64,000 bases of DNA from an uncultured Gammaproteobacteria bacterium. Lineage in GTDB: Bacteria > Patescibacteriota > Microgenomatia > Levybacterales > GWA1-39-11. The translations under genes were made by a program, and so were the position numbers. The number at the start of each line of letters is the position of its first letter. Within the stretch, counting starts at the first letter, position 1. Under the pieces are notes generated by a model. That model saw nothing but the letters and a program-made list of their open reading frames with translations. It searched no databases and was not told the DNA's origin. Location of the stretch: NCBI GenBank assembly GCA_964651815.1, contig CAZYWG010000009.1, positions 601-64,600 of the forward strand, in the 5' to 3' direction. Below, piece after piece: positions 1 through 64,000 of the stretch.

Positions 1-1
1 T

Positions 2-322
2 CAGCGAAATAATTTTATTGTCAATTGGCACAGGTAGTGCTGTGTCACGGTTGAAAGCCCTTTGTTCTCTTGCACCACCAATATCTGACTTGTTTTCATA
101 GATCAGTGACTTTTCTACATTTGGTTTTTCTGGATACAGCTTGAAATGGTCGGCAAATGGCAAAAAATCTTTACCATATGACGCAATTGTTGTGAGTTCT
201 GTATCTGGCAACTGGGAAAATATATTATTCATAAATACTGCGGGGCTTCCGGCAGAAGTATATTTTGCCTGCTCAGAAATGTTGTGGTCAATGCATAAAT
301 GCCCGAAATCAAGAATTTTCAT
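2..322 (-). CDS. Hypothetical protein; the 3' end runs off the window start
   Basis: ATG at 322-320 opens a minus-strand frame that stays open through position 2 (107 codons, MKILDFGHLCIDHNISEQAKYTSAGSP...). It is absent from the ORF track because no stop lies inside the window. It has the same orientation as the downstream GT2 gene. The overlapping plus-strand ORF 141..329 is judged spurious. Confidence 0.4.
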   Translation of the reverse strand, partial: MKILDFGHLCIDHNISEQAKYTSAGSPAVFMNNIFSQLPDTELTTIASYGKDFLPFADHFKLYPEKPNVEKSLIYENKSDIGGAREQRAFNRDTALPVPIDNKIISL

Positions 323-379
323 AATTTAATGCTTAAAATAAAGTGTAGCAAAAGGATTTTAAAATGCAAGAAGACAACT

Positions 380-1087
380 TTATCTTATATCGGGTAGCGA
401 AATATCTTTTTTAAACAAAACATATGATATATAAGTGGAGACATAAGGCAAAGTTCCTTTTAAAAATCCGCCTTTAAACCGTCTTCCGGAAAAAAGAACC
501 GTTGCTGAAGGAATATATTTAATTTTTCCAAGTTTTGCCACTTTAAATGATATATCAATGTCTTCTTGGGCATTTAAATTCCGGTCAAAACCTCCCGATT
601 TTTTATAAATTTTCTTGTAAACCCCAAAATTATAACCACTCAACCAATAATGTCCCAAAAAAAGTTTGTAAAAACTCATAAAACGCGGTTGGACAAAATT
701 AAAAATAGTGTTGGTCACAAAGTCACAATCATTTATTCGGCAACTGCCAGTAACTGCTACAGCACTACTTTTTTTGAGGTTTGAAACTAAATTTTCAATC
801 CAATTGTTAGATACCACAGCGTCAGAATCTGTGGACAAAATTATTTCGCCAGTAGCCGCTTTAAATCCGCAGAAACGCGCTGCCCCTCTACCTTTCTTTT
901 TTTCAGAAATCAATCTTAAGTCTAGTTTGTTTTTGTAGGCATTAACTATGTCAACTGTCTTGTCTGTTGAGTTGTTATCAACAACAATTACTTCAAATTT
1001 TTCTTTTGTTGTTTGGTGGAGAAACGCGTCAAGCGTATTTGATATGGATTTTTCTTCATTGTAAGCGGGTATAACTACTGAAACCAT
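380..1087 (-). CDS. Glycosyltransferase family 2 (GT-A fold)
   Basis: The N-terminus VSVVIPAYNEEKSI...LHQT, the VIVVDNNSTD motif and the STDSD (DxD) motif are typical of GT2. Confidence 0.8.
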   Translation of the reverse strand: MVSVVIPAYNEEKSISNTLDAFLHQTTKEKFEVIVVDNNSTDKTVDIVNAYKNKLDLRLISEKKKGRGAARFCGFKAATGEIILSTDSDAVVSNNWIENLVSNLKKSSAVAVTGSCRINDCDFVTNTIFNFVQPRFMSFYKLFLGHYWLSGYNFGVYKKIYKKSGGFDRNLNAQEDIDISFKVAKLGKIKYIPSATVLFSGRRFKGGFLKGTLPYVSTYISYVLFKKDISLPDIR

Positions 1088-1121
1088 AGGACAATTATAC
1101 CAAAGTGCTATAATTCATTAG

Positions 1122-2633
1122 GTGCCAAAAAATCTTAAACTTGGTTTTATTCTAGCAATTCTTTTCTCCTTTCTCCTTTCTTGTTGGTGGGTGTTACACG
1201 GCGACTTAACATTTTCCTCAGATATTGCACGTGACTTTTTACTTTTTTCAGAAATTGACCAGAAGCATATTGTGCTTATTGGACCAAAATCAAGCGTAGC
1301 CGGTCTTTTTCACGGCCCTTTATGGTTATATGTTAACTACCCTGCTTATTTAATAGGCCATGGAAATCCAGTGGTTGTAGCTTCTTTTTGGATTGTTTTG
1401 ATCATCTTATTCACGGGAGCCTGCTTTTATATAGGAAAAAAACTTTTTGGAGAGTTTACCGGATATTTATTTGCTTCAATGGTTGCGCTTTACATGTTTT
1501 TCCATTCTGGTGAATTTTTTAATCCATTAGGCGCCATGTTTTTAATTCCCGTTAACTTTTATCTACTCGTTAAATATCTTGAGAAATATAATATCAAATA
1601 TTTAATATGCTATATATTGCTCCTAGGATGTATCGTTCAGTTTGAATTGGCAATTGGAATTCCCTTGTTTATTCTTTCGGTTATTCTCTTGTTTATATTA
1701 ACGATCCGTGCAAAAAAACCTCTTCACCTATTAACTTTTTCTTTAATTCTCATTCCGCTAGCAAATTTCCTTGCGTTTGATATAAGGCATCAATTTATTC
1801 TTACCCACGGAGTTTTAAGATATATTTCGCCCGCAAGCGGCGATTCTGTGAAGTATAATCCATTCTTTATGATTTTTGACCGATTTAAGCTTTTAACAAT
1901 TAACGTTGAGATCCTAAGATTCGATCCTTATTACAGAAATGCGCTAACTGGCGCGATTTTTATATTCCTTTTGATATCGCAAATCAAGAATAATAAATTT
2001 AGGAAAACTTATTTGTTGTTTTTATACTTTTATGTGGGCTATTTTGTGACAACCTTTATAAATCGTGGCCCAATACTCTATTTTTACTTTTTCCCTTTCT
2101 TCCCATTTGTTTATTTAATTTTCTCATCATTCATAACATCAAAATACAAATATATTTTTCTTTTTATATTTGCTGTAATTTATTTTATGAACCTGCAATC
2201 GGCATTTAATGATATCTATGACTCAAGAACAAAGATTGGTATTGAGCAAACATCTTGGAAATTTTTGGATACAATGGCTAGCCGCGTCTATGAAGGTAGC
2301 GAAAAAGAATTTGGATATTTTGTCTATACACCTGACACAATTGCTTATGGCCCCAAATATGCCCTGCGTTATGAAGAGACGAAACATCCTGAAAAAAATG
2401 GTGCATACTTCACAAAAAAAAGAATAACTTATATTATTGTGGCTCCCCCGGCACCAAATAACCCCTACCTTTCATACACATGGTGGAGAAATGTTAGGGT
2501 TAAGATTGATAAAAATCCAACATCTGTTGTTATATTTCCAAATGGCTACAAAATAGAGAAATACGTCCTAACTGACACAGAAACTAAGATCCCTTATGAC
2601 CACGGAATAGACCCCGGACTTAATTTCAGATAA
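1122..2633 (+). CDS. Polytopic membrane protein, putative GT-C fold glycosyltransferase (PMT/ArnT-like)
   Basis: More than 10 predicted TM helices. The first loop carries SSDIARDFLLFSEID...GLFHGPLWLY, resembling the acidic and PPL-like motifs of GT39/GT83 enzymes. A soluble C-terminal domain follows. Confidence 0.45.
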   Translation: MPKNLKLGFILAILFSFLLSCWWVLHGDLTFSSDIARDFLLFSEIDQKHIVLIGPKSSVAGLFHGPLWLYVNYPAYLIGHGNPVVVASFWIVLIILFTGACFYIGKKLFGEFTGYLFASMVALYMFFHSGEFFNPLGAMFLIPVNFYLLVKYLEKYNIKYLICYILLLGCIVQFELAIGIPLFILSVILLFILTIRAKKPLHLLTFSLILIPLANFLAFDIRHQFILTHGVLRYISPASGDSVKYNPFFMIFDRFKLLTINVEILRFDPYYRNALTGAIFIFLLISQIKNNKFRKTYLLFLYFYVGYFVTTFINRGPILYFYFFPFFPFVYLIFSSFITSKYKYIFLFIFAVIYFMNLQSAFNDIYDSRTKIGIEQTSWKFLDTMASRVYEGSEKEFGYFVYTPDTIAYGPKYALRYEETKHPEKNGAYFTKKRITYIIVAPPAPNNPYLSYTWWRNVRVKIDKNPTSVVIFPNGYKIEKYVLTDTETKIPYDHGIDPGLNFR

Positions 2634-2823
2634 GCTTTTCTTTTACTTTTCTTACAGCTTTTTTATTGCTTTGTAATTGCGGTAGCATATCATCTTTATC
2701 AATCCATAAACTCTTTGACATTAATTAATATTTTGGGTTGCTTCGGTCATTTTGTGTCCGAAGTCAAGAAACTCTAAACTCATTAATATCGTTAAGAGTT
2801 TCTAAGAAAAGGGGGTGAAAAAA

Positions 2824-2967
2824 ATGGCTGATGATCAAAATCTAAAGCAAGATCAAGAAGAAAAACAAAAAGATGAAGAAGGTACCAAGGGTGGACAGGC
2901 AACAAGTCAAACGTCTGACAGTGACTTTGATTCAGATATGGGACTTGAAGAAGATTACGAAGACTAA
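2824..2967 (+). CDS. Small highly acidic protein (47 aa), hypothetical
   Basis: ATG at 2824 lies 6 nt after a strong SD (AAGGGGGTG). The product is MADDQNLKQDQEEKQKDEEGTKGGQATSQTSDSDFDSDMGLEEDYED* and is absent from the ORF track because it is under 60 aa. Confidence 0.45.
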   Translation: MADDQNLKQDQEEKQKDEEGTKGGQATSQTSDSDFDSDMGLEEDYED

Positions 2968-3002
2968 CTTAGGGAAAATGTAGTGAAGAACAGATGGAAA
3001 TA

Positions 3003-3497
3003 TTAATCCGTCTGTTTTTCGTACGGGAAAGCCTGTTGGTCAACCAGTGTTCTGAAAAACTTGACACTTTTCTCAAATGCCGGCGTGAAAGCTTTATGGT
3101 TATTTCGTCCAACGTGAAGTGTAATATGGAATGTTCCAATTGGGTCTCTCTTCCAATTCCAATCTGTTACCCCAGATACAGATACTTTTGATTCACCATT
3201 TGCAATCATTGCCTGACAAATGTATTCAAGCATTATGTGTTCAAACAGATGCGCCATTTCTGTTTTTTTAACTTCCACTGAAAAAGGGTAATTTTGTTCG
3301 TTAAAACAGCGGCTTTTAAACACAGTAGGGAGCATTTCGTTAAGCATTTTGTAAGTATGTGGAAGCTGGCTAGTATTTGTAACATCAGGCGCACATTGCA
3401 TTGTGATTTTGGTTTTGTAAATCCCCTTATATATCTTGAATATGAATTTTTTTTGTATAGAAAAAGTTGTAGGCTTGAAAGAGAATAAATCCGGCAT
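3003..3497 (-). CDS. Hypothetical protein (contains an HLFEH motif)
   Basis: ORF of 164 aa with a low-complexity Lys-rich N-terminus, so the true start may be an internal Met. AHLFEHIMLEY resembles the inverted zinc motif HxxEH, but the fold is unassigned. Confidence 0.45.
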   Translation of the reverse strand: MPDLFSFKPTTFSIQKKFIFKIYKGIYKTKITMQCAPDVTNTSQLPHTYKMLNEMLPTVFKSRCFNEQNYPFSVEVKKTEMAHLFEHIMLEYICQAMIANGESKVSVSGVTDWNWKRDPIGTFHITLHVGRNNHKAFTPAFEKSVKFFRTLVDQQAFPYEKQTD

Positions 3498-3537
3498 ATT
3501 TGACTATTTGGGGTTTAACACCCTTACGTAAATCTTA

Positions 3538-3567
3538 CGTATTTTTAATACTACGCCGATTTTTGCT
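3538..3567 (-). promoter_or_regulatory. Candidate sigma70-type promoter for the 3003..3497 gene
   Basis: On the minus strand, TTGACA (3562-3567), an 18-nt spacer and TAGTAT (3538-3543). A TACGTA-containing direct repeat/palindrome (cttacgtaaatcttacgta, 3513-3531) lies immediately downstream. Confidence 0.3.
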
Positions 3568-3578
3568 TCCCTGTCAAG

Positions 3579-3610
3579 CAATTGCATCAAAAAAGCAGGC
3601 GTCGTCATAG
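3579..3610 (-). terminator. Rho-independent terminator after the KGG-like gene
   Basis: AAAAAGCAGGC-gtcgtcata-GCCTGCTTTTT forms a perfect 6-bp GC stem flanked by an A5/T5 tract, directly downstream of the stop at 3632 on the minus strand. Confidence 0.55.
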
Positions 3611-3631
3611 CCTGCTTTTTAGTCCAACGTA

Positions 3632-3781
3632 TTACATGGAGATTTGAGTTACGTCCGGATTTTCAGAAGTATTATCCTTTCTTCTTTTTCTACTCGCAAG
3701 GCCACCCTTTCTTCCTGCGGCCGCATGTCCTTGGGAATCACCATGCCACCCTCTGCCTTTCTTTTGTCTTTGTGTTGCCAT
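3632..3781 (-). CDS. Small basic KGG-repeat stress-protein-like peptide (49 aa)
   Basis: Minus-strand ATG at 3781 gives MATQRQKKGRGWHGDSQGHAAAGRKGGLASRKRRKDNTSENPDVTQISM*. AGRKGG matches the KGG motif of YciG/GsiB-type proteins. It is absent from the ORF track (under 60 aa), and the plus-strand ORF 3644..3835 is judged spurious. Confidence 0.5.
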   Translation of the reverse strand: MATQRQKKGRGWHGDSQGHAAAGRKGGLASRKRRKDNTSENPDVTQISM

Positions 3782-3920
3782 AATTTTCACCTCGCTTTCC
3801 TTACTTCAATCATTTTAGTGTTTGAAGAACATTGATAATTATTTATCAACCAGTATGAATTTTATTAGCTACACTTTACAAAGCAATTAGAGAATAGTAA
3901 GAAAGCTGAAAGAAGAGGAC

Positions 3921-4217
3921 TTATTTTGATTTTCTGGTTTTATTTTTCGAGGATTTTTTTGCTTTTTTACCCTTTTTCTCTTCCACCAATTCAATTTTAA
4001 CAAGAGTTGGAGACATAACCGGGAAGATTCTATCAACCCCAACGCCTTCCAATTGCTGTCTCACAGTGATCATTTGGTTTGATCCAGCACCTTTAACGCT
4101 TAGAATCACTCCAACAAATGGTACGTTGCGCTCACGTTTACCTTCAATTACTTTTTGAATCACGCGTACGTTTTGCCCTTCTTTAAGTTGAAGTTCTGTA
4201 TTTAAATCCATAGACAA
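3921..4217 (-). CDS. rplS: 50S ribosomal protein L19 with a Lys-rich C-terminal tail
   Basis: GQNVRVIQKVIEGKRERNVPFVGVILSVKGAGSNQMITVRQQLEGVGVDRIFPVMSP matches the conserved L19 core. Confidence 0.8.
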   Translation of the reverse strand: MSMDLNTELQLKEGQNVRVIQKVIEGKRERNVPFVGVILSVKGAGSNQMITVRQQLEGVGVDRIFPVMSPTLVKIELVEEKKGKKAKKSSKNKTRKSK

Positions 4218-4311
4218 GTATTATACAGGATTTGAAGCAATTTTTAAAGAGGACTAGTTGTATCAGAGGTGTTTGAACGAAAATCGAAAAACTTATGTAA
4301 ATGTTTAATTC

Positions 4312-5985
4312 CTATTTTGTGCACGATTTGAGAAATTCCACAAAAAACGGGTGAGGCTTTAAGGGTCTACTTTTATATTCAGGGTGTCCTTGCGTACCCA
4401 TATAGAAGGGGTGCACATCTTTTGGAAGTTCAATTATTTCAACCAGATCTTCTTTAACAGAACGCGCGCTTATAACTAAACCCTTTGATTCAAAGTTGTT
4501 TGTAAAATCATTATTAAACTCATATCTGTGGCGGTGCCGCTCTGATGTCAAACCCGTCTTTTCATCGATTTGGTGGAATTCACGGTAAAAATCAAATGCG
4601 CGAGTCCCTTTTTTAACTATCGCTTCCCAGCCCCCAAGCCTCATGGTTCCTCCATATGCCCTGTTTTTCATATGTTCTTTTTGAGTTTCTATTATATGAA
4701 TTACAGGATGAGTTGTTTTGGGATCATTTTCAGTGGTATTAGCATCACTAAATCCAAGTATATCGCGAGCAAAGGAAATAACGGCAAGCTGCATGCCATA
4801 ACATAACCCAAGATATGGGATTTTATTTTCTCTAGCATATGAGGCTGAAGCTATCATTCCTTCTGCACCTCTTTCACCCCAACCAATTGGGACAATTAAC
4901 CCATCGGGCTTCCCAATTATCTTCTCAGCTCCCTCTTTTTCAACTTTCTCAGCATCAATCCAGTGGGTTTTTACTTCAACTCCATTAAACCAAGAAGCAT
5001 GCTCTATTGCATCAAAAAGCGCCGCATACGAATCTCGGATCTGATACTCCCCTGTACCAAAATATTTCCCAACAATCGCAAGGTTTATAATCTTTTTCTT
5101 GGGTGCTTTAATTTTTTCAACTAGCGCTTCCCAATCTGTGAGCTTTGGAGAAATAACTTTAAGACCGAGAGTTGTCAAAATTTTGCTGTCGAGCGACTGT
5201 TTATGCAAAATTAGGGGCACTTCATAGACTGTTTCAACGTCAGGATTTGAAATAATGTGGTCTCCCTCCATGTTGCAAAAAAGCGCAAAACGGTCGCGTC
5301 TTCTCTGGTCAAGATATTTTTCAGACCTTGCAACTATAAAATCAGGCTGAATACCCATTGAATTAAGAGTACGGACAGAAAGCTGGGTAGGCTTAGTTTT
5401 TGGCTCACCTAAATGTGAAGGCGTGGGGACATAGCTTACATGAACATGAATTACATCGCCGGGATTTTTTAGAGTCATAATCCTGCTCGCTTCATAGTAA
5501 AAAACATTTTGATATTCGCCGGCTGTCCCACCTAGCTCAATCATTACAATATCAGCATCTTTTTTCTTACCTAGCGAAACAATACGTGAAATAATTTCGT
5601 CAGTTATATGCGGAATTGCCTCAACGTCTTCACCGTTGTATTCAAAACGCCTTTCACGGTCAATTACGGTCTGATAAATCCTCCCCATTGTGACAAAATT
5701 ATCAATTCCCATATCTTCATCCAAAAACTTTTCATATGACCCTATATCCATGTCTCCTTCTGTCCCGTCTTCACACAAAAAAGGGTCCCCGTGCTCTATT
5801 GGATTAATTGTGCCTGCGTCTAGATTTAGATAGTTCTCAAATTTGATCGGAGCAACTTTGTAGCCTGCGGATTTGAGTAAAAGCGCGATTGAAGCAGAAG
5901 TTATACCTTTACCGATACCTGAAATGACCCCACCGGAGACAAAAATGTATTTAGTATGTTTTGTAGCAGAATTCTTGAGCGGCAC
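4312..5985 (-). CDS. pyrG: CTP synthase
   Basis: YIFVSGGVISGIGKG P-loop-like N-terminus, the GATase LCYGMQ motif and GTQGHPEYKSRP at the C-terminus. The start codon at 5985 is GTG. Confidence 0.95.
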   Translation of the reverse strand: MPLKNSATKHTKYIFVSGGVISGIGKGITSASIALLLKSAGYKVAPIKFENYLNLDAGTINPIEHGDPFLCEDGTEGDMDIGSYEKFLDEDMGIDNFVTMGRIYQTVIDRERRFEYNGEDVEAIPHITDEIISRIVSLGKKKDADIVMIELGGTAGEYQNVFYYEASRIMTLKNPGDVIHVHVSYVPTPSHLGEPKTKPTQLSVRTLNSMGIQPDFIVARSEKYLDQRRRDRFALFCNMEGDHIISNPDVETVYEVPLILHKQSLDSKILTTLGLKVISPKLTDWEALVEKIKAPKKKIINLAIVGKYFGTGEYQIRDSYAALFDAIEHASWFNGVEVKTHWIDAEKVEKEGAEKIIGKPDGLIVPIGWGERGAEGMIASASYARENKIPYLGLCYGMQLAVISFARDILGFSDANTTENDPKTTHPVIHIIETQKEHMKNRAYGGTMRLGGWEAIVKKGTRAFDFYREFHQIDEKTGLTSERHRHRYEFNNDFTNNFESKGLVISARSVKEDLVEIIELPKDVHPFYMGTQGHPEYKSRPLKPHPFFVEFLKSCTK

Positions 5986-5990
5986 GATTT

Positions 5991-5999
5991 ATACTATCA
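5991..5999 (-). promoter_or_regulatory. Extended -10 element (TGATAGTAT) 5 nt upstream of the pyrG GTG start
   Basis: Plus-strand atactatca reverse-complements to TGATAGTAT. The spacing implies a leaderless or near-leaderless transcript. Confidence 0.3.
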
Positions 6000-6090
6000 A
6001 AAAGCTCTTAAAGAGTCAATAATTAATCCTATACCTTTGCAATCTGATACCTTGCAAATTATTCTTTACACGGGGAAGAATAATGCATGT

Positions 6091-6139
6091 GAGAGTTTCT
6101 TTTTTGTGTTAATCTTTTAAACTCTCATTTCTTTCTTTG
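6091..6139 (+). terminator. Orphan terminator-like hairpin followed by a T-tract
   Basis: GAGAGTTT (6091-6098) and AAACTCTC (6119-6126) form an 8-bp stem with ATTTCTTTCTTT after it. No plus-strand gene lies upstream. A 9-codon ORF (ATG 6083..TAA 6112, MHVRVSFLC) with the SD GGGGAAG overlaps the stem. Confidence 0.3.
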
Positions 6140-6546
6140 CATAATTTTTACTTTGTTTAAAGTATGATTTGTCGTTTTTATACCCTTTGTTTTTACACAG
6201 TATAAAGACGAAGTTTTTTAAAATATATCTTTAAAATTTGACAATTTCTAAACCTATACGTATGTACAGCGCAAACCTCTTTTAAGTTAATGTGTAAGTT
6301 AAGATTTCACAACAATTTTCTACTTAACGATACATGGTTTTTAATTTGTCTTTCCAGACTTTTAAGAGTTATCTATTTTGTGTAAGTTACTATTCAGTTA
6401 TTGATTGTTAAGAATTGTATATATTTTATGTATTTATTGACGTTAATCTTCCTAGCTTATTCTATTTTGAATCCCTTTACTTATATTTATATAAGGATAT
6501 ATACGTAGTGATTTATATTATTTTAGCTTCATTTTCATCGATTTTT

Positions 6547-6575
6547 GGTAGACATAAGCGTCTACCGTTTTTGTG
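6547..6575 (+). terminator. Orphan terminator-like hairpin
   Basis: GGTAGAC-ataagc-GTCTACC is a perfect 7-bp stem followed by GTTTTTGTG. It sits inside a gene-free AT-rich region. Confidence 0.35.
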
Positions 6576-6660
6576 ACTTTCTATATCTATATTTATATAT
6601 TGAATTTAAGGATGACCATTTTTAACGATCAGCTTTAATTTTACTAAAAAAGCTGTATTA

Positions 6661-6850
6661 GGGGCCCATCCAACATACGTTGAATTACTATCCCACATAC
6701 AAACTGAGACTGAACGGTCGAGGGGCCGAATCCCGTGGTCCCTTGAAAATAACTTGAGCGGGGTACGAGAATTGGACTCGCTTCTCTTCCTTGGGAAGGA
6801 AGTATACTACCGGTGTACTAACCCCGCGAATTTAAATATTTTATATTTTT
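6661..6850. ncRNA. GC-rich structured element, candidate small ncRNA of undetermined class
   Basis: A sharp GC island lies in an otherwise AT-rich 880-bp non-coding gap. GGGGCC (6661-6666 and 6722-6727) can pair with GGUCCC (6737-6742). GCGGGGUAC (6758-6766) pairs with GUAC-uaa-CCCCGC (6815-6827), enclosing the hairpins CGAG-aauugga-CUCG and CUUCCUU-ggg-AAGGAAG. A U-rich tract follows at 6828-6850. Confidence 0.3.
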
Positions 6851-6866
6851 GGTAAATGAAACGCAA

Positions 6867-7472
6867 TTAGCGGGGAAGGATAAATTTGTTACCTGCATGA
6901 ATAAGGTCGGGGTTTGCTAAGTGGTTTGCCTGCGCGATCTCAACCCACTTGTATCCGTCTCCATATGCACGTACTGCTATGGTCCAAAGATTATCCCCAC
7001 GCACGACTGTATATGAATTCTCTACTATTTTCTCTTGAGGCGGGACATTTTGCATAAGGGTTTGAGGTTCCGGCGTTGGGCTTACAACCGGTCTTGGAGT
7101 GATTGTAAGTGGAACGTTTGGTACAACAATCTTGGTCCCTTGTTCAATTTCATCCGGATTCATAATATTATTTACAACGGCAAGCTTTGTCCATTGGTAA
7201 CCGTCATTATAAATTTTTTGCGAAATTGTCCAAAGACTATCCCCCTCTTGAACTACATAAGTTTTGTTTTCTGCTATTCTAAATGTTTGAACACCAGGTT
7301 CGCCAACCGTCCCTGTTTTACGCATTACGCTTACGCCTAAAAAAGCAACAATACAAAGAACAATTACTGTTATTGCGCCATACAAAAGACTTGCGTATGA
7401 ATAGCTGGATTTTTTTACTTGACTTCTAGAAGACTTACTTAAATTCTTTGATGATCTGCCGCGCTTTGCCAT
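6867..7472 (-). CDS. LysM-domain peptidoglycan-binding protein (N-terminal TM anchor, two LysM repeats, Pro/Thr-rich linker)
   Basis: Two repeats read YVVQEGDSLWTISQKIYNDGYQWTKLAVVNNIMNPDEIEQGTKIVVP and YTVVRGDNLWTIAVRAYGDGYKWVEIAQANHLANPDLIHAGNKFILP. A hydrophobic helix follows the Lys/Ser-rich N-terminus. Confidence 0.8.
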   Translation of the reverse strand: MAKRGRSSKNLSKSSRSQVKKSSYSYASLLYGAITVIVLCIVAFLGVSVMRKTGTVGEPGVQTFRIAENKTYVVQEGDSLWTISQKIYNDGYQWTKLAVVNNIMNPDEIEQGTKIVVPNVPLTITPRPVVSPTPEPQTLMQNVPPQEKIVENSYTVVRGDNLWTIAVRAYGDGYKWVEIAQANHLANPDLIHAGNKFILPR

Positions 7473-7501
7473 AAATAATATTCCTTGGGCAGAATCACTA
7501 A

Positions 7502-7552
7502 AATATAAACTTTGAGATGTGGTTTGTCAACCCCGATTAAATCGGGGTTGAC
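7502..7552 (-). promoter_or_regulatory. Promoter for the LysM gene, overlapped by a perfect 13-bp inverted repeat
   Basis: On the minus strand, TTGACA (7525-7530), a 17-nt spacer and TATATT (7502-7507), about 30 nt before the ATG at 7472. The inverted repeat GTCAACCCCGATT-a-AATCGGGGTTGAC (7526-7552) contains the -35 box. It also sits 30 nt past the tRNA-Asp 3' end and may act as the tRNA terminator. Confidence 0.45.
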
Positions 7553-7584
7553 ACCAATTTAAAGTGAGTCAATTTAAAAAATTG

Positions 7585-7658
7585 CGGGAGCGGCGGGACT
7601 CGGACCCGTGACCTCCTCCGTGACAGGGAGGCGCTCTAACCAACTGAGCTACGCCCCC
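7585..7658 (-). tRNA. tRNA-Asp (anticodon GTC)
   Basis: The reverse complement GGGGGCGTAGCTCAGTTGGTTAGAGCGCCTCCCTGTCACGGAGGAGGTCACGGGTCCGAGTCCCGCCGCTCCCG folds as a cloverleaf. The acceptor stem is 7 bp (one G-U pair), the D-arm is GCTC/GAGC, the anticodon stem is CCTCC/GGAGG and the loop is CTGTCAC. The T-loop reads TCCGAGT (C at position 55) and no CCA is encoded. Confidence 0.8.
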
Positions 7659-7732
7659 AAAATTAATTTGGGAGATCCTAATTTTAACAAATTGTTGAAG
7701 TTGAAGCAATCGTGAGATAAAATATCTTTGAG

Positions 7733-9499
7733 ATGACTAACCAAGATGTTGCAAAAATTCTCAGGAATGTTGCTGCTGCATTTTCTATAAAAGATGAGAA
7801 GAAGTTTATTTTCCAACTTTTGGCTTATCAAAAAGCAGCAGATACTATTTCACACCTCCCAACAGAATTAGAAGATTTGCTTAAAACTGGAGACAAAATT
7901 CCGGGGATTGGCACTTCAATACGCGCGCACCTTGAAGAACTTTACAAAAAAGGTCATGTGAAACATTTTGATGATATTTTAAAAGAGATACCTCCATCTG
8001 TTTTTCCGCTTCTTGATGTAACAGGCATGGGCCCTAAAAAAGCTTATAAACTTGTTGAAGCGCTAAAACTCAAAAATGAAAAAACTATATTTGAAGATTT
8101 AAAAAAAGCTGCAACTGACGGACGAATTGCAACACTCGAGACATTTGGCGAAAAATCCCAAAGCGATATCTTGCGTGCACTAGGTGAATTTGAACAAGGA
8201 AAAGTAAAGTCCAACAGAATGCCTTTACCTTATGCGTTTGAACTTGCTAAAAAAATCGAAGAATATCTAAAAGGGTATAAAGATGTTAAGGAAGTATTTC
8301 CGCTAGGGTCATTAAGGCGCATGCGCGACACCATTGGGGATCTTGATTTTGCTGTTGCGACCCGCGACCCACAAGGCTTGATAGAACACTTTGTGAAGTA
8401 CCCAAATATTGAAAGAGTCATTGAAAAAGGGCCAACATCCTCTTCAATTTTAGTCACCGGTGGACGTCAAGTTGACTTAATTGCTCAAACTCCAGATACA
8501 TTTGGATCACTTCTACAGCATTTTACAGGCTCGAAATATCATAATGTAGCTCTTCGCGAATATTCCTTAAAACACGGCTGGTCTCTTTCTGAAAAGGGTG
8601 TAAAGCTTTTAAAACAAAAGGGGCAACCTATGAAAAATTTCAAAACTGAAGATGAATTTTACAAATTTCTAGGAATGCAAACACCTCCTCCAGAAATTAG
8701 AGAAAATAAAGGCGAGATTGATCTTGCTTTAAAACACCAACTTCCTAAACTAGTTCAACTCTCAGATATTAAAGGCGATTTACATATTCATTCATCTTTT
8801 CCAATAGAACCTTCTCACGACATGGGAAAAAATTCTATGGAAGAAATGCTGTCTTACGCTAAAAAACTCGGATACGAATATCTTGCTTTCTCAGAACATA
8901 ATCCCAATTCAATGCTTACTCGCGACAAAACTTATTCGATTCTAGAAAAACGAAAAAAGAAAATTGAACAAATTATCGCGAGTAATAAAAGTATACGAGT
9001 ACTAAATATGCTTGAAGTTGATATTTTGCCAAGCGGTGAATTGGCAATTGATGATAAGGCACTTGAGTATATTGATGGCGCAATTGTCTCCATCCATAGC
9101 GTATTTAAAACCCCTAAATTAGAAATGACCGAGCGAGTCTTAAAAGGCTTATCGCACCCTAAAGCTCGTATACTTGCCCACCCAAGCGGAAGATTAATTA
9201 ATCAAAGAGATGGATATCAAATAGATTACGACAAAATATTTGATTTTTGTGCAAAGAATAACAAAGCCATAGAAATAAATGCTTGGCCAACAAGACTTGA
9301 CCTAACGGATTCGCTAGTTTATGAAGCAAGAAAGTTTGGCATTAAATTTACGATTGACACAGATTCTCATGCAACCAGCCACATGGACAATATGTTTTAT
9401 GGTGTAGCTGTTGCACGCCGCGGCTGGTGCGAACCAAAGGATATTTTAAACACATGGTCTTATGAAAAGTTGCATAAGTGGCTAACAGATTATAGTTAA
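7733..9499 (+). CDS. polX: DNA polymerase X family protein with a C-terminal PHP phosphoesterase domain
   Basis: N-terminal helix-hairpin-helix segments ([20 protein letters not shown]), the Pol-beta-like nucleotidyltransferase motif [17 protein letters not shown] and a PHP domain (GDLHIHSSF...HPSGRL...DTDSHA). Confidence 0.85.
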
Positions 9500-9564
9500 A
9501 CTTGCTGTATACTGTAAGCTTTTCAGTTGACTTCCCGGAGCCTTTATGGCACAATACTATTACC

Positions 9565-10116
9565 ATGAATCCACTTTTTGTATTAGGAATAATAGCACTC
9601 GTCATAATTGTTTATGTCTGGTTTACATATAATAACCTCATTGTTCTTCAACAAAGAATTAAAGAAGCGTCTTCCCAAATAGATGTCCAACTAAAAAGAA
9701 GAACTGATTTAATCCCAAATCTTGTAGAGACTGTCAAAGGGTATGCGAAGCATGAAAAGGATGTTTTTGAAGACGTAACCAAGGCGCGTTCAAGTCTTAT
9801 GAAAGCAACAAGCCTCGAAGACAAGGCAAAGGCAAACAATCAAATAACAGAAGCTTTGAAGTCAATTTTTGCAGTTGCAGAGGCCTATCCGGACCTTAAG
9901 GCAAGCCAGAACTTTTTGTCACTTCAAGAAGAACTGTCTGACACAGAAAATAAAATTTCTTACTCTCGCCAATTTTACAATTCAAATGTACTGGCATTTA
10001 ACACGGCAATAAAACAATTCCCAGGTAATATATTTGCCAAGCAATTTGGTTTTTCAGAATCTGAGTTTTTTGCCGCAACTGAAGAAGAAAAAAAAGTAGT
10101 CAACGTTAAGTTTTAA
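9565..10116 (+). CDS. lemA: LemA family protein
   Basis: An N-terminal TM helix is followed by [34 protein letters not shown] and [22 protein letters not shown], both LemA signatures. The start was moved to the internal Met at 9565 (the track start at 9502 adds a non-conserved leader). Confidence 0.75.
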
Positions 10117-10139
10117 ACCCTTCTGCTTCCATCAAAACT

Positions 10140-11039
10140 ATGGCAGTGAAAACTATTTACACAAGTATTGCCTCTAACAAGATAAGAACCTGGATTATTA
10201 TGGTACTTTTTGTGGCCTTCTTTATTATTGTTTCATATTTTCTTGGACAAGCGCTCGGATACGGCCTTTCCATTGTTGGTATTGCACTTATTCTTTCTGG
10301 TGTCATGTCATTTTTCTCGTTTTACAATTCGGACAAACTAGTTCTCTCAATTTCCGGAGCAAAAGAAGCAGATAAAAAAACTTACCACGCTTTGTATACA
10401 ACTGTAGAAAATCTATCAATTGGCGCCGGCCTTCCTATGCCAAAGGTTTATGTTGTCCCTGATCCGTCCCCTAATGCTTTTGCAACGGGGCGTGACCCAA
10501 AGCACGCGGCGGTTTGTGCAACAACCGGGCTTCTTGATAGGTTAAATAACGCCGAATTAGAAGGGGTTATAGGTCACGAACTCTCCCACGTTGGAAATTA
10601 TGACACAAGACTTATGGGTGTTGTTTCAATCCTGGTTGGATCTATCGCAATTATGGCTAATATTTTTATGAGATCAATGTGGTTTCGCGGGCGAGACAGC
10701 GAACGGGGCAATAGTGCTGCAATTTTTATGATTATAGGACTTGTATTAGCAATTCTTGCGCCTATTGCTGCATCTTTGATCCAACTTGCCATATCGCGTA
10801 GACGAGAATACCTAGCCGACGCTGATGGAGCACTTTTGACTCGATATCCTGACGGCCTTGCCGATGCTCTCGAGAAAATTTCAAAAGACCCGAATCCTGT
10901 TATGCACGCAACAGCAGGCACCGCACATTTTTATATTTCAGACCCATTCAAAGGAAAAAATGTTGCAGGCTTTTTTACAAACCTCTTTTCAACTCACCCT
11001 CCAATTGAAGACAGAATAAAAATATTAAGGGCTATGTGA
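10140..11039 (+). CDS. htpX: HtpX-like M48 zinc metalloprotease
   Basis: HELSHV (HExxH), several TM helices and a C-terminal STHPPIEDRI motif. The gene sits in the classical LemA-HtpX pairing. Confidence 0.85.
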   Translation: MAVKTIYTSIASNKIRTWIIMVLFVAFFIIVSYFLGQALGYGLSIVGIALILSGVMSFFSFYNSDKLVLSISGAKEADKKTYHALYTTVENLSIGAGLPMPKVYVVPDPSPNAFATGRDPKHAAVCATTGLLDRLNNAELEGVIGHELSHVGNYDTRLMGVVSILVGSIAIMANIFMRSMWFRGRDSERGNSAAIFMIIGLVLAILAPIAASLIQLAISRRREYLADADGALLTRYPDGLADALEKISKDPNPVMHATAGTAHFYISDPFKGKNVAGFFTNLFSTHPPIEDRIKILRAM

Positions 11040-11080
11040 TTTTGTTAAAAAATCACCCTGAGCGTTAGCGAAGGGTCTCC

Positions 11081-11089
11081 TGTTATAAT
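11081..11089 (+). promoter_or_regulatory. Extended -10 (TGTTATAAT) 6 nt upstream of the murT ATG
   Basis: TGTTATAAT-atttat-ATG(11096) has the geometry expected for a leaderless mRNA. Confidence 0.35.
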
Positions 11090-11095
11090 ATTTAT

Positions 11096-12400
11096 ATGAA
11101 TTTTTTTCTAGTTCTTCTCGGAAAGCTTATTTTGTGGTTTTCTAAAACTTTCAACCTGGGTTCGGGTTCCACTTGGCCTGGACATATCGCAATGGAAACA
11201 AACCCCCAGTTTGTGCGTGAAATTCTTAAAAATAATCCCAATCTTAACGTAGTTTTAATAGCTGGAACCAATGGAAAAACAACCACATCTCTCATGCTTC
11301 AAAAAATGCTTGAAGAATCAAATCTCAAAGTTTTTAGAAACGAAGCCGGGGCAAATCTTCTTAACGGTATTGCTTCAACCATAATTTCAAATTCAAACTT
11401 ATTAGGGAAACTCAACTTTGACGCGGCAATCCTTGAAGTGGATGAGAACAATCTCCCACTTGCACTTATTGAATTCAAAGACTGTAAATTATCTGTAGTT
11501 TTGTTGAATCTATTTCGCGATCAACTCGACAGGTACGGTGAAGTGAATTCTATTGCCAAAAAATGGGATGAGGCGCTTCGTAAACTCCCAATCAGTGCTA
11601 CTATTTTCACCAATGGAGATGACCCAAAGCTTTCTGATGTGGTAAATGATTCAACTCTGGTCAGGTATTGTTTTGGAGTTGATGAAAGCCTTATGAAGAA
11701 AGGCCAGCCGGGATATGACGTTGACTTTATATATTGCCCTAATTGCTCAACCAAACTTAACTTTTCAAAGGTTTCATATTCTCATCTCGGAAAATTTATT
11801 TGTCCAAATTGTGGTTATACAAACCCTGAGACTGCAACCTTTTCATCCCTACCCCACCCGCTAGTTGGCCTTTACAACATTTACAATGAAAACGCAGCGG
11901 CTCTTGTTGCAAATAAAGCATTTGACGTTACTAAAGAAACTATACACAAGGCGATGGAAGGCTTTAAACCAGCTTTTGGCCGTCAAGAAACGATAAAGTA
12001 CAAAAACCGCGACGTTATAATGTTACTTTCCAAAAATCCGGCGGGATTTAACCAATCTATTGAAGCTGTAAATGACTTTAATAAAAAAGGGAATGTTTTA
12101 CTCGCTTTGAATGACAGGATCCCCGACGGCCGTGACGTCTCATGGATTTGGGACGTGGACATGGAAAACATCACTTCTGACAAAGAGATATTTATCACAG
12201 GCGACCGAGTTTATGATATGGCTTTGAGAATCAAATATTTAGGAGACAGAAAACTTGATACCAACATCTTTCCTAACCTTTTGGACGCGATTGAGGAAGC
12301 AATAAGACAGACCAAACCTGATGAGACTTTATTTATTCTTCCAACGTATTCTGCAATGTTAGACGCACGAAAAATTTTAACAGGGAAGAAGATTTTATAA
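11096..12400 (+). CDS. murT: Lipid II isoglutaminyl synthase subunit MurT (Mur-ligase-like)
   Basis: Mur ligase P-loop IAGTNGKTTT, a Cys4 ribbon CPNCSTKLNF...CPNCGY typical of MurT and a C-terminal DUF1727-like region. Confidence 0.8.
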   Translation: MNFFLVLLGKLILWFSKTFNLGSGSTWPGHIAMETNPQFVREILKNNPNLNVVLIAGTNGKTTTSLMLQKMLEESNLKVFRNEAGANLLNGIASTIISNSNLLGKLNFDAAILEVDENNLPLALIEFKDCKLSVVLLNLFRDQLDRYGEVNSIAKKWDEALRKLPISATIFTNGDDPKLSDVVNDSTLVRYCFGVDESLMKKGQPGYDVDFIYCPNCSTKLNFSKVSYSHLGKFICPNCGYTNPETATFSSLPHPLVGLYNIYNENAAALVANKAFDVTKETIHKAMEGFKPAFGRQETIKYKNRDVIMLLSKNPAGFNQSIEAVNDFNKKGNVLLALNDRIPDGRDVSWIWDVDMENITSDKEIFITGDRVYDMALRIKYLGDRKLDTNIFPNLLDAIEEAIRQTKPDETLFILPTYSAMLDARKILTGKKIL

Positions 12401-12402
12401 CT

Positions 12403-13392
12403 ATGGACACAAATCAATTTGACTATCAAGAATTTTTAAAAAAGAGGCACGCGAGATTCAATACGCCAGAAGAGTTAATTTCAAAAACAATTAAAAAAGC
12501 AACAGGACAAGATATTGCTGAAAAAAATAAGCTGATCGTTGGCGAGACAAATGAAGTTTTTGATATCAAACTCAGAAATGGAAAAGAAGTTATCCTTAGA
12601 ATTTTTCATGGTACACAAAACAAATTCATAAATGAAAAATGGGCAATGAATGAAGTTGCAAGTCACGGCGTACCGGTTGCCCGAATCCTTTCAATAGATG
12701 AAGAAAAAATTGCGGAGAATAATTTCATCCTGTGCGTTATGACAAAAATCCCGGGTTTACCTTTATCAGAGTCAGAGAATTTTAAAAATCGAGATTTTGC
12801 AAAAAAAATAATTACACAAACTGGCAGTATTGTAAGTAAAATTCACGAGGTTAAAACCCGCGGGTTTGGAGAGCTGTTAAATGGCGGCGTAGGAGAACAC
12901 AAGAGTTATGAGGAATGGATTAAGAAAATAATTAACAAGAAATCTATTTACATTGAGGTTGCAGAGAAAAATGATTTTGAGAAGGACAAAATTGGGCGTG
13001 CGGTTGACGTTCTGGTAGATAAGATAAATTTATTTTCGGGTGAGACGGCCGTTCTTTGCCACAGCGATCTTGCTCCAAAACATGTAATGGTAAATAATGG
13101 CAAAATAACCGGGATTATAGATTTTGGAAACTGTCATGGCGGCTCTCCAGTGCATGATTTTGCATGGTGGCAATACTGGCACCAAAATTATGACGAGATT
13201 GAATGGTTAAAGGCGGGATATCTAAATAAAACGATATTCGACGACAATTTTGAAACTAAATTTCATTTTCTAAAAATACTGATCTCGCTAGAGCTCTTGC
13301 ATTGGAATCATGACGTTGAACATTTAAAAGGTGTTGAGATATCTAAGGAAAATATTACAGAGGACGTAAAATATTTTTATGAAAAAAACTAA
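12403..13392 (+). CDS. Aminoglycoside/choline-kinase-like phosphotransferase (APH family)
   Basis: Brenner-type catalytic motif CHSDLAPKHVMV and IDFGNC (a DFG equivalent), with an ATP-binding N-lobe. The gene is inserted between murT and gatD. Confidence 0.65.
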   Translation: MDTNQFDYQEFLKKRHARFNTPEELISKTIKKATGQDIAEKNKLIVGETNEVFDIKLRNGKEVILRIFHGTQNKFINEKWAMNEVASHGVPVARILSIDEEKIAENNFILCVMTKIPGLPLSESENFKNRDFAKKIITQTGSIVSKIHEVKTRGFGELLNGGVGEHKSYEEWIKKIINKKSIYIEVAEKNDFEKDKIGRAVDVLVDKINLFSGETAVLCHSDLAPKHVMVNNGKITGIIDFGNCHGGSPVHDFAWWQYWHQNYDEIEWLKAGYLNKTIFDDNFETKFHFLKILISLELLHWNHDVEHLKGVEISKENITEDVKYFYEKN

Positions 13393-14155
13393 ATATTCAC
13401 TAACAATTGGATGGTTATATCCAGATTTAATGAACACATATGGTGATAGGGGTAATATTATTGTGCTTCAAAAACGCGCCGAATGGCGAGGAATCAGCGT
13501 AAAACTTGAACAAATATTTGTTAGCTCTGATTCCCAAAGTCTTAAGTCCTCCGATCTAATATTCATGGGTGGCGCTCAAGATACTCAGCAAGAAATAGTA
13601 AACCAGGATCTACAAAAAGAAAAAGGTAAGACTCTCATTGAGAAAATAGACAACGGGACGCCCGGATTATTCATTTGCGGCGCATACCAATTCCTGGGAA
13701 AATATTATAAAACAGCCGATGGGAAAGAATTAAAAGGACTGGGCCTCTTCCCGCTCTTCACAGAAAATCCAGGAGAAAACGCAAAGAGATTGATTGGAAA
13801 CGTTTTAGTCGAACCCAACAAAGCTCTTAAGTCTTCAGTCATAAATCTAAAATCACCATTAGTAGGATTTGAAAACCACGGCGGACGCACATATCTTGAT
13901 GACAAATCAATGTCCCTTGGAACGGTTGTTAATGGTCATGGAAATAACGCAAAAGATAAAACAGAAGGGATAGTTTATAAAAACGCTTTCGGTACATATC
14001 TTCATGGCCCAATCCTGCCCAAAAATCCACAGCTAGCCGATTTATTGTTAACTTTTGCGCTTGAACAAAAATATAAAGAAAAATTCCACCTAGAACCATT
14101 AGACGACTCGATTGAGACAAAAGCGCGAGAGGCAATTATTGTAAAATTAAGCTGA
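13379..14155 (+). CDS. gatD: Lipid II isoglutaminyl synthase glutaminase subunit GatD (CobB/CobQ-type GATase)
   Basis: Extensive collinearity with Staphylococcus GatD (GNIIVLQKRA, MGGAQDTQ, GLFICGAYQFLGKYY, GFENHGGRTY, GTYLHGPILPKN). Confidence 0.75.
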   Translation: MKKTKYSLTIGWLYPDLMNTYGDRGNIIVLQKRAEWRGISVKLEQIFVSSDSQSLKSSDLIFMGGAQDTQQEIVNQDLQKEKGKTLIEKIDNGTPGLFICGAYQFLGKYYKTADGKELKGLGLFPLFTENPGENAKRLIGNVLVEPNKALKSSVINLKSPLVGFENHGGRTYLDDKSMSLGTVVNGHGNNAKDKTEGIVYKNAFGTYLHGPILPKNPQLADLLLTFALEQKYKEKFHLEPLDDSIETKAREAIIVKLS

Positions 14156-14728
14156 CCTTACCACGTCTTCTAATTTTTTAAATCCGTATGTAATAGTAAA
14201 ATCTATAAGAGCGTGCCTTATTCTTCCTTCTGGACCTTCCATCAAATCTCTGCTTGGATAAAGAAGATATATTTTTGGAGCTTCACTCCCAATAGATCCA
14301 TATACGTATTGGTTGGGATCGGAAATGTGCTCCAGAAAAGGAGATTTGTCCCCTATTTTTAAAATATAGTATTCAGATAAAGCTCTATAAAGGTCTAGCC
14401 GATCTCTTCCCGGAGCCTCTTGAAGTGGACCCCCATTTATAATCTTAGTAGCTGTAACCAACGAGGGAACTTCTTTATTACCATCAGGAATTGCCATTGT
14501 TACGCTACTGTGGGGAGCAACATTTATTCCAAATTCTCCTAAAAGCTTAAATTCATTTTCAACCTTTTCTGCTTTGGCAATCTGGTCTTCAATTTTTCCA
14601 TATCCTCTTTTCAAATGAAACTCTTTTCCGAAAAATCGTCTTGTTCTGACATGGGCATATGTCGAATCATTTTCGTATTTTATTGTTTTACCTTTTAATG
14701 GCGAATGCGGCCAACTTTCATGTCTCAT
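14147..14728 (-). CDS. Hypothetical protein, probably co-transcribed with the asparaginase-like gene
   Basis: ORF of 193 aa with no motif I recognise. Its start abuts the stop of the upstream minus-strand gene (14728/14730). Confidence 0.45.
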   Translation of the reverse strand: MRHESWPHSPLKGKTIKYENDSTYAHVRTRRFFGKEFHLKRGYGKIEDQIAKAEKVENEFKLLGEFGINVAPHSSVTMAIPDGNKEVPSLVTATKIINGGPLQEAPGRDRLDLYRALSEYYILKIGDKSPFLEHISDPNQYVYGSIGSEAPKIYLLYPSRDLMEGPEGRIRHALIDFTITYGFKKLEDVVRSA

Positions 14729-14729
14729 A

Positions 14730-15776
14730 TTAAATTTTTAGATTATTAAATTGCTCATTAAGACCAAACTCTCCTACGTAAGGTGTTTTAATTATTTCAT
14801 TTACACGTGCGATTCTATCATCTTCAGGCAATTTACCACTTGCAATTTCTTCGTCTACTCTCCTTATTGCCCACGAAAACTTGGCAATAGCCACCTCGTG
14901 ACTCATACCGATTGCTGAAACTCCACCACATAGATTGATGATGCTTTCGCCGCGCAATAATTGGAGAGCAGAATCACGATCAGCGATTACTTTTGACGTC
15001 AACATCACAGGTATATTATTTCTTACTAATTCGGAAATTAGAGGTACGAAAGAATACTCTCCGCGCGTAGGAATATTCCAGGCAACAGATTCAATCACAA
15101 CCCCACGACTATTCAAACTTTCTCGATAGAATTCTGGCTCTAGACCCGGCGTTATAGGAATTACAGATATTTTTGTTTCAAAATCATTATGAAATGTATC
15201 TTCACCATCCATGTCTCTTTCTTGAATATTTTTTATGTAAACTCCGTCTGCACCTATCTCTCCAAGATAATCAAAGGGTTTTCCTGGCGTTTCGTAAAGA
15301 ACCGAAGTAGAACGTCCGTAATTTTGGATTCTACAGGTTGTTGCCCTTAATATGCGATCTTCGAATGCAACAACAACTTCATTGAAAGGTGTTTGCGCAG
15401 TGATAACACCCTTAACAAATTCTTCTCGTGCTTTACTGTGGCCATATTCCGCGGAAATATTGGATCCGGTAACAACGACAGTTTTATCAAGATTTGGGCC
15501 AAAAGCAAAAGCCAATCTTGGAGCGACATACTGGATATCAACTGCTCTTGTGGTAACAACAAAACCTGAGGCTTCACTTGTATGAATTGTGTCTGCCACT
15601 TGCTTAGCTAGTTCAACAATGCCCATTCTAGAATCGGCCAAGTTAACCACCTCAACATTGGGCATTTCTCGCAAATGCGGAGAAACTTCAAACGGGTGAG
15701 CAAAACCGGTGCGTATTCGATTTATTTCACCAGGCGTATTTATAATATTTATTACTGGAGCTTCTGCCCTAACCAT
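14730..15776 (-). CDS. L-asparaginase-family homologue with degenerate catalytic motifs
   Basis: Collinear with type I asparaginase (…GFVVTTRAVDIQY…KTVVVTGSNISAEYG…FNEVVVAFEDRILRAT…). The TGGT(IA) motif reads NTPGE and HGTDT reads TTRAV, so the catalytic Thr/Asp pair appears lost. Confidence 0.55.
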   Translation of the reverse strand: MVRAEAPVINIINTPGEINRIRTGFAHPFEVSPHLREMPNVEVVNLADSRMGIVELAKQVADTIHTSEASGFVVTTRAVDIQYVAPRLAFAFGPNLDKTVVVTGSNISAEYGHSKAREEFVKGVITAQTPFNEVVVAFEDRILRATTCRIQNYGRSTSVLYETPGKPFDYLGEIGADGVYIKNIQERDMDGEDTFHNDFETKISVIPITPGLEPEFYRESLNSRGVVIESVAWNIPTRGEYSFVPLISELVRNNIPVMLTSKVIADRDSALQLLRGESIINLCGGVSAIGMSHEVAIAKFSWAIRRVDEEIASGKLPEDDRIARVNEIIKTPYVGEFGLNEQFNNLKI

Positions 15777-15782
15777 GATCCA

Positions 15783-15791
15783 ATTCTAACA
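15783..15791 (-). promoter_or_regulatory. Extended -10 (TGTTAGAAT) 6 nt upstream of the ATG at 15776
   Basis: On the minus strand, TTGATT, 17 nt and TGTTAGAAT, then 6 nt to the ATG. A leaderless transcript is predicted. Confidence 0.4.
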
Positions 15792-15861
15792 CTTTTCGAA
15801 CTCACAATCAATGCTATAGGATTAAATCTACTATTAACTCTAGATTGTTTTTATGATAATT

Positions 15862-15870
15862 TGATAAAAT
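15862..15870 (+). promoter_or_regulatory. Extended -10 (TGATAAAAT) 6 nt upstream of the ATG at 15877
   Basis: TGATAAAAT-tcaatt-ATG. It is the divergent partner of the 15783 promoter. Confidence 0.4.
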
Positions 15871-15876
15871 TCAATT

Positions 15877-16488
15877 ATGGACAGCGACCAAGAGGTAAAA
15901 GCAGGAATGCCACCACCCGAATCGCCTTTTTCCCTTGCCGATCTTGAGAGGATATCGAACGAACTTAGAGAAAAGCTCCACGATATCACGATGGCAAAAG
16001 GTAGTGATTACGCTGAATCACATTTAACCCAACAACAAGCATATGAAGATTTTATAAACGACCAGCTGAAAAATAACAAAGATCGTTACGATCACATTTT
16101 TAAAACGGAGCCTGGATCAATATACTTCACTACAATTAGTGGGGAATCTCTTAGAATAAGAATGGATGAAGAAAGGGGATGGCAACTTCAGTTTCCCGAA
16201 AGAAGAATTATTTTCGTGGATGAGGAAGAACGAATAAGACTTCGTGGTCTAGTAAATGATAGACATTTTCCAAGAAACTTCGATGGTCAATCAATAAGAA
16301 AAACTTCCTTTGGGATCGGGGCTGTCCCAATAGAATTTGGAATTGTAGAACACGCCAAAAGAGTTGCGCAGTTAACGCCATTCACCGAAACACTAGGATC
16401 GTTAACCTTTGGAGAACAATCTCTTGATACAGACTTAATGACAAACGGATTTCACAGGGGCCATCCTATAACTCAAATTATAAAATAA
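15877..16488 (+). CDS. Hypothetical protein
   Basis: ORF of 203 aa with no motif I recognise. Confidence 0.45.
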   Translation: MDSDQEVKAGMPPPESPFSLADLERISNELREKLHDITMAKGSDYAESHLTQQQAYEDFINDQLKNNKDRYDHIFKTEPGSIYFTTISGESLRIRMDEERGWQLQFPERRIIFVDEEERIRLRGLVNDRHFPRNFDGQSIRKTSFGIGAVPIEFGIVEHAKRVAQLTPFTETLGSLTFGEQSLDTDLMTNGFHRGHPITQIIK

Positions 16489-16493
16489 GCCTC

Positions 16494-17081
16494 CTAGTCT
16501 TTAAGCCCTCCCGTTTGTTGTCTCCTGACATAGATATAAATACTAAATAGTCCATTAGCTAAAACCCAAGTCAACGGATAAAGATATGTGACTATGGTAT
16601 ATCTTTTCAAAGCATAAAGTGCCAATATAAATCTAATCGTATTAACTATGTAGCTGGTAAGCGTTTCAGTGTGAGGCTTATTCCAAGACTTTCTGATTGT
16701 CGGAATAAAGCTCAACATGTCAATTGAAGAGACGAGCACAACTGAAATAACCGGTTGTTTAGCAAAAACCCAAATGACGATTGCAACTAGAGCAAGTAAA
16801 AGAAGTATAGTGTCTGACTGAGTAATATCTTTGTCGCCAATCCTCAATCCTAAAAGGAAAATTACAAAACAAACAATCGCAGCAGCAAGAGTCACAAAAG
16901 CACCAAATCCCGCACCGGCACTCACCTGTAGCGCAAAAGCAATTGCGGTAACTAAGCTCCACAAGAACCAAGTGTAAATGTGTGGTTTTGTATTACCTTT
17001 GATAGTATCCCTAATATAGGGAACGTAACCTACAAACGTAAGAATTACGGCAATTACTCCCACAAAATCTTTGATTGTCAT
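16494..17081 (-). CDS. Small polytopic membrane protein with two PQ-loop-like repeats
   Basis: About 6 TM helices. Two internal repeats read VPYIRDTIKGNTKPHIYTWFLW and IPTIRKSWNKPHTETLTSY, reminiscent of the PQ-loop/MtN3 motif. Confidence 0.35.
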   Translation of the reverse strand: MTIKDFVGVIAVILTFVGYVPYIRDTIKGNTKPHIYTWFLWSLVTAIAFALQVSAGAGFGAFVTLAAAIVCFVIFLLGLRIGDKDITQSDTILLLLALVAIVIWVFAKQPVISVVLVSSIDMLSFIPTIRKSWNKPHTETLTSYIVNTIRFILALYALKRYTIVTYLYPLTWVLANGLFSIYIYVRRQQTGGLKD

Positions 17082-17087
17082 TAATTA

Positions 17088-17096
17088 ATTCTAACA
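17088..17096 (-). promoter_or_regulatory. Extended -10 (TGTTAGAAT) 6 nt upstream of the ATG at 17081
   Basis: The nonamer and spacing are identical to those at 15783..15791. Confidence 0.4.
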
Positions 17097-17160
17097 CAAG
17101 AAGATCAAATGAGGCTAGTTGTGCCTGAGTTACATATATTATAGGTCTCCAAAGCTACGC

Positions 17161-17189
17161 TTGTTTCTAGGCTCCAAACTCAATATAAT
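17161..17189 (+). promoter_or_regulatory. Promoter of gatC (TTGTTT, 17 nt, TATAAT, then 6 nt to the ATG)
   Basis: The -35 box is at 17161-17166 and the -10 box at 17184-17189, with the ATG at 17196. No SD sequence is present. Confidence 0.4.
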
Positions 17190-17195
17190 AAACAC

Positions 17196-17480
17196 ATGAA
17201 AATTGACGTAAAACACACGGCAAAGCTTGCAAGCCTTACCCTCTCAAATAGTGAGCTTGAAAAGTTTGAAAAACAACTTGAAGAAACACTTTCCTACATT
17301 GAAAACCTCAGTGAGATAGATACGTCAAAAACAGAAGCAACCAACCAAGTTACCGGACTTGAAAATATTACGCGCGAAGATATAGCGGCTCCTTCTCTGA
17401 CCCAAGAAGATGCTTTGTCAAACACAAAATCGCAACATAACGGTTTTTTTATGGTTGATGCAATTCTTGATAATGAGTAG
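17196..17480 (+). CDS. gatC: Asp/Glu-tRNA amidotransferase subunit C
   Basis: A 94-aa product with LSELEKFEKQLEETLSYIENLSEIDTS, TREDIAAPSLTQEDAL and a C-terminal GFFMVDAIL, all GatC signatures. Confidence 0.8.
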   Translation: MKIDVKHTAKLASLTLSNSELEKFEKQLEETLSYIENLSEIDTSKTEATNQVTGLENITREDIAAPSLTQEDALSNTKSQHNGFFMVDAILDNE

Positions 17481-17483
17481 TCT

Positions 17484-17957
17484 ATGAATGACAGGTTCTA
17501 TAAAGAAATAAAAGATTCAACTACGCTCACTCACGTTGCAGAAGGTTTGATTAAAGTTTTCAAGGAAGTAAGAACTGCAGAAAAGAGCGAAAAATTGGGC
17601 TATGTGTCGGGAATAATTACGTCTGATGGTAACAAAAAAATAAAAGATAACATGAATAGGCTCGAAAAATATACGATTGCCCTAAGAAACAAACTATCTT
17701 TCCCAGTTTTTTCTGGCGTAGATGTTTTTGAAGACAGAGTTTATAGCAAACTTGAGGAGCGAGAATTTGCCCGGGAAATGAGACAAAATCATTTCATAGA
17801 ATTTTGGCGAAAAGTCTTGCGATCCGGACACATTACAGACATTTTTATGACTCCAAGATGGGAAGAATCAGAAGGAGCACGGGACGAAATGGATATTGCA
17901 AAAAAGCAAAAAATAGAAATTCACTTTATTAATGAAGCGTTTCTTGCTTATGAATAA
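17484..17957 (+). CDS. Hypothetical protein inserted between gatC and gatA (possibly nucleoside 2-deoxyribosyltransferase-like)
   Basis: The 157-aa product has the segment LGYVSGIITSDGNKKIKDNMNRLEKYTIALRNKLSFPVFSG, weakly reminiscent of DUF4406-type folds. I have low confidence in that resemblance. Confidence 0.45.
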   Translation: MNDRFYKEIKDSTTLTHVAEGLIKVFKEVRTAEKSEKLGYVSGIITSDGNKKIKDNMNRLEKYTIALRNKLSFPVFSGVDVFEDRVYSKLEEREFAREMRQNHFIEFWRKVLRSGHITDIFMTPRWEESEGARDEMDIAKKQKIEIHFINEAFLAYE

Positions 17958-19365
17958 ATTAAACGAACTAACATTAAAAGAATCGCTTGATGGTTTAAAA
18001 TCTAAAAAATTTTCATCAGTAGAGCTGACAAAAGCATGTCTTGATCAAATTGAAATTGCAGAACCAAAAATTAATGCATACGTAACTATTACTAAAGACG
18101 GTGCAATAGCTGATGCCAAAAGAGCGGACGAAACGCGTGCCGCAGGAATTGAAAAACCATTACTTGGTATACCTCTTGCAATTAAGGACAACTTTTCAAC
18201 CAAAGGGGTTAGGACGACTGCTTCAAGCAAAGTTTTGGACGAATACACTCCTCCTTTTGATTCAACTGTTGTATCAAAATTACAAGATGCCGGAATTGTT
18301 ATGCTAGGAAAAGCAAATATGGACGCGTGGGCCCACGGATCTTCTACAGAAACATCAGATTATGGCGCGTCAAAAAATCCATGGGATATTACTCGCATGC
18401 CTGGCGGCTCGTCCGGCGGAAGTGCTGCATCAGTTGCTGCTCAAGAGGCAATTGGAAGCATAGGATCTGAAACAGCAGGATCCATAAGACAACCTGCATC
18501 TTGGTGCGGAGTTGTAGGAATGAAACCAACATACGGACGAGTAAGCCGATATGGAGTAGTTGCAATGGCATCCTCGCTTGACTCTCCGGGACCAATAACA
18601 AAAACGGTTGAAGATTCTGCAATAATTTTGCAGGTTTTAGCAGGTCAAGACAAAATGGACGCAACTACTTCCCCTCTTCCAGTTTCAGATTATCTAAAAA
18701 ATTTAAACAAGGACATAAAGGGTCTAACATTAGGAATATCCGATGATTATTTTGAGGGTGTCGACGGTGAAATAAAAAATGCTATCGAAGAATCATACAA
18801 AGTGTTTGAAAAACTTGGTGCCAAAATTAAAAAAATCAAACTTTTTGATCCTAAATATGCAATCGCCGTTTACACAATACTGCAACGTGCTGAAGTTTCA
18901 TCTAATCTTGCGCGTATGGACGGAATTAGATTCGGCTACGATAGAACTTTTTTTGGTGATGAAGCGAAAAGAAGAATAATGCTGGGTACTTATACTCTCT
19001 CTGCTGGGTATTACGATGCATATTACAAAAATGCTCAGAGAGTAAGAACTATAATAATTGACGACTTTAGTAAGGCTTTCAAAGACGTTGATTTAATTCT
19101 AGCTCCAACAAATCCAGTTCCTGCTCTAAAACTAGGCGAGTCATCAAATAATCCAATGTTTGGAGAAATGATGGATGTCTTAGTTGAACCATCATCTATT
19201 GCAGGGCTTCCGGGAATCAGCGTACCCTGCGGCTTTACCAAAAGCCACCTGCCGATAGGAATGCAAATAATGGGCCCGCAATTTTCAGAAGAACTTATTT
19301 TAAATGCTGCTCATAAATACGAAGAAGAAACCGACTGGCACAAAATGAGGGCTAAATTAACATAA
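17950..19365 (+). CDS. gatA: Glutamyl-tRNA(Gln) amidotransferase subunit A (amidase)
   Basis: Amidase signature GGSSGGSAASVAA and the Ser-cisSer-Lys context. The start was moved to ATG 17950 (MNKLNELT) to limit overlap with the upstream gene. Confidence 0.9.
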   Translation: MNKLNELTLKESLDGLKSKKFSSVELTKACLDQIEIAEPKINAYVTITKDGAIADAKRADETRAAGIEKPLLGIPLAIKDNFSTKGVRTTASSKVLDEYTPPFDSTVVSKLQDAGIVMLGKANMDAWAHGSSTETSDYGASKNPWDITRMPGGSSGGSAASVAAQEAIGSIGSETAGSIRQPASWCGVVGMKPTYGRVSRYGVVAMASSLDSPGPITKTVEDSAIILQVLAGQDKMDATTSPLPVSDYLKNLNKDIKGLTLGISDDYFEGVDGEIKNAIEESYKVFEKLGAKIKKIKLFDPKYAIAVYTILQRAEVSSNLARMDGIRFGYDRTFFGDEAKRRIMLGTYTLSAGYYDAYYKNAQRVRTIIIDDFSKAFKDVDLILAPTNPVPALKLGESSNNPMFGEMMDVLVEPSSIAGLPGISVPCGFTKSHLPIGMQIMGPQFSEELILNAAHKYEEETDWHKMRAKLT

Positions 19366-19366
19366 T

Positions 19367-20728
19367 ATGAATTACAAACCGGTCATTGGACTTGAGGTAC
19401 ACGTAGAACTTAAAACAGAGAGCAAAATGTTTTGTGCTTGCTCAGCAAATTATTTTGGTGAGAAACCAAACACGCATACTTGCCCCGTTTGCCTTGGGTT
19501 ACCTGGGGCGCTTCCTGTCCCAAACAAAACAGCTATTGAATGGTGCATTATGATTGCCTTAGCTTTAAACTGCAAGATTTTAAACAATTCAAAATTTGAC
19601 AGAAAAAATTATTTTTACCCTGATCTTGCAAAAGGTTATCAAATTTCGCAATACGACGAACCGTTTGGCCTGGGGGGTTTTGTCATGGTAAAAAGCTCAT
19701 CTGAATCAAAAAAAGAAGATAAAAAAATCGGCATTACTCGTGTTCACATGGAAGAAGACACCGGGAAACTTACTCATGCAAACGTTGACGGAAGAAATGT
19801 TAGCCTTATTGACTTTAACCGCTCCGGCGTTCCACTTGTTGAGATCGTTACCGAACCTGATTTTGACAGCGCTTTCCAAGTGACACAGTACCTTCAAAAA
19901 CTTCAACAAATTGTGAGGTACTTAGACGTTTCAAACGCCGACATGGAAAAAGGGGACATGAGACTTGAACCAAATATTTCGTTACGAACTATAACTTCCG
20001 AAAATCAGACACTCGACAAGAATAATTTACCTAAGTACAAGGTTGAGGTAAAAAATATCAACTCATTCAAATTTGTTGCAAAAGCAATAGAAACAGAAAT
20101 CATTAGACAAAAAGAGATTCTTGAAGAAGGGAAAACTCCACCCCAGGAAACTCGCGGCTGGAATGAAGCAAAAAACAATACTGTCTCCCAACGCCTCAAA
20201 GAAGAAGCAAATGACTATCGATATTTTCCTGAACCAGATATTCCACCCATCCTGACAACAGAAAAAGAGATAACTGAAATCAGAAAGCAGATACCGGAAT
20301 TGCCGGACGACAAAAAGAAAAGGTTTGAATCAGAATATTCTATGACTATTTACGACGCCGATATTTTGACTCGAGAGAAAAATTTAGCTGACTACTTTGA
20401 AGAAGCAGTAAAAGTTGGAATCAAACATAAAGTTACATCAAAACAGATAGCAAATTACATAATTAACAAAAAACTGAATATTGAGAAGACTGTTCCTGCA
20501 GAACTGATTGAACTAATTATGTCTACTCAACAAACGGCTAGCATTAGCCTTGATGATTTAAAAAATGCAGTCGAACAAACGCTTCTTGCAAATCCCAAAG
20601 CTGTAGATGATTATAAAGCCGGAAAAATCCAAGTAATTGGCTTTTTAATAGGGAAGGTAAAACAACTTTTGCCCCAAAATTCATCGAGTGAGGCCGTCAA
20701 AGCTGCAATTGAACAAGCTCTGAAATAA
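19367..20728 (+). CDS. gatB: Asp/Glu-tRNA amidotransferase subunit B
   Basis: MNYKPVIGLEVHVELKTESKMFCAC, CPVCLGLPGALP and a C-terminal YqeY-like domain. Confidence 0.9.
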   Translation: MNYKPVIGLEVHVELKTESKMFCACSANYFGEKPNTHTCPVCLGLPGALPVPNKTAIEWCIMIALALNCKILNNSKFDRKNYFYPDLAKGYQISQYDEPFGLGGFVMVKSSSESKKEDKKIGITRVHMEEDTGKLTHANVDGRNVSLIDFNRSGVPLVEIVTEPDFDSAFQVTQYLQKLQQIVRYLDVSNADMEKGDMRLEPNISLRTITSENQTLDKNNLPKYKVEVKNINSFKFVAKAIETEIIRQKEILEEGKTPPQETRGWNEAKNNTVSQRLKEEANDYRYFPEPDIPPILTTEKEITEIRKQIPELPDDKKKRFESEYSMTIYDADILTREKNLADYFEEAVKVGIKHKVTSKQIANYIINKKLNIEKTVPAELIELIMSTQQTASISLDDLKNAVEQTLLANPKAVDDYKAGKIQVIGFLIGKVKQLLPQNSSSEAVKAAIEQALK

Positions 20729-20729
20729 G

Positions 20730-20738
20730 TGTTAAAAT
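20730..20738 (+). promoter_or_regulatory. Extended -10 (TGTTAAAAT) 8 nt upstream of the GGDEF gene ATG
   Basis: TGTTAAAAT-aaacactg-ATG(20747). A small hairpin GTGTT-aaaataa-AACAC overlaps it. Confidence 0.3.
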
Positions 20739-20746
20739 AAACACTG

Positions 20747-21529
20747 ATGTCAGATATAGGAACCCCAGAAAATGTAATCCCAATAACTAAAGCAACGAAG
20801 CTTCAAAAAGTTTACGACCAGAATTTTAATAGGGAAGGAGAAACTGCAATAAAACCAATTTTTTTTAGCGAAATAGATAGACGAGCAAGATCGGATACTG
20901 TAAGTCAACTTGGAAATGCAATTCAAAAAGAAAGGACCCGAGAAGCGTTAGATGAGGCGAGAACCGACCCGCTTACCGGCCTCAGAAATAGGTTGGGATT
21001 TGAAGATTCTCTTACAATGGCAATTGATAATACAAAAAAATTTGGGCACCCTTCATCCCTTGCAATGGGGGACGTAAATAATTTAAAACCCACAAACGAT
21101 GAAAAGGGTTATGAATTTGGAGACAAACTACTAATAAATGCCGGAGAAGGACTCTCGCAAGGTGACAAAAAAAATACCTCAAGATGGGGTGGCGACGAAT
21201 TCGGGAGGGTATTTAAAAATCAAACGGAAGAACAGGCGGCAGTAGTATTGAGAGAAGAAGTAGCCCCAGACCTTGATAGAAGAGGTGTTGAAATGGGTAT
21301 AGCTGTAATACAAATTGATGGTTCGAACGAGCAAAATAAAAAAGAAACTCTCAGACTTGCAAACAAAGTTCTTAAAATTGCAAAAAAAAGATCAAAAGCA
21401 GCAGGAAAAGTAATAGTCCTAAGACCAGCAGATTTAACAAATCAGGAAATATTAGAAGTAGAAAGTACTAACACTCAACAACCTCAAGCCGCAATAGAAC
21501 CGGCGGATGAACTTGAGAGTGTAGCATAA
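20747..21529 (+). CDS. Minimal stand-alone GGDEF-domain protein (putative diguanylate cyclase)
   Basis: DPLTGLRNRLGFE, MGDVNNLKPTNDEKGYEFGDKLL, RWGGDEFGRVF (intact GGDEF) and MGIAVIQ. There is no RxxD I-site and no recognisable sensor domain in the 90-aa N-terminus. Confidence 0.7.
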   Translation: MSDIGTPENVIPITKATKLQKVYDQNFNREGETAIKPIFFSEIDRRARSDTVSQLGNAIQKERTREALDEARTDPLTGLRNRLGFEDSLTMAIDNTKKFGHPSSLAMGDVNNLKPTNDEKGYEFGDKLLINAGEGLSQGDKKNTSRWGGDEFGRVFKNQTEEQAAVVLREEVAPDLDRRGVEMGIAVIQIDGSNEQNKKETLRLANKVLKIAKKRSKAAGKVIVLRPADLTNQEILEVESTNTQQPQAAIEPADELESVA

Positions 21530-21533
21530 ATTT

Positions 21534-24500
21534 ATGGCGGATTTTGTACATCTTCACAATCACTCAGAATACTCTTTACTTGATGGACTTTCACGAGTTG
21601 GACAAATGGTGGAACGCGCAAAAGAGCTTGGCATGTCAGCAATTGCAATAACTGACCATGGTGCGCTTTATGGAGCCATCAGGTTCTACAAAGCGTGTAA
21701 AGACGCTGGAATAAAACCAATAATAGGTTGCGAAATATATATTACACCCGGAAGCAGGCATGATAAAACGGTTGACGATAAAGATTATAACCATCTCATT
21801 CTACTGGCGAAAAATCTTGCCGGCTATAAAAACTTGATGAAAATTGTTTCCATTTCTCATCTGGAGGGATTTTATTATAAACCCAGGACCGATATTGAAC
21901 TTTTATCCAAATATAGTGAGGGGCTCATTTGTCTGACGGCTTGTCTCAATGGTTATATTTCAGATCCTCTCATGCAAAATAAAGACGCTGAGGCCGCAAA
22001 AAGGCTCGAAAGACTTTCTGAAATTTATGGTGAAGATTTATACATTGAACTTCAAAAACACCCGGAAATTCCTGAGCAAGATGTTCTCAATTCACGTTTA
22101 ATCACCTTAGCCAAAAAATACGCGGTGCCAATTGTTGCAACAAATGATAACCATTATATAAGACACGAAGACGCGGAAGCGCAAGAAATTTTGCTTTGTA
22201 TAGGTACACAAACAACAATTGATACCCCAAATAGAAAACTATCTATGTTAAGTTCACCTGATTTTTATATTAAAAGTACAGATGAAATGCGCGCGATGTT
22301 TATAGAACATCCTGAGGCCATCGAAAATACTGTTAAAATCGCTGAAAAATGTGATCTTGAGATTGCTCTTGGAAAATGGATCATGCCAATTTTTGAAGTG
22401 CCGGAGGGAAAAAGTGCGGCAGATTATTTACTAGAAAAAGTTGACGAAGGACTTACACTTAGATACGGAAAAATCACTCAGGAAACTCGTGAGCGTGTGG
22501 ATTATGAATTGTCAATTATCATTAAAAAAGCTTACGAAGCGTACTTTTTGATAGTTGCGGATTTTGTAAACTGGGCAAAAGACAATGGAATTTCAGTAGG
22601 ACCAGGACGAGGATCAGCTGCAGGATCTGTTGTATCTTATGCTTTAAGAATCACCGACGTTGATCCTTTCTACTTTAATTTACCATTTGAGCGTTTTTTA
22701 AATCCTCTGCGTCCTTCCGCTCCTGATATAGATCTTGATTTTGCAGATATTAGACGTGATGAAGTTATTGAATACGTTACGTCAAAATACGGAGATGATA
22801 AGGTTGCACAAATCATTACATTCGGGACTATGGAGGCACGAGCTGCCGTTCGGGACGCAGGACGTGCTTTAGGAATGCCATATGCGGCACCGGACCGGTT
22901 GGCTAAAATGATACCACCAGGATGGCAAGGACACGCTATGACAATTAAGTCTGCTCTTGAGCAATCTGCTGACTTATCAGTTGCATATAGAACTGAGGCC
23001 GATACAAAAAGGCTTCTTGATCTTGCAAAAAAACTTGAAGGCGTTGCGCGTCATGCATCAGTTCATGCTGCGGGAGTCGTAATATCCGACAAACCGCTTA
23101 CAGAATATGCCCCACTTCAACGCGAGTCAAATGGGGATCGTGTTGTTACGCAATATGATATGTATACAGTTGGCGAAGACGGCGTTGGCCTTCTTAAAAT
23201 GGATTTTTTGGGGCTTCGAAACCTGACAATCATTGAAGAATCGCTCCGTTTTGTCCGTGAAAATCAAGAGATAGAGATTGACCTTTCAACTCTTCCGCTT
23301 GAGGATAAAAAAACTTATGACCTTCTTTCTAGTGGGGAGACTACCGGAATCTTTCAGCTAGAATCTCCAGGTATGAGGCGCTACGTTAAAGAGCTGCGTC
23401 CTACCTCAATTTTTGACTTACAAGCAATGGTTGCGCTTTACAGACCTGGGCCAATGGCAAATATTCCAGAATTTATTGCAAGAAAACATAACCCAACACT
23501 TATCACATACCCGGACCCAAGACTTAAAGATATTCTCATGCAATCATATGGCGTATTAACCTACCAAGATGACGTTTTGCTTACTGCTATTGCTCTTGCG
23601 GGCTATTCATGGCTTGATGCTGATAAATTTAGGAAGGCGATGGGTAAAAAAATTCCCGCAGAAATGAAAAAGCAAGAAGAATTATTTGTTAAAGGCTGTA
23701 TTGCAAACGGGTTGTCTGAAAAAAAAGCGCATGAATTTTATGAATTGATTGCCCCTTTTGCAGGATACGGGTTCAACAAAGCACACGCAGCGTGTTATGC
23801 AACAATTGCTTTCCGAACTGCTTACCTTAAAGCACACTACCCTGTTGAATTTATGACTGCTCTTCTCACCGCCGAATCACGCGGTTCAACGGGCCCTGCC
23901 CGTAATGAAAAAATTGCCCAAGCTATTGCCGAATGTAAAAGACTTGACGTCACAATACTTGCGCCCTCAGTAAATTATTCGCAAGCCGATTTTAGCATAG
24001 AGAACAAAACCAAAGTAAGGTTTGGGCTTTCCGCAATTAAAAATGTAGGGAGCGCTGCCATAACTACAATTCTAGAGGCTAGAAATACTGGCCCCTTTAC
24101 CTCACTTGCTGATTTTTGTGAAAAAGTTGACCTTCAAAAAGTAAATAAAAAAACTATGGAATCTCTGATTAAAGCCGGGGCAATGGATGAATTTGGAAAG
24201 AGGGCCGCGCTTGTTTCAATATTCCCTGATATTGTAGAGAAAATTTCAAGAGAACAAAAAGCACGAGACAGAAATCAATTTGGCTTATTTGACGGTGATC
24301 CCAAACCCGCAAAAAACCATTACGAAGCCAAAATTGGGGCAAACATTGAAGAGTTTTCTGAAAAGGAGAAACTCTTTTTTGAAAAAGAACTTTTGGGATT
24401 TTTCCTGACAAATCACCCACTAAACCAGAACCTTGTGGCCATTGCCAATCAAACATCCCATCAAATCGCAACGCTTCCTGAAGAAAAAGAAGGTACCAAA

Positions 24501-24749
24501 ATAAAAGTGGGTGGCATAATTGCAACTGTTAAAAAAATTATCACGCGTAAAAGTAATGCGGAAATGGCATTTATCACTCTTGAAGATAATGTTGGCTATA
24601 CCATAGAATGCGTGGTTTTCCCAAAAATATTCGACATAAATAAATATCAATTAACTAAAGATAATATTGTTATCATTGAAGGAAAATTAGACTTTAAAGA
24701 TGAACAGCCAGTTATTTTGGTTGATACAATCGAACGTCTCGCGTCGTAA
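21534..24749 (+). CDS. dnaE: DNA polymerase III alpha subunit
   Basis: An N-terminal PHP domain (HLHNHSEYSLLDG), the polymerase core, an HhH segment and a C-terminal OB fold in a 1071-aa product. Confidence 0.95.
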   Translation: MADFVHLHNHSEYSLLDGLSRVGQMVERAKELGMSAIAITDHGALYGAIRFYKACKDAGIKPIIGCEIYITPGSRHDKTVDDKDYNHLILLAKNLAGYKNLMKIVSISHLEGFYYKPRTDIELLSKYSEGLICLTACLNGYISDPLMQNKDAEAAKRLERLSEIYGEDLYIELQKHPEIPEQDVLNSRLITLAKKYAVPIVATNDNHYIRHEDAEAQEILLCIGTQTTIDTPNRKLSMLSSPDFYIKSTDEMRAMFIEHPEAIENTVKIAEKCDLEIALGKWIMPIFEVPEGKSAADYLLEKVDEGLTLRYGKITQETRERVDYELSIIIKKAYEAYFLIVADFVNWAKDNGISVGPGRGSAAGSVVSYALRITDVDPFYFNLPFERFLNPLRPSAPDIDLDFADIRRDEVIEYVTSKYGDDKVAQIITFGTMEARAAVRDAGRALGMPYAAPDRLAKMIPPGWQGHAMTIKSALEQSADLSVAYRTEADTKRLLDLAKKLEGVARHASVHAAGVVISDKPLTEYAPLQRESNGDRVVTQYDMYTVGEDGVGLLKMDFLGLRNLTIIEESLRFVRENQEIEIDLSTLPLEDKKTYDLLSSGETTGIFQLESPGMRRYVKELRPTSIFDLQAMVALYRPGPMANIPEFIARKHNPTLITYPDPRLKDILMQSYGVLTYQDDVLLTAIALAGYSWLDADKFRKAMGKKIPAEMKKQEELFVKGCIANGLSEKKAHEFYELIAPFAGYGFNKAHAACYATIAFRTAYLKAHYPVEFMTALLTAESRGSTGPARNEKIAQAIAECKRLDVTILAPSVNYSQADFSIENKTKVRFGLSAIKNVGSAAITTILEARNTGPFTSLADFCEKVDLQKVNKKTMESLIKAGAMDEFGKRAALVSIFPDIVEKISREQKARDRNQFGLFDGDPKPAKNHYEAKIGANIEEFSEKEKLFFEKELLGFFLTNHPLNQNLVAIANQTSHQIATLPEEKEGTKIKVGGIIATVKKIITRKSNAEMAFITLEDNVGYTIECVVFPKIFDINKYQLTKDNIVIIEGKLDFKDEQPVILVDTIERLAS

Positions 24750-24833
24750 AAAATAATTATCTTTTGAAAGTTTTTAAATCTTCACGAAATAGTCAAAATC
24801 GGGATTGACTAACTTTTTTATATTCTATACAAT

Positions 24834-25592
24834 ATGAATCGCCCTATGGCAGCAATCTCGCTTGCACCCGAAGTTATTACTCACGTTGGAGGCCTCAAAA
24901 TCACCAACACTATTTTGTCAACACTCCTTGTTGATGTGGTTCTAGTGTCCTTTGTAGCACTCGTTGCAAAGAATCTAAAACCCGTTCCCGGAAAATTACA
25001 AACAATTGCAGAAGGTGCGGTGTCCTATTTCTATGATACTACTCTTCAGATTGCCGGAAAATATACTGATGTCATTTTTCCATGGTTTGCAAGCTTTTTT
25101 CTCTTTATTTTTGTGACAAATATATTAGGGCTTCTACCCGGCTTTGGGACAATTGGCTTTTTTGGACACGAAGGGAAAATCGCAACATTTGTACCTTTAC
25201 TCCGCCCTGGCACTTCAGACTTTAATTTAACGTTTGGGCTTGCTGTAACATCTCTTGTAATTACGCATTTTCTTGCTATTAAATACAACGGTATTTGGGC
25301 TTACCTTAAAAGGTATTTTTCTCTTAACCCAATTTTTCTTTTTGTAGGAATTCTGGAAATTGTTTCAGAATTTACAAAAATAATTTCGCTTTCTTTCCGA
25401 CTTTTCGGAAATATTTATGCTGGGGAAGTTGTAATTCATACCATCAATTCACTTTTTGCGTTTGTTGCACCTATACCATTCCTTTTGTTAGAATCAATAG
25501 TTGCGCTTGTCCAAGCGCTTGTTTTTTCTATGTTAACAATGGTTTTTATGACAATTCTAATTACACCACACGCGGAAGGAGGTGAGCATTAG
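24834..25592 (+). CDS. atpB: F-type ATP synthase subunit a
   Basis: Polytopic protein with the conserved Arg-containing helix LSFRLFGNIYAGE. It is first in the atp operon. TTGACT, a 17-nt spacer and TACAAT abut the annotated ATG, so the true start may be the Met at 24846. Confidence 0.8.
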   Translation: MNRPMAAISLAPEVITHVGGLKITNTILSTLLVDVVLVSFVALVAKNLKPVPGKLQTIAEGAVSYFYDTTLQIAGKYTDVIFPWFASFFLFIFVTNILGLLPGFGTIGFFGHEGKIATFVPLLRPGTSDFNLTFGLAVTSLVITHFLAIKYNGIWAYLKRYFSLNPIFLFVGILEIVSEFTKIISLSFRLFGNIYAGEVVIHTINSLFAFVAPIPFLLLESIVALVQALVFSMLTMVFMTILITPHAEGGEH

Positions 25593-25799
25593 ATGCAATT
25601 TACTCTCACGCATGGAGCAGTTATTGCTATCGGAGGATTTTTCCCGGCGCTTGCGATTGGACTTATAGGTCTCAAAGCAATGGAAGCAATTGGAAGGAAT
25701 CCCGATGCATCCAACAAAATACTACCAGCAATGTTACTAGCCATGGCTTTTGCTGAAGCTATCGCGATTTACGCTCTGATTTTAGCGTTCGTCGGATAA
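25593..25799 (+). CDS. atpE: F-type ATP synthase subunit c
   Basis: A 68-aa two-helix hairpin (GLIGLKAMEAIGRNP...AMAFAEAIAIYALILAFV) preceded by the SD GGAGGTGA. Confidence 0.85.
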   Translation: MQFTLTHGAVIAIGGFFPALAIGLIGLKAMEAIGRNPDASNKILPAMLLAMAFAEAIAIYALILAFVG

Positions 25800-25819
25800 G
25801 AAAATTCCAACTTTAAGTT

Positions 25820-26323
25820 ATGGAAATTTTGAATAATTTTGGATTTGAACCGGTATTTTTTGCCGCCCAAATTGTAAACTTTTTGATTCTCGCATTTGTA
25901 TTTAAAAAGTTCTTGTATAAACCTGTCTTGAAAATGCTCAAAGACCGCGAGAAAAAAGTTGCAAAGGGTCTTGCTGACGCAGAAAGCGCTGCAAAAGCTT
26001 TGGAAGCGGCCGATTCGGAAAAAGACAAAATACTTGCTCACGCAACAATTGAAGCAGAAAAAATAATAGACGAAACAAAGAAAAATGCGGAGTCCCTTAG
26101 GGTTGAGCTCCTAGAAAAATCCAGGTCTGATGCTCAAAAAATAATTAGTGAAGGGAAAACCGCAGCCGTAATTGAAATGAAAAAAGCAGAAGAACGCGTT
26201 CATGACATGGCTCTTGAGGTATCAAAACGTGTACTCTCAAAAATTTTGGATGAACTTTTTACCAAACAGGAAAAAGAGAAAATTTTAGCACGAGACATAG
26301 AAAAGCTTACTAAATATGAATAA
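25820..26323 (+). CDS. atpF: F-type ATP synthase subunit b
   Basis: An N-terminal TM helix followed by a long charged coiled-coil rich in A, E and K, in operon position. Confidence 0.75.
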   Translation: MEILNNFGFEPVFFAAQIVNFLILAFVFKKFLYKPVLKMLKDREKKVAKGLADAESAAKALEAADSEKDKILAHATIEAEKIIDETKKNAESLRVELLEKSRSDAQKIISEGKTAAVIEMKKAEERVHDMALEVSKRVLSKILDELFTKQEKEKILARDIEKLTKYE

Positions 26324-26657
26324 GGCTCACATTAGAAAACTTGCCCGTTTAACATTTGGAAAGGGAAAGATTGAAAGCAAATCGGCAAAATTTGTCATTG
26401 AAAATTTTACCAGAAAAGACTTAGCTACGTTTTCAAGGATTTTAAAAAAATTAATTTCGGAGACTACTGTAAGAGTTATTTCAGCTGATATTTTAAGCCC
26501 GATGTTTATGCAAAGAATCAAAAAAGAATTTTCTGACAAAAAAGTTTACTTTGAACAGGATAAAACAATTACTACTGGAATTAAGATCATATCAAATGAT
26601 ACAATTATTGATCTTTCAGTTGCTAATTTTCTTACCAGCGCAATTGAAAAGTTATAA
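26316..26657 (+). CDS. atpH: F-type ATP synthase delta (OSCP) subunit, unusually short (113 aa)
   Basis: It sits between atpF and atpA, and its C-terminal region (…TGIKIISNDTIIDLSVANFLTSAIEKL) resembles the delta C-terminus. The usual N-terminal helical bundle appears to be missing. Confidence 0.5.
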   Translation: MNKAHIRKLARLTFGKGKIESKSAKFVIENFTRKDLATFSRILKKLISETTVRVISADILSPMFMQRIKKEFSDKKVYFEQDKTITTGIKIISNDTIIDLSVANFLTSAIEKL

Positions 26658-26669
26658 ATAACAAAAATT

Positions 26670-28184
26670 ATGGACATGCAGGAATTTTTAAAACAAATTG
26701 ATAAAAAGCTTGGAAGTGCTGATATTTCACCAAAGGCAGTTAATACGGGTGAGGTTTTATCTGTGGCTGATGGAATCGTCACAGTTTCGGGGTTATCACA
26801 AGCAGGGTTTGGTGAAGAAGTTGAGTTTGAAGATAAAACCCGGGGATTAGTTTTTAACCTTGATGAAGAGCAGGTTTCAATTATTTTGCTTTCTGAGAGC
26901 GACAAAATTGTTGAGGGAACAAAAGTAAAAACTACCGGAAAAATTTTGGGAGTTTTGGTTTCTGAAAGTTTGCTTGGCCGAGTTGTTTCTCCACTCGAAG
27001 AACCACTTGACGGAAAAGCGCTAAAATCTTCCGGAAAATTCTATCCACTTGAAAAGATTGCGCCAGGTGTCATAGCACGTCAACCAGTTGATACTCCTCT
27101 TAAAACAGGAGTTAAGGCAATTGATTCAATGATTCCTATCGGTCGCGGACAACGAGAACTTATCATAGGAGATAGAAACACAGGCAAAACGGCAATTGCA
27201 GTGGACGCCATAATTAATCAAAAGAAAAAAGATCTTGGACTAAAACAAGTAATTTGTATTTACTGCGCAATAGGACAAAAAAGAGGGAATATTGCAAGAA
27301 CTGTTGCAATTCTTGAAGACCAGAACGCACTTGAATACTCAATTGTTGTTGCAGCATCAGCGTCAGACGCTCCGGCACTTCAATACCTTGCCCCTTTCAC
27401 AGCAACTGCCATTGGTGAATATTTTATGGACCAAGGAAAAGATGTTTTGATAATCTATGATGATTTATCAAAACACGCTTGGGCTTACAGGCAAATTTCA
27501 CTTCTCTTAAGACGTCCCGCAGGCCGGGAAGCATACCCAGGGGATATATTTTATCTACATTCACGACTTCTTGAACGCTCGGCGCGCCTTTCTGAAAAAT
27601 CAGGTGGAGGATCAATTACCTCTTTTCCGATCATTGAGACACAGGCTGATGATATTTCAGCTTATATTCCAACTAACGTAATTTCAATAACTGATGGGCA
27701 AATATATCTCAAAACCGATTTATTTAATGCCGGAACACGCCCTGCAATAGACGTTGGACTGTCTGTTTCACGTGTAGGAGGAGCTGCTCAAACAAAATCC
27801 ATAAAAAGTATCTCAGGCCCTTTAAGACTTGACCTGGCACAATATCGTTCTCTTGCCGCTTTTGCACAATTTGGTAGTGACCTTGACGAGCAAACCCAAA
27901 AGCAACTTGACCGCGGTAGGCGTGTTGCAGAAATCTTAAAACAACCTCAATTTACACCATATGATGAAGCCTCCGAATTTATAAGTATTTACGCTGCTAC
28001 TTCCGGACTATTAGATGAAGTTCCTGTTGATAAAATTCAGACTTTTGAAGAAAAAGTCCATTCATATATTGGCGTGAAAAATAAAAAACTTGTTCAAAAA
28101 CTGTCAACCGGCGAAAAAATTGATGACAAAACAAAAAAAGAACTTGACCAAGAGATTAAAAACTTTATAAAAACACTAAAGTAA
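26670..28184 (+). CDS. atpA: F-type ATP synthase alpha subunit
   Basis: Walker A GDRNTGKT and the signature [42 protein letters not shown]. Confidence 0.95.
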
Positions 28185-28233
28185 TTAAATAATAGAAACT
28201 AGTTATCTAGAAACTAGGAACAACTAAGCAAAT

Positions 28234-30869
<2,636 letters not shown>

Positions 30870-30896
30870 GTGCCTAATAAGTAATCTTTACTCACT

Positions 30897-31610
30897 ATGC
30901 AATCAAGGCTAGCACGAAGATCAGTAAAACAAAGTAAAAATCAGTTGTATATTTCACTCGCGGGGATTGTAGTTGTTTTATTCCTAGCAATCAATTTTGG
31001 GCCTTCTGTAATAGGTGGGGCGGGGAATATAATAGACAAAATTACTGGAAAATCAGGGCTGGATGCAATAGTTAAATCAAACGGACAAGTTCAACCCCCT
31101 ACTCTAGATCCCCTTCCTCAAGCCACTCCAAGTGCAACAATTAATATCAGCGGGAAAACAGATTATCCGAATGGTAATGTTGAGCTTTTTGTAAATAATT
31201 CTTTATCTGATCAAACAAAAGTTGAAACTAATCAGACCTTTAACTTCAAAGAGGTAAATCTAACCTCCGGTAACAACGCTATTAAAGTAAGAATGGTAAT
31301 CAATGACCAAAAAAGTGATTTTTCCGGTGAAGAAGATGTTATGTATACAAAAAATGCACCTAAGCTCGACATTTCAAACCCGCAGGACAAGCAAAATTTT
31401 ACAAAGGCCGACCAGCAAATAGTAGTTAACGGTACCACAGATCCTGATAGTTCTGTGAGAGTTAACGGTTTTGTGGCGATTGTAGACAATCAGGGCAACT
31501 TTTCTTACAATTTAGGCTTAAACCAAGGGGATAATAAAATTGCAATTGTTGCAACCGGTGCATCAGGTCAAACTACTGAGAAAGATCTTACCGTTTCATA
31601 TTCACCGTAG
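30897..31610 (+). CDS. Membrane-anchored hypothetical protein with two Ig-like repeats
   Basis: An N-terminal TM helix and a Pro/Thr linker (QPPTLDPLPQATPSAT) are followed by the two repeats ...ISGKTDYPNGNVELFVNN... and ...VNGTTDPDSSVRVNGFVAIVDNQGNFSY... Confidence 0.5.
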   Translation: MQSRLARRSVKQSKNQLYISLAGIVVVLFLAINFGPSVIGGAGNIIDKITGKSGLDAIVKSNGQVQPPTLDPLPQATPSATINISGKTDYPNGNVELFVNNSLSDQTKVETNQTFNFKEVNLTSGNNAIKVRMVINDQKSDFSGEEDVMYTKNAPKLDISNPQDKQNFTKADQQIVVNGTTDPDSSVRVNGFVAIVDNQGNFSYNLGLNQGDNKIAIVATGASGQTTEKDLTVSYSP

Positions 31611-32787
31611 CACCAATTATGATAAATACCCACGCAAGAATTAAAGTATAGAAAAGAGTGTTAATAAATAGTGAATTAAACATTAATGCGCAAAGAATTG
31701 GAAATGCCGCAACTGACAAAACATTTTTTTCTGAAATTCTAGTCTTCAAGTTTTTCATAAGTTCAAAAATAAAAACTATAAAAGCTATAAATCCTATAAC
31801 TCCAGTTGTCGCAAGAATTAAGAGATACGAATTATCTGTACTGGCTGCAGAATTATTAGGTATATCAGAGATATCGCGACTGTATCCATATCTTAGCTGG
31901 GCATAACGGTATGCACCAAACCCAACACCTAAAATTGGATTTCTTCCAACTATTGAAAGGGCAACTCCTGCCGAGTCAACTCTTTCCAATGCTGAAAAAG
32001 TTCTAAACGGATTTAATCCCTCAACCGAGCTATTTGAAAAAGCCAACAATAGTACCGCAAGAAGTATAATAACAGGATAAATTATTTTGTTTTTATTAGA
32101 TACTATAAGAAGAATCACAATTCCTACTATCATTGATAAGAATGCCGATCTTGAGTAAGTTAAATATATTGAAATAAGTGTAAATAAACCTAAGAAAGCT
32201 AATAACGCAGTCATACGAAGATTCGCCTTCCTAAAATAATAGAGAGTGCTACACGTGATTAAAATTAAAACAAAAACCATAAATATTCCGGCAAAGTTTG
32301 GGTCTAGCATTGTTGAAAAAAGGCGGTATAGATGATCATCCCATCCTGCATAATGTAAATTTTTTAAGTTTGGGTAAAAGAAATATTGCAAAAGACCCAA
32401 AAAAGCAAATAATGCGCCTGATGCTATAAGCTTTAAATGCAAAGTGGAAAGAAATTTTTTGTCCACAAACTGAAGTGCAAATATTAATGAATAATAAGAA
32501 GCCAATCGGATAAAATACAATAATGCGACAAAAAATGATAATCCGTTTAAGTGTGGAATATTAACTACCAATGATAGTAAACATGCAGACAAAAAAATTA
32601 AGAAGTATTTAAAGAGTCCCCTGTTTATTATTTTCTCTTTTTTGAATAATACTTTATAGAAAGTAACCAAAAAAATAATCCCCACTATTATGTCGTGTAT
32701 ATATAAAAACGCACCTGGAACAATGCTGATTCTCGTCAGCACTCCCAGCGGCAAAATGAAAGTCAATAAATTAATTAAGAGGCTCAT
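31588..32787 (-). CDS. Wzy_C-family membrane protein (O-antigen ligase or O-oligosaccharyltransferase-like)
   Basis: About 10 TM helices, with YSRSAFLSMIVGIV followed by a periplasmic loop RNPILGVGFGAYRY...SAASTDNSYLLILATTGVIGF. That loop resembles the Wzy_C R...G.G.G...H.N.YL motif. Confidence 0.55.
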   Translation of the reverse strand: MSLLINLLTFILPLGVLTRISIVPGAFLYIHDIIVGIIFLVTFYKVLFKKEKIINRGLFKYFLIFLSACLLSLVVNIPHLNGLSFFVALLYFIRLASYYSLIFALQFVDKKFLSTLHLKLIASGALFAFLGLLQYFFYPNLKNLHYAGWDDHLYRLFSTMLDPNFAGIFMVFVLILITCSTLYYFRKANLRMTALLAFLGLFTLISIYLTYSRSAFLSMIVGIVILLIVSNKNKIIYPVIILLAVLLLAFSNSSVEGLNPFRTFSALERVDSAGVALSIVGRNPILGVGFGAYRYAQLRYGYSRDISDIPNNSAASTDNSYLLILATTGVIGFIAFIVFIFELMKNLKTRISEKNVLSVAAFPILCALMFNSLFINTLFYTLILAWVFIIIGATVNMKR

Positions 32788-34325
32788 TTTTTGGAATATA
32801 GCTTAACACTTGTCCTAATATTTTGGTATTTTAACTTCCAATTTTGATAATCATTAGGAACCTGTCCCCTTATCAAAACGTAGTTAAAAAAATCCCCTTT
32901 TTTGTACCATGAAGAGTCAACAAATGGAAAATCCGCATAGTAAAGATTGTGGACATTGTAAACTAATACTTTATCACTCTTCTTAATGTTTTTCTTGAAG
33001 TATCCATCTATATCATAAAAATCGCCGAATGAAAAATTTAGGTGGTCCGTCAAAAACTTATCATTTGGTTCAATTCCCAAAATAACTGGGGTATACTTCA
33101 TGTTTGCGGCTCCACGGTAAACTATAGATACAATTGAAACTACAATAATTAGCGCAATTGAATATTTAAGTACAAATCTATCTTTCATGTAGGATAGTGA
33201 AAGTGCTACAAGTACGGAAAACGTGGGAAGATATGCCATAATAAACCTTCCACCACCGCTTTGTGGTGCTAAAAACCAGATGATAAACGAAATTACTGAG
33301 TAAACAACCAAGATCTTACCACCAAGCTTCATTTTTTTTAGACCAAGTAAAACAATTGGAAAGGTTATTAAATACACCGGTGAGATTGGATCGGCGCTGA
33401 AAAGAAAATTCAAAAAATTTGAAAAATGAAAATCCGGCGAAACTGGATAAATACCACTAAAAAACGGGTAGAAAGGGTTTTTTGTTGAAACGTAAGAGAA
33501 TATAAACCAAGGAAGTGGAACTATCAAAGATATAATCACATATAGAAAAGCGTGTTTTATGGACTTTCCAAAAAAGAGCGCCAGAAGTAAGAAAGTTGCA
33601 ATATCAAGTCCTGAAAAAAGCTTTGTTGTTATGGCAAGACCAAGACATATCGATGAAAAAATCAGGAACCTCACGTTTTTTTTCTCTATATAGATCAAAA
33701 AATAGAAAAGGGCAAAAATTTCAAAAAAAGTCCTACCAAGGTCAACGTATGCCGTGATTGACTGCCATCCAACTACTAAGTTCGAGTAGAAAATAACAAT
33801 TGCAAGTAACGATAGCTTTGGTGAAATAAATTTTCTACTTAACTTATAAATTAGTATTAACGTTCCTAATCCAAAAAGAAAGTGAATAAATTTAGCACCG
33901 GTTACAAAACCCGTTACCAAAACGGGAATATATAACATTTCAACAAGTTTTGGCATGTCAGAATAATAAAAAAGTCCGCCTGAAATGTGAAATATTTTTC
34001 CTTCTTGTAGAAAGATTTTGGGAAGCGTTAAGTGGTACCATAAAGCATCAAATCCAGTCTCAGGGCCTAATACACCAATAAGATTAACTAATATTTGTAC
34101 TAAAACGATTCCTAGAAGAAATTTTTCGAGAGGGGTAAGATCTTTGAGCCACTTTTTAATATTTCCAAAAACTGATATAGAGAAATTTTTCCATATAAGA
34201 ATTGTCACAAGTGTTACAAATATAAATGTGAGTGCTAATATATTTACTGTAGTTAAGGCATGAATTATACCAAGGAAGAAAATTACATAAGAGTATAATC
34301 CAATTAATAACGGCACTAAAAACAT
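32784..34325 (-). CDS. GT-C fold membrane glycosyltransferase (PMT/ArnT-like)
   Basis: More than 10 TM helices. The first periplasmic loop reads GPETGFDALWYHLTLPKIFLQEGKIFHISGGLFYYSDMPKLVEMLY, carrying the acidic and PPL-like motifs. Confidence 0.5.
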   Translation of the reverse strand: MFLVPLLIGLYSYVIFFLGIIHALTTVNILALTFIFVTLVTILIWKNFSISVFGNIKKWLKDLTPLEKFLLGIVLVQILVNLIGVLGPETGFDALWYHLTLPKIFLQEGKIFHISGGLFYYSDMPKLVEMLYIPVLVTGFVTGAKFIHFLFGLGTLILIYKLSRKFISPKLSLLAIVIFYSNLVVGWQSITAYVDLGRTFFEIFALFYFLIYIEKKNVRFLIFSSICLGLAITTKLFSGLDIATFLLLALFFGKSIKHAFLYVIISLIVPLPWFIFSYVSTKNPFYPFFSGIYPVSPDFHFSNFLNFLFSADPISPVYLITFPIVLLGLKKMKLGGKILVVYSVISFIIWFLAPQSGGGRFIMAYLPTFSVLVALSLSYMKDRFVLKYSIALIIVVSIVSIVYRGAANMKYTPVILGIEPNDKFLTDHLNFSFGDFYDIDGYFKKNIKKSDKVLVYNVHNLYYADFPFVDSSWYKKGDFFNYVLIRGQVPNDYQNWKLKYQNIRTSVKLYSKK

Positions 34326-34330
34326 TTTAA

Positions 34331-35839
34331 TTAAGTCTTGAAAACTATAAAAACTTTATTTTTAAAAACTTCTTTTTGCTTTTGTATAAATCTGGATAAC
34401 TTTGATTCATTTAGGTAATCGTTTTGAACTATTATATACTTAACTTGTTTGTTTTTAACTTCTGTAAGAATTACATCATCAGAATATTGATGCCAAAGCG
34501 GAGGAAAATAAATTATATCACTGGAGGGGTCCCGTCTCTCAAGAATAAAATATAGTTCAGGATAATAAGGGTACGCAAAAACATAGTCATTTTTTTGGGT
34601 TCTTGAATTTATGAAATTTGCGAGAGACATTATACCGTCTGCAGTTATCTTGTCAGTCTGAATTCCTTTTGTCCTTGGAAGATTTATAAAAGTATTTTGT
34701 GCGCTATAAGGCGGATGATAGCGATAATACTCACGGAAAAGAGTAAGGTAAAAACCTATCATGATCATTAAAGATATCATTAGAATGGCAAGTATATTCT
34801 TTTTTTGGTTGCTAATAAAAATTACCATTGCCAAAATAATGCTTCCCCAAAATGGATATACATGCAACAATTCGCTATTTGGGTAAATATAAGTAACAAA
34901 TCCCACAAGAGGAACTATAAACACTGACAGCAATTTCCAATTCTTATCTTTTAAAAATCTCCAAATAACAAAAAATGCAAAAATATAAGGTAAATAATAC
35001 GGTAACAGTTTAAGAATACCTGCGGGTTGTAAAATATAAGACAGAGGGGGATATGTAAAACCAAATTGAGTTGAGAATTTTCTGCTAAAATTTATAAACA
35101 TTAAGAGTCCAACAATATTGTCTTTCAAAAAAAAATAGTAAATCCAGAAAAACGACAACATCAATAATACTGAATCTAGGACTAGTAGGTTTTTTATTCT
35201 CTCAGACAGCTCTAATTTCTTTGAAAAAAAAACTAAAAAATTTATAACTAATATGAAGCCTAGACCTAAATTCTGGCGTACAGAAAATGATAAGGCAAGA
35301 AGCGTTCCAATTATGATTAGGTATATAAAACTCTTTTTACTTCTCGAATCGATCCAAGAGACAAAAACATATACTAGAATTTGAGAAATTAAAACCTCTG
35401 GCCAAACAGCAAGTGGAATATTAATCAATGGATACCCAAACGCTACAATTCCTAAAAAAGAAAGCAATATTATTTTAAAAGACGTCAGCTTTAGTATATT
35501 GAGGATTAAAAAAGTAAAACAAACAACAAGCGAACATACCAAAAGATTTAGACACCTCCCCACAATTATTGAAAATCCGAATACTTTATAAAGTAGCGCC
35601 AATAGGTAAAAATAGGCCGGGGTATATTGAAGCGCAAAATCTTTATACGGAATTTCTCCCTTTGCTATCCTTTCTGCTGCGTGCAATGTATATCCTTCGT
35701 CAAATAGATCAAGACCTTTGTTTGCAAAATAAAGGTAATAGAAAAATGCGGCAACAATAAGCGCTACTTCAAACAATAAATATTTTTTTGTTTTAACTAC
35801 AGATTTAAAAAGTGCTTTGGGGTCACTAAATGATATCAT
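34331..35839 (-). CDS. GT-C fold membrane glycosyltransferase (PMT/ArnT-like)
   Basis: The first loop reads GLDLFDEGYTLHAAERIAKGEIPYKDFALQYTPAYFYLLA, matching FDE.RY...G...PPL.YW of ArnT/PMT. At least 10 TM helices. Confidence 0.55.
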   Translation of the reverse strand: MISFSDPKALFKSVVKTKKYLLFEVALIVAAFFYYLYFANKGLDLFDEGYTLHAAERIAKGEIPYKDFALQYTPAYFYLLALLYKVFGFSIIVGRCLNLLVCSLVVCFTFLILNILKLTSFKIILLSFLGIVAFGYPLINIPLAVWPEVLISQILVYVFVSWIDSRSKKSFIYLIIIGTLLALSFSVRQNLGLGFILVINFLVFFSKKLELSERIKNLLVLDSVLLMLSFFWIYYFFLKDNIVGLLMFINFSRKFSTQFGFTYPPLSYILQPAGILKLLPYYLPYIFAFFVIWRFLKDKNWKLLSVFIVPLVGFVTYIYPNSELLHVYPFWGSIILAMVIFISNQKKNILAILMISLMIMIGFYLTLFREYYRYHPPYSAQNTFINLPRTKGIQTDKITADGIMSLANFINSRTQKNDYVFAYPYYPELYFILERRDPSSDIIYFPPLWHQYSDDVILTEVKNKQVKYIIVQNDYLNESKLSRFIQKQKEVFKNKVFIVFKT

Positions 35840-35930
35840 GTTTATAAATGCGCTCTTGACAGAAGATATACTAAATAAATAAATAGAATTGCTAAACTCC
35901 AGATTACATACATCACTTTAGGAATTTTTT

Positions 35931-36689
35931 TCACATCTCATTCCTCCACAGTAAAAAGAGTTTGCTTCTCACTAAAAATGAATGCAAAGACATGAACAGT
36001 GCAAAAACCAAACCCTCAATCCCATCCAAAAAACCTAACTTGAGAATATAGTTTTGAATAAATTTTGCTTTCGTATACAAAACTATAGAAAAAACTGAAG
36101 ATGTAACGCCTTTATTTTTCAATTCTCGAGCTCTTAATGTTGAGTAAAAATCAATTTCTTTTAAGAATTCCGCCGTAGTTTGGTGTGGGTAATGTGTTAA
36201 CTCGTGCTTTAACTCTCCTATGCGTCCTTTTATGTTCCAAACTTCATGAACATCTCCGCTCCATTTTCCAGATTCCTTTCCGCCAAGCCTTACTAACTTT
36301 ATATTTCCGGTTTCCCCGTGTTTTAACTTTTTACCCCACAAAACATCACTTCTTTTAACAAAAAACCCATTGTAATCTGTACTATTAATTCGTTCTTTAA
36401 CTTCATCAATTAAATTGCTTGATAAGCGCTCGTCAGCGTCTATAAATAGAACCCAGTTGTTTTTTGCTTTCTCAAGTCCAAAATTTCTTTGGGAGGAAAA
36501 ATTTCCATCAAGTTTTCTTTTAAATATTTTGACAGTTTTGAAATTTAATGTTTTTATGACTTCAAGCGTACGGTCTTCTGAATAATCGTCAATTACGACA
36601 ATTTCTGATATTTCAGATAAGCTCTCCAAACAATCCAAGATATTTTTTTCCTCGTTCTTAGTAAGAATTACAACAGATAGTTTAACCAT
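35931..36689 (-). CDS. Glycosyltransferase family 2
   Basis: MVKLSVVILTKNEEKNILDCLESL...VVIDDYSEDRT...FIDADERL (DxD). Confidence 0.8.
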   Translation of the reverse strand: MVKLSVVILTKNEEKNILDCLESLSEISEIVVIDDYSEDRTLEVIKTLNFKTVKIFKRKLDGNFSSQRNFGLEKAKNNWVLFIDADERLSSNLIDEVKERINSTDYNGFFVKRSDVLWGKKLKHGETGNIKLVRLGGKESGKWSGDVHEVWNIKGRIGELKHELTHYPHQTTAEFLKEIDFYSTLRARELKNKGVTSSVFSIVLYTKAKFIQNYILKLGFLDGIEGLVFALFMSLHSFLVRSKLFLLWRNEM

Positions 36690-36692
36690 TCA

Positions 36693-38921
36693 TTATTTTA
36701 CCATGATTTGATCATTTATAACTTTTATTCTTTCGCTACCCTCAATTACATATATTTTAGTTTTGACAGGAAAAGTGATAGGCGGATTATTACCAAGCCA
36801 CCAAGTTAAATACTCATAATTTGCGGTTGAACTGGCAAATTGTTGTCCTGGGCCTTTAAAAACCAGATTGTATCCCTGCCCTTTTGCAATTTTTAAAATT
36901 TGCTTTGATGATTCAATTCTGCCCGCAAGTCCATATAGAGTAGTATTATTCGAACTTACAAAAATAAACAAATTTAAGAAAACTATCGATAATATATAAA
37001 ATGTAGAGATGAAGACTTTAAACTTATTTACAGCTAGAACAAACAAAATAAGTAATATTGGGAATATCATTGGTAAATACGCGTCAGATGGCGTTTTTAT
37101 AGCAAAATACCCAACCATAGAAATTAATCCGGTCAAAAAAATCACTGATTCCGCTGACTCGAATTTATCACGAATAAAAATCCAGCCAGCCGAGACAAGA
37201 CTTAAGACCAACAACGCAAGTGAAATTACATAATTAGGAAATAAGAGATTTTCGTACTTTTCAACAAAAAAATTAAAAACAGACACATAGCTATGATTAT
37301 CCATGCTACTTCTCCTAAAGATTCCAACAAATTGAAGAATTTTATAACCTATCCAAAGTACAAACTTCAAAGTCTGGGGAAATCCGTGTCCTAAATCATA
37401 AAAAATAAATGGCGTCATGGGAGTTACAATACTAAGGAGTGAAAATAAAGCAAATTTTTTATTAACAACCCCCTTCACATATTTTTTCTTTCTTGCAAAA
37501 CCTAATGTGATATAGAAAACAATGACAGCCAAAAAAATTGAAGTTGCAATCTCAAAGTTGTAAAGAATTACCACTAGCATCAATACAACTGGGAGGGCTT
37601 TTACATTTAATTTTACAACCCACTGGAGCATAAAAAAAACAATTAGTAGTGTAAACAGTGGAATTGGACTTGTATGATACGGCATTTTGGAATACTCTAC
37701 TAAAATAGGCGAGGTAGCATAGACTAGTGAAGCAAAAATACCGACTTTTTTTGTGAAGAAAGTAGAACCTATCTTGTAAATTACAAAAATTGCCAAACAA
37801 TCAAGAAGTGCAGCTAAATATGCGCCTGAAACCGGATTAAAATTTGAGACTAGTAAAGCTCCAGCAAGTAAATACGTCCAAAAAGCACCTTGATGCAGCC
37901 ATGGATGACTCGAGGCAATTCCAACCAGAGGAAACTTACCATGGACAATAATATCTCTTGCCGATAAATAAAACCACGCTTGATCACCAATAAAAGTCAT
38001 GTTGCGAGAAATATCAAATAGTCTCAAAAATAAACCCGTTAAGATTACAAGTGAGAGGATCACGCTATATGTTGAAATAGATAATATAAAAGATACAATT
38101 ACAGCCCAGGTCAACCCGTAATTTTTTTTTAAATAGTAAAAGCGGCTTTCGTTAAATATTTTGCTTATATTTTTGTCACTTTTCTTTGTACTCTCCCCCC
38201 ACGCATGGTACACTTTAGCGTTAGAAAGCATGACTATTTTGTATCCAAGCACTTTTACTCTTTTGCACAAATCGTGTTCTTCAAAATACAAAAAAAAATT
38301 CTCATCAAAACCTCCTATTTTTTGAAAAATTATCTTTCTAATTATGAATGCAGACCCTGGAACGCTATCCACTTCCCGCACAGATTGCTTCATCCAATCA
38401 CTTCTCCAATATTTTTTAGAAATTGGGTTACCAGGAAAAATTTTATTAATAAGTGAAAATGCAAAAATGGCGCTTATCGGAGTTAATGTTCCAAACCCTT
38501 GGAGTGGATAAGGCTTGTCATTAATATCATAAAGTGTAGGGGCAGCTATTGCAGTATTTTTATTTCTTTCTAAATTATTTAACAATAATTTTATACTATC
38601 ATTCCGGATTATAGTGTCCGGATTTAAGAAAAATAAATAATCCCCTGATGCAGACTTCGAACCAACATTACATCCGTTAGCAAACCCACGGTTTGTATTA
38701 GGTATGTAGATCGTCTTTGGGAATCGTTGTTTTAAGTCTTTGGAAATACTTTTTACTTCATCATTATCTACTACAATAACTTCAAGCTTTATATTCTCAC
38801 CAGTACTTTTATAGATTGAATTGATACAAGTTAACAAAAGGTTCTTAACATGATAGTTAACTATTATTATAGAAATTCTAATCTTAGATTCACTTTTCAT
38901 GTTATTTCTTCTTGTAAACAA
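36693..38921 (-). CDS. Fusion protein: N-terminal GT2 domain plus C-terminal GT-C (PMT/ArnT-like) membrane domain
   Basis: The N-terminus ISIIIVNYHVKNLLLTCINS...VIVVDNDEV...FFLNPDTI is GT2. The C-terminus has 12 or more TM helices with GDQAWFYLSARDIIVHGKFPLVGIASSHPWLHQGAFWTYLLA. Confidence 0.65.
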   Translation of the reverse strand: MFTRRNNMKSESKIRISIIIVNYHVKNLLLTCINSIYKSTGENIKLEVIVVDNDEVKSISKDLKQRFPKTIYIPNTNRGFANGCNVGSKSASGDYLFFLNPDTIIRNDSIKLLLNNLERNKNTAIAAPTLYDINDKPYPLQGFGTLTPISAIFAFSLINKIFPGNPISKKYWRSDWMKQSVREVDSVPGSAFIIRKIIFQKIGGFDENFFLYFEEHDLCKRVKVLGYKIVMLSNAKVYHAWGESTKKSDKNISKIFNESRFYYLKKNYGLTWAVIVSFILSISTYSVILSLVILTGLFLRLFDISRNMTFIGDQAWFYLSARDIIVHGKFPLVGIASSHPWLHQGAFWTYLLAGALLVSNFNPVSGAYLAALLDCLAIFVIYKIGSTFFTKKVGIFASLVYATSPILVEYSKMPYHTSPIPLFTLLIVFFMLQWVVKLNVKALPVVLMLVVILYNFEIATSIFLAVIVFYITLGFARKKKYVKGVVNKKFALFSLLSIVTPMTPFIFYDLGHGFPQTLKFVLWIGYKILQFVGIFRRSSMDNHSYVSVFNFFVEKYENLLFPNYVISLALLVLSLVSAGWIFIRDKFESAESVIFLTGLISMVGYFAIKTPSDAYLPMIFPILLILFVLAVNKFKVFISTFYILSIVFLNLFIFVSSNNTTLYGLAGRIESSKQILKIAKGQGYNLVFKGPGQQFASSTANYEYLTWWLGNNPPITFPVKTKIYVIEGSERIKVINDQIMVK

Positions 38922-41562
38922 AAGCTAGAGTTGCCTCTCCAGCTTTTACGCTATATACCAGCCGATAATCTCGTTTTATTGGAGAATCGTCAAACCCATC
39001 ACGAATTATGTGATACCAATTAACGACAACATAATCATATTTATTTTTTTTTGACCAGTCAGAGTATTTTAAGTTATTAAATTTAGGAAATGTATGTTCG
39101 GGGGAAAGTGCTAGACCTACCTCTGCTCCCCTTTTTGCGTTTACTTTTAAGTAATACCCAGCCTCTCGTTCTCCCTGACCCCACCATCCAATTTGAAAAA
39201 GGTTGTGCTTATAAACATTCCCAGTCCCTCCAACAAGCTCGTTAAAATAATCTAAGTAATAAGGTTTTATTTGCCAAATTGAAATGAAAAGATATATCGC
39301 AAGAAAAAAACCAAGGGATAACTTTATTAGATTTCCTTTTGACAACTTTTTTGTTATATATTCAAACCCAAGTGCAGCAAGTAGCGCAATCGCCGGGTAT
39401 ATTTCTATAATGTATCTTAGACCGTGCTGTCGCCAAGAGTAGATGGAAAGACTAAACGGGACTAAAAACCATAGAAGAACTAGATAGTAATAAATAGTTT
39501 TCGTCTTAAATGTTTTATACACTCCGGCAAAGAATAAACCTAGTATTAAAACCGGAATTGTAATTAAAAAATAAACTATATAATAATAATCGGGAACCAT
39601 CGTTAAACGACCAAAAAAGATCTCGGGAGGTGAAAGCGTTATTAACCACGGCTTAGGGGAGAATTGGACACTCCAGGTTTTTTGATTAATCTCTTGAATT
39701 TCCTTCAAATGAAAAATTGATTGAGGCCAAATTACCACGAAAGTCAAAATGCTAATTAAAATGATTGCAGTTAATGCTTTCACCCTACTCTTTAAAAAAA
39801 CTTTTTTTACACTTTGTTTAGTTATTCGATATTGCAAGTAAAATATCACGATAAGAAGTGGAAAAAGAAGAATGTCGGTTTGTTTTGCCTGAAGTGCAAT
39901 TCCGGTTAGAATACCCGCAAGAATAACTCTTCTTATAGTAAATTTTTCAACAATCAAGATGTAACTATAAATCGCCAAAGGATAAACCAGAATTTTAAGG
40001 CTCTCCGTTGTGACAAGCTGAGAAAGGCCGATTGATGTAGGAAGCATTGAGAGAATAATTCCGGAAATGACGCCAACTGTTGGTGAAAATATTCTCCAGC
40101 CAATTAGCGCAACCATAACAACCCCCAAGGAAAACATAATTGCCGATAAAATCCTTGCATAAGTTAGATCATAGCGGAAAACAGGATCCCTGTTTTTTGT
40201 AAATTTTTCTATATCGAACCTTCCAGCCAATCCGTATAGGTATTTCACAAGTGGAGGGTGATTATAAGTACTAATAAAATAATTGTTATTAAAATCCCCT
40301 TTTGAAATAAGTTGATCTAGCTTATAACCCGGAGCAAGAAATTCCATCTCATCCCACGTACGTCCTATTTGGTCAATCGTCCACATTCGGAGCGACATAG
40401 AAAAAACAAAAATTATAACTAGGATACCAATTTTCAAAGCATTATTAGAATTAACTTTTGGAGTTTTTAAATTCAAAGCATTCACAAGGATAGATTCGAT
40501 TCTATTTACTGACATATCCCAAGCCCAATTCAAAACAACATGTTTTCTTGCTTCACTTCCTATCTTCGTTCTCAACTTATTATTAGAAAGAAGTTGAGCT
40601 ATTTTTCCAACCAAAATCTCTGCATTATTATCTATTAATAAACCGGTCTTGCCATCTATAACAGTTTCCTTATACCCTCCTTCGTTAAGCGCTATAACAG
40701 GCACACCACATGCTGCAGCCTCGAGCGGTATTAGTCCGAACGGTTCATCTCTCGATAGTGCAATTACTATTTTTGACCTTTGATACAAATTTCTTAACTT
40801 TTCATCTGATGTCCAATTACTACCCGTAAAGTGAAAATTTACTTTTATTTTCTTTTTTGTTAAATCTATTGCATTTCTCAACAAATCATATCCATCAAAA
40901 TTATCTTTTGACCCAATATACAAAACGTCGATGTCTTTTTTTGTGTTAGTTGGTAGGAAAAAATCAGTCTCGACTCCCAAATATGCTACCCTGCTCTCCA
41001 GTCCATAAGCTTTTTTTATGTTTTTTTGTGTAAAGAGAGAATTTGCCAATATCAGGTTAGTCGAGAAAATATTTTTTTTGTCGATAACTTTTCTAATATA
41101 TCGGGCCCCCTTCCCGTATATTTGCTTTAGTATCGGCAGGTTTTCATTTAATTTTAGCTTTGGTTCATAAACCATTCTTAGTATTTCTTCACAATAATAA
41201 ATTGTCATTGTTTTTAAATGCCTAAGAATAAATGGCGCCTGAGTATATTTTGATGGGTGAATAAAAATAATGTCATAGTTTTTGTTGTCGATCTCATATG
41301 CAATTTTCCTGTGAAGTCTGTAAAGCTGGTAAAGTTCCACTGTATCTTTATATAATCTTGTTTTCCAATTTCCACCACTCCATTCTTTGGGATTAAAGTG
41401 ATATTTGAAAACGTTGCTGAAAAAAATACGTTCCGAACTTTCATCTTTTTCATCAACTATATATAAATCAACAAGATTATTTTTTTTAAGTCTTTTTGCA
41501 ATCTCATTTACAGCTCGCCTAGCCCCCCCATTATGTAGCTCGTGGAAAATAGCAATTTTCAT
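38902..41562 (-). CDS. Fusion protein: N-terminal GT4 (GT-B) domain plus C-terminal GT-C (PMT family) membrane domain
   Basis: The GT4 part has EPFGLIPLEAAACGVPVIALNEGGYKETV (E-x7-E). The membrane part has RTWDEMEFLAPGYKL...YFISTYNHPPLVKYLYGLAG, closely matching the PMT/GT39 DE...HPPL.K motif. Confidence 0.7.
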   Translation of the reverse strand: MKIAIFHELHNGGARRAVNEIAKRLKKNNLVDLYIVDEKDESSERIFFSNVFKYHFNPKEWSGGNWKTRLYKDTVELYQLYRLHRKIAYEIDNKNYDIIFIHPSKYTQAPFILRHLKTMTIYYCEEILRMVYEPKLKLNENLPILKQIYGKGARYIRKVIDKKNIFSTNLILANSLFTQKNIKKAYGLESRVAYLGVETDFFLPTNTKKDIDVLYIGSKDNFDGYDLLRNAIDLTKKKIKVNFHFTGSNWTSDEKLRNLYQRSKIVIALSRDEPFGLIPLEAAACGVPVIALNEGGYKETVIDGKTGLLIDNNAEILVGKIAQLLSNNKLRTKIGSEARKHVVLNWAWDMSVNRIESILVNALNLKTPKVNSNNALKIGILVIIFVFSMSLRMWTIDQIGRTWDEMEFLAPGYKLDQLISKGDFNNNYFISTYNHPPLVKYLYGLAGRFDIEKFTKNRDPVFRYDLTYARILSAIMFSLGVVMVALIGWRIFSPTVGVISGIILSMLPTSIGLSQLVTTESLKILVYPLAIYSYILIVEKFTIRRVILAGILTGIALQAKQTDILLFPLLIVIFYLQYRITKQSVKKVFLKSRVKALTAIILISILTFVVIWPQSIFHLKEIQEINQKTWSVQFSPKPWLITLSPPEIFFGRLTMVPDYYYIVYFLITIPVLILGLFFAGVYKTFKTKTIYYYLVLLWFLVPFSLSIYSWRQHGLRYIIEIYPAIALLAALGFEYITKKLSKGNLIKLSLGFFLAIYLFISIWQIKPYYLDYFNELVGGTGNVYKHNLFQIGWWGQGEREAGYYLKVNAKRGAEVGLALSPEHTFPKFNNLKYSDWSKKNKYDYVVVNWYHIIRDGFDDSPIKRDYRLVYSVKAGEATLAFVYKKK

Positions 41563-41633
41563 TTTTTATATGGCTTTACGCATTATATATAGTTCAGAGT
41601 TATAGCTCAAGGAATATTATAGACCTAAATCAT

Positions 41634-41663
41634 TTGAGCATCTGATATCACATGTAGTATAAT
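41634..41663 (+). promoter_or_regulatory. Candidate promoter of the sugar-tailoring operon
   Basis: TTGAGC (41634-41639), an 18-nt spacer and TATAAT (41658-41663), 14 nt before the ATG at 41678. Confidence 0.4.
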
Positions 41664-41677
41664 CCTCGATATCAATA

Positions 41678-42943
41678 ATGAATTCAAAAGACAACTTTAA
41701 AATGATTGGGGAATACAAATTTTATTCTAATTGCAGATTTTGTAATTCAATACTCACTTCAGTTATTAATCTAGGTTTCTTACCACTCGCCGGAGGGTTT
41801 CTTAAAACTAAAAATCAATTCAACAAGGAAAAACTATATCCACTAGCACTAGGTTTTTGTCAAAATTGTAAACTTCTTCAAACAATGCAAGTTGTTTCTG
41901 CTGATAAGTTGTTTAAAAACTATTTCTATTTCTCATCTAAAATTAACACTCTTACTAAACATTTCAACTATATGGCAAATCATTTTAATGATCTGGGAAA
42001 GCATCCTACAAAAAAAATTGTTGTTGAAATTGGTAGTAATGATGGAGCATTTCTAAAAGCATGTTTAAATCTGGGAATTCAAGCTGTAGGAGTTGACCCT
42101 GCGACTAACGTAGTTAGACCGCTTCTTAAAGAACTTCCTATAATAAACGAGTATTTTACAACAAAAACAGCAAAGACAATTGTGAAGAAATATGGACATG
42201 CAGATATTATATTCAGTTCAAACACGTTAGCACATATTGAGGACATGCATGAAGTTTATAAAGGAATTAATTTTCTTTTAAAAGACGATGGAATGCTTGT
42301 TTTTGAAAATCATTACTTGGGAAATTTAATAAGTCAAATGCAATACGACATGATATATCATGAACATCAATATTACTACTCTTTGAATGCTCTCGTGAAC
42401 TATCTTGCACAATTCAACATGGAAATTTTTGATGTTAAGTTTATTCCAATCCATGCAGGGTCGATAAGTGTATATGTCCAGAAAAAGGGATCCGGACGGA
42501 AAGTAAAAAAAATAGTACTCGATACACTTAAGATCGAAAAAAAAGTAGGTCTTACCTCCATTAAAACTTTTACCAACTACAATAAAAGAATCGCAAAATC
42601 AAAAGTTGAATTAATCAAATTGTTAACGTCGCTCAAAAAAAAGGGTAAAACTATCGCAGGGTATGGCGCATCGGGACGGGGTACAATACTTATGAGTTAT
42701 TGCGGAATCGATAAGACCTTTATCGACTATGTGATAGATGACGCTCCCGCAAAACAAGGCGCATATACTCCAGGGAATCACTTACTTATTAGACCGTCTG
42801 ACGCCCTAAAAGAAAAAAATAGACCGGACTATGTTCTACTCTTTGCTTGGTCTTTTTACAAGGAGATTGAGGAAAAGAATAAAGATTACATAAAAAATGG
42901 AGGGAAGTTTATAATCCCACTTCCTAAAGTTAAAATTGTATAA
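41678..42943 (+). CDS. NDP-hexose C-methyltransferase (TylC3/EvaC-like) with an N-terminal zinc ribbon
   Basis: CRFCNS...CQNCKLLQ zinc ribbon, the SAM fold VVEIGSNDGAF, the IYHEHQYYYSLNAL motif and a C-terminal GYGASGRGTILMSY...VIDDAPAKQG domain. Confidence 0.65.
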   Translation: MNSKDNFKMIGEYKFYSNCRFCNSILTSVINLGFLPLAGGFLKTKNQFNKEKLYPLALGFCQNCKLLQTMQVVSADKLFKNYFYFSSKINTLTKHFNYMANHFNDLGKHPTKKIVVEIGSNDGAFLKACLNLGIQAVGVDPATNVVRPLLKELPIINEYFTTKTAKTIVKKYGHADIIFSSNTLAHIEDMHEVYKGINFLLKDDGMLVFENHYLGNLISQMQYDMIYHEHQYYYSLNALVNYLAQFNMEIFDVKFIPIHAGSISVYVQKKGSGRKVKKIVLDTLKIEKKVGLTSIKTFTNYNKRIAKSKVELIKLLTSLKKKGKTIAGYGASGRGTILMSYCGIDKTFIDYVIDDAPAKQGAYTPGNHLLIRPSDALKEKNRPDYVLLFAWSFYKEIEEKNKDYIKNGGKFIIPLPKVKIV

Positions 42944-43809
42944 TGAAAAAAATTTTCCCCAAAACTTTAGTGCTCGGATCAACAGGAATGGTAGGAAGAA
43001 CCATCTTTGATTATTTGGCTAATAAATACCCTTTAATGATTTTAGGCTCTTCAAGAACTCCCCAAAAAAAATCTAATATATTTTTGTTCGAGACCAAAGA
43101 CACTTTCGAAAGATTAAAACTAAAAACGTTAAAAGTTAAATACATTGTTAATTGCATCGGAATTCTGAATGGGAGCAAGAACCCAGAAGAAATGAAAATT
43201 GTAAATTCAAAATTTCCTCATAAACTTGAGAAATTTTGCAAGCAAAAAAAAATTAAACTTATTCATGTCTCAACAGATGCGGTATTTGATGATAATTCGA
43301 AAATAAACTTTGAAGATTCAACTACTAATCCATCTGATTATTATGGAAAGACAAAGCTTAAAGGTGAAATAAATAAAGGAATAAATATAAGATCCTCATT
43401 TATTGGTTTTGACCCTCTTGAAAAAAAGGGTTTACTTGAACTTGTTCTAAAAAGCAAAGATGAAGAAATAATTGGATTTACTAATCAGATCTGGACAGGA
43501 TGCACCACTTTACAATTTGCTATATTTATTGAAGACCTAATTGGTAAAAACCTTTATGATAAATTTGTCGAAAACACTAATATTATTCACTTTGCACCTC
43601 TTGGTCCCGTCAGTAAGTACAAAATTCTAAAAACATTTTCTGAAATCGTTCGACGAGGAAAATTAACAAAAGGGAAAGGAGTAAAAAGAACCAGAATTTT
43701 AAAAAGCAAAATAATTGAAGAAAAACTGCTTAAACGTTATAATAACGATCTTAACAACGCTCTAAATAAGTTAATTAAGTTTTATCCAAATTATGAAATT
43801 AAATATTAA
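42943..43809 (+). CDS. dTDP-4-dehydrorhamnose reductase-like (RmlD family) NDP-sugar 4-ketoreductase
   Basis: LVLGSTGMVGR Rossmann fold, HVSTDAVFDD and NPSDYYGKTKLKGE (a Y-x3-K motif) match RmlD. Confidence 0.65.
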   Translation: MKKIFPKTLVLGSTGMVGRTIFDYLANKYPLMILGSSRTPQKKSNIFLFETKDTFERLKLKTLKVKYIVNCIGILNGSKNPEEMKIVNSKFPHKLEKFCKQKKIKLIHVSTDAVFDDNSKINFEDSTTNPSDYYGKTKLKGEINKGINIRSSFIGFDPLEKKGLLELVLKSKDEEIIGFTNQIWTGCTTLQFAIFIEDLIGKNLYDKFVENTNIIHFAPLGPVSKYKILKTFSEIVRRGKLTKGKGVKRTRILKSKIIEEKLLKRYNNDLNNALNKLIKFYPNYEIKY

Positions 43810-44995
43810 AAAGAAGAAGTTAGTTTTTGTACTTGGAATCAGGCCAGATATAATCCGAGCCGTTTTGATAATGAGATTTCTTGAAAAAGAAAAGGATTTA
43901 GAAGTAATCTTTGTTTGGTCAGGTCAACATTATTCAGATAATTTAAAGGGTATTTTCTTTAGGGAATTTAAAATCAGAAAAGCTGATTATGAACTTGGTT
44001 GCAAAGGTGAAACAGACGTGGAAATCGCAGGAGAACTTATTAAAAAACTTTACGTTTTGCTTGATAGGATTAAGCCTGATGCGGTTGCATTCTTAGGGGA
44101 TACAAATACTACAGCCGGGTGTATTGCACCTGCAATGCTTAATATTCCAATTATTCACATTGAGGGGTGCTGGCATTCATACGACTGGCGAATGCCTGAA
44201 GAGAAATATAGAACAATTTCAGATGACCTTGCCGACGTTATATATACTTATGAAGAAGAGTACAAAAAAAGAGGAATTGCGCAAGGACTTAATCCACGGA
44301 ACATAGTTGTTACCAGAAATCCTATTGTTGACATTCTTAATGAGTTTTATTTTAAACAAAAGAAAAGATTAGAGAAAATGGCGGATAAAAAATTCTTTGA
44401 TTCTCGCGGAATTGAAGATGGAAAGTACTACTTAATTACTTGTCACAGGAGAGAAAATGTACATATTGATAAGTCCTTTGATGCAATTTTAAATTTTATC
44501 TCGAAAGCACAACTGCATGTTTACTTTCCAGCCAGCTATAGAACGCAAAAAGTAATAAAAGCCAGAAAATTAAAGTTGCCAAGAAACCTTATTTTGGTTG
44601 ATCCAATAGGCTACGAAGAAATATTAATATTAATGACTCACTCAAAAGGTGTATTCACCGATTCAGGTACAATTATTGAGGAAGCAAGCGTTCTAAACAT
44701 TCCGGCCGTACAAATTAGAAAATCAACAGAACGTCCACAAGTTTATGATGTGGGAGGAGCTGTCAAGTTTGACCCGGACAATCCCAAAAAATATACCCCG
44801 GAAATTGTATATAAAAAACTTGAAAAGATAACGGGAACACACTGGAAACACACTCTTGGGGATGGGAAAGCGTCTGAAAGAATTGCAAAAGATATAATTA
44901 AGCGGTTGCGATCTGGCAATCTACGTGGGCATCTCCCTCAAAACAACCATCTTCCTATACAAAGATCTTTTATGGAGGACGGGATAAAAATTTAA
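43793..44995 (+). CDS. UDP-N-acetylglucosamine 2-epimerase family protein (WecB-like)
   Basis: LGIRPDIIRAVLIMRFL, WSGQHY, KPDAVAFLGDTNTTAGCIAPAMLNIPIIHIEGCWHSYDWRMPEEKYR and DSGTIIEEASVLNIPAV. Confidence 0.7.
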   Translation: MKLNIKKKKLVFVLGIRPDIIRAVLIMRFLEKEKDLEVIFVWSGQHYSDNLKGIFFREFKIRKADYELGCKGETDVEIAGELIKKLYVLLDRIKPDAVAFLGDTNTTAGCIAPAMLNIPIIHIEGCWHSYDWRMPEEKYRTISDDLADVIYTYEEEYKKRGIAQGLNPRNIVVTRNPIVDILNEFYFKQKKRLEKMADKKFFDSRGIEDGKYYLITCHRRENVHIDKSFDAILNFISKAQLHVYFPASYRTQKVIKARKLKLPRNLILVDPIGYEEILILMTHSKGVFTDSGTIIEEASVLNIPAVQIRKSTERPQVYDVGGAVKFDPDNPKKYTPEIVYKKLEKITGTHWKHTLGDGKASERIAKDIIKRLRSGNLRGHLPQNNHLPIQRSFMEDGIKI

Positions 44996-45441
44996 TCCCA
45001 AATATCCCAATATGAGGCGGTGAAGCGAATATCATCATTTTTTGACTCCTCTAAAGTTCTGTCTGAGAAAAAAATCAACTTTGTGTCTTTTGTTAATGAT
45101 TTAAAACCATTAACATATCCCTTCGGAATATAAAGTATCTCGGGTTTATTTGAGGAAATCAAAAACTTATTCACTTTGCTTTTTTTTGACGGATTCTTCC
45201 AATCGTCAATTCGTACTGCGCCTATCTGGGCTTCCCCAGCAATTGCAAAGACAAATTTTGATTCTTTTTTATGGCCATGCCATGCCCTGACAGTACCTAT
45301 TTTATGGTTTGAGACTACGTAAAATCTTTTTATCCCTGGAAATTTAAAATCATTCACAAAACTTACTATACCTCGCGTGTCTGTTGCTGTATCCCCTTTG
45401 ATTAAAACAGGGCGATCTACAAGAGATTTAAGAATTTTCAT
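44992..45441 (-). CDS. Cupin-fold NDP-sugar isomerase/epimerase (FdtA/WxcM-C or RmlC-like)
   Basis: DTRGIVSFVNDFKFPGIKRFYVVSNHKIGTVRAWHGHKKESKFVFAIAGEAQIG...YIPKGYVNGF has the cupin His/His-Lys pattern of 3,4-ketoisomerases and 3,5-epimerases. Confidence 0.5.
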   Translation of the reverse strand: MKILKSLVDRPVLIKGDTATDTRGIVSFVNDFKFPGIKRFYVVSNHKIGTVRAWHGHKKESKFVFAIAGEAQIGAVRIDDWKNPSKKSKVNKFLISSNKPEILYIPKGYVNGFKSLTKDTKLIFFSDRTLEESKNDDIRFTASYWDIWD

Positions 45442-45446
45442 TTGGA

Positions 45447-46394
45447 TTAAACCTTTATTAAGTGTGTGTTAAATTTAGTCAAAAATGATTGATTTCCATA
45501 ACGTTCATTATTTACATCCTTTATTCTATTTTCTTCGAGCAAACTTTTCAGTTCGTCAATTCCTTGATCTATAGTATATTTTGATTTAAACCCAAGTATT
45601 TTTGTAGCCTTTCCGTTTTTCACTTGATAATTTCTTGCGTCTTCAAACTTCATCTCCTCTGTCACTATTTTGACTTTAGGGAAGTGATCTTTTACTTTCT
45701 TTGACAAATCAAACATGCTGATGTTCTCGCGATTTATGTTGAAAATTCCATTATGAGGTGTATTCACGTTTTCAAAAATTGCATTTGCCGCATCCGTGAC
45801 ATGGAGAAGAGGTCTATATTGTTTTCCTCCAAAAACCCTCAGCAATCCGTCTTTATAAGCTCTAACGGTCATAATATTTACTACAAGGTCGAGCCGTATG
45901 CGTGAAAATTGATCTCCAACACCAAACAATGTACCCAAGCGAAATATAAGCGCATTTTTATTTTTTAAATGCTGCTCTGCTTTAAGCTTTGATGATGCGT
46001 AGACTGAAAGAGGGTTTGTTGTTGATTTTTCATCCAAAAGTAAATCATGAGCACCATATACAGAACACGTTGATGTAAAAATTATTTTCCCATCAAAGTT
46101 ATTTGATAGCCATAAAACACTTTTTTCATTTACGTCAACTGCCACGTCAGGATTGAGCGCACATGCCCCATCCCCTACTAAAGCAGCCAACCACACTACC
46201 ACATCTGCCCACTTTAGTAATTTTTTTAGCTTTGCATGGTCACGGATATCTCCATATATAAAATCTACATCTTTTCTATAACTTTCTTCGTAAAGAAGCG
46301 AATCATAAACTTTTACTGAGTGTTTTGAATTCTTAAGAATATCAGTTAAAGCACCTCCTATATATCCCGCACCACCTGTAATTAATATTTTCAT
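45447..46394 (-). CDS. NAD-dependent nucleotide-sugar epimerase/dehydratase (extended SDR)
   Basis: MKILITGGAGYIGGAL Rossmann motif and the catalytic YASSK (Y-x3-K). Confidence 0.8.
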   Translation of the reverse strand: MKILITGGAGYIGGALTDILKNSKHSVKVYDSLLYEESYRKDVDFIYGDIRDHAKLKKLLKWADVVVWLAALVGDGACALNPDVAVDVNEKSVLWLSNNFDGKIIFTSTCSVYGAHDLLLDEKSTTNPLSVYASSKLKAEQHLKNKNALIFRLGTLFGVGDQFSRIRLDLVVNIMTVRAYKDGLLRVFGGKQYRPLLHVTDAANAIFENVNTPHNGIFNINRENISMFDLSKKVKDHFPKVKIVTEEMKFEDARNYQVKNGKATKILGFKSKYTIDQGIDELKSLLEENRIKDVNNERYGNQSFLTKFNTHLIKV

Positions 46395-46450
46395 AAGTTA
46401 TAATTTTGTACCATATTATAAACAATTATCCTCACGAAGACCAGAAAGTT

Positions 46451-47350
46451 TTATGAAGTGCCAATTTTTTGAAAAGATTTAACATGAAACTTTAGAAACT
46501 CACCTAGGTATGGAATTGGAGAATAATAAAGACAAATGAGTGAGATGATGATTTTTGTGAATAAATTATTTCCACGGGCTATTCTTGCCGCTTCACAAGC
46601 TTTTTTGTAGGCTTCTGACTTAAATTGTTTCAACTCGTGAGGAAATTTTGGATCTTCAAAAATTTTGTTTATCACCTTAATGTGATCCATAGCAGCCCTA
46701 AAACTTCTTCCGGCAATAGTTGCTTGACCCGGGTGCACACGGGATGTTGCTAAATATTTTGGAATTCTCGCAAAATCTCCCAACAAACCTGCCCTCAGCC
46801 AAAAATCATAATCGCTTACATATTTATAATTAACATCACGTCCTTTGAGTTTTTTAAGAATCTCTTTCTTAAAAAAAGCGCTCGCTCCAAGTGGGCAATT
46901 ATGAGATCTGATCATATATTCATAACTAAAGTCCCGAGTTTTAACTCTCTTCATTTCTTTTCCATTTTTGTCAGTAAAGATCCAATCTGAGTAAGCAACA
47001 ATAATCTCAGGATTATATTGCATAAACTTTACAAATTCTCTGATTGCGCCCGGCAACAATGGATCATCCGAATTAACTATACCAATTATGTCCCCATGCG
47101 CCATTTTTAAACCCTTATTTACTGTCCTCACTTCTCCTACATTTTTATGTGACTCGAATGTTATTCTATCTTTATACTTTTCAATTACCTCCTTCGTATT
47201 ATCTGTTGATCCGTCATCAAGCACTATATATTCAATATTTGGATAGTCTTGGTTTAATACGCTTAGTATAGATTCTTCCAGAAAATCTGCGCGGTTATAT
47301 GCAGGAGTTATGACAGTAACAAGTAGATTCTTTCTATCACTTTGTTTCAT
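46451..47350 (-). CDS. Glycosyltransferase family 2
   Basis: LLVTVITPAYNRADFLEESILSVLNQDYPNIEYIVLDDGSTDNT and NSDD (DxD). Confidence 0.8.
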   Translation of the reverse strand: MKQSDRKNLLVTVITPAYNRADFLEESILSVLNQDYPNIEYIVLDDGSTDNTKEVIEKYKDRITFESHKNVGEVRTVNKGLKMAHGDIIGIVNSDDPLLPGAIREFVKFMQYNPEIIVAYSDWIFTDKNGKEMKRVKTRDFSYEYMIRSHNCPLGASAFFKKEILKKLKGRDVNYKYVSDYDFWLRAGLLGDFARIPKYLATSRVHPGQATIAGRSFRAAMDHIKVINKIFEDPKFPHELKQFKSEAYKKACEAARIARGNNLFTKIIISLICLYYSPIPYLGEFLKFHVKSFQKIGTS

Positions 47351-48573
47351 GAGTTTTTAGATAGCGACTTGAATAAAAAATAAAGTTGAAAAGGAAACAT
47401 TATTAGGGAACTTATAAGGACGGCATACGCACCCCCCGCCAACCCTAATATCTTTATTAAAGGAATAATTATCGCGATCATTACAAAAAAACTAATTGCA
47501 GAGATTATAGTTAAATATTTTTGTTTCCCAACTGAATAGAATATAGCGCCGGTTGGGCTCCCTAACATATTTATAAAAGCAAAAATTGCAAGAATCCTAA
47601 GAATACTACCTACCGAGACCCATTTTGGGCCAAGAACTATTGAAATAAGCTGAGTCGGGAAAAGTAAAAAAATTAAAAGAAGAGGTGAAATCAAAAGTGC
47701 AGTAATAATACTTGTCTTGATATACGCCCTTTTTAGTCTTTGTTTATCGTCAGAAATTTTTACATAAACCGGAAATGTTACTCTCGCAACTATTTCAGAA
47801 AATTCGGTTAAAGGAAGTATGGCAATCGTGTAAGCCATATCATAAATTCCAAGTGAGGCAACACCAAGAATCTTACCAACTACCATATTATCTGCATTTT
47901 GAAATAGATACCCAAAAATACCCGCTCCTGTAACCCACTTTCCGTGCGTAACAATTTCATAAAAAATCGATTTGTCGAATTTGATTGAAGGAACCGGCTT
48001 AACAAATAAGAAAGATATTGCAACTTCAAAAAGTGCCCCTGCAATAAGCCCATAAATTAAGGCAATTGGGTCGCGAATCAAAATAATCAAAGCAACCGCG
48101 ACTAGTGACTCTACAAAAAAAATACTAGACCTGTAATAGAACTCTTTATGAAATTTAAGGTCCTTTTGGAATGCTGCAATTGATGGATTGATAAAACCTC
48201 TGATTAAAGGTACTAATGAAACTAAAAACAAAAGTGGAAGAACTTGCTGATTTTTAAAAAAACCGGCAACCAAAAAAGATGAGACAAATATTGCTGCAGA
48301 AATTAACCCACCGCGGAGTATTGAAACTACCCAAGCCGTATCAACGTATTTATCTATTATGTCTTTTTTCTGTACCAAAAAAACATTTATCCCAGTTTCA
48401 GTCAATACCTCAATTAGAGCGAGAATAAATATGGCGATTCCATAAACCCCAAACTGGTAGGGCGACAAAATTCTTGCGATGATTATCGTTCTTAAAAAAG
48501 AAAGAGACCGAGTAAATAATCTAAAAGCCCCGAGCCAAGAGAGACCTTTTATTGTTTCTTTGGTATATCCCAT
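47347..48573 (-). CDS. Wzx-like oligosaccharide flippase (polysaccharide biosynthesis protein family)
   Basis: A 12-TM protein with the N-terminus GLSWLGAFRLFTRSLSFLRTIIIARILSPYQFGVYGIA, typical of MOP/Wzx flippases. Confidence 0.65.
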   Translation of the reverse strand: MGYTKETIKGLSWLGAFRLFTRSLSFLRTIIIARILSPYQFGVYGIAIFILALIEVLTETGINVFLVQKKDIIDKYVDTAWVVSILRGGLISAAIFVSSFLVAGFFKNQQVLPLLFLVSLVPLIRGFINPSIAAFQKDLKFHKEFYYRSSIFFVESLVAVALIILIRDPIALIYGLIAGALFEVAISFLFVKPVPSIKFDKSIFYEIVTHGKWVTGAGIFGYLFQNADNMVVGKILGVASLGIYDMAYTIAILPLTEFSEIVARVTFPVYVKISDDKQRLKRAYIKTSIITALLISPLLLIFLLFPTQLISIVLGPKWVSVGSILRILAIFAFINMLGSPTGAIFYSVGKQKYLTIISAISFFVMIAIIIPLIKILGLAGGAYAVLISSLIMFPFQLYFLFKSLSKNS

Positions 48574-48675
48574 GTGTTTCTTTTCAGGTTTTAGTATATC
48601 ATGGCCAGTCTAGAGTGTTTTGGAAAGGTAAAGCATGATCATCTTGTTTTTTTATAAATTGCTGATATATAATCT

Positions 48676-49920
48676 ATGGACTTAATAATGAAGAAAAGCA
48701 TTGTATCAATAAGCAAATGTCGATCTTGTGACTCAGCAAATCTAGTAAAGATTTTGAATCTAGGGAATTTGTATCTGTCAAATTTTGTTAAAGATAGCAA
48801 AAAATCTGAGAAATTTCCGCTCAACATTCTTTTGTGTCGAAATTGTTACCTGCTCCAACTAAAGCATAATACCCCAATGTCTCTACTTTACAGCGAAAAT
48901 TATGGCTATCGCTCCGGAATTAACCAAACTATGCAAAAAGAACTTGCCGAAATAGTTGTGAAAACCCTTTCTAAAATTACTAGCAAAACTACTGACAAAT
49001 TAGTAGTTGTAGACATTGGAGCAAACGACGGAACACTTTTAAAAAATTACCCAAAAAATGTAACTCGAATAGGTGTGGAACCGATCAGAAAATTGGCGAA
49101 ACAATGCAAAAAATATGCAACACAAGTTGTAAACGATTTCTTTAATTATCAATCGGTAAGCAAAGCTTTAGGTAATAAGAAAGCAGATATAGTCACTGCA
49201 ATATCTTGTTTTTACGATATGGAAGAGCCAAATGATTTTGTCGCAGATGTTAAAAAAATATTGAAAGAGGACGGGATTTTTGTAATACAACAAAATTATC
49301 TTGTGAAAATGCTGACGCAAAATGCTTTTGATAACATTGTCCACGAACATTTAGAATACTATTCGTTAATTTCGCTTCAGAATCTTTTGAAACAACATGG
49401 TCTTGAAGTGTTTGATCTGGAGCTACGTGAGTTAAATGGTGGAAGCTTCAGAACATATATTGGATTTACAGGAAAGCATACAGTATCAGTTTCAGTCTAC
49501 GAACAACTTGAACTGGAAAAATTGATTAGCCTTCATAGGAAAAAAATATACTCCGATTTTGCTAAGAGAATAAAAGCAATAAAAAAGGAGGTTTACGGAT
49601 TTATTCAGGAAAAAGTTGCTGAAGGCAAAAAAGTATATCTATATGGTGCATCAACTAGAGGAAATACCCTACTTCAATATTTTGATCTCGACAAGAGTTT
49701 AATTTCAAAGGCAGTTGAAAGAAACCCCGAAAAATGGGGTACAAAAATTGCATCAGTTGGAATACCAATAATTTCAGAGGATCAAGCAAGGACAGAAAAA
49801 CCTGACTATATGCTTGTATTACCTTGGTTTTTTAAAGAAGAATTCTTAAAACGCGAACAAGCTTATCTTAAATCCGGCGGGCATTTTATATTTCCGCTGC
49901 CAAAACTAGAAATTGTGTGA
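48676..49920 (+). CDS. NDP-hexose C-methyltransferase paralogue (TylC3-like) with a zinc ribbon
   Basis: Same architecture as the 41678..42943 gene (CRSCDS...CRNCYLLQ, VVVDIGANDGT, IVHEHLEYYSL, LYGASTRGNTLL). Confidence 0.65.
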   Translation: MDLIMKKSIVSISKCRSCDSANLVKILNLGNLYLSNFVKDSKKSEKFPLNILLCRNCYLLQLKHNTPMSLLYSENYGYRSGINQTMQKELAEIVVKTLSKITSKTTDKLVVVDIGANDGTLLKNYPKNVTRIGVEPIRKLAKQCKKYATQVVNDFFNYQSVSKALGNKKADIVTAISCFYDMEEPNDFVADVKKILKEDGIFVIQQNYLVKMLTQNAFDNIVHEHLEYYSLISLQNLLKQHGLEVFDLELRELNGGSFRTYIGFTGKHTVSVSVYEQLELEKLISLHRKKIYSDFAKRIKAIKKEVYGFIQEKVAEGKKVYLYGASTRGNTLLQYFDLDKSLISKAVERNPEKWGTKIASVGIPIISEDQARTEKPDYMLVLPWFFKEEFLKREQAYLKSGGHFIFPLPKLEIV

Positions 49921-49999
49921 TATCCTTTTTTTGAAGAAATGTTAATATGAATGTAAACGGATATAAACTACATTAATCGAGACTGTTCTTTCTTACTTT

Positions 50000-50761
50000 T
50001 TGATAACATCATTAATGGAAAAAAGCGTAAACGAATATAATAATGATGCTTCAAAACATGGAGGATATATATATTCTCTAAATCGACATTCCTCTAAAAT
50101 CGCTACAAAAAGACAGACAGATGAAATTATTTATTTAATCAAGAAATACTTCTTTCAAAAAAAAATTAAAATTCTAGATTTGGGGTGTGGCGATGGAGAA
50201 TTCACAATGAAAATATATAACCAAATTAAACCAGATCTTGTCCTGGGAATAGATAACTCAAAAAAAGGAATTGAGATAGCAACAAAGAAATCAAAAAATG
50301 AAGATAAAAAAAGAATAAAATTTGAAGTTGCTAACGTTTATAATTTAGCCAAATACAAACATTACGGGTTTGATCTTGTCGTGATTAGAGGCGTTATTCA
50401 CCATTTATATAAACCCCGCCAAGTAATAAAGGAGTTAAATAAGATATCAGATTATGTTTTAATCCTAGAACCTAACGGGTATAATTTAATTTTGAAGATA
50501 ATAGAAAATACGTCCGAATACCACAAGCGGCATGAAGAAAAATCCTACTTCCCTTTTCAGATAAATTCTTGGTTTTCCAAGAATGGATACGCAGTTGTAG
50601 AACAAAAAATATTTGGTCTAGTACCTTATTTTTGCGGCGAGTCTCTAGCTAACTTTCTAAAATTAATCGAACCCTTATTTGAAAAATACTCGATTCTAAG
50701 AGACCTATGTACCGGTAGTAACGTTGCTCTTTACAAAAACACGCGTATTAAAAAATTTTAG
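50000..50761 (+). CDS. Class I SAM-dependent methyltransferase
   Basis: ILDLGCGDGEFT motif I and the acidic loop VLGIDNS. Confidence 0.7.
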   Translation: MITSLMEKSVNEYNNDASKHGGYIYSLNRHSSKIATKRQTDEIIYLIKKYFFQKKIKILDLGCGDGEFTMKIYNQIKPDLVLGIDNSKKGIEIATKKSKNEDKKRIKFEVANVYNLAKYKHYGFDLVVIRGVIHHLYKPRQVIKELNKISDYVLILEPNGYNLILKIIENTSEYHKRHEEKSYFPFQINSWFSKNGYAVVEQKIFGLVPYFCGESLANFLKLIEPLFEKYSILRDLCTGSNVALYKNTRIKKF

Positions 50762-50771
50762 TTATCATTTA

Positions 50772-52751
50772 TTACCACAAACTGTTCGGATTTTTTAAGC
50801 TAAAAAATTCCAAATAACCATTGAAACCGGAATCTACAGAAACTTTTGTTATTATCCTATCTTTATAAAACAAAGGTATACGTGCCAGATTTATGATGCA
50901 CGGAGAATTTTTACTACACGAATTATAATAAATTGTAGTTGATAACCCATCCTTTGTTTTAAGTGTAATAAAATTTAAACCACTCTTCTTATATTTTATC
51001 TTCGGAGTTAAAACGACAACTTTTTCACTAGAATAGAAGTTTTCTTTATTCAAAAATGAATTAATGATGTTCATATTGTCGGTCTTGAGTAATGATATGT
51101 TTTTATCGCTCAAATAGTTAAACTTATATAGCCCTTCCGAATAAGGGATTCTATATAGGAATACGTTTAGCAAATATTTTTTGTAATCGCTTATTTTATT
51201 TAAAACATTAGAATTAAAAAAATCTTTACCATTCTCTCTTTCCAGGACTAAATGTTTACCAATATTTGCAACTGGGTAATAATTGTCTAGAATATAACCA
51301 AACAGATAACTTTGTCTAATGAAATCAGGAACACCATCTTGAATAGAAGATCCTTCAGTATTAAGTGTAATAAATTCTATTTTATTGTCCCTTATATACT
51401 TAATGGAAGATTCTTGCTTCAATTTTGATGCACCCTCAAAAATTGCATTATAGAAAGGAGGTTTCTGGTGCAACAGAACATAAAGTGCCGAGTCACCTGT
51501 TGGAAAACTATAAATTTTATTATTAAAATCATGCTGTTGACTTAAAAAATTAACAATTTTTACGTATTCGGGATTATTTTCTGTAAAAATTTTGAGATTG
51601 TTTTCATAACAATTGCTATTGATAACCAAACTTATATTCCTATATGCATATGCTGCATTAATTGTTTGAACTTTAAGAATAAATACACTGATGATAACCG
51701 CACTCGTAAGTACCGAGGTATAAATCAGGTTTTTTTTGTTTTTATTTTTTACAAAACCTAGGATTTCGTAAACCATAAACATGAGGAGTACAATCGATAA
51801 AAATATTATTTGTAAATCAATGGAACGAATAATACTTTTTTGCTCCATTAGAATTACTTCAATCATCAAAGAAATTTGCATAAAAGTGATTAAAGTTGTT
51901 TTTTGTTTTAAGAACACGAACTTTGTCAGGTTCCAAAATAAAGAAGTGAATAAAATTGTGAAAGAAAAAATGTTGGCAGGAGAGTCTACAAATGAGAAAA
52001 AGGGGGTTTTCGCAACACTCGTCACCTCGTTTACATCTTTGAAGTAATTTAATAGATTTGCAACGTTTCCATTATAAATTAGAATAATCGGTAAAACTCC
52101 TAAAATAAATCCAAAAAAAACAAACATTAATTCTTTGACGCTTTCCACCATTACTTCCTTATTGATTTTTTTTGAGTGAATCAATTTTTTTATCAAAAAT
52201 TGTAATAAAAAAGAAACGACTAAATAGGTTCCGATATCATTTATCAAAGATAATACTATACCCATTAACAAACCTAGAAATAAAAGTAAATTTCTACTTA
52301 AAATCTTCTGTGAATATAAAATAAAGGAAAAAAACAAAGCAACAAAAACTAATATTCCATATCTACCAAAAGTTTGAAAACTGTTAGTGAGTAGAATATA
52401 AGAATAAAATATTCCTATGGTGAAAAAAAGTATCAACTTATCTTTTAATACTTTCTTAAAAAGAAAAAATGCAAGCGTAAACAGAAGGGGAACTACCATA
52501 TAGTATAGTAGAGAAATTGAAAAGTTGTAATTTCTAAAAAAAGTGAAAATACCGTATGGGTAGAAAATGTCTTTATAGGGGAGGAGACGACTTAATGATG
52601 CATAATTCCATAACAGAAACTCCTGCAAATCAAAATTGTAATAGTTTAAATAACCGCTGCAAATATTGGCAAAATAAGGTGCTGACAATAAGAAGAATAA
52701 AGTAAATACAATTATTAAATCTATATTTTTTTTGAAAAAATTATTCCTCAT
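50772..52751 (-). CDS. Large polytopic membrane protein, possibly a GT-C-like glycosyltransferase
   Basis: At least 12 TM helices, then a soluble C-terminal domain of about 270 aa. The N-terminal loop NFDLQEFLLWNYASLSRLLPYKDIFYPYG is only weakly GT-C-like. Confidence 0.4.
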   Translation of the reverse strand: MRNNFFKKNIDLIIVFTLFFLLSAPYFANICSGYLNYYNFDLQEFLLWNYASLSRLLPYKDIFYPYGIFTFFRNYNFSISLLYYMVVPLLFTLAFFLFKKVLKDKLILFFTIGIFYSYILLTNSFQTFGRYGILVFVALFFSFILYSQKILSRNLLLFLGLLMGIVLSLINDIGTYLVVSFLLQFLIKKLIHSKKINKEVMVESVKELMFVFFGFILGVLPIILIYNGNVANLLNYFKDVNEVTSVAKTPFFSFVDSPANIFSFTILFTSLFWNLTKFVFLKQKTTLITFMQISLMIEVILMEQKSIIRSIDLQIIFLSIVLLMFMVYEILGFVKNKNKKNLIYTSVLTSAVIISVFILKVQTINAAYAYRNISLVINSNCYENNLKIFTENNPEYVKIVNFLSQQHDFNNKIYSFPTGDSALYVLLHQKPPFYNAIFEGASKLKQESSIKYIRDNKIEFITLNTEGSSIQDGVPDFIRQSYLFGYILDNYYPVANIGKHLVLERENGKDFFNSNVLNKISDYKKYLLNVFLYRIPYSEGLYKFNYLSDKNISLLKTDNMNIINSFLNKENFYSSEKVVVLTPKIKYKKSGLNFITLKTKDGLSTTIYYNSCSKNSPCIINLARIPLFYKDRIITKVSVDSGFNGYLEFFSLKNPNSLW

Positions 52752-52977
52752 TTTTTACAATTTTCGCGCTCACTATGAAAATAACAATTGGAATGAAAAG
52801 TAAAACAAAGAAAAAAAGTGTATCAAAGTAAAAAGGGTATCCAAAATACTGAGAGAATCCTACAAGTTTATCGTTACCTATTTCCGGTGGTAATAACAAC
52901 GCCTTAATTATTTTAAATCCCATTAACAAAGCCAAATTTGTAAAAATTGAAAGGACTATGCTAAAAAGTAAAACCAG
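52741..52977 (-). CDS. Small 2-TM membrane protein (78 aa), hypothetical
   Basis: The internal Met of track ORF 52741..53055 starts 2 nt after the stop of the upstream 862-aa gene. It encodes two hydrophobic helices (MELEFMKKDKLVLLFSIVLSIFTNLALLMGF...). Confidence 0.3.
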   Translation of the reverse strand: MVLLFSIVLSIFTNLALLMGFKIIKALLLPPEIGNDKLVGFSQYFGYPFYFDTLFFFVLLFIPIVIFIVSAKIVKNEE

Positions 52978-52978
52978 C

Positions 52979-55567
52979 TTATCTTTTTTCATAAACTCCA
53001 ATTCCATCAGGATAAACAAATAATCCAAGATACGGATAATAAAAGAAGCTATCAAAGTATTTATATAAAGGGAGTTTTAAAGGAAAATAAGCAACTCTGA
53101 AGTAACCTATTCTTTGAAGTTTTTTTACAAGATCAGACTTCAGAGAAATTTTGTAAAACATTTTTTCGTATTGAACATTTGAAATCACTACATATTTAGG
53201 TAAGACTTTTGTTTTACTGTCGATAACAACATAATTATATCTTGTTTTAAAATTGGGATGATATTGTTTTTCGTAAAATTCTTTAAGGACAAAATCTGGC
53301 TCAAATTGGTATATGGGAATGTTCTCTAGTCCAATAACAGACTTTTCTGGGATATTATTCACTATCCAAGCCGAGGAAGTCTGTTCCGGGGATGGGGAAA
53401 GCTTCATCCCAACCCATAGGTATGATTCAAATATTTGAATAAACATTAGTATCACCAAAAAGATATAGAAAAATATTTTTAGAAATTTCGTTTTGTATGT
53501 AGATTCGATCATATTTTTGAGGGCTAATGCATCTATGGTTACTAAAAATGGCAATAAGACCACAGACCTATTTGCGCTAATTGTTATACCTAGTGGAACA
53601 TAACTTAAACAAAATACTAAAAATGACAATAAAATGAACAATTTTTGTTTTAAATCTTCAGTCCGCTTTTGCTTAAAATCTTTAAAGATTAGGTATGCAA
53701 AATAAAGTATTAAAGGTATGCTCACAAAATATAACTCATGTCCAAATATCGCGGGCAACTTATGAAGTAGAGTTAAATCTGTCAGTGAGTATTTGGATGG
53801 GAAATTTCTTAGAAGAAGTGAGGGACCACTAACTATATTACTATATATATATTCAAACATACTCTGCCCTCTAAAAACTACGTCTGGAAGCCCAAAAAAA
53901 ACAGAGACAACAAAAAATATAAAAACTCCTAGTGCTAGACTCAAATATTTTTTGCTTGACGAAGCCATAAACATTAAATAAGAAACAGGCACAAGTATCA
54001 GCAGGGGTATAGCGCTTACTTTAACAGCAAACGAAAACCCGGAAAATGTGCAAGCCAAAAGGAAGTTTTTCTTATTTGGAGTCAAAGAGAATTTAAGAAA
54101 ATAATAAAATGAAAGTGCAACCCAAAATGTGAGTGCGATATCATATTTAAAAAAATTGCTGATTACAAGCCAGGCAGGTGTAAAAATAAACAGGAGCAAT
54201 ATAAGTATTGAATTTATTTTTAACAACTTTGCGATTTGCCTCATGGTTATTAACGTCAAAACCCCAAAAAATAGGGTTAGAAGCCTCAGAACTATGAATA
54301 ATTTTTCCTGCTCAAATATTGAGTCAACTGAAGATTTAATAGCAAAAGGATTAACAATATGTGTTATATAAAAAGGAATCAGGAGAATTCCCGATATAAA
54401 AAAGTTAAACATTGTCCCATTTGCAGACCCTGACAAATTTGGCGTACCGTATTTGAATACATCTCTCACTGCTTGCATCTGGTGCCATTCGTCCATTTGA
54501 TATGCGAAAGGATGATATTGATTAGGTATTCCAGAGGTAATAACCGAAATCATCGTAATAATATAAATGGTAACCAAAATAAATAAAACACTATTACCCT
54601 TAACTACACTTTTAAGATTTACTTTCATAATTAATCTAGTTAATCCGAGAGACGTTCCAATCAAAACAGCAAGATCTGAGGTTATTTGGAGAAGAGGCAA
54701 AATAGTAAATGCTCGCAAATCTTCAACATATTTGTAATTTTTCTTGACTGCCCACAATACATAAACTACCGTTGCGATTAATATTAACATTAAAATAATA
54801 ATTGATTTAAGAAGTAATGCAATAACTATTAGATATGCGTAAAAAATATATCTTACGTAAATCAAAATGACTTTATCTCTAACTATTCCTGACTCCGCAT
54901 CACCTAATGCAAATCTAAAGAACATGACAAAGGCTTGCCAAATATTTTTTCTTGGAGTCCAGTAGACAATAGCGTCTTTCACAAAAACAATTTTTGAATT
55001 TGCCCTCTTTAAATTGTTTGCAAAAACATAATCTTCATTATGAGAATATTCTTCATCAAATCCATGAATTTTCTTCCAAATACTTTTTTTAAACGCAACA
55101 GATCTGGCTGCCGGAAGAAATTCTGATTCAACAATCCTGTCAGGCATCACAAGAGCATACGGAATCACGCATTTTTGAAAAAAGGTCTCGGAATTTCCCT
55201 TATAATATCCGGCGACAACATCAACCGTCGTATCACTGAATGGTTTAATAATATTCTTAACCCAATTTTTGTCGAGAGTATTGCCAGCATCAGAGCAAAG
55301 AATAATATCACCTGTCGCTTTTCTAATCCCTTCGTTTCTTCCGACTGAACGATTTCCCGGTTTGTTAAGAAGTTTAATAGTTGGATTCCTTACTTTATTC
55401 TTTAGAAGGTAGTCTTTAACAATTTTGACCGTTGAGTCGCTGCTTCCCCCATCTACGATAATAAATTCGTCCGGCAATTTTGATTGGCTCAGCACCGATT
55501 TAATAAACCTCAAAATTGTGTTCTCTTCGTTATAAATCGTTACAATAAGAGATAACTTGGTTTTCAT
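52979..55567 (-). CDS. Fusion protein: N-terminal GT2 domain plus C-terminal GT-C-like membrane domain
   Basis: The N-terminus LSLIVTIYNEENTI...IIVDGGSSDST...SDAG is GT2. The membrane domain has at least 14 TM helices, with the loop YQMDEWHQMQAVRDVFKYG. Confidence 0.6.
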   Translation of the reverse strand: MKTKLSLIVTIYNEENTILRFIKSVLSQSKLPDEFIIVDGGSSDSTVKIVKDYLLKNKVRNPTIKLLNKPGNRSVGRNEGIRKATGDIILCSDAGNTLDKNWVKNIIKPFSDTTVDVVAGYYKGNSETFFQKCVIPYALVMPDRIVESEFLPAARSVAFKKSIWKKIHGFDEEYSHNEDYVFANNLKRANSKIVFVKDAIVYWTPRKNIWQAFVMFFRFALGDAESGIVRDKVILIYVRYIFYAYLIVIALLLKSIIILMLILIATVVYVLWAVKKNYKYVEDLRAFTILPLLQITSDLAVLIGTSLGLTRLIMKVNLKSVVKGNSVLFILVTIYIITMISVITSGIPNQYHPFAYQMDEWHQMQAVRDVFKYGTPNLSGSANGTMFNFFISGILLIPFYITHIVNPFAIKSSVDSIFEQEKLFIVLRLLTLFFGVLTLITMRQIAKLLKINSILILLLFIFTPAWLVISNFFKYDIALTFWVALSFYYFLKFSLTPNKKNFLLACTFSGFSFAVKVSAIPLLILVPVSYLMFMASSSKKYLSLALGVFIFFVVSVFFGLPDVVFRGQSMFEYIYSNIVSGPSLLLRNFPSKYSLTDLTLLHKLPAIFGHELYFVSIPLILYFAYLIFKDFKQKRTEDLKQKLFILLSFLVFCLSYVPLGITISANRSVVLLPFLVTIDALALKNMIESTYKTKFLKIFFYIFLVILMFIQIFESYLWVGMKLSPSPEQTSSAWIVNNIPEKSVIGLENIPIYQFEPDFVLKEFYEKQYHPNFKTRYNYVVIDSKTKVLPKYVVISNVQYEKMFYKISLKSDLVKKLQRIGYFRVAYFPLKLPLYKYFDSFFYYPYLGLFVYPDGIGVYEKR

Positions 55568-55700
55568 TTTATGTGAATTTTAATTTTATAGGAGATTATA
55601 CCACCAAAAGTCGTTTCACCCACAAATTGCAAACCCAATATTTCTTTTTATTCGCACAAAAGTGTGTTATAAATTACCAATAAATCGCGCTTGAAAAACA

Positions 55701-57542
55701 ATGAGTTTATTTTATTCACTATTCGAAAATATTGTAAAAAAAATAAACTCAATAAAATCTGACTTTGTAGGATTTTCTATCAACCCACATATCTTTTTAA
55801 TAGTATTAGTATGTTTCTCCTTTTCACTTTTACTTACTTTCCTATCTTTTTCTCTCGGCAAAAAAATATCCTCGCAATTTAAACTGGAGTCAAAAAATGA
55901 TTATGAGTACTTATTTTTTACGGCCGTTGGCTACGTCTTAATTGGCAGCGGAATTGCTATCCTAGGTTTATTTTCAATATTAAATTTTAGCTACATTACT
56001 TTGTATTTAGCGCTTATAATTGCTTATTCATTTTTCTTCCCATTTTCATTAAGACAAAACTCAATTTATTTCTATAGACATTTAAAAGCTGACTACAATT
56101 ATTTAAAACAAAACAAGTTCGTTTTTATATGGGTGACTCTTTTCATATTGATTGCAATATTAAACTTGGTCAATCCGGAAGTAAGAGAAGACCAATACCA
56201 TGTAGATTTACCTGTCATATATTTAAAACACCAAACTATTATGATTCCGCCCCATGAGGTAATTAAAGTGTCTGCAAGCCCACTTTTAGGAGAAATGTAC
56301 TACATCCCAGGAATTTTGTATATATCTCGTGAATCTTCAAGATACATTCATTTTATTTTTTATATATTAGTATTACTCACACTCATAAATTTTTCTAAAT
56401 TAAAGAAGTATAAATTTGCTATTTATACACCGTTAATTTTTATTACTGCTCCTGTTGTCATTCATGAAACGTCGGCAATGTACGTGGATTTTGAATGGAT
56501 ATTTTGTTTTTTGTTATCGGTTCTAGTTTTAACGGATCAAAAGAACAATAAACTTGCGATTTTAAAATCCGGCTTATTATTTGGTGGAATGCTCGCGTCT
56601 AAATTGTGGACTATAGTTTTTTTGATTCCTTCTATTTTTTATTTGATAACTGAAAAGCTAAAAAAAATTCAGAAGATTAAATACTTGCTTGTTTTCTTAT
56701 TTTCAGTTTTAGGCATAACTTCCATATGGTTTATAAGAGCTTATATATTGACCGGGAATCCCATATTCCCTGCTTTCGGAAGTACAGAAAGACCTTTTCA
56801 TGCAGATTTGGTGAAATCTTTTTTAAGTTTTGCAGGAATCAACTATGCTTTAATTAACATTCCGTCTTATATTAATGTATTTAGCCCATTATTTTTTTTA
56901 AGTCTTTTATTTCTAGTATTCAAATTAAAAGACACTGTCAAACTATTTTTTGATCTAAAACTCTTTAAGTACTTACTTTTCTTGACTGTCTTATATTTGA
57001 CAATTCACTATCCTTTTGGAAGATATTTGCTTGGATTATATGCGCTCTTTATTTTTTTGAATGCCTTCGTAATACATAACTTCATAAAATTTACTTGGTT
57101 CAAAATATTTTTTAACTTAACTTTAGTAATATTGTTTTCCTATTATTTTGTAAATTCTTTGCTTGTTTTACCCTACGCTTTTGGAATCTCCGACCAGAAT
57201 AAATATTTGTCTAGAATTTTTGTAAGGGACAACTCGAGTTACTATGATTTTGGTCATAAATTTGAAAAATACATTTCCCCAAAAGATAAAGTGGCAATGT
57301 TTAACTTTCACGGATATTATTACGCTAATTTTGATTACACAGATGTTTATTTCATATTTGATAATAATCAAGCATCTCTTGATTCGCTAAAAGTTAAAAA
57401 GTATACAAAACTTCTTACTCGTGGAGGAGATATAAAATGGATGTGTAGCCAGCTGAACATAAAAAATTTCAATTATTCAGGCTTTCGGCTTATTTCTACA
57501 TACTCTGACTTCCCAAGTTATTATTTGTATAATATCAACTAA
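55701..57542 (+). CDS. Polytopic membrane protein, putative GT-C fold glycosyltransferase
   Basis: At least 12 TM helices. The loop NPEVREDQYHVDLPVIYLKHQTIMIPPHE resembles the first-loop motif of the paralogues. Confidence 0.4.
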   Translation: MSLFYSLFENIVKKINSIKSDFVGFSINPHIFLIVLVCFSFSLLLTFLSFSLGKKISSQFKLESKNDYEYLFFTAVGYVLIGSGIAILGLFSILNFSYITLYLALIIAYSFFFPFSLRQNSIYFYRHLKADYNYLKQNKFVFIWVTLFILIAILNLVNPEVREDQYHVDLPVIYLKHQTIMIPPHEVIKVSASPLLGEMYYIPGILYISRESSRYIHFIFYILVLLTLINFSKLKKYKFAIYTPLIFITAPVVIHETSAMYVDFEWIFCFLLSVLVLTDQKNNKLAILKSGLLFGGMLASKLWTIVFLIPSIFYLITEKLKKIQKIKYLLVFLFSVLGITSIWFIRAYILTGNPIFPAFGSTERPFHADLVKSFLSFAGINYALINIPSYINVFSPLFFLSLLFLVFKLKDTVKLFFDLKLFKYLLFLTVLYLTIHYPFGRYLLGLYALFIFLNAFVIHNFIKFTWFKIFFNLTLVILFSYYFVNSLLVLPYAFGISDQNKYLSRIFVRDNSSYYDFGHKFEKYISPKDKVAMFNFHGYYYANFDYTDVYFIFDNNQASLDSLKVKKYTKLLTRGGDIKWMCSQLNIKNFNYSGFRLISTYSDFPSYYLYNIN

Positions 57543-57544
57543 TT

Positions 57545-59329
57545 ATGCACGACCCAGTAAGAATGGTTTTTATAAATGTTATTGCCTCACTTATTGTCTT
57601 ATTTGGAACACTAATCTACAGATTTGTATATCCCAAAAAAAAAGTTAATTTATTCTTTCTTTTTCTCATAATCTCATTCTTACCCATATTAAGCATTTTC
57701 CGAGCCGGCGACTACGAAAGTGGGGACTTTAACATTCATATATATCGCATTATGTCTTTTTATGATTCGCTTTCTGAGGGGCATTTTATGCCCTCGTGGG
57801 CTGCCGAACTCAACGCAACTTATGGTAATCCTCTTTTTATTTTTAACTACTCTCTACCTTATTACGCAATTTGTTTTTTTCATTTACTTGGGGAGAGCTT
57901 CATAAACAGCATGAAAATTTATTTAGGTCTTAACTTATTTCTTTCAGGAATATTTATGTATATGTTAGCTAGAAAACTTATAAAAAATTCGCTCGCAGCA
58001 TTCACTTCTGCCATCTTCTATGTTTTCAATCCATATCATTTAATTGATATTCACTTCAGGGCAACGCTAGGCGAAAGCACCATCTTTACTCTAGTTCCGC
58101 TTCTGCTTTTATTAATGGTCCTTTATTTGAGGGAGAAGAAATTCGTCTATTTGACCGCAGTAGCATTTGTAGGCCTATTATTATTTCTCGCACACCCTCT
58201 TGTAGCAGGAATATTTATCTTTATTTTTGCCTTATTTGCAATATTTTCAGTCAACTTAAAAAAAGATTTAAAAAGCGTCATTTTTATCATTATTGCTTTA
58301 ATCATAGGAGGAATCGGGTCAAGTTACTCGTGGCTTTCATTTATCATTTATTCGCGGTATATGCCGCCTGTGCCCGGGGGCGTTGTTTTTCAATTTGATA
58401 CACCTTCACAAGTTTTATACGCGCCTTGGAGGTTCGGGTTTCTTTTTCAGGGTCCAAAAGGAGAACTCGCCCCCATAATTGGATATACACAAATTTTTGT
58501 AGTCATAGTTATACTTTTTCTTTTCCTCAAACGTAAAATAGCAAAGAAGTTGAAGACCGACTACTTATTTTGGTTATCAATTATGTTTACAATTCTTTTT
58601 TTTATGAGTTCATATTCAAAACCCATCTGGAACTTTTTCCCTTTTTTATTAATGCTTGAAAGCAACCGCTTGTTATTACCTATTGCACTTTGCACGTCTC
58701 TACTCGCCGGATATCTTGCTTTATCCTTTTCAGATTCCAAACGAAAACGAATGTTTATATATACCCTTCTTGTGGTTACGATTGGTTATACAATACTTAA
58801 TTGGGGACATAGAAGGGTAATTCCTCAAATTAATGATGCAGATCTTAGAAAGAATGTTTGGATCAGTACGGTAACAGAGGGCACAACGGCCTATTTCTTA
58901 AATAACAAATGGGCAGATATTAACAATTTTTGGTTCTCAAAAATTCCAAATCAACATTTAGAGATTGTTAAGGGAAGCGGAAAAGTTAAAGAAATAAAAA
59001 GAACTTCCACAGAACATGAATATACTCTGACTTCAGAGACTCCAATTATTATAAAAGAGAATACACTTTTTTATCCTGGCTGGAGGCTCAAAACCAACAA
59101 TAGGCCTGTCAACATTTATCCCGGGAAAAGAGGAGTGATTTACGCAGTTCTTCCAACAGACGCTCATTTTGTTGATTTATATTATGAAGATATTCTTCCT
59201 TACAAAATTTCAAAAATAGTAAGTGCTTCTATATTTGGTATTTTATTGGCGTTAATTTTATTATTCTCTATGGTTAAAGTCAGAAGCACGGGCTTATCGT
59301 TTTTTAAATGGTTTACGTCCAATCCATAA
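57545..59329 (+). CDS. Polytopic membrane protein, putative GT-C fold glycosyltransferase
   Basis: At least 12 TM helices. The first loop reads GDYESGDFNIHIYRIMSFYDSLSEGHFMPSWAAELNATYGNPLFIFNY. Confidence 0.45.
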   Translation: MHDPVRMVFINVIASLIVLFGTLIYRFVYPKKKVNLFFLFLIISFLPILSIFRAGDYESGDFNIHIYRIMSFYDSLSEGHFMPSWAAELNATYGNPLFIFNYSLPYYAICFFHLLGESFINSMKIYLGLNLFLSGIFMYMLARKLIKNSLAAFTSAIFYVFNPYHLIDIHFRATLGESTIFTLVPLLLLLMVLYLREKKFVYLTAVAFVGLLLFLAHPLVAGIFIFIFALFAIFSVNLKKDLKSVIFIIIALIIGGIGSSYSWLSFIIYSRYMPPVPGGVVFQFDTPSQVLYAPWRFGFLFQGPKGELAPIIGYTQIFVVIVILFLFLKRKIAKKLKTDYLFWLSIMFTILFFMSSYSKPIWNFFPFLLMLESNRLLLPIALCTSLLAGYLALSFSDSKRKRMFIYTLLVVTIGYTILNWGHRRVIPQINDADLRKNVWISTVTEGTTAYFLNNKWADINNFWFSKIPNQHLEIVKGSGKVKEIKRTSTEHEYTLTSETPIIIKENTLFYPGWRLKTNNRPVNIYPGKRGVIYAVLPTDAHFVDLYYEDILPYKISKIVSASIFGILLALILLFSMVKVRSTGLSFFKWFTSNP

Positions 59330-60211
59330 CATCTCACCCGGAATATAAAATGTCCATGTTGGTCTTAGTTTAAAAAAAGGATCAACAACTCTCATTATAA
59401 ATTTCCTTAAAGAATATCTGCTTAGGGAATTATCCAAAAGATCACGTGTAGCAACAAATGGAAAAGTTTTAGTCTCTAAGTGCTTAATACCGCTGTTTTC
59501 TGCTAACAAATTAAGACTTTTTTCGGTAAAATATTGAATATGTTGTCCCTGCCAATACCACCAATTTCGTGTGAGAAGCTTGCTTGGTAATGAATTTATA
59601 TCCCCTGTCCAAATCACCAATATTCCTCCGGGTTTAAGAAGTTTGCTAATATACCCCATTTCTTCTCTGGGCAATTCAAAATGTTCAATCACACCAAACA
59701 AAGTTATAACTTCATATTTGCGCCTGGAATTCTTCGAGAGCTCTTTTAATCTTTCACGATGAATTGTTATCCCCTTCTTGCGGGCAATTTCTGAAGACCA
59801 ACGAGATAATTCGAGCCCTTCAACCTTATATCCGAATTTCTTAGATACCGACAAAAATTCTCCTGTTGCGCATCCTACATCAAGAATTGTACCCGAGGAA
59901 ACATAATTTTTAATGTGAGGAAGAATTTTTGCAGCTGATATACTAATTGATACTAAATAATTAAGATACTCCTGATCAATTACGTCCTTATAATTTTTAA
60001 ACATGTCTTTGGGTAAAGGGGAGCAAAAAACGTGCGAACACTCTAAACATTTTACGGCTCTGAAAGTTTTACCTGAGTTCGGAGTCTTCACATACGTAAA
60101 TGATAGTTTTTTAAGATCGATGTTTGATGGATACAGCTCTTGCGTATTTTCTGAATAGCAAACTGGGCATTTATCGTTTTTTTTCTTTTTCAAATTTTTT
60201 GCTTTAAGCAT
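59294..60211 (-). CDS. Class I SAM-dependent methyltransferase with an N-terminal Cys4 zinc ribbon
   Basis: CPVCYS...CLECSHVFC, then ILDVGCATGEFL (motif I) and ITLFGVIEHF. Confidence 0.65.
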   Translation of the reverse strand: MLKAKNLKKKKNDKCPVCYSENTQELYPSNIDLKKLSFTYVKTPNSGKTFRAVKCLECSHVFCSPLPKDMFKNYKDVIDQEYLNYLVSISISAAKILPHIKNYVSSGTILDVGCATGEFLSVSKKFGYKVEGLELSRWSSEIARKKGITIHRERLKELSKNSRRKYEVITLFGVIEHFELPREEMGYISKLLKPGGILVIWTGDINSLPSKLLTRNWWYWQGQHIQYFTEKSLNLLAENSGIKHLETKTFPFVATRDLLDNSLSRYSLRKFIMRVVDPFFKLRPTWTFYIPGEMLWIGRKPFKKR

Positions 60212-60254
60212 ATGAATTTAACATTCTATCATCTAATGATAAAACGTCAAAGTG

Positions 60255-61367
60255 TTATTTTTTCCACAAATGCACGTACATAGAAACAACCTTATTCCAA
60301 GTTTGAGCCTGAACCCACCCATACCCAGCTTCGATTTTTTGACGCTCTGCCTCTGGATGTTCAATATAATATAGTAAGTCACGCACGAGAGCCTCGGAAC
60401 TGCCTGAGATTGATATGTATTTTGCAAATGGAGACATTCTAAGGTAATCTTCTTTTAAAGGATTGTCATAGAGCGCAAAAACCATTCTTTTTGAGGCTAA
60501 AGCCTCTAGTATTGAAAGGTATCTCGAAACAAAAGCAAACCGGTATGAAACAAGAAGTTTTTCTGGGTTCTTTACAAACCCAAGCACGTTAGAATATTTC
60601 TGAACTTTTTGTTTAAATTTACCGTCCCCTGCTACAACAAAATCAAATTTTGGAAACGTCTTTCTAATCTCACCTACCGCGCCACAATACTCTAGGATAC
60701 CAGTTTGTTCATCCAGCCGCCCAAAAAAAAATGCACTTTTTTTGTTTTTTTTAAAACTTTGAACTTTTAAATTTGAACTTTTAACTTTTCCCACTCCGCC
60801 GTATGATACAAAGTCGGGTTTGGCATAATACCATTTTTTCATAAACGATCCTATGCAAATTGACCCGTATGATAAAAATTCCGACAATTTTCTAACGATG
60901 ATTGCTTTTTTTTTGACCGGGAAACTTTCATATCCATGGAATGTTGTATAGACCTTTTTCCAAAAAAGTAAAACACGGAAAGGGAGGTACCAAAAGAAAA
61001 CATCATGGCATTGAATTATGTCCGAATCCAAAACAACAGGAAGCACTTTTAACATTTTCAGCCATATCCTGAATTTTTTAAACCAATCGTCTTTTCCAAA
61101 ATTTAGTCTGATGATTTTTATTTTATCAAGCTCAAAAAAATCATTTTGGATTGATTTGACGGGCTGTCTTGTTTTACCATCAGCACTATCACTTCTGCCT
61201 ATTGACTGATAACCTATGCTTTTGCTATGCTGATTTTTTGGGGGAAATTCCGTGACTACAGAGACCTCATATCCTTTTTCAATTAATATTTTTGCTACTT
61301 CCAAACAGTGCTTCTCCACCCCACCAATCTCAGGATAGAAGCGTCTCGCCAAAAATAAAATTTTCAT
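60255..61367 (-). CDS. Glycosyltransferase family 4 (GT-B)
   Basis: MKILFLARRFYPEIGGVEKHCLEVAKIL N-terminal domain. Confidence 0.7.
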   Translation of the reverse strand: MKILFLARRFYPEIGGVEKHCLEVAKILIEKGYEVSVVTEFPPKNQHSKSIGYQSIGRSDSADGKTRQPVKSIQNDFFELDKIKIIRLNFGKDDWFKKFRIWLKMLKVLPVVLDSDIIQCHDVFFWYLPFRVLLFWKKVYTTFHGYESFPVKKKAIIVRKLSEFLSYGSICIGSFMKKWYYAKPDFVSYGGVGKVKSSNLKVQSFKKNKKSAFFFGRLDEQTGILEYCGAVGEIRKTFPKFDFVVAGDGKFKQKVQKYSNVLGFVKNPEKLLVSYRFAFVSRYLSILEALASKRMVFALYDNPLKEDYLRMSPFAKYISISGSSEALVRDLLYYIEHPEAERQKIEAGYGWVQAQTWNKVVSMYVHLWKK

Positions 61368-61386
61368 GAATTCTGCGGGCAGACAG

Positions 61387-61458
61387 TGGACCCGAAGGGA
61401 CTCGAACCCCTGACATCTTCGATGTGAACGAAGCGCTCTACCACTGAGCTACGGATCC
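61387..61458 (-). tRNA. tRNA-Val (anticodon CAC)
   Basis: The reverse complement GGATCCGTAGCTCAGTGGTAGAGCGCTTCGTTCACATCGAAGATGTCAGGGGTTCGAGTCCCTTCGGGTCCA folds as a cloverleaf. The anticodon stem CTTCG/CGAAG is perfect, the loop is TTCACAT and the T-loop TTCGAGT is canonical. TGGTAGAAT (an extended -10 box) lies 13 nt upstream. Confidence 0.8.
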
Positions 61459-61592
61459 TCAATGCTCAAACATTCTACCAAACTTATGGTCATATTTCTA
61501 TTTTGGGCATCAATTTGAGACATTGGCCTATATTGACAATAGAATTTATACTTTTCTTCTGTTAAAATCAACGAAACGATCTTATTCCGAGC

Positions 61593-63026
61593 ATGACAAA
61601 AACTCTCATCCTCATACCTACGTACAATGAATCAAAAAACGTTGAACTTCTTTACTATGAGATTAAAAAGAATAAAATTAAATCCGATATTTTATTTGTT
61701 GATGACAACTCCCCGGATGGAACTTCCAAAATAATCGCCGCACTTGCCAAAAAAGACAAATCTGTAAAGTTGCTTACACGCAAAAGCAAGCAAGGAATTG
61801 GAAGCGCCCACAAAGCAGGCATAGATTACGCATACAAAATGCATTACCAAACTCTTATTACCATGGATTCTGATTTTACCCATAAACCCAAGGACATCTT
61901 GAAATTTATGGCCCAGAAAAACCACGCAGATATAATTGTAGGTTCACGATATCTTGCAAAAGATAGCCTGTCTGACTGGAATTTTTTAAGGAAAGCACTT
62001 ACTGTTACGGCCCATTTCCTTACAAAAACCATTCTTTCAATAAAATATGATGCGACGGGCGCTTTCCGCCTATATAATCTGGACAAAATTCCTCAAGACG
62101 TATTTAAATTAGTTGAATCAAATGGCTATTCATTCTTTTTTGAAAGCCTTTATATCTTGCTTCTTAATGGCCTCAAAATTAGGGAGGTTTCAATAAGTCT
62201 CCCTGCAAGAACTTATGGTTCTTCAAAAATGAGTCTGAATGACGCTTGGAAAAGCCTTACTTTTCTCTTCCAAACTTACTATTTGTCAAAAATCTACAAG
62301 GATTCTTATATATACTCGCCACAGTTTATGCCTGCCAGAAAACTCAACGAAAAAGGTGAGGACGAATGGGACGAGTATTGGCGGACGGAAAGAAAAAAAA
62401 GGAAGGTGCTATATGACGCTCTAGCCGTCTTTTATAGAAAGTACATAATCAAACGTACACTCAATCATTACTTGACTAAAACGTTCAAAAAAGGGGCATT
62501 TCTGCTTCACGCAGGCTGTGGCGGCGGCCAGGTGGATGAAGATGTGGTGAATTACGCCAAAATAACGGCTCTAGACATATCCATTGAAGCATTAAATAGG
62601 TATAAATGGCTTTACAAGAATAAATGCAAGGTTGTACACGGCAGCATTTTTAAGATTCCATCTAAAAATCAAAACTTTGATGGGATATATAACTTAGGAG
62701 TTATGGAGCACCTAACTGACAAAGAAATAAAAGTAACACTTGATGAATTTAATAGAATACTTAAAAAGAATGGTAAAATTCTCCTCTTTTGGCCTCCGGC
62801 TTTTGGAGCCAGTGTCCTTTTTTTAAACACAGTCCACTTTATTTTGAATGGGATCCTTAAAAAGAATATACGCTTGCATCCGCACGAAATTACAAAAGTT
62901 ACTTCAAGAAAACAAATCGGCAATATCCTTGCTCGTTCGGGTTTTGAACTTGAAAAATTTGACTTTGGGCCGAGAGATTTCTTTACATATACCATAATTG
63001 TGGGTAAAAAATTATATAATCGTTGA
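61593..63026 (+). CDS. Fusion protein: Dpm1-like GT2 (polyprenol-phosphate sugar synthase-like) plus a C-terminal class I SAM methyltransferase domain
   Basis: The N-terminus LILIPTYNESKNV...FVDDNSPDGT...TMDSDFTHKP is GT2 of the DPM/GtrB type. The C-terminus FLLHAGCGGGQ...ITALDIS...LGVMEHL carries MTase motifs I to III. Confidence 0.65.
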   Translation: MTKTLILIPTYNESKNVELLYYEIKKNKIKSDILFVDDNSPDGTSKIIAALAKKDKSVKLLTRKSKQGIGSAHKAGIDYAYKMHYQTLITMDSDFTHKPKDILKFMAQKNHADIIVGSRYLAKDSLSDWNFLRKALTVTAHFLTKTILSIKYDATGAFRLYNLDKIPQDVFKLVESNGYSFFFESLYILLLNGLKIREVSISLPARTYGSSKMSLNDAWKSLTFLFQTYYLSKIYKDSYIYSPQFMPARKLNEKGEDEWDEYWRTERKKRKVLYDALAVFYRKYIIKRTLNHYLTKTFKKGAFLLHAGCGGGQVDEDVVNYAKITALDISIEALNRYKWLYKNKCKVVHGSIFKIPSKNQNFDGIYNLGVMEHLTDKEIKVTLDEFNRILKKNGKILLFWPPAFGASVLFLNTVHFILNGILKKNIRLHPHEITKVTSRKQIGNILARSGFELEKFDFGPRDFFTYTIIVGKKLYNR

Positions 63027-63066
63027 CATAGAACTCCCTTTAATTCAAAATGGGTGAGGCCCCTCT

Positions 63067-63657
63067 TTGGGTATAACAGGATTACGCATGGACATTCTCA
63101 GAAAATTTTATTCAGTAGCAATTGACCTAGTTGAAACGCTTGTTATAGCAGGAGCAATTTTTGTAGTAATTTATGCTTTTCTTTTTAGGCCATTTCAGGT
63201 CAACGGCCAATCCATGTACCCAAATTATCACGATGGTGAATATATACTTACCAATCTTATTGCGCTTCGTCTCGGGTCAATTAATAGAGGCGATGTTATA
63301 GTTTTTCAGGCACCACCTGACCCGGAAAAAGATTACATAAAAAGGGTAATTGGACTACCGGGTGACCAAATTGAGGTTAAAAACGGAGGGGTTTTGGTAA
63401 ATGGAAAAGTACTTAACGAGTCTGATTATCTTGCGAGTGACGTCCTGTCGTCTCAAGGTTCATATCTTACAGAAGGGAAAACCATAACTGTTCCACAAGG
63501 GAATTATTTTGTTATGGGAGATAACAGGCCTGAAAGTTCCGACTCGCGTGCGTGGGGATTTGTACCCAAAGATAAAATAATAGGCGAATCATTTTTTGTT
63601 TACTGGCCAGTGACACGGATGAGGCTTGTTAAACGTGGGAAATACGGCGCAAACTAA
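63067..63657 (+). CDS. lepB: Signal peptidase I
   Basis: S26 motifs GQSMYPN (Ser box), KRVIGLPGD (Lys box), GDNRPESSDSR and WGFVP. Confidence 0.85.
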   Translation: MGITGLRMDILRKFYSVAIDLVETLVIAGAIFVVIYAFLFRPFQVNGQSMYPNYHDGEYILTNLIALRLGSINRGDVIVFQAPPDPEKDYIKRVIGLPGDQIEVKNGGVLVNGKVLNESDYLASDVLSSQGSYLTEGKTITVPQGNYFVMGDNRPESSDSRAWGFVPKDKIIGESFFVYWPVTRMRLVKRGKYGAN

Positions 63658-64000
63658 TCTGCTTTTGAGGTTAATCTTTCAGTCAAATCTTCAATAGCTT
63701 TTCTTGTCTCCTCTTCATCGCCCTTTATTTCAATTTTGATTATTGCTTTCAACCTTGATTGGTCTATCCTTACCATTGTGTAGCCTCGTGCTTCTTTAAT
63801 TGCAAGAGATTTGTTGTCAAGCTCTGGAATGTACATTTTGTCGCGCTTCTTGTGCGGTTCTTTCTTTTGAACTTCAGACTTAAGTTGACGCGCTACTTCT
63901 TCTGCCCCTCTGACGGAGATTCCCTCAACTAGAATCTTCTTGAACGCCTGGAGCATAAGCTTAGGGTCACCAATTGAGATTAATGGCCTAACATGGCCCT
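63654..64000 (-). CDS. parB: ParB-like partition protein, C-terminal part only (the 5' end lies beyond the window)
   Basis: The frame stays open to the window edge. GHVRPLISIGDPKLMLQAFKKILVEGISVRGAEEVARQL matches the ParB GHARALL..DP....A..I...GLSVRETE.LV segment. Confidence 0.55.
   Translation of the reverse strand, partial: GHVRPLISIGDPKLMLQAFKKILVEGISVRGAEEVARQLKSEVQKKEPHKKRDKMYIPELDNKSLAIKEARGYTMVRIDQSRLKAIIKIEIKGDEEETRKAIEDLTERLTSKAD

Follow-up and report, generated by a model that had tools for sequence, protein, structure and literature searches.

Two probable sugar C-methylation modules in the envelope-glycan locus of a Levybacteria-like bacterium

Do two sugar C-methyltransferases that lie in one bacterial glycan locus serve the same pathway? 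The question is raised by a 64-kb stretch of DNA (here, the window), in which a first-pass annotation had described a single branched-deoxysugar pathway with a duplicated methylation step. We checked the nine open reading frames of the cassette against their coordinates and ran a Pfam-type domain search on each of them. All nine are present, with strong profile matches to the domains first named for them, and the surroundings support a set of nucleotide-sugar tailoring enzymes within the envelope-glycan locus of an ultra-small, Levybacteria-like bacterium of the CPR. Our preferred reading, which we hold with moderate confidence, is that the region comprises two independent sugar C-methylation modules in a Levybacteria-type envelope-glycan locus.

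The first methyltransferase, MT-A (41678..42943, + strand), combines Methyltransf_13 (5.6e-18), class I SAM and Methyltransf_14 (2.6e-50) domains, and the second, MT-B (48676..49920, + strand), has the same three (Methyltransf_13 4.2e-11, class I SAM, Methyltransf_14 9.1e-44), the C-terminal Methyltransf_14-like domain being found in both. They align end to end with MtmC (4rv9; 2.7e-74 for MT-A, 6.1e-56 for MT-B), match the KijD1 and TcaB9 structures over their full length, and share with TylC3, EryBIII, EvaC, TcaB9, KijD1 and MtmC the three-domain build, the four-cysteine zinc site, the SAM motif and the catalytic His/Glu. On this sequence evidence MT-A and MT-B are true TylC3/TcaB9-family sugar C-methyltransferases, as the annotation had it, and family and context make a C-methyl-branched sugar on the surface glycan, also proposed there, the likely output.

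A neighbour-joining (NJ) tree joins the clade of MT-A to MtmC/TcaB9 and places MT-B in a separate deep clade with homologues from Chloroflexi, Thaumarchaeota and DPANN. Because the two proteins are 31% identical and fall in different deep clades, they would be old members of the family with no local duplication behind them; their earlier description as duplicated paralogues is to be qualified accordingly. MT-A keeps the four cysteines of the zinc site and each of the five residues of the TcaB9 pocket (the equivalents of Y76, H181, Y222, E224 and H225), so that it also shares Y76, H181 and Y222 with the NDP-hexose 3-C-methyltransferases of TylC3/TcaB9 type. MT-B retains Y76, E224 and H225 and departs from the actinomycete enzymes by an Asp for H181 and a Val for Y222, both changes being invariant.

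The start of RED288 (42943..43809, + strand) overlaps the stop of MT-A. RED288 is a predicted RmlD-like NAD(P)H C4-ketoreductase (RmlD_sub_bind/Epimerase, with RmlD_sub_bind at 4.2e-16; TIGR01214, 1e-15) with the motifs GSTGMVG, VSTD and YYGKTK, and is 35–43% identical to the reductase downstream of MT-A in loci L004 and L085-L088. A predicted non-hydrolysing UDP-HexNAc 2-epimerase of WecB/CapG/WbpI type follows (43793..44995, + strand; Epimerase_2 1.9e-67, TIGR00236 1.8e-57; PDB matches 4neq 2.8e-51, CapG 7ya2 9.6e-47 and WbpI type 1.6e-44). We sought partners within 6 kb of MT-A-clade genes in 23 related loci with enough flank. A front end, either FnlA-like or resembling the extended SDR of the window (SDR315), lies in this range in 21/23, an RmlD-like gene in 20/23 and a 2-epimerase in 20/23; all three occur together in 18 of the 23 MT-A loci, as against 1 of 37 MT-B loci. 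MT-A, RED288 and the 2-epimerase form one unit, and their travelling as a separate module contradicts the idea of a single pathway.

Two front ends alternate in this unit: an FnlA/CapE-type UDP-GlcNAc 4,6-dehydratase/5-epimerase, or a Cj1427-like SDR with a short RmlC-like cupin, as in the window. Loci L085-L088 hold MT-A, a reductase, a 2-epimerase, a small GT2 and an FnlA-like SDR that matches FnlA (4j2o, 2.3e-107), CapE (3.3e-103) and TIGR04130 (408 bits). Two gene orders recur in metagenomes, one with reductase, FnlA-like gene, methyltransferase and 2-epimerase, the other with cupin, SDR, GT2, methyltransferase, reductase and 2-epimerase; sequences nearly identical to the methyltransferases of these metagenome loci carry the labels Bradyrhizobium, Amylibacter and Syntrophus (90%-identity clusters). 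The Levybacteria locus L007 is syntenic with the window (MT-A 64%, 2-epimerase 66% and GT2, at the same position, 65% identical), the sole difference being an FnlA-like gene exactly where the cupin and SDR315 stand. Both front-end types are intermixed across the NJ tree of MT-A, and the 2-epimerase is 68–70% identical to that of both variants.

Judged by these families, the MT-A module follows the logic of a UDP-2-acetamido-L-hexose and not that of dTDP-mycarose, -evalose or -noviose, the type of set first suggested; its partners are an FnlA/CapE-type dehydratase or an SDR with a cupin, an RmlD-like reductase and a CapG/WbvD-type 2-epimerase. The carrier would be UDP, going by the 2-epimerase and FnlA families only. 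RmlA and RmlB would be dispensable because of this logic, and Pfam searches of the other ORFs and tblastn found no RmlA or RmlB (in line with the first reading), no FnlA and no nucleotidyltransferase within the 64-kb window.

A three-enzyme pathway to L-RhaNAc/L-QuiNAc has been described (PMC6765297, PMC9614988), with WbvB/WbvR/WbvD in Vibrio cholerae O37, Mg534/535/536 in Megavirus and the related FnlA/B/C (CapE/F/G, WbjB/C/D) leading to L-FucNAc. Module A would share with it the UDP-GlcNAc start, a 4-keto L-configured intermediate, the RmlD-like C4 reductase and the final WecB-family 2-epimerase, and in L007, L085-L088 and many metagenome loci it also opens with an evident homologue of FnlA/CapE. 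Unlike that pathway, for which no such step is described, module A has an inserted TylC3-type C-methyltransferase, and the window has a Cj1427-like SDR and a separate short cupin instead of an FnlA-type enzyme. We regard module A as a variant of known pathways, with the WbvB/WbvR/WbvD logic towards UDP-L-RhaNAc/L-QuiNAc and an added C-methylation; no description of a C-methylated N-acetyl-L-hexosamine was found in the reviews consulted.

We propose that module A has three + strand genes (MT-A, RED288 and the 2-epimerase) and four − strand genes, those for the cupin, SDR315, a GT2 glycosyltransferase (46451..47350) and a Wzx/MOP flippase (47347..48573). From the observed domain architectures, conserved catalytic residues, gene associations and front-end swap we infer its substrates, methylation position, order of steps and products. 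The starting compound would be a UDP-2-acetamido sugar, with UDP-GlcNAc the likeliest. SDR315 would oxidise its C4 and the cupin would epimerise a carbon beside the keto group (C5, perhaps C3 as well) to give an L-configured 4-ulose; in the sister loci one FnlA/CapE-type UDP-GlcNAc 4,6-dehydratase/5-epimerase would perform both steps. MT-A would then take the C3 proton of this UDP-4-keto-HexNAc intermediate, through the equivalent of TcaB9 His225, and place the methyl group of SAM on C3. The choice of C3 over C5 follows the conserved TcaB9 pocket residues and the mutagenesis literature. RED288, which we liken to WbvR by family and place in the pathway, would reduce C4, and the CapG/WbvD-like enzyme would epimerise C2. 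The resulting 3-C-methyl-N-acetyl-L-hexosamine would be used by the adjacent GT2 (Glycos_transf_2, 2.5e-31), which has no predicted TM segments and is transcribed together with the genes for Wzx, SDR315 and the cupin, and Wzx (Polysacc_synt_3 5.4e-65, NF007773 1.5e-51) would flip the lipid-linked glycan.

The domain search places SDR315 (45447..46394, − strand) among the extended SDRs, and its best solved relative is PDB 6vo6 (2.6e-38; next match 7.5e-14), which we take to be Cj1427 by its PDB code and the annotation wording for Campylobacter jejuni, the molecule name of the entry being generic. Among relatives of assigned function, 4-epimerases come next (8rdg). SDR315 has an invariant S-T-C-S-V-Y-G motif, without Asp or Glu, where RmlB has T-D-E. 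We favour a C4-dehydrogenase over an atypical 4,6-dehydratase as the enzyme that would make the 4-keto sugar; the earlier suggestion that this SDR could be the 4,6-dehydratase is unsupported, since the acid/base pair is missing and the nearest relatives are Cj1427 and then 4-epimerases. For want of that pair a 6-deoxy product is not secured for the window, and with a C4-dehydrogenase at the front end the product may keep its 6-OH.

The exact replacement of FnlA by SDR315 and the cupin argues, on the contrary, for the same 6-deoxy product and conflicts with the C4-dehydrogenase reading. Because of this exchange in situ between the window and L007, a minority reading survives, which we regard as tentative: module A would be as above, except that SDR315 would be a UDP-GlcNAc 4,6-dehydratase of an atypical, retaining kind and the cupin would act as a 5- or 3,5-epimerase; together they would remake the FnlA product and lead to a 3-C-methyl-2-acetamido-2,6-dideoxy-L-hexose of C-methyl L-RhaNAc/L-QuiNAc type. 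The intermixed front ends of the MT-A tree speak for it, as do a methyltransferase-free operon (SDR, cupin, RmlD-like reductase, 2-epimerase) that mirrors RmlB/RmlC/RmlD plus WbvD, and the invariant Cys110 of SDR315, which stands where RmlB has its acid Asp. To our knowledge, N-acetylhexosamines of L configuration that retain a free 6-OH are seldom if ever reported from nature. However, neither an Asp/Glu nor an Asp/Lys pair follows the catalytic Thr of SDR315, and every 4,6-dehydratase type that we know of has an acid/base pair there (T-D-E, T-S-E or T-D-K); the nearest solved homologue is a pure C4-dehydrogenase, followed by 4-epimerases, and SDR315 lies outside Polysacc_synt_2, the family of UDP-GlcNAc dehydratases.

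The favoured C4-dehydrogenase has a counterpart in C. jejuni, where the epimerases and reductases that follow a C4-dehydrogenase (6-OH) front end are homologous to those that follow a 4,6-dehydratase (6-deoxy) one (PMC10680097). Its capsular heptose modification (Cj1427, a Cj1430-type cupin and a Cj1428-type C4-reductase) likewise runs from an SDR oxidase through a cupin epimerase to a reductase; Cj1427 is the solved protein most similar to SDR315, and the cupin profile matches GDP-heptose 3-epimerases. The substrates there are GDP-heptoses, whereas the partner here is a UDP-HexNAc 2-epimerase; Cj1427 has T-N-S in place of the invariant T-C-S of SDR315, and module A has a methyltransferase and a 2-epimerase in addition.

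The short RmlC-superfamily cupin (149 aa; 44992..45441, − strand; FdtA 6.9e-10, dTDP_sugar_isom 2e-9) is proposed to be a C5 (possibly also C3) epimerase of the 4-keto intermediate. Its family profile matches RmlC 3,5-epimerases best (1.4e-8), then GDP-heptose 3-epimerases (about 5e-6) and, over the N-terminal half only, QdtA/FdtA (about 1e-4). H55, H57 and K62 are invariant, and a Phe replaces the Tyr acid of RmlC. Where a homologue is found, it adjoins an SDR315-type gene in most loci examined. It is possible to read the cupin as a 3,4-ketoisomerase instead, from the missing RmlC Tyr and an FdtA-like H-x-H motif.

We consider it improbable that both methyltransferases act in a single dTDP branched 6-deoxyhexose pathway of mycarose, evalose or noviose kind, in which SDR315 would serve as 4,6-dehydratase and RmlA/RmlB would be encoded elsewhere or dispensable. 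Among solved structures, actinomycete dTDP-sugar 3-C-methyltransferases are indeed the nearest to both MT-A and MT-B, the cupin, reductase and SDR types are also known from dTDP pathways, and a true RmlC adjoins MT-B, with an RmlD-like gene also flanking it, in six other Levybacteria loci. But the conserved partners of MT-A belong to UDP-GlcNAc-specific families (FnlA/CapE, CapG-like 2-epimerase), the window has neither a nucleotidyltransferase nor RmlB, the rest of the cassette is missing around MT-B in 36/37 CPR-like loci, and we know of no role for a WecB-family 2-epimerase in the mycarose, evalose or noviose routes. The actinomycete enzymes use dTDP-2,6-dideoxy, dTDP-3-amino or dTDP-6-deoxy 4-keto sugars from RmlA/RmlB-type enzymes, whereas for MT-A the conserved context suggests a 4-keto sugar of UDP-2-acetamido type. 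Outside antibiotic producers, the use of a TylC3-family enzyme for an envelope glycan has a parallel in the LPS virenose (6-deoxy-3-C-methyl-gulose) of Coxiella burnetii, for which a pathway with the TylCIII-like CBU_0691 was proposed in silico only (PMC3539893); unlike module A, that route is proposed from a dTDP- or GDP-4-keto-6-deoxyhexose, with neither an acetamido group nor a WecB-family 2-epimerase.

MT-B is part of a conserved core Levybacteria glycan locus. It is found in more than 120 clusters at 64–77% identity, and its occurrence without other tailoring genes in all but one of the 37 CPR-like loci is a second result at odds with one pathway and a duplicated step. Wzx adjoins MT-B in 28/37 of these loci and is divergently transcribed from it in the window. 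A keto-sugar-forming partner is usually missing nearby, and in archaea the homologues have NTP-transferase, SDR, DegT and AglB genes as neighbours. MT-B would form module B with a generic methyltransferase, and its likely substrate is an NDP-4-keto-6-deoxyhexose, presumably distinct from the sugar of module A and supplied by genes elsewhere in the genome. Use of the module A intermediate by MT-B is conceivable in this genome; since MT-B is retained by dozens of loci without that module, its function cannot depend on it. We consider it highly improbable that, in this genome, the intermediate of module A serves both methyltransferases, which might then methylate, say, C3 and C5 and yield a sugar with two C-methyl groups: MT-A and MT-B stand 6 kb apart on either side of one set of tailoring genes, as they also do in L004, L007 and L105, and the two departures of the MT-B pocket from TcaB9 could mean another regiochemistry, but MT-B keeps its 64–77% identity where there is no module A at all, and we know of no doubly C-methylated hexose of this kind.

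Downstream of MT-B, the generic class I SAM methyltransferase (50000..50761, + strand; Methyltransf_31/25/11 matches) is probably an O-methyltransferase. It is a variable accessory gene, with a homologue at the same position in 1 of 80 related loci. In L001 the gene is called from a start 15 bases further in.

Beyond it (50772..53055, − strand) lie a 659-aa polytopic membrane protein, with about 10 TM segments and a C-terminal domain of about 300 aa, and a 104-aa partner with three TM segments; a Pfam search gave no match for the pair, which is a candidate GT-C-like transferase. It adjoins MT-A-type or other TylC3-family genes in L004, L005, L026, L049, L085-L088 and L020/32/41/47.

The nine open reading frames described in the first-pass annotation were all recovered at the same positions and with the domain content claimed for them, and gene spacing divides them into three transcription units. 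The first, on the plus strand, joins the sugar C-methyltransferase MT-A (41678–42943) to the RmlD-like reductase RED288 (42943–43809) and a 2-epimerase (43793–44995), with overlapping stops and starts. The second runs on the minus strand and comprises a Wzx flippase (47347–48573), a GT2 (46451–47350), the 315-aa extended SDR SDR315 (45447–46394) and a 149-aa cupin (44992–45441), while the third, again on the plus strand, holds the other sugar C-methyltransferase MT-B (48676–49920) and a generic SAM methyltransferase (50000–50761). RED288 (288 aa) matches RmlD_sub_bind and TIGR01214 and carries the motifs GSTGMVG, VSTD and YYGKTK. The 400-aa 2-epimerase belongs to the non-hydrolysing WecB family (Epimerase_2, 1.9e-67; CapG 7ya2, 9.6e-47), its best solved relatives being an archaeal UDP-GlcNAc 2-epimerase, CapG and WbpI-type enzymes. 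We infer the function of every gene in the locus. Neither Pfam scans of the other ORFs nor tblastn revealed a homologue of RmlA, RmlB or FnlA anywhere in the 64 kb window: neither gene of a dTDP-deoxysugar start (glucose-1-phosphate thymidylyltransferase, dTDP-glucose 4,6-dehydratase) was found there, and the sole trace of an FnlA/CapE/WbvB-type protein (Polysacc_synt_2 plus 2C) was a weak N-terminal match on SDR315. Elsewhere the window encodes an F-type ATP synthase, GatA/B, DnaE, MurT/GatD, many GT-C-like membrane proteins, and GT2-PMT_2 and GT4-PMT_2 fusions.

Both MT-A and MT-B contain a Methyltransf_13 Zn ribbon, a class I SAM domain and a C-terminal Methyltransf_14 domain (2.6e-50 and 9.1e-44, respectively), and each matches the solved sugar 3-C-methyltransferases MtmC, KijD1 and TcaB9 over the full length. 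The Zn cysteines are invariant in both families (C19, C22, C61 and C64 for MT-A; C15, C18, C54 and C57 for MT-B), as is the SAM motif, tested as E/D-x-G-x-N-D-G, which reads VEIGxNDG and DIGANDG, respectively. The TcaB9 motif I-Y-D-E-H aligns with I-Y-H-E-H in MT-A and I-V-H-E-H in MT-B, so that Glu224 and His225 are kept in both. In TcaB9, His225 is reportedly the catalytic base, and mutagenesis is said to have likewise established roles for Tyr76, His181, Tyr222 and Glu224. MT-A keeps the equivalents of all five pocket residues (Y76, H181, Y222, E224, H225); MT-B keeps Y76, E224 and H225, but positions 181 and 222 (TcaB9 numbering) are occupied by Asp and Val, respectively, both invariant. 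The two proteins share 31% identity, and MT-A scores 240–254 bits against MtmC, KijD1 and TcaB9, above its score against MT-B. In a neighbour-joining tree whose characterised references were MtmC and TcaB9 alone, both rebuilt from alignments, MT-A and its CPR and proteobacterial homologues form the sister group of MtmC/TcaB9, and MT-B falls in a separate deep clade that also holds Chloroflexi, Thaumarchaeota and DPANN sequences.

The partners of MT-A are conserved across related loci. The contigs with MT-A homologues at 54–61% identity (L085–L088) all share one gene set: besides MT-A it comprises genes for a 2-epimerase, an RmlD-like reductase, a small GT2 similar to polyprenyl-phosphate transferases and, in convergent orientation, an SDR of ~350 aa. 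From its matches to 4j2o (2.3e-107), CapE (3.3e-103) and TIGR04130 (408 bits), this SDR is a predicted UDP-GlcNAc 4,6-dehydratase/5-epimerase of the FnlA/CapE/PseB type. A metagenome scan contributed 80 further loci, many of them with an operon of reductase, FnlA-like gene, methyltransferase and 2-epimerase, and others with cupin, SDR315-like gene, GT2, methyltransferase, reductase and 2-epimerase. Their methyltransferases have near-identical sequences in 90%-identity clusters labelled Bradyrhizobium, Amylibacter or Syntrophus; a plasmid collection searched for an annotated MT-A-clade member of a cultured organism returned matches that were all at ≤36% identity. In the MT-A clade, 23 loci are flanked by 5 kb or more on each side; a front end is present in 21 of them (FnlA-like in 17, SDR315-like in 4), the reductase and the 2-epimerase in 20 each, and all three in 18.

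UDP-GlcNAc is converted to UDP-L-RhaNAc/UDP-L-QuiNAc by three enzymes, a 4,6-dehydratase/5-epimerase, an RmlD-like 3-epimerase/4-reductase and a 2-epimerase, as in WbvB/WbvR/WbvD and Mg534/535/536 (PMC6765297, PMC9614988). Compared with the WbvB/R/D and FnlA/B/C pathway, the window holds both the RmlD-like predicted C4-reductase and the WecB-family 2-epimerase (WbvD/FnlC/CapG), but lacks the FnlA-type first enzyme, whereas L007, L026 and L085–L088, which are syntenic or sister loci, carry an FnlA/CapE/WbvB-type gene. A TylC3-type enzyme requires a proton adjacent to the keto group, and the 4-ulose made by FnlA has one at C3. In the simplest reading, MT-A would methylate C3 of UDP-4-keto-HexNAc ahead of C4 reduction and C2 epimerisation, which would explain the absence of RmlA and RmlB. 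The gene context points to UDP-4-keto-HexNAc as the substrate of MT-A, and not to a dTDP-4-keto sugar. Sequence comparison makes it probable that module A, consisting of the first two transcription units, leads from UDP-GlcNAc to a 3-C-methyl-N-acetyl-L-hexosamine via SDR315, the cupin, MT-A, RED288 and the 2-epimerase, with MT-B acting separately.

In the window and in the related loci L004 and L105, SDR315 and the 149-aa cupin take the place of FnlA. The locus L007, from a Levyibacteriota MAG, is gene-for-gene syntenic with the window (identity of 64% for MT-A, 66% for the 2-epimerase, 65% for GT2, 43% for Wzx and 72% for MT-B), the only difference being an FnlA-like gene at the position of the cupin and SDR315. 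The 2-epimerase of the window is 69–70% identical to those of FnlA-type loci and 68% identical to that of L004, and the two types of front end are interspersed in the MT-A tree. This swap, the equal similarity of the 2-epimerases and the interspersion argue that the front ends are interchangeable.

The SDR315 family is very conserved, with 61–65% identity across Chloroflexi, Saccharibacteria, Geobacter and an archaeon. Among solved structures, SDR315 matches 6vo6 best (2.6e-38, the next match being at 7.5e-14); this entry has a generic molecule name, and from its C. jejuni annotation string and the PDB codes we take it to be Cj1427. Among functional relatives, 4-epimerases come next (8rdg, a GDP-sugar 4-epimerase). 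In C. jejuni, Cj1427 acts as the C4-dehydrogenase for GDP-heptose (PMC10680097). At the catalytic Thr the SDR315 family reads T-C-S-V-Y-G where Cj1427 reads T-N-S-G-Y-G, and the second motif is Y-A-S-S-K; T-C-S, with Cys in place of the Asn of Cj1427, is invariant in 120 family members. In 4,6-dehydratases of the RmlB/GMD/PglF type an acid/base pair directly follows the catalytic Thr (T-D-E, T-S-E or T-D-K), and no such pair was found in the 120 members of the SDR315 family. By its sequence, its Thr/Tyr/Lys triad and the lack of this pair, SDR315 fits the Cj1427-type C4-dehydrogenases, which release the 4-keto product and hold NADH tightly bound, to be recycled by alpha-ketoglutarate.

The strongest rival takes SDR315 as a dehydratase that gives a 6-deoxy product. 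The motif test is negative for an RmlB-like dehydratase, and the reading survives because the swap with FnlA is exact and 6-hydroxy L-HexNAc sugars are rare. In C. jejuni, however, dehydrogenase front ends, which keep the 6-hydroxyl, and dehydratase front ends, which yield 6-deoxy sugars, feed homologous epimerases and reductases (PMC10680097), and this precedent of parallel front ends favours a 6-hydroxy product. On our analysis, SDR315 and the cupin are probably a C4-oxidising enzyme and an epimerase with a 6-hydroxy product, and a dehydratase is rather unlikely.

An RmlC-type 3,5-epimerase has about 180 aa and a catalytic His, Lys and Tyr acid, whereas the shorter cupin of the window has invariant His55 and Lys62 equivalents of RmlC and an invariant H-x-H, with the Tyr acid replaced by Phe125. 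A profile of the cupin family matched RmlC-type 3,5-epimerases best (1.4e-8), followed by GDP-heptose 3-epimerases, while FdtA/QdtA were weakly matched and the CapF cupin not significantly. The cupin could alternatively be an FdtA/QdtA 3,4-ketoisomerase; despite tied Pfam scores, the profile search favours the RmlC-type epimerases, and the reading is further disfavoured because a 3-keto product would not suit a back end common with FnlA. If the pair were a split CapF/FnlB (reductase plus C3-epimerase), the operon would have no enzyme to form the keto group; moreover, CapF is absent among the best 60 of 65 SDR315 matches and scores 0.06 against the cupin profile.

Some relatives of SDR315 are membrane-anchored, with an N-terminal multi-TM domain of ~140 aa and the motif S-S-C-S-V-Y-G. 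In the locus L102 such a gene (2450–3937) directly follows the cupin, beside an MT-A-type methyltransferase; in L096 (4920–6308), L098 (13030–14496), L126 (6801–8267) and L131 (1627–3132) it lies elsewhere within the same locus. This layout is reminiscent of PglF and WbpM, the membrane-bound dehydratases of UDP-GlcNAc, but the catalytic domain is different.

A conserved four-gene operon that lacks a methyltransferase occurs in Geobacter sp. FeAm09 (CP042466.1; L089, 9001–12446), in Chloroflexi (L090, 9001–12450) and in Saccharibacteria CPR2 (L091, 9001–12483). It encodes an SDR315-like protein (62–64% identity), a short cupin (52–60%), an RmlD-like reductase and an Epimerase_2 protein, and seems to form an uncharacterised route from UDP-HexNAc to L-HexNAc, parallel to WbvB/R/D, with a Cj1427-like front end.

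MT-B was surveyed by an alignment-based scan with one genome per species, which gave 80 loci. In Levybacteria-like genomes it lies in a highly conserved array (Wzy_C-like, PMT_2, GT2, GT2-PMT_2, GT4, Wzx, MT-B, small GT2, GT2-PMT_2, onward). Wzx is adjacent in 28 of the 37 MT-B loci with enough flank, and the front-end SDR, reductase and 2-epimerase occur together in one. The conservation of this core locus, and the presence of the three-gene set in a single one of the 37, argue that MT-B is an independent enzyme. Six loci have a true RmlC gene (Pfam 1.3e-66) directly upstream of MT-B, in some cases together with an RmlD-like gene. MT-B is a separate, core-locus predicted C-methyltransferase whose keto-sugar substrate would be made elsewhere, plausibly by the Rml route. 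The candidate branched 6-deoxyhexose pathway of the first-pass annotation, read as one dTDP route in which the methyltransferase is duplicated, is not supported: the co-occurrence tables and the tree go against it, as do the UDP-HexNAc-type partners of MT-A. C-methyl-branched surface sugars are still the likely output.

Archaeal homologues of MT-B (44–50% identity), in the loci L060, L068 (Nitrosotalea devanaterra) and L072–L079 (DPANN archaea), lie among AglB/STT3, Glycos_transf_4, nucleotidyltransferase, SDR, DegT and WecB genes, which suggests archaeal N-glycans with C-methyl sugars. The loci L047, L023, L020 and L032, all from Levybacteria-like MAGs, carry three or four different TylC3-family paralogues per glycan locus: MT-A-like, MT-B-like and members of two further clades. 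C-methyl sugars thus seem to be a recurrent theme of the lineage.

The enzymes of the locus are ordinary members of known superfamilies, and it is their combination that is unusual. A TylC3-like gene in an envelope-glycan locus is not itself new, Coxiella virenose being an earlier example. In the literature we found no description of a TylC3-family C-methyltransferase within a UDP-2-acetamido-L-hexose pathway, and searches for earlier reports of C-methyl HexNAc, or of C-methylated sugars in CPR bacteria, returned nothing relevant. None of the glycan reviews consulted includes C-methyl-branched N-acetyl-L-hexosamines; 3-C-methyl-branched sugars are 'quite uncommon' according to a recent NMR review, which gives no C-methyl HexNAc among them. 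Tentatively, the MT-A clade may mark an undescribed, widespread pathway (CPR/Levybacteria; Bradyrhizobium-, Amylibacter- and Syntrophus-like) to C-methyl-branched N-acetyl-L-hexosamines, in which, in the window, an undescribed UDP-HexNAc C4-dehydrogenase and a short cupin epimerase would replace FnlA, while the operon of this pair with reductase and 2-epimerase in Geobacter, Chloroflexi and Saccharibacteria would lead to L-hexosamines that keep the 6-hydroxyl. If this is true, rare-sugar biosynthesis would gain a new branch, C-methylation on the UDP-GlcNAc-derived L-hexosamine route, and the surface glycans of bacteria as different as uncultivated ultra-small lineages and common Proteobacteria would gain a new kind of monosaccharide. 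The SDR and cupin pair, which is highly conserved and very widespread, would acquire a function as well; being apparently interchangeable with FnlA, it bears on the making of 6-deoxy versus 6-hydroxy L-sugars. Relatives carry up to four TylC3-family enzymes per locus, and since reduced CPR genomes invest in several of them, elaborate surface sugars are likely to matter for attachment or phage avoidance. All pathway enzymes are small and soluble, and thus in vitro testing is direct.

Three minus-strand genes near the cluster (36693–38921, 38902–41562 and 52979–55567) encode fusions of a cytoplasmic GT2 or GT4 domain with a PMT_2/GT-C-like membrane domain, and further polytopic proteins with no Pfam match lie nearby (34331–35839, 55701–57542). 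Lipid-linked donors and transfer outside the cytoplasm seem to play a large part in this locus. A 659-aa protein with no Pfam match (50772–52751, minus strand), which has ~10 TM segments and a C-terminal domain of ~300 aa, is accompanied by a 104-aa 3-TM partner (52741–53055, minus strand). Homologous pairs adjoin TylC3-family genes in the related loci L004, L005, L026, L049, L085–L088 and L020/32/41/47, and transfer of the C-methyl sugar by a GT-C-like mechanism is a candidate role for the pair.

The taxonomy of the locus is based on the labels of homologous loci, the closest of which are labelled Levybacteria, Levyibacteriota or Patescibacteria. Many contigs (L005, L009, L011, L017 and others) are titled 'uncultured Gammaproteobacteria bacterium' despite clearly Levybacteria-like gene content and best matches, and this label looks wrong. 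The window also holds a MurT/GatD pair for peptidoglycan amidation with an APH/choline-kinase-like gene in between (11096–14155) and a stand-alone GGDEF protein beside gatB and dnaE (20747–21529), all of which are ordinary genes.
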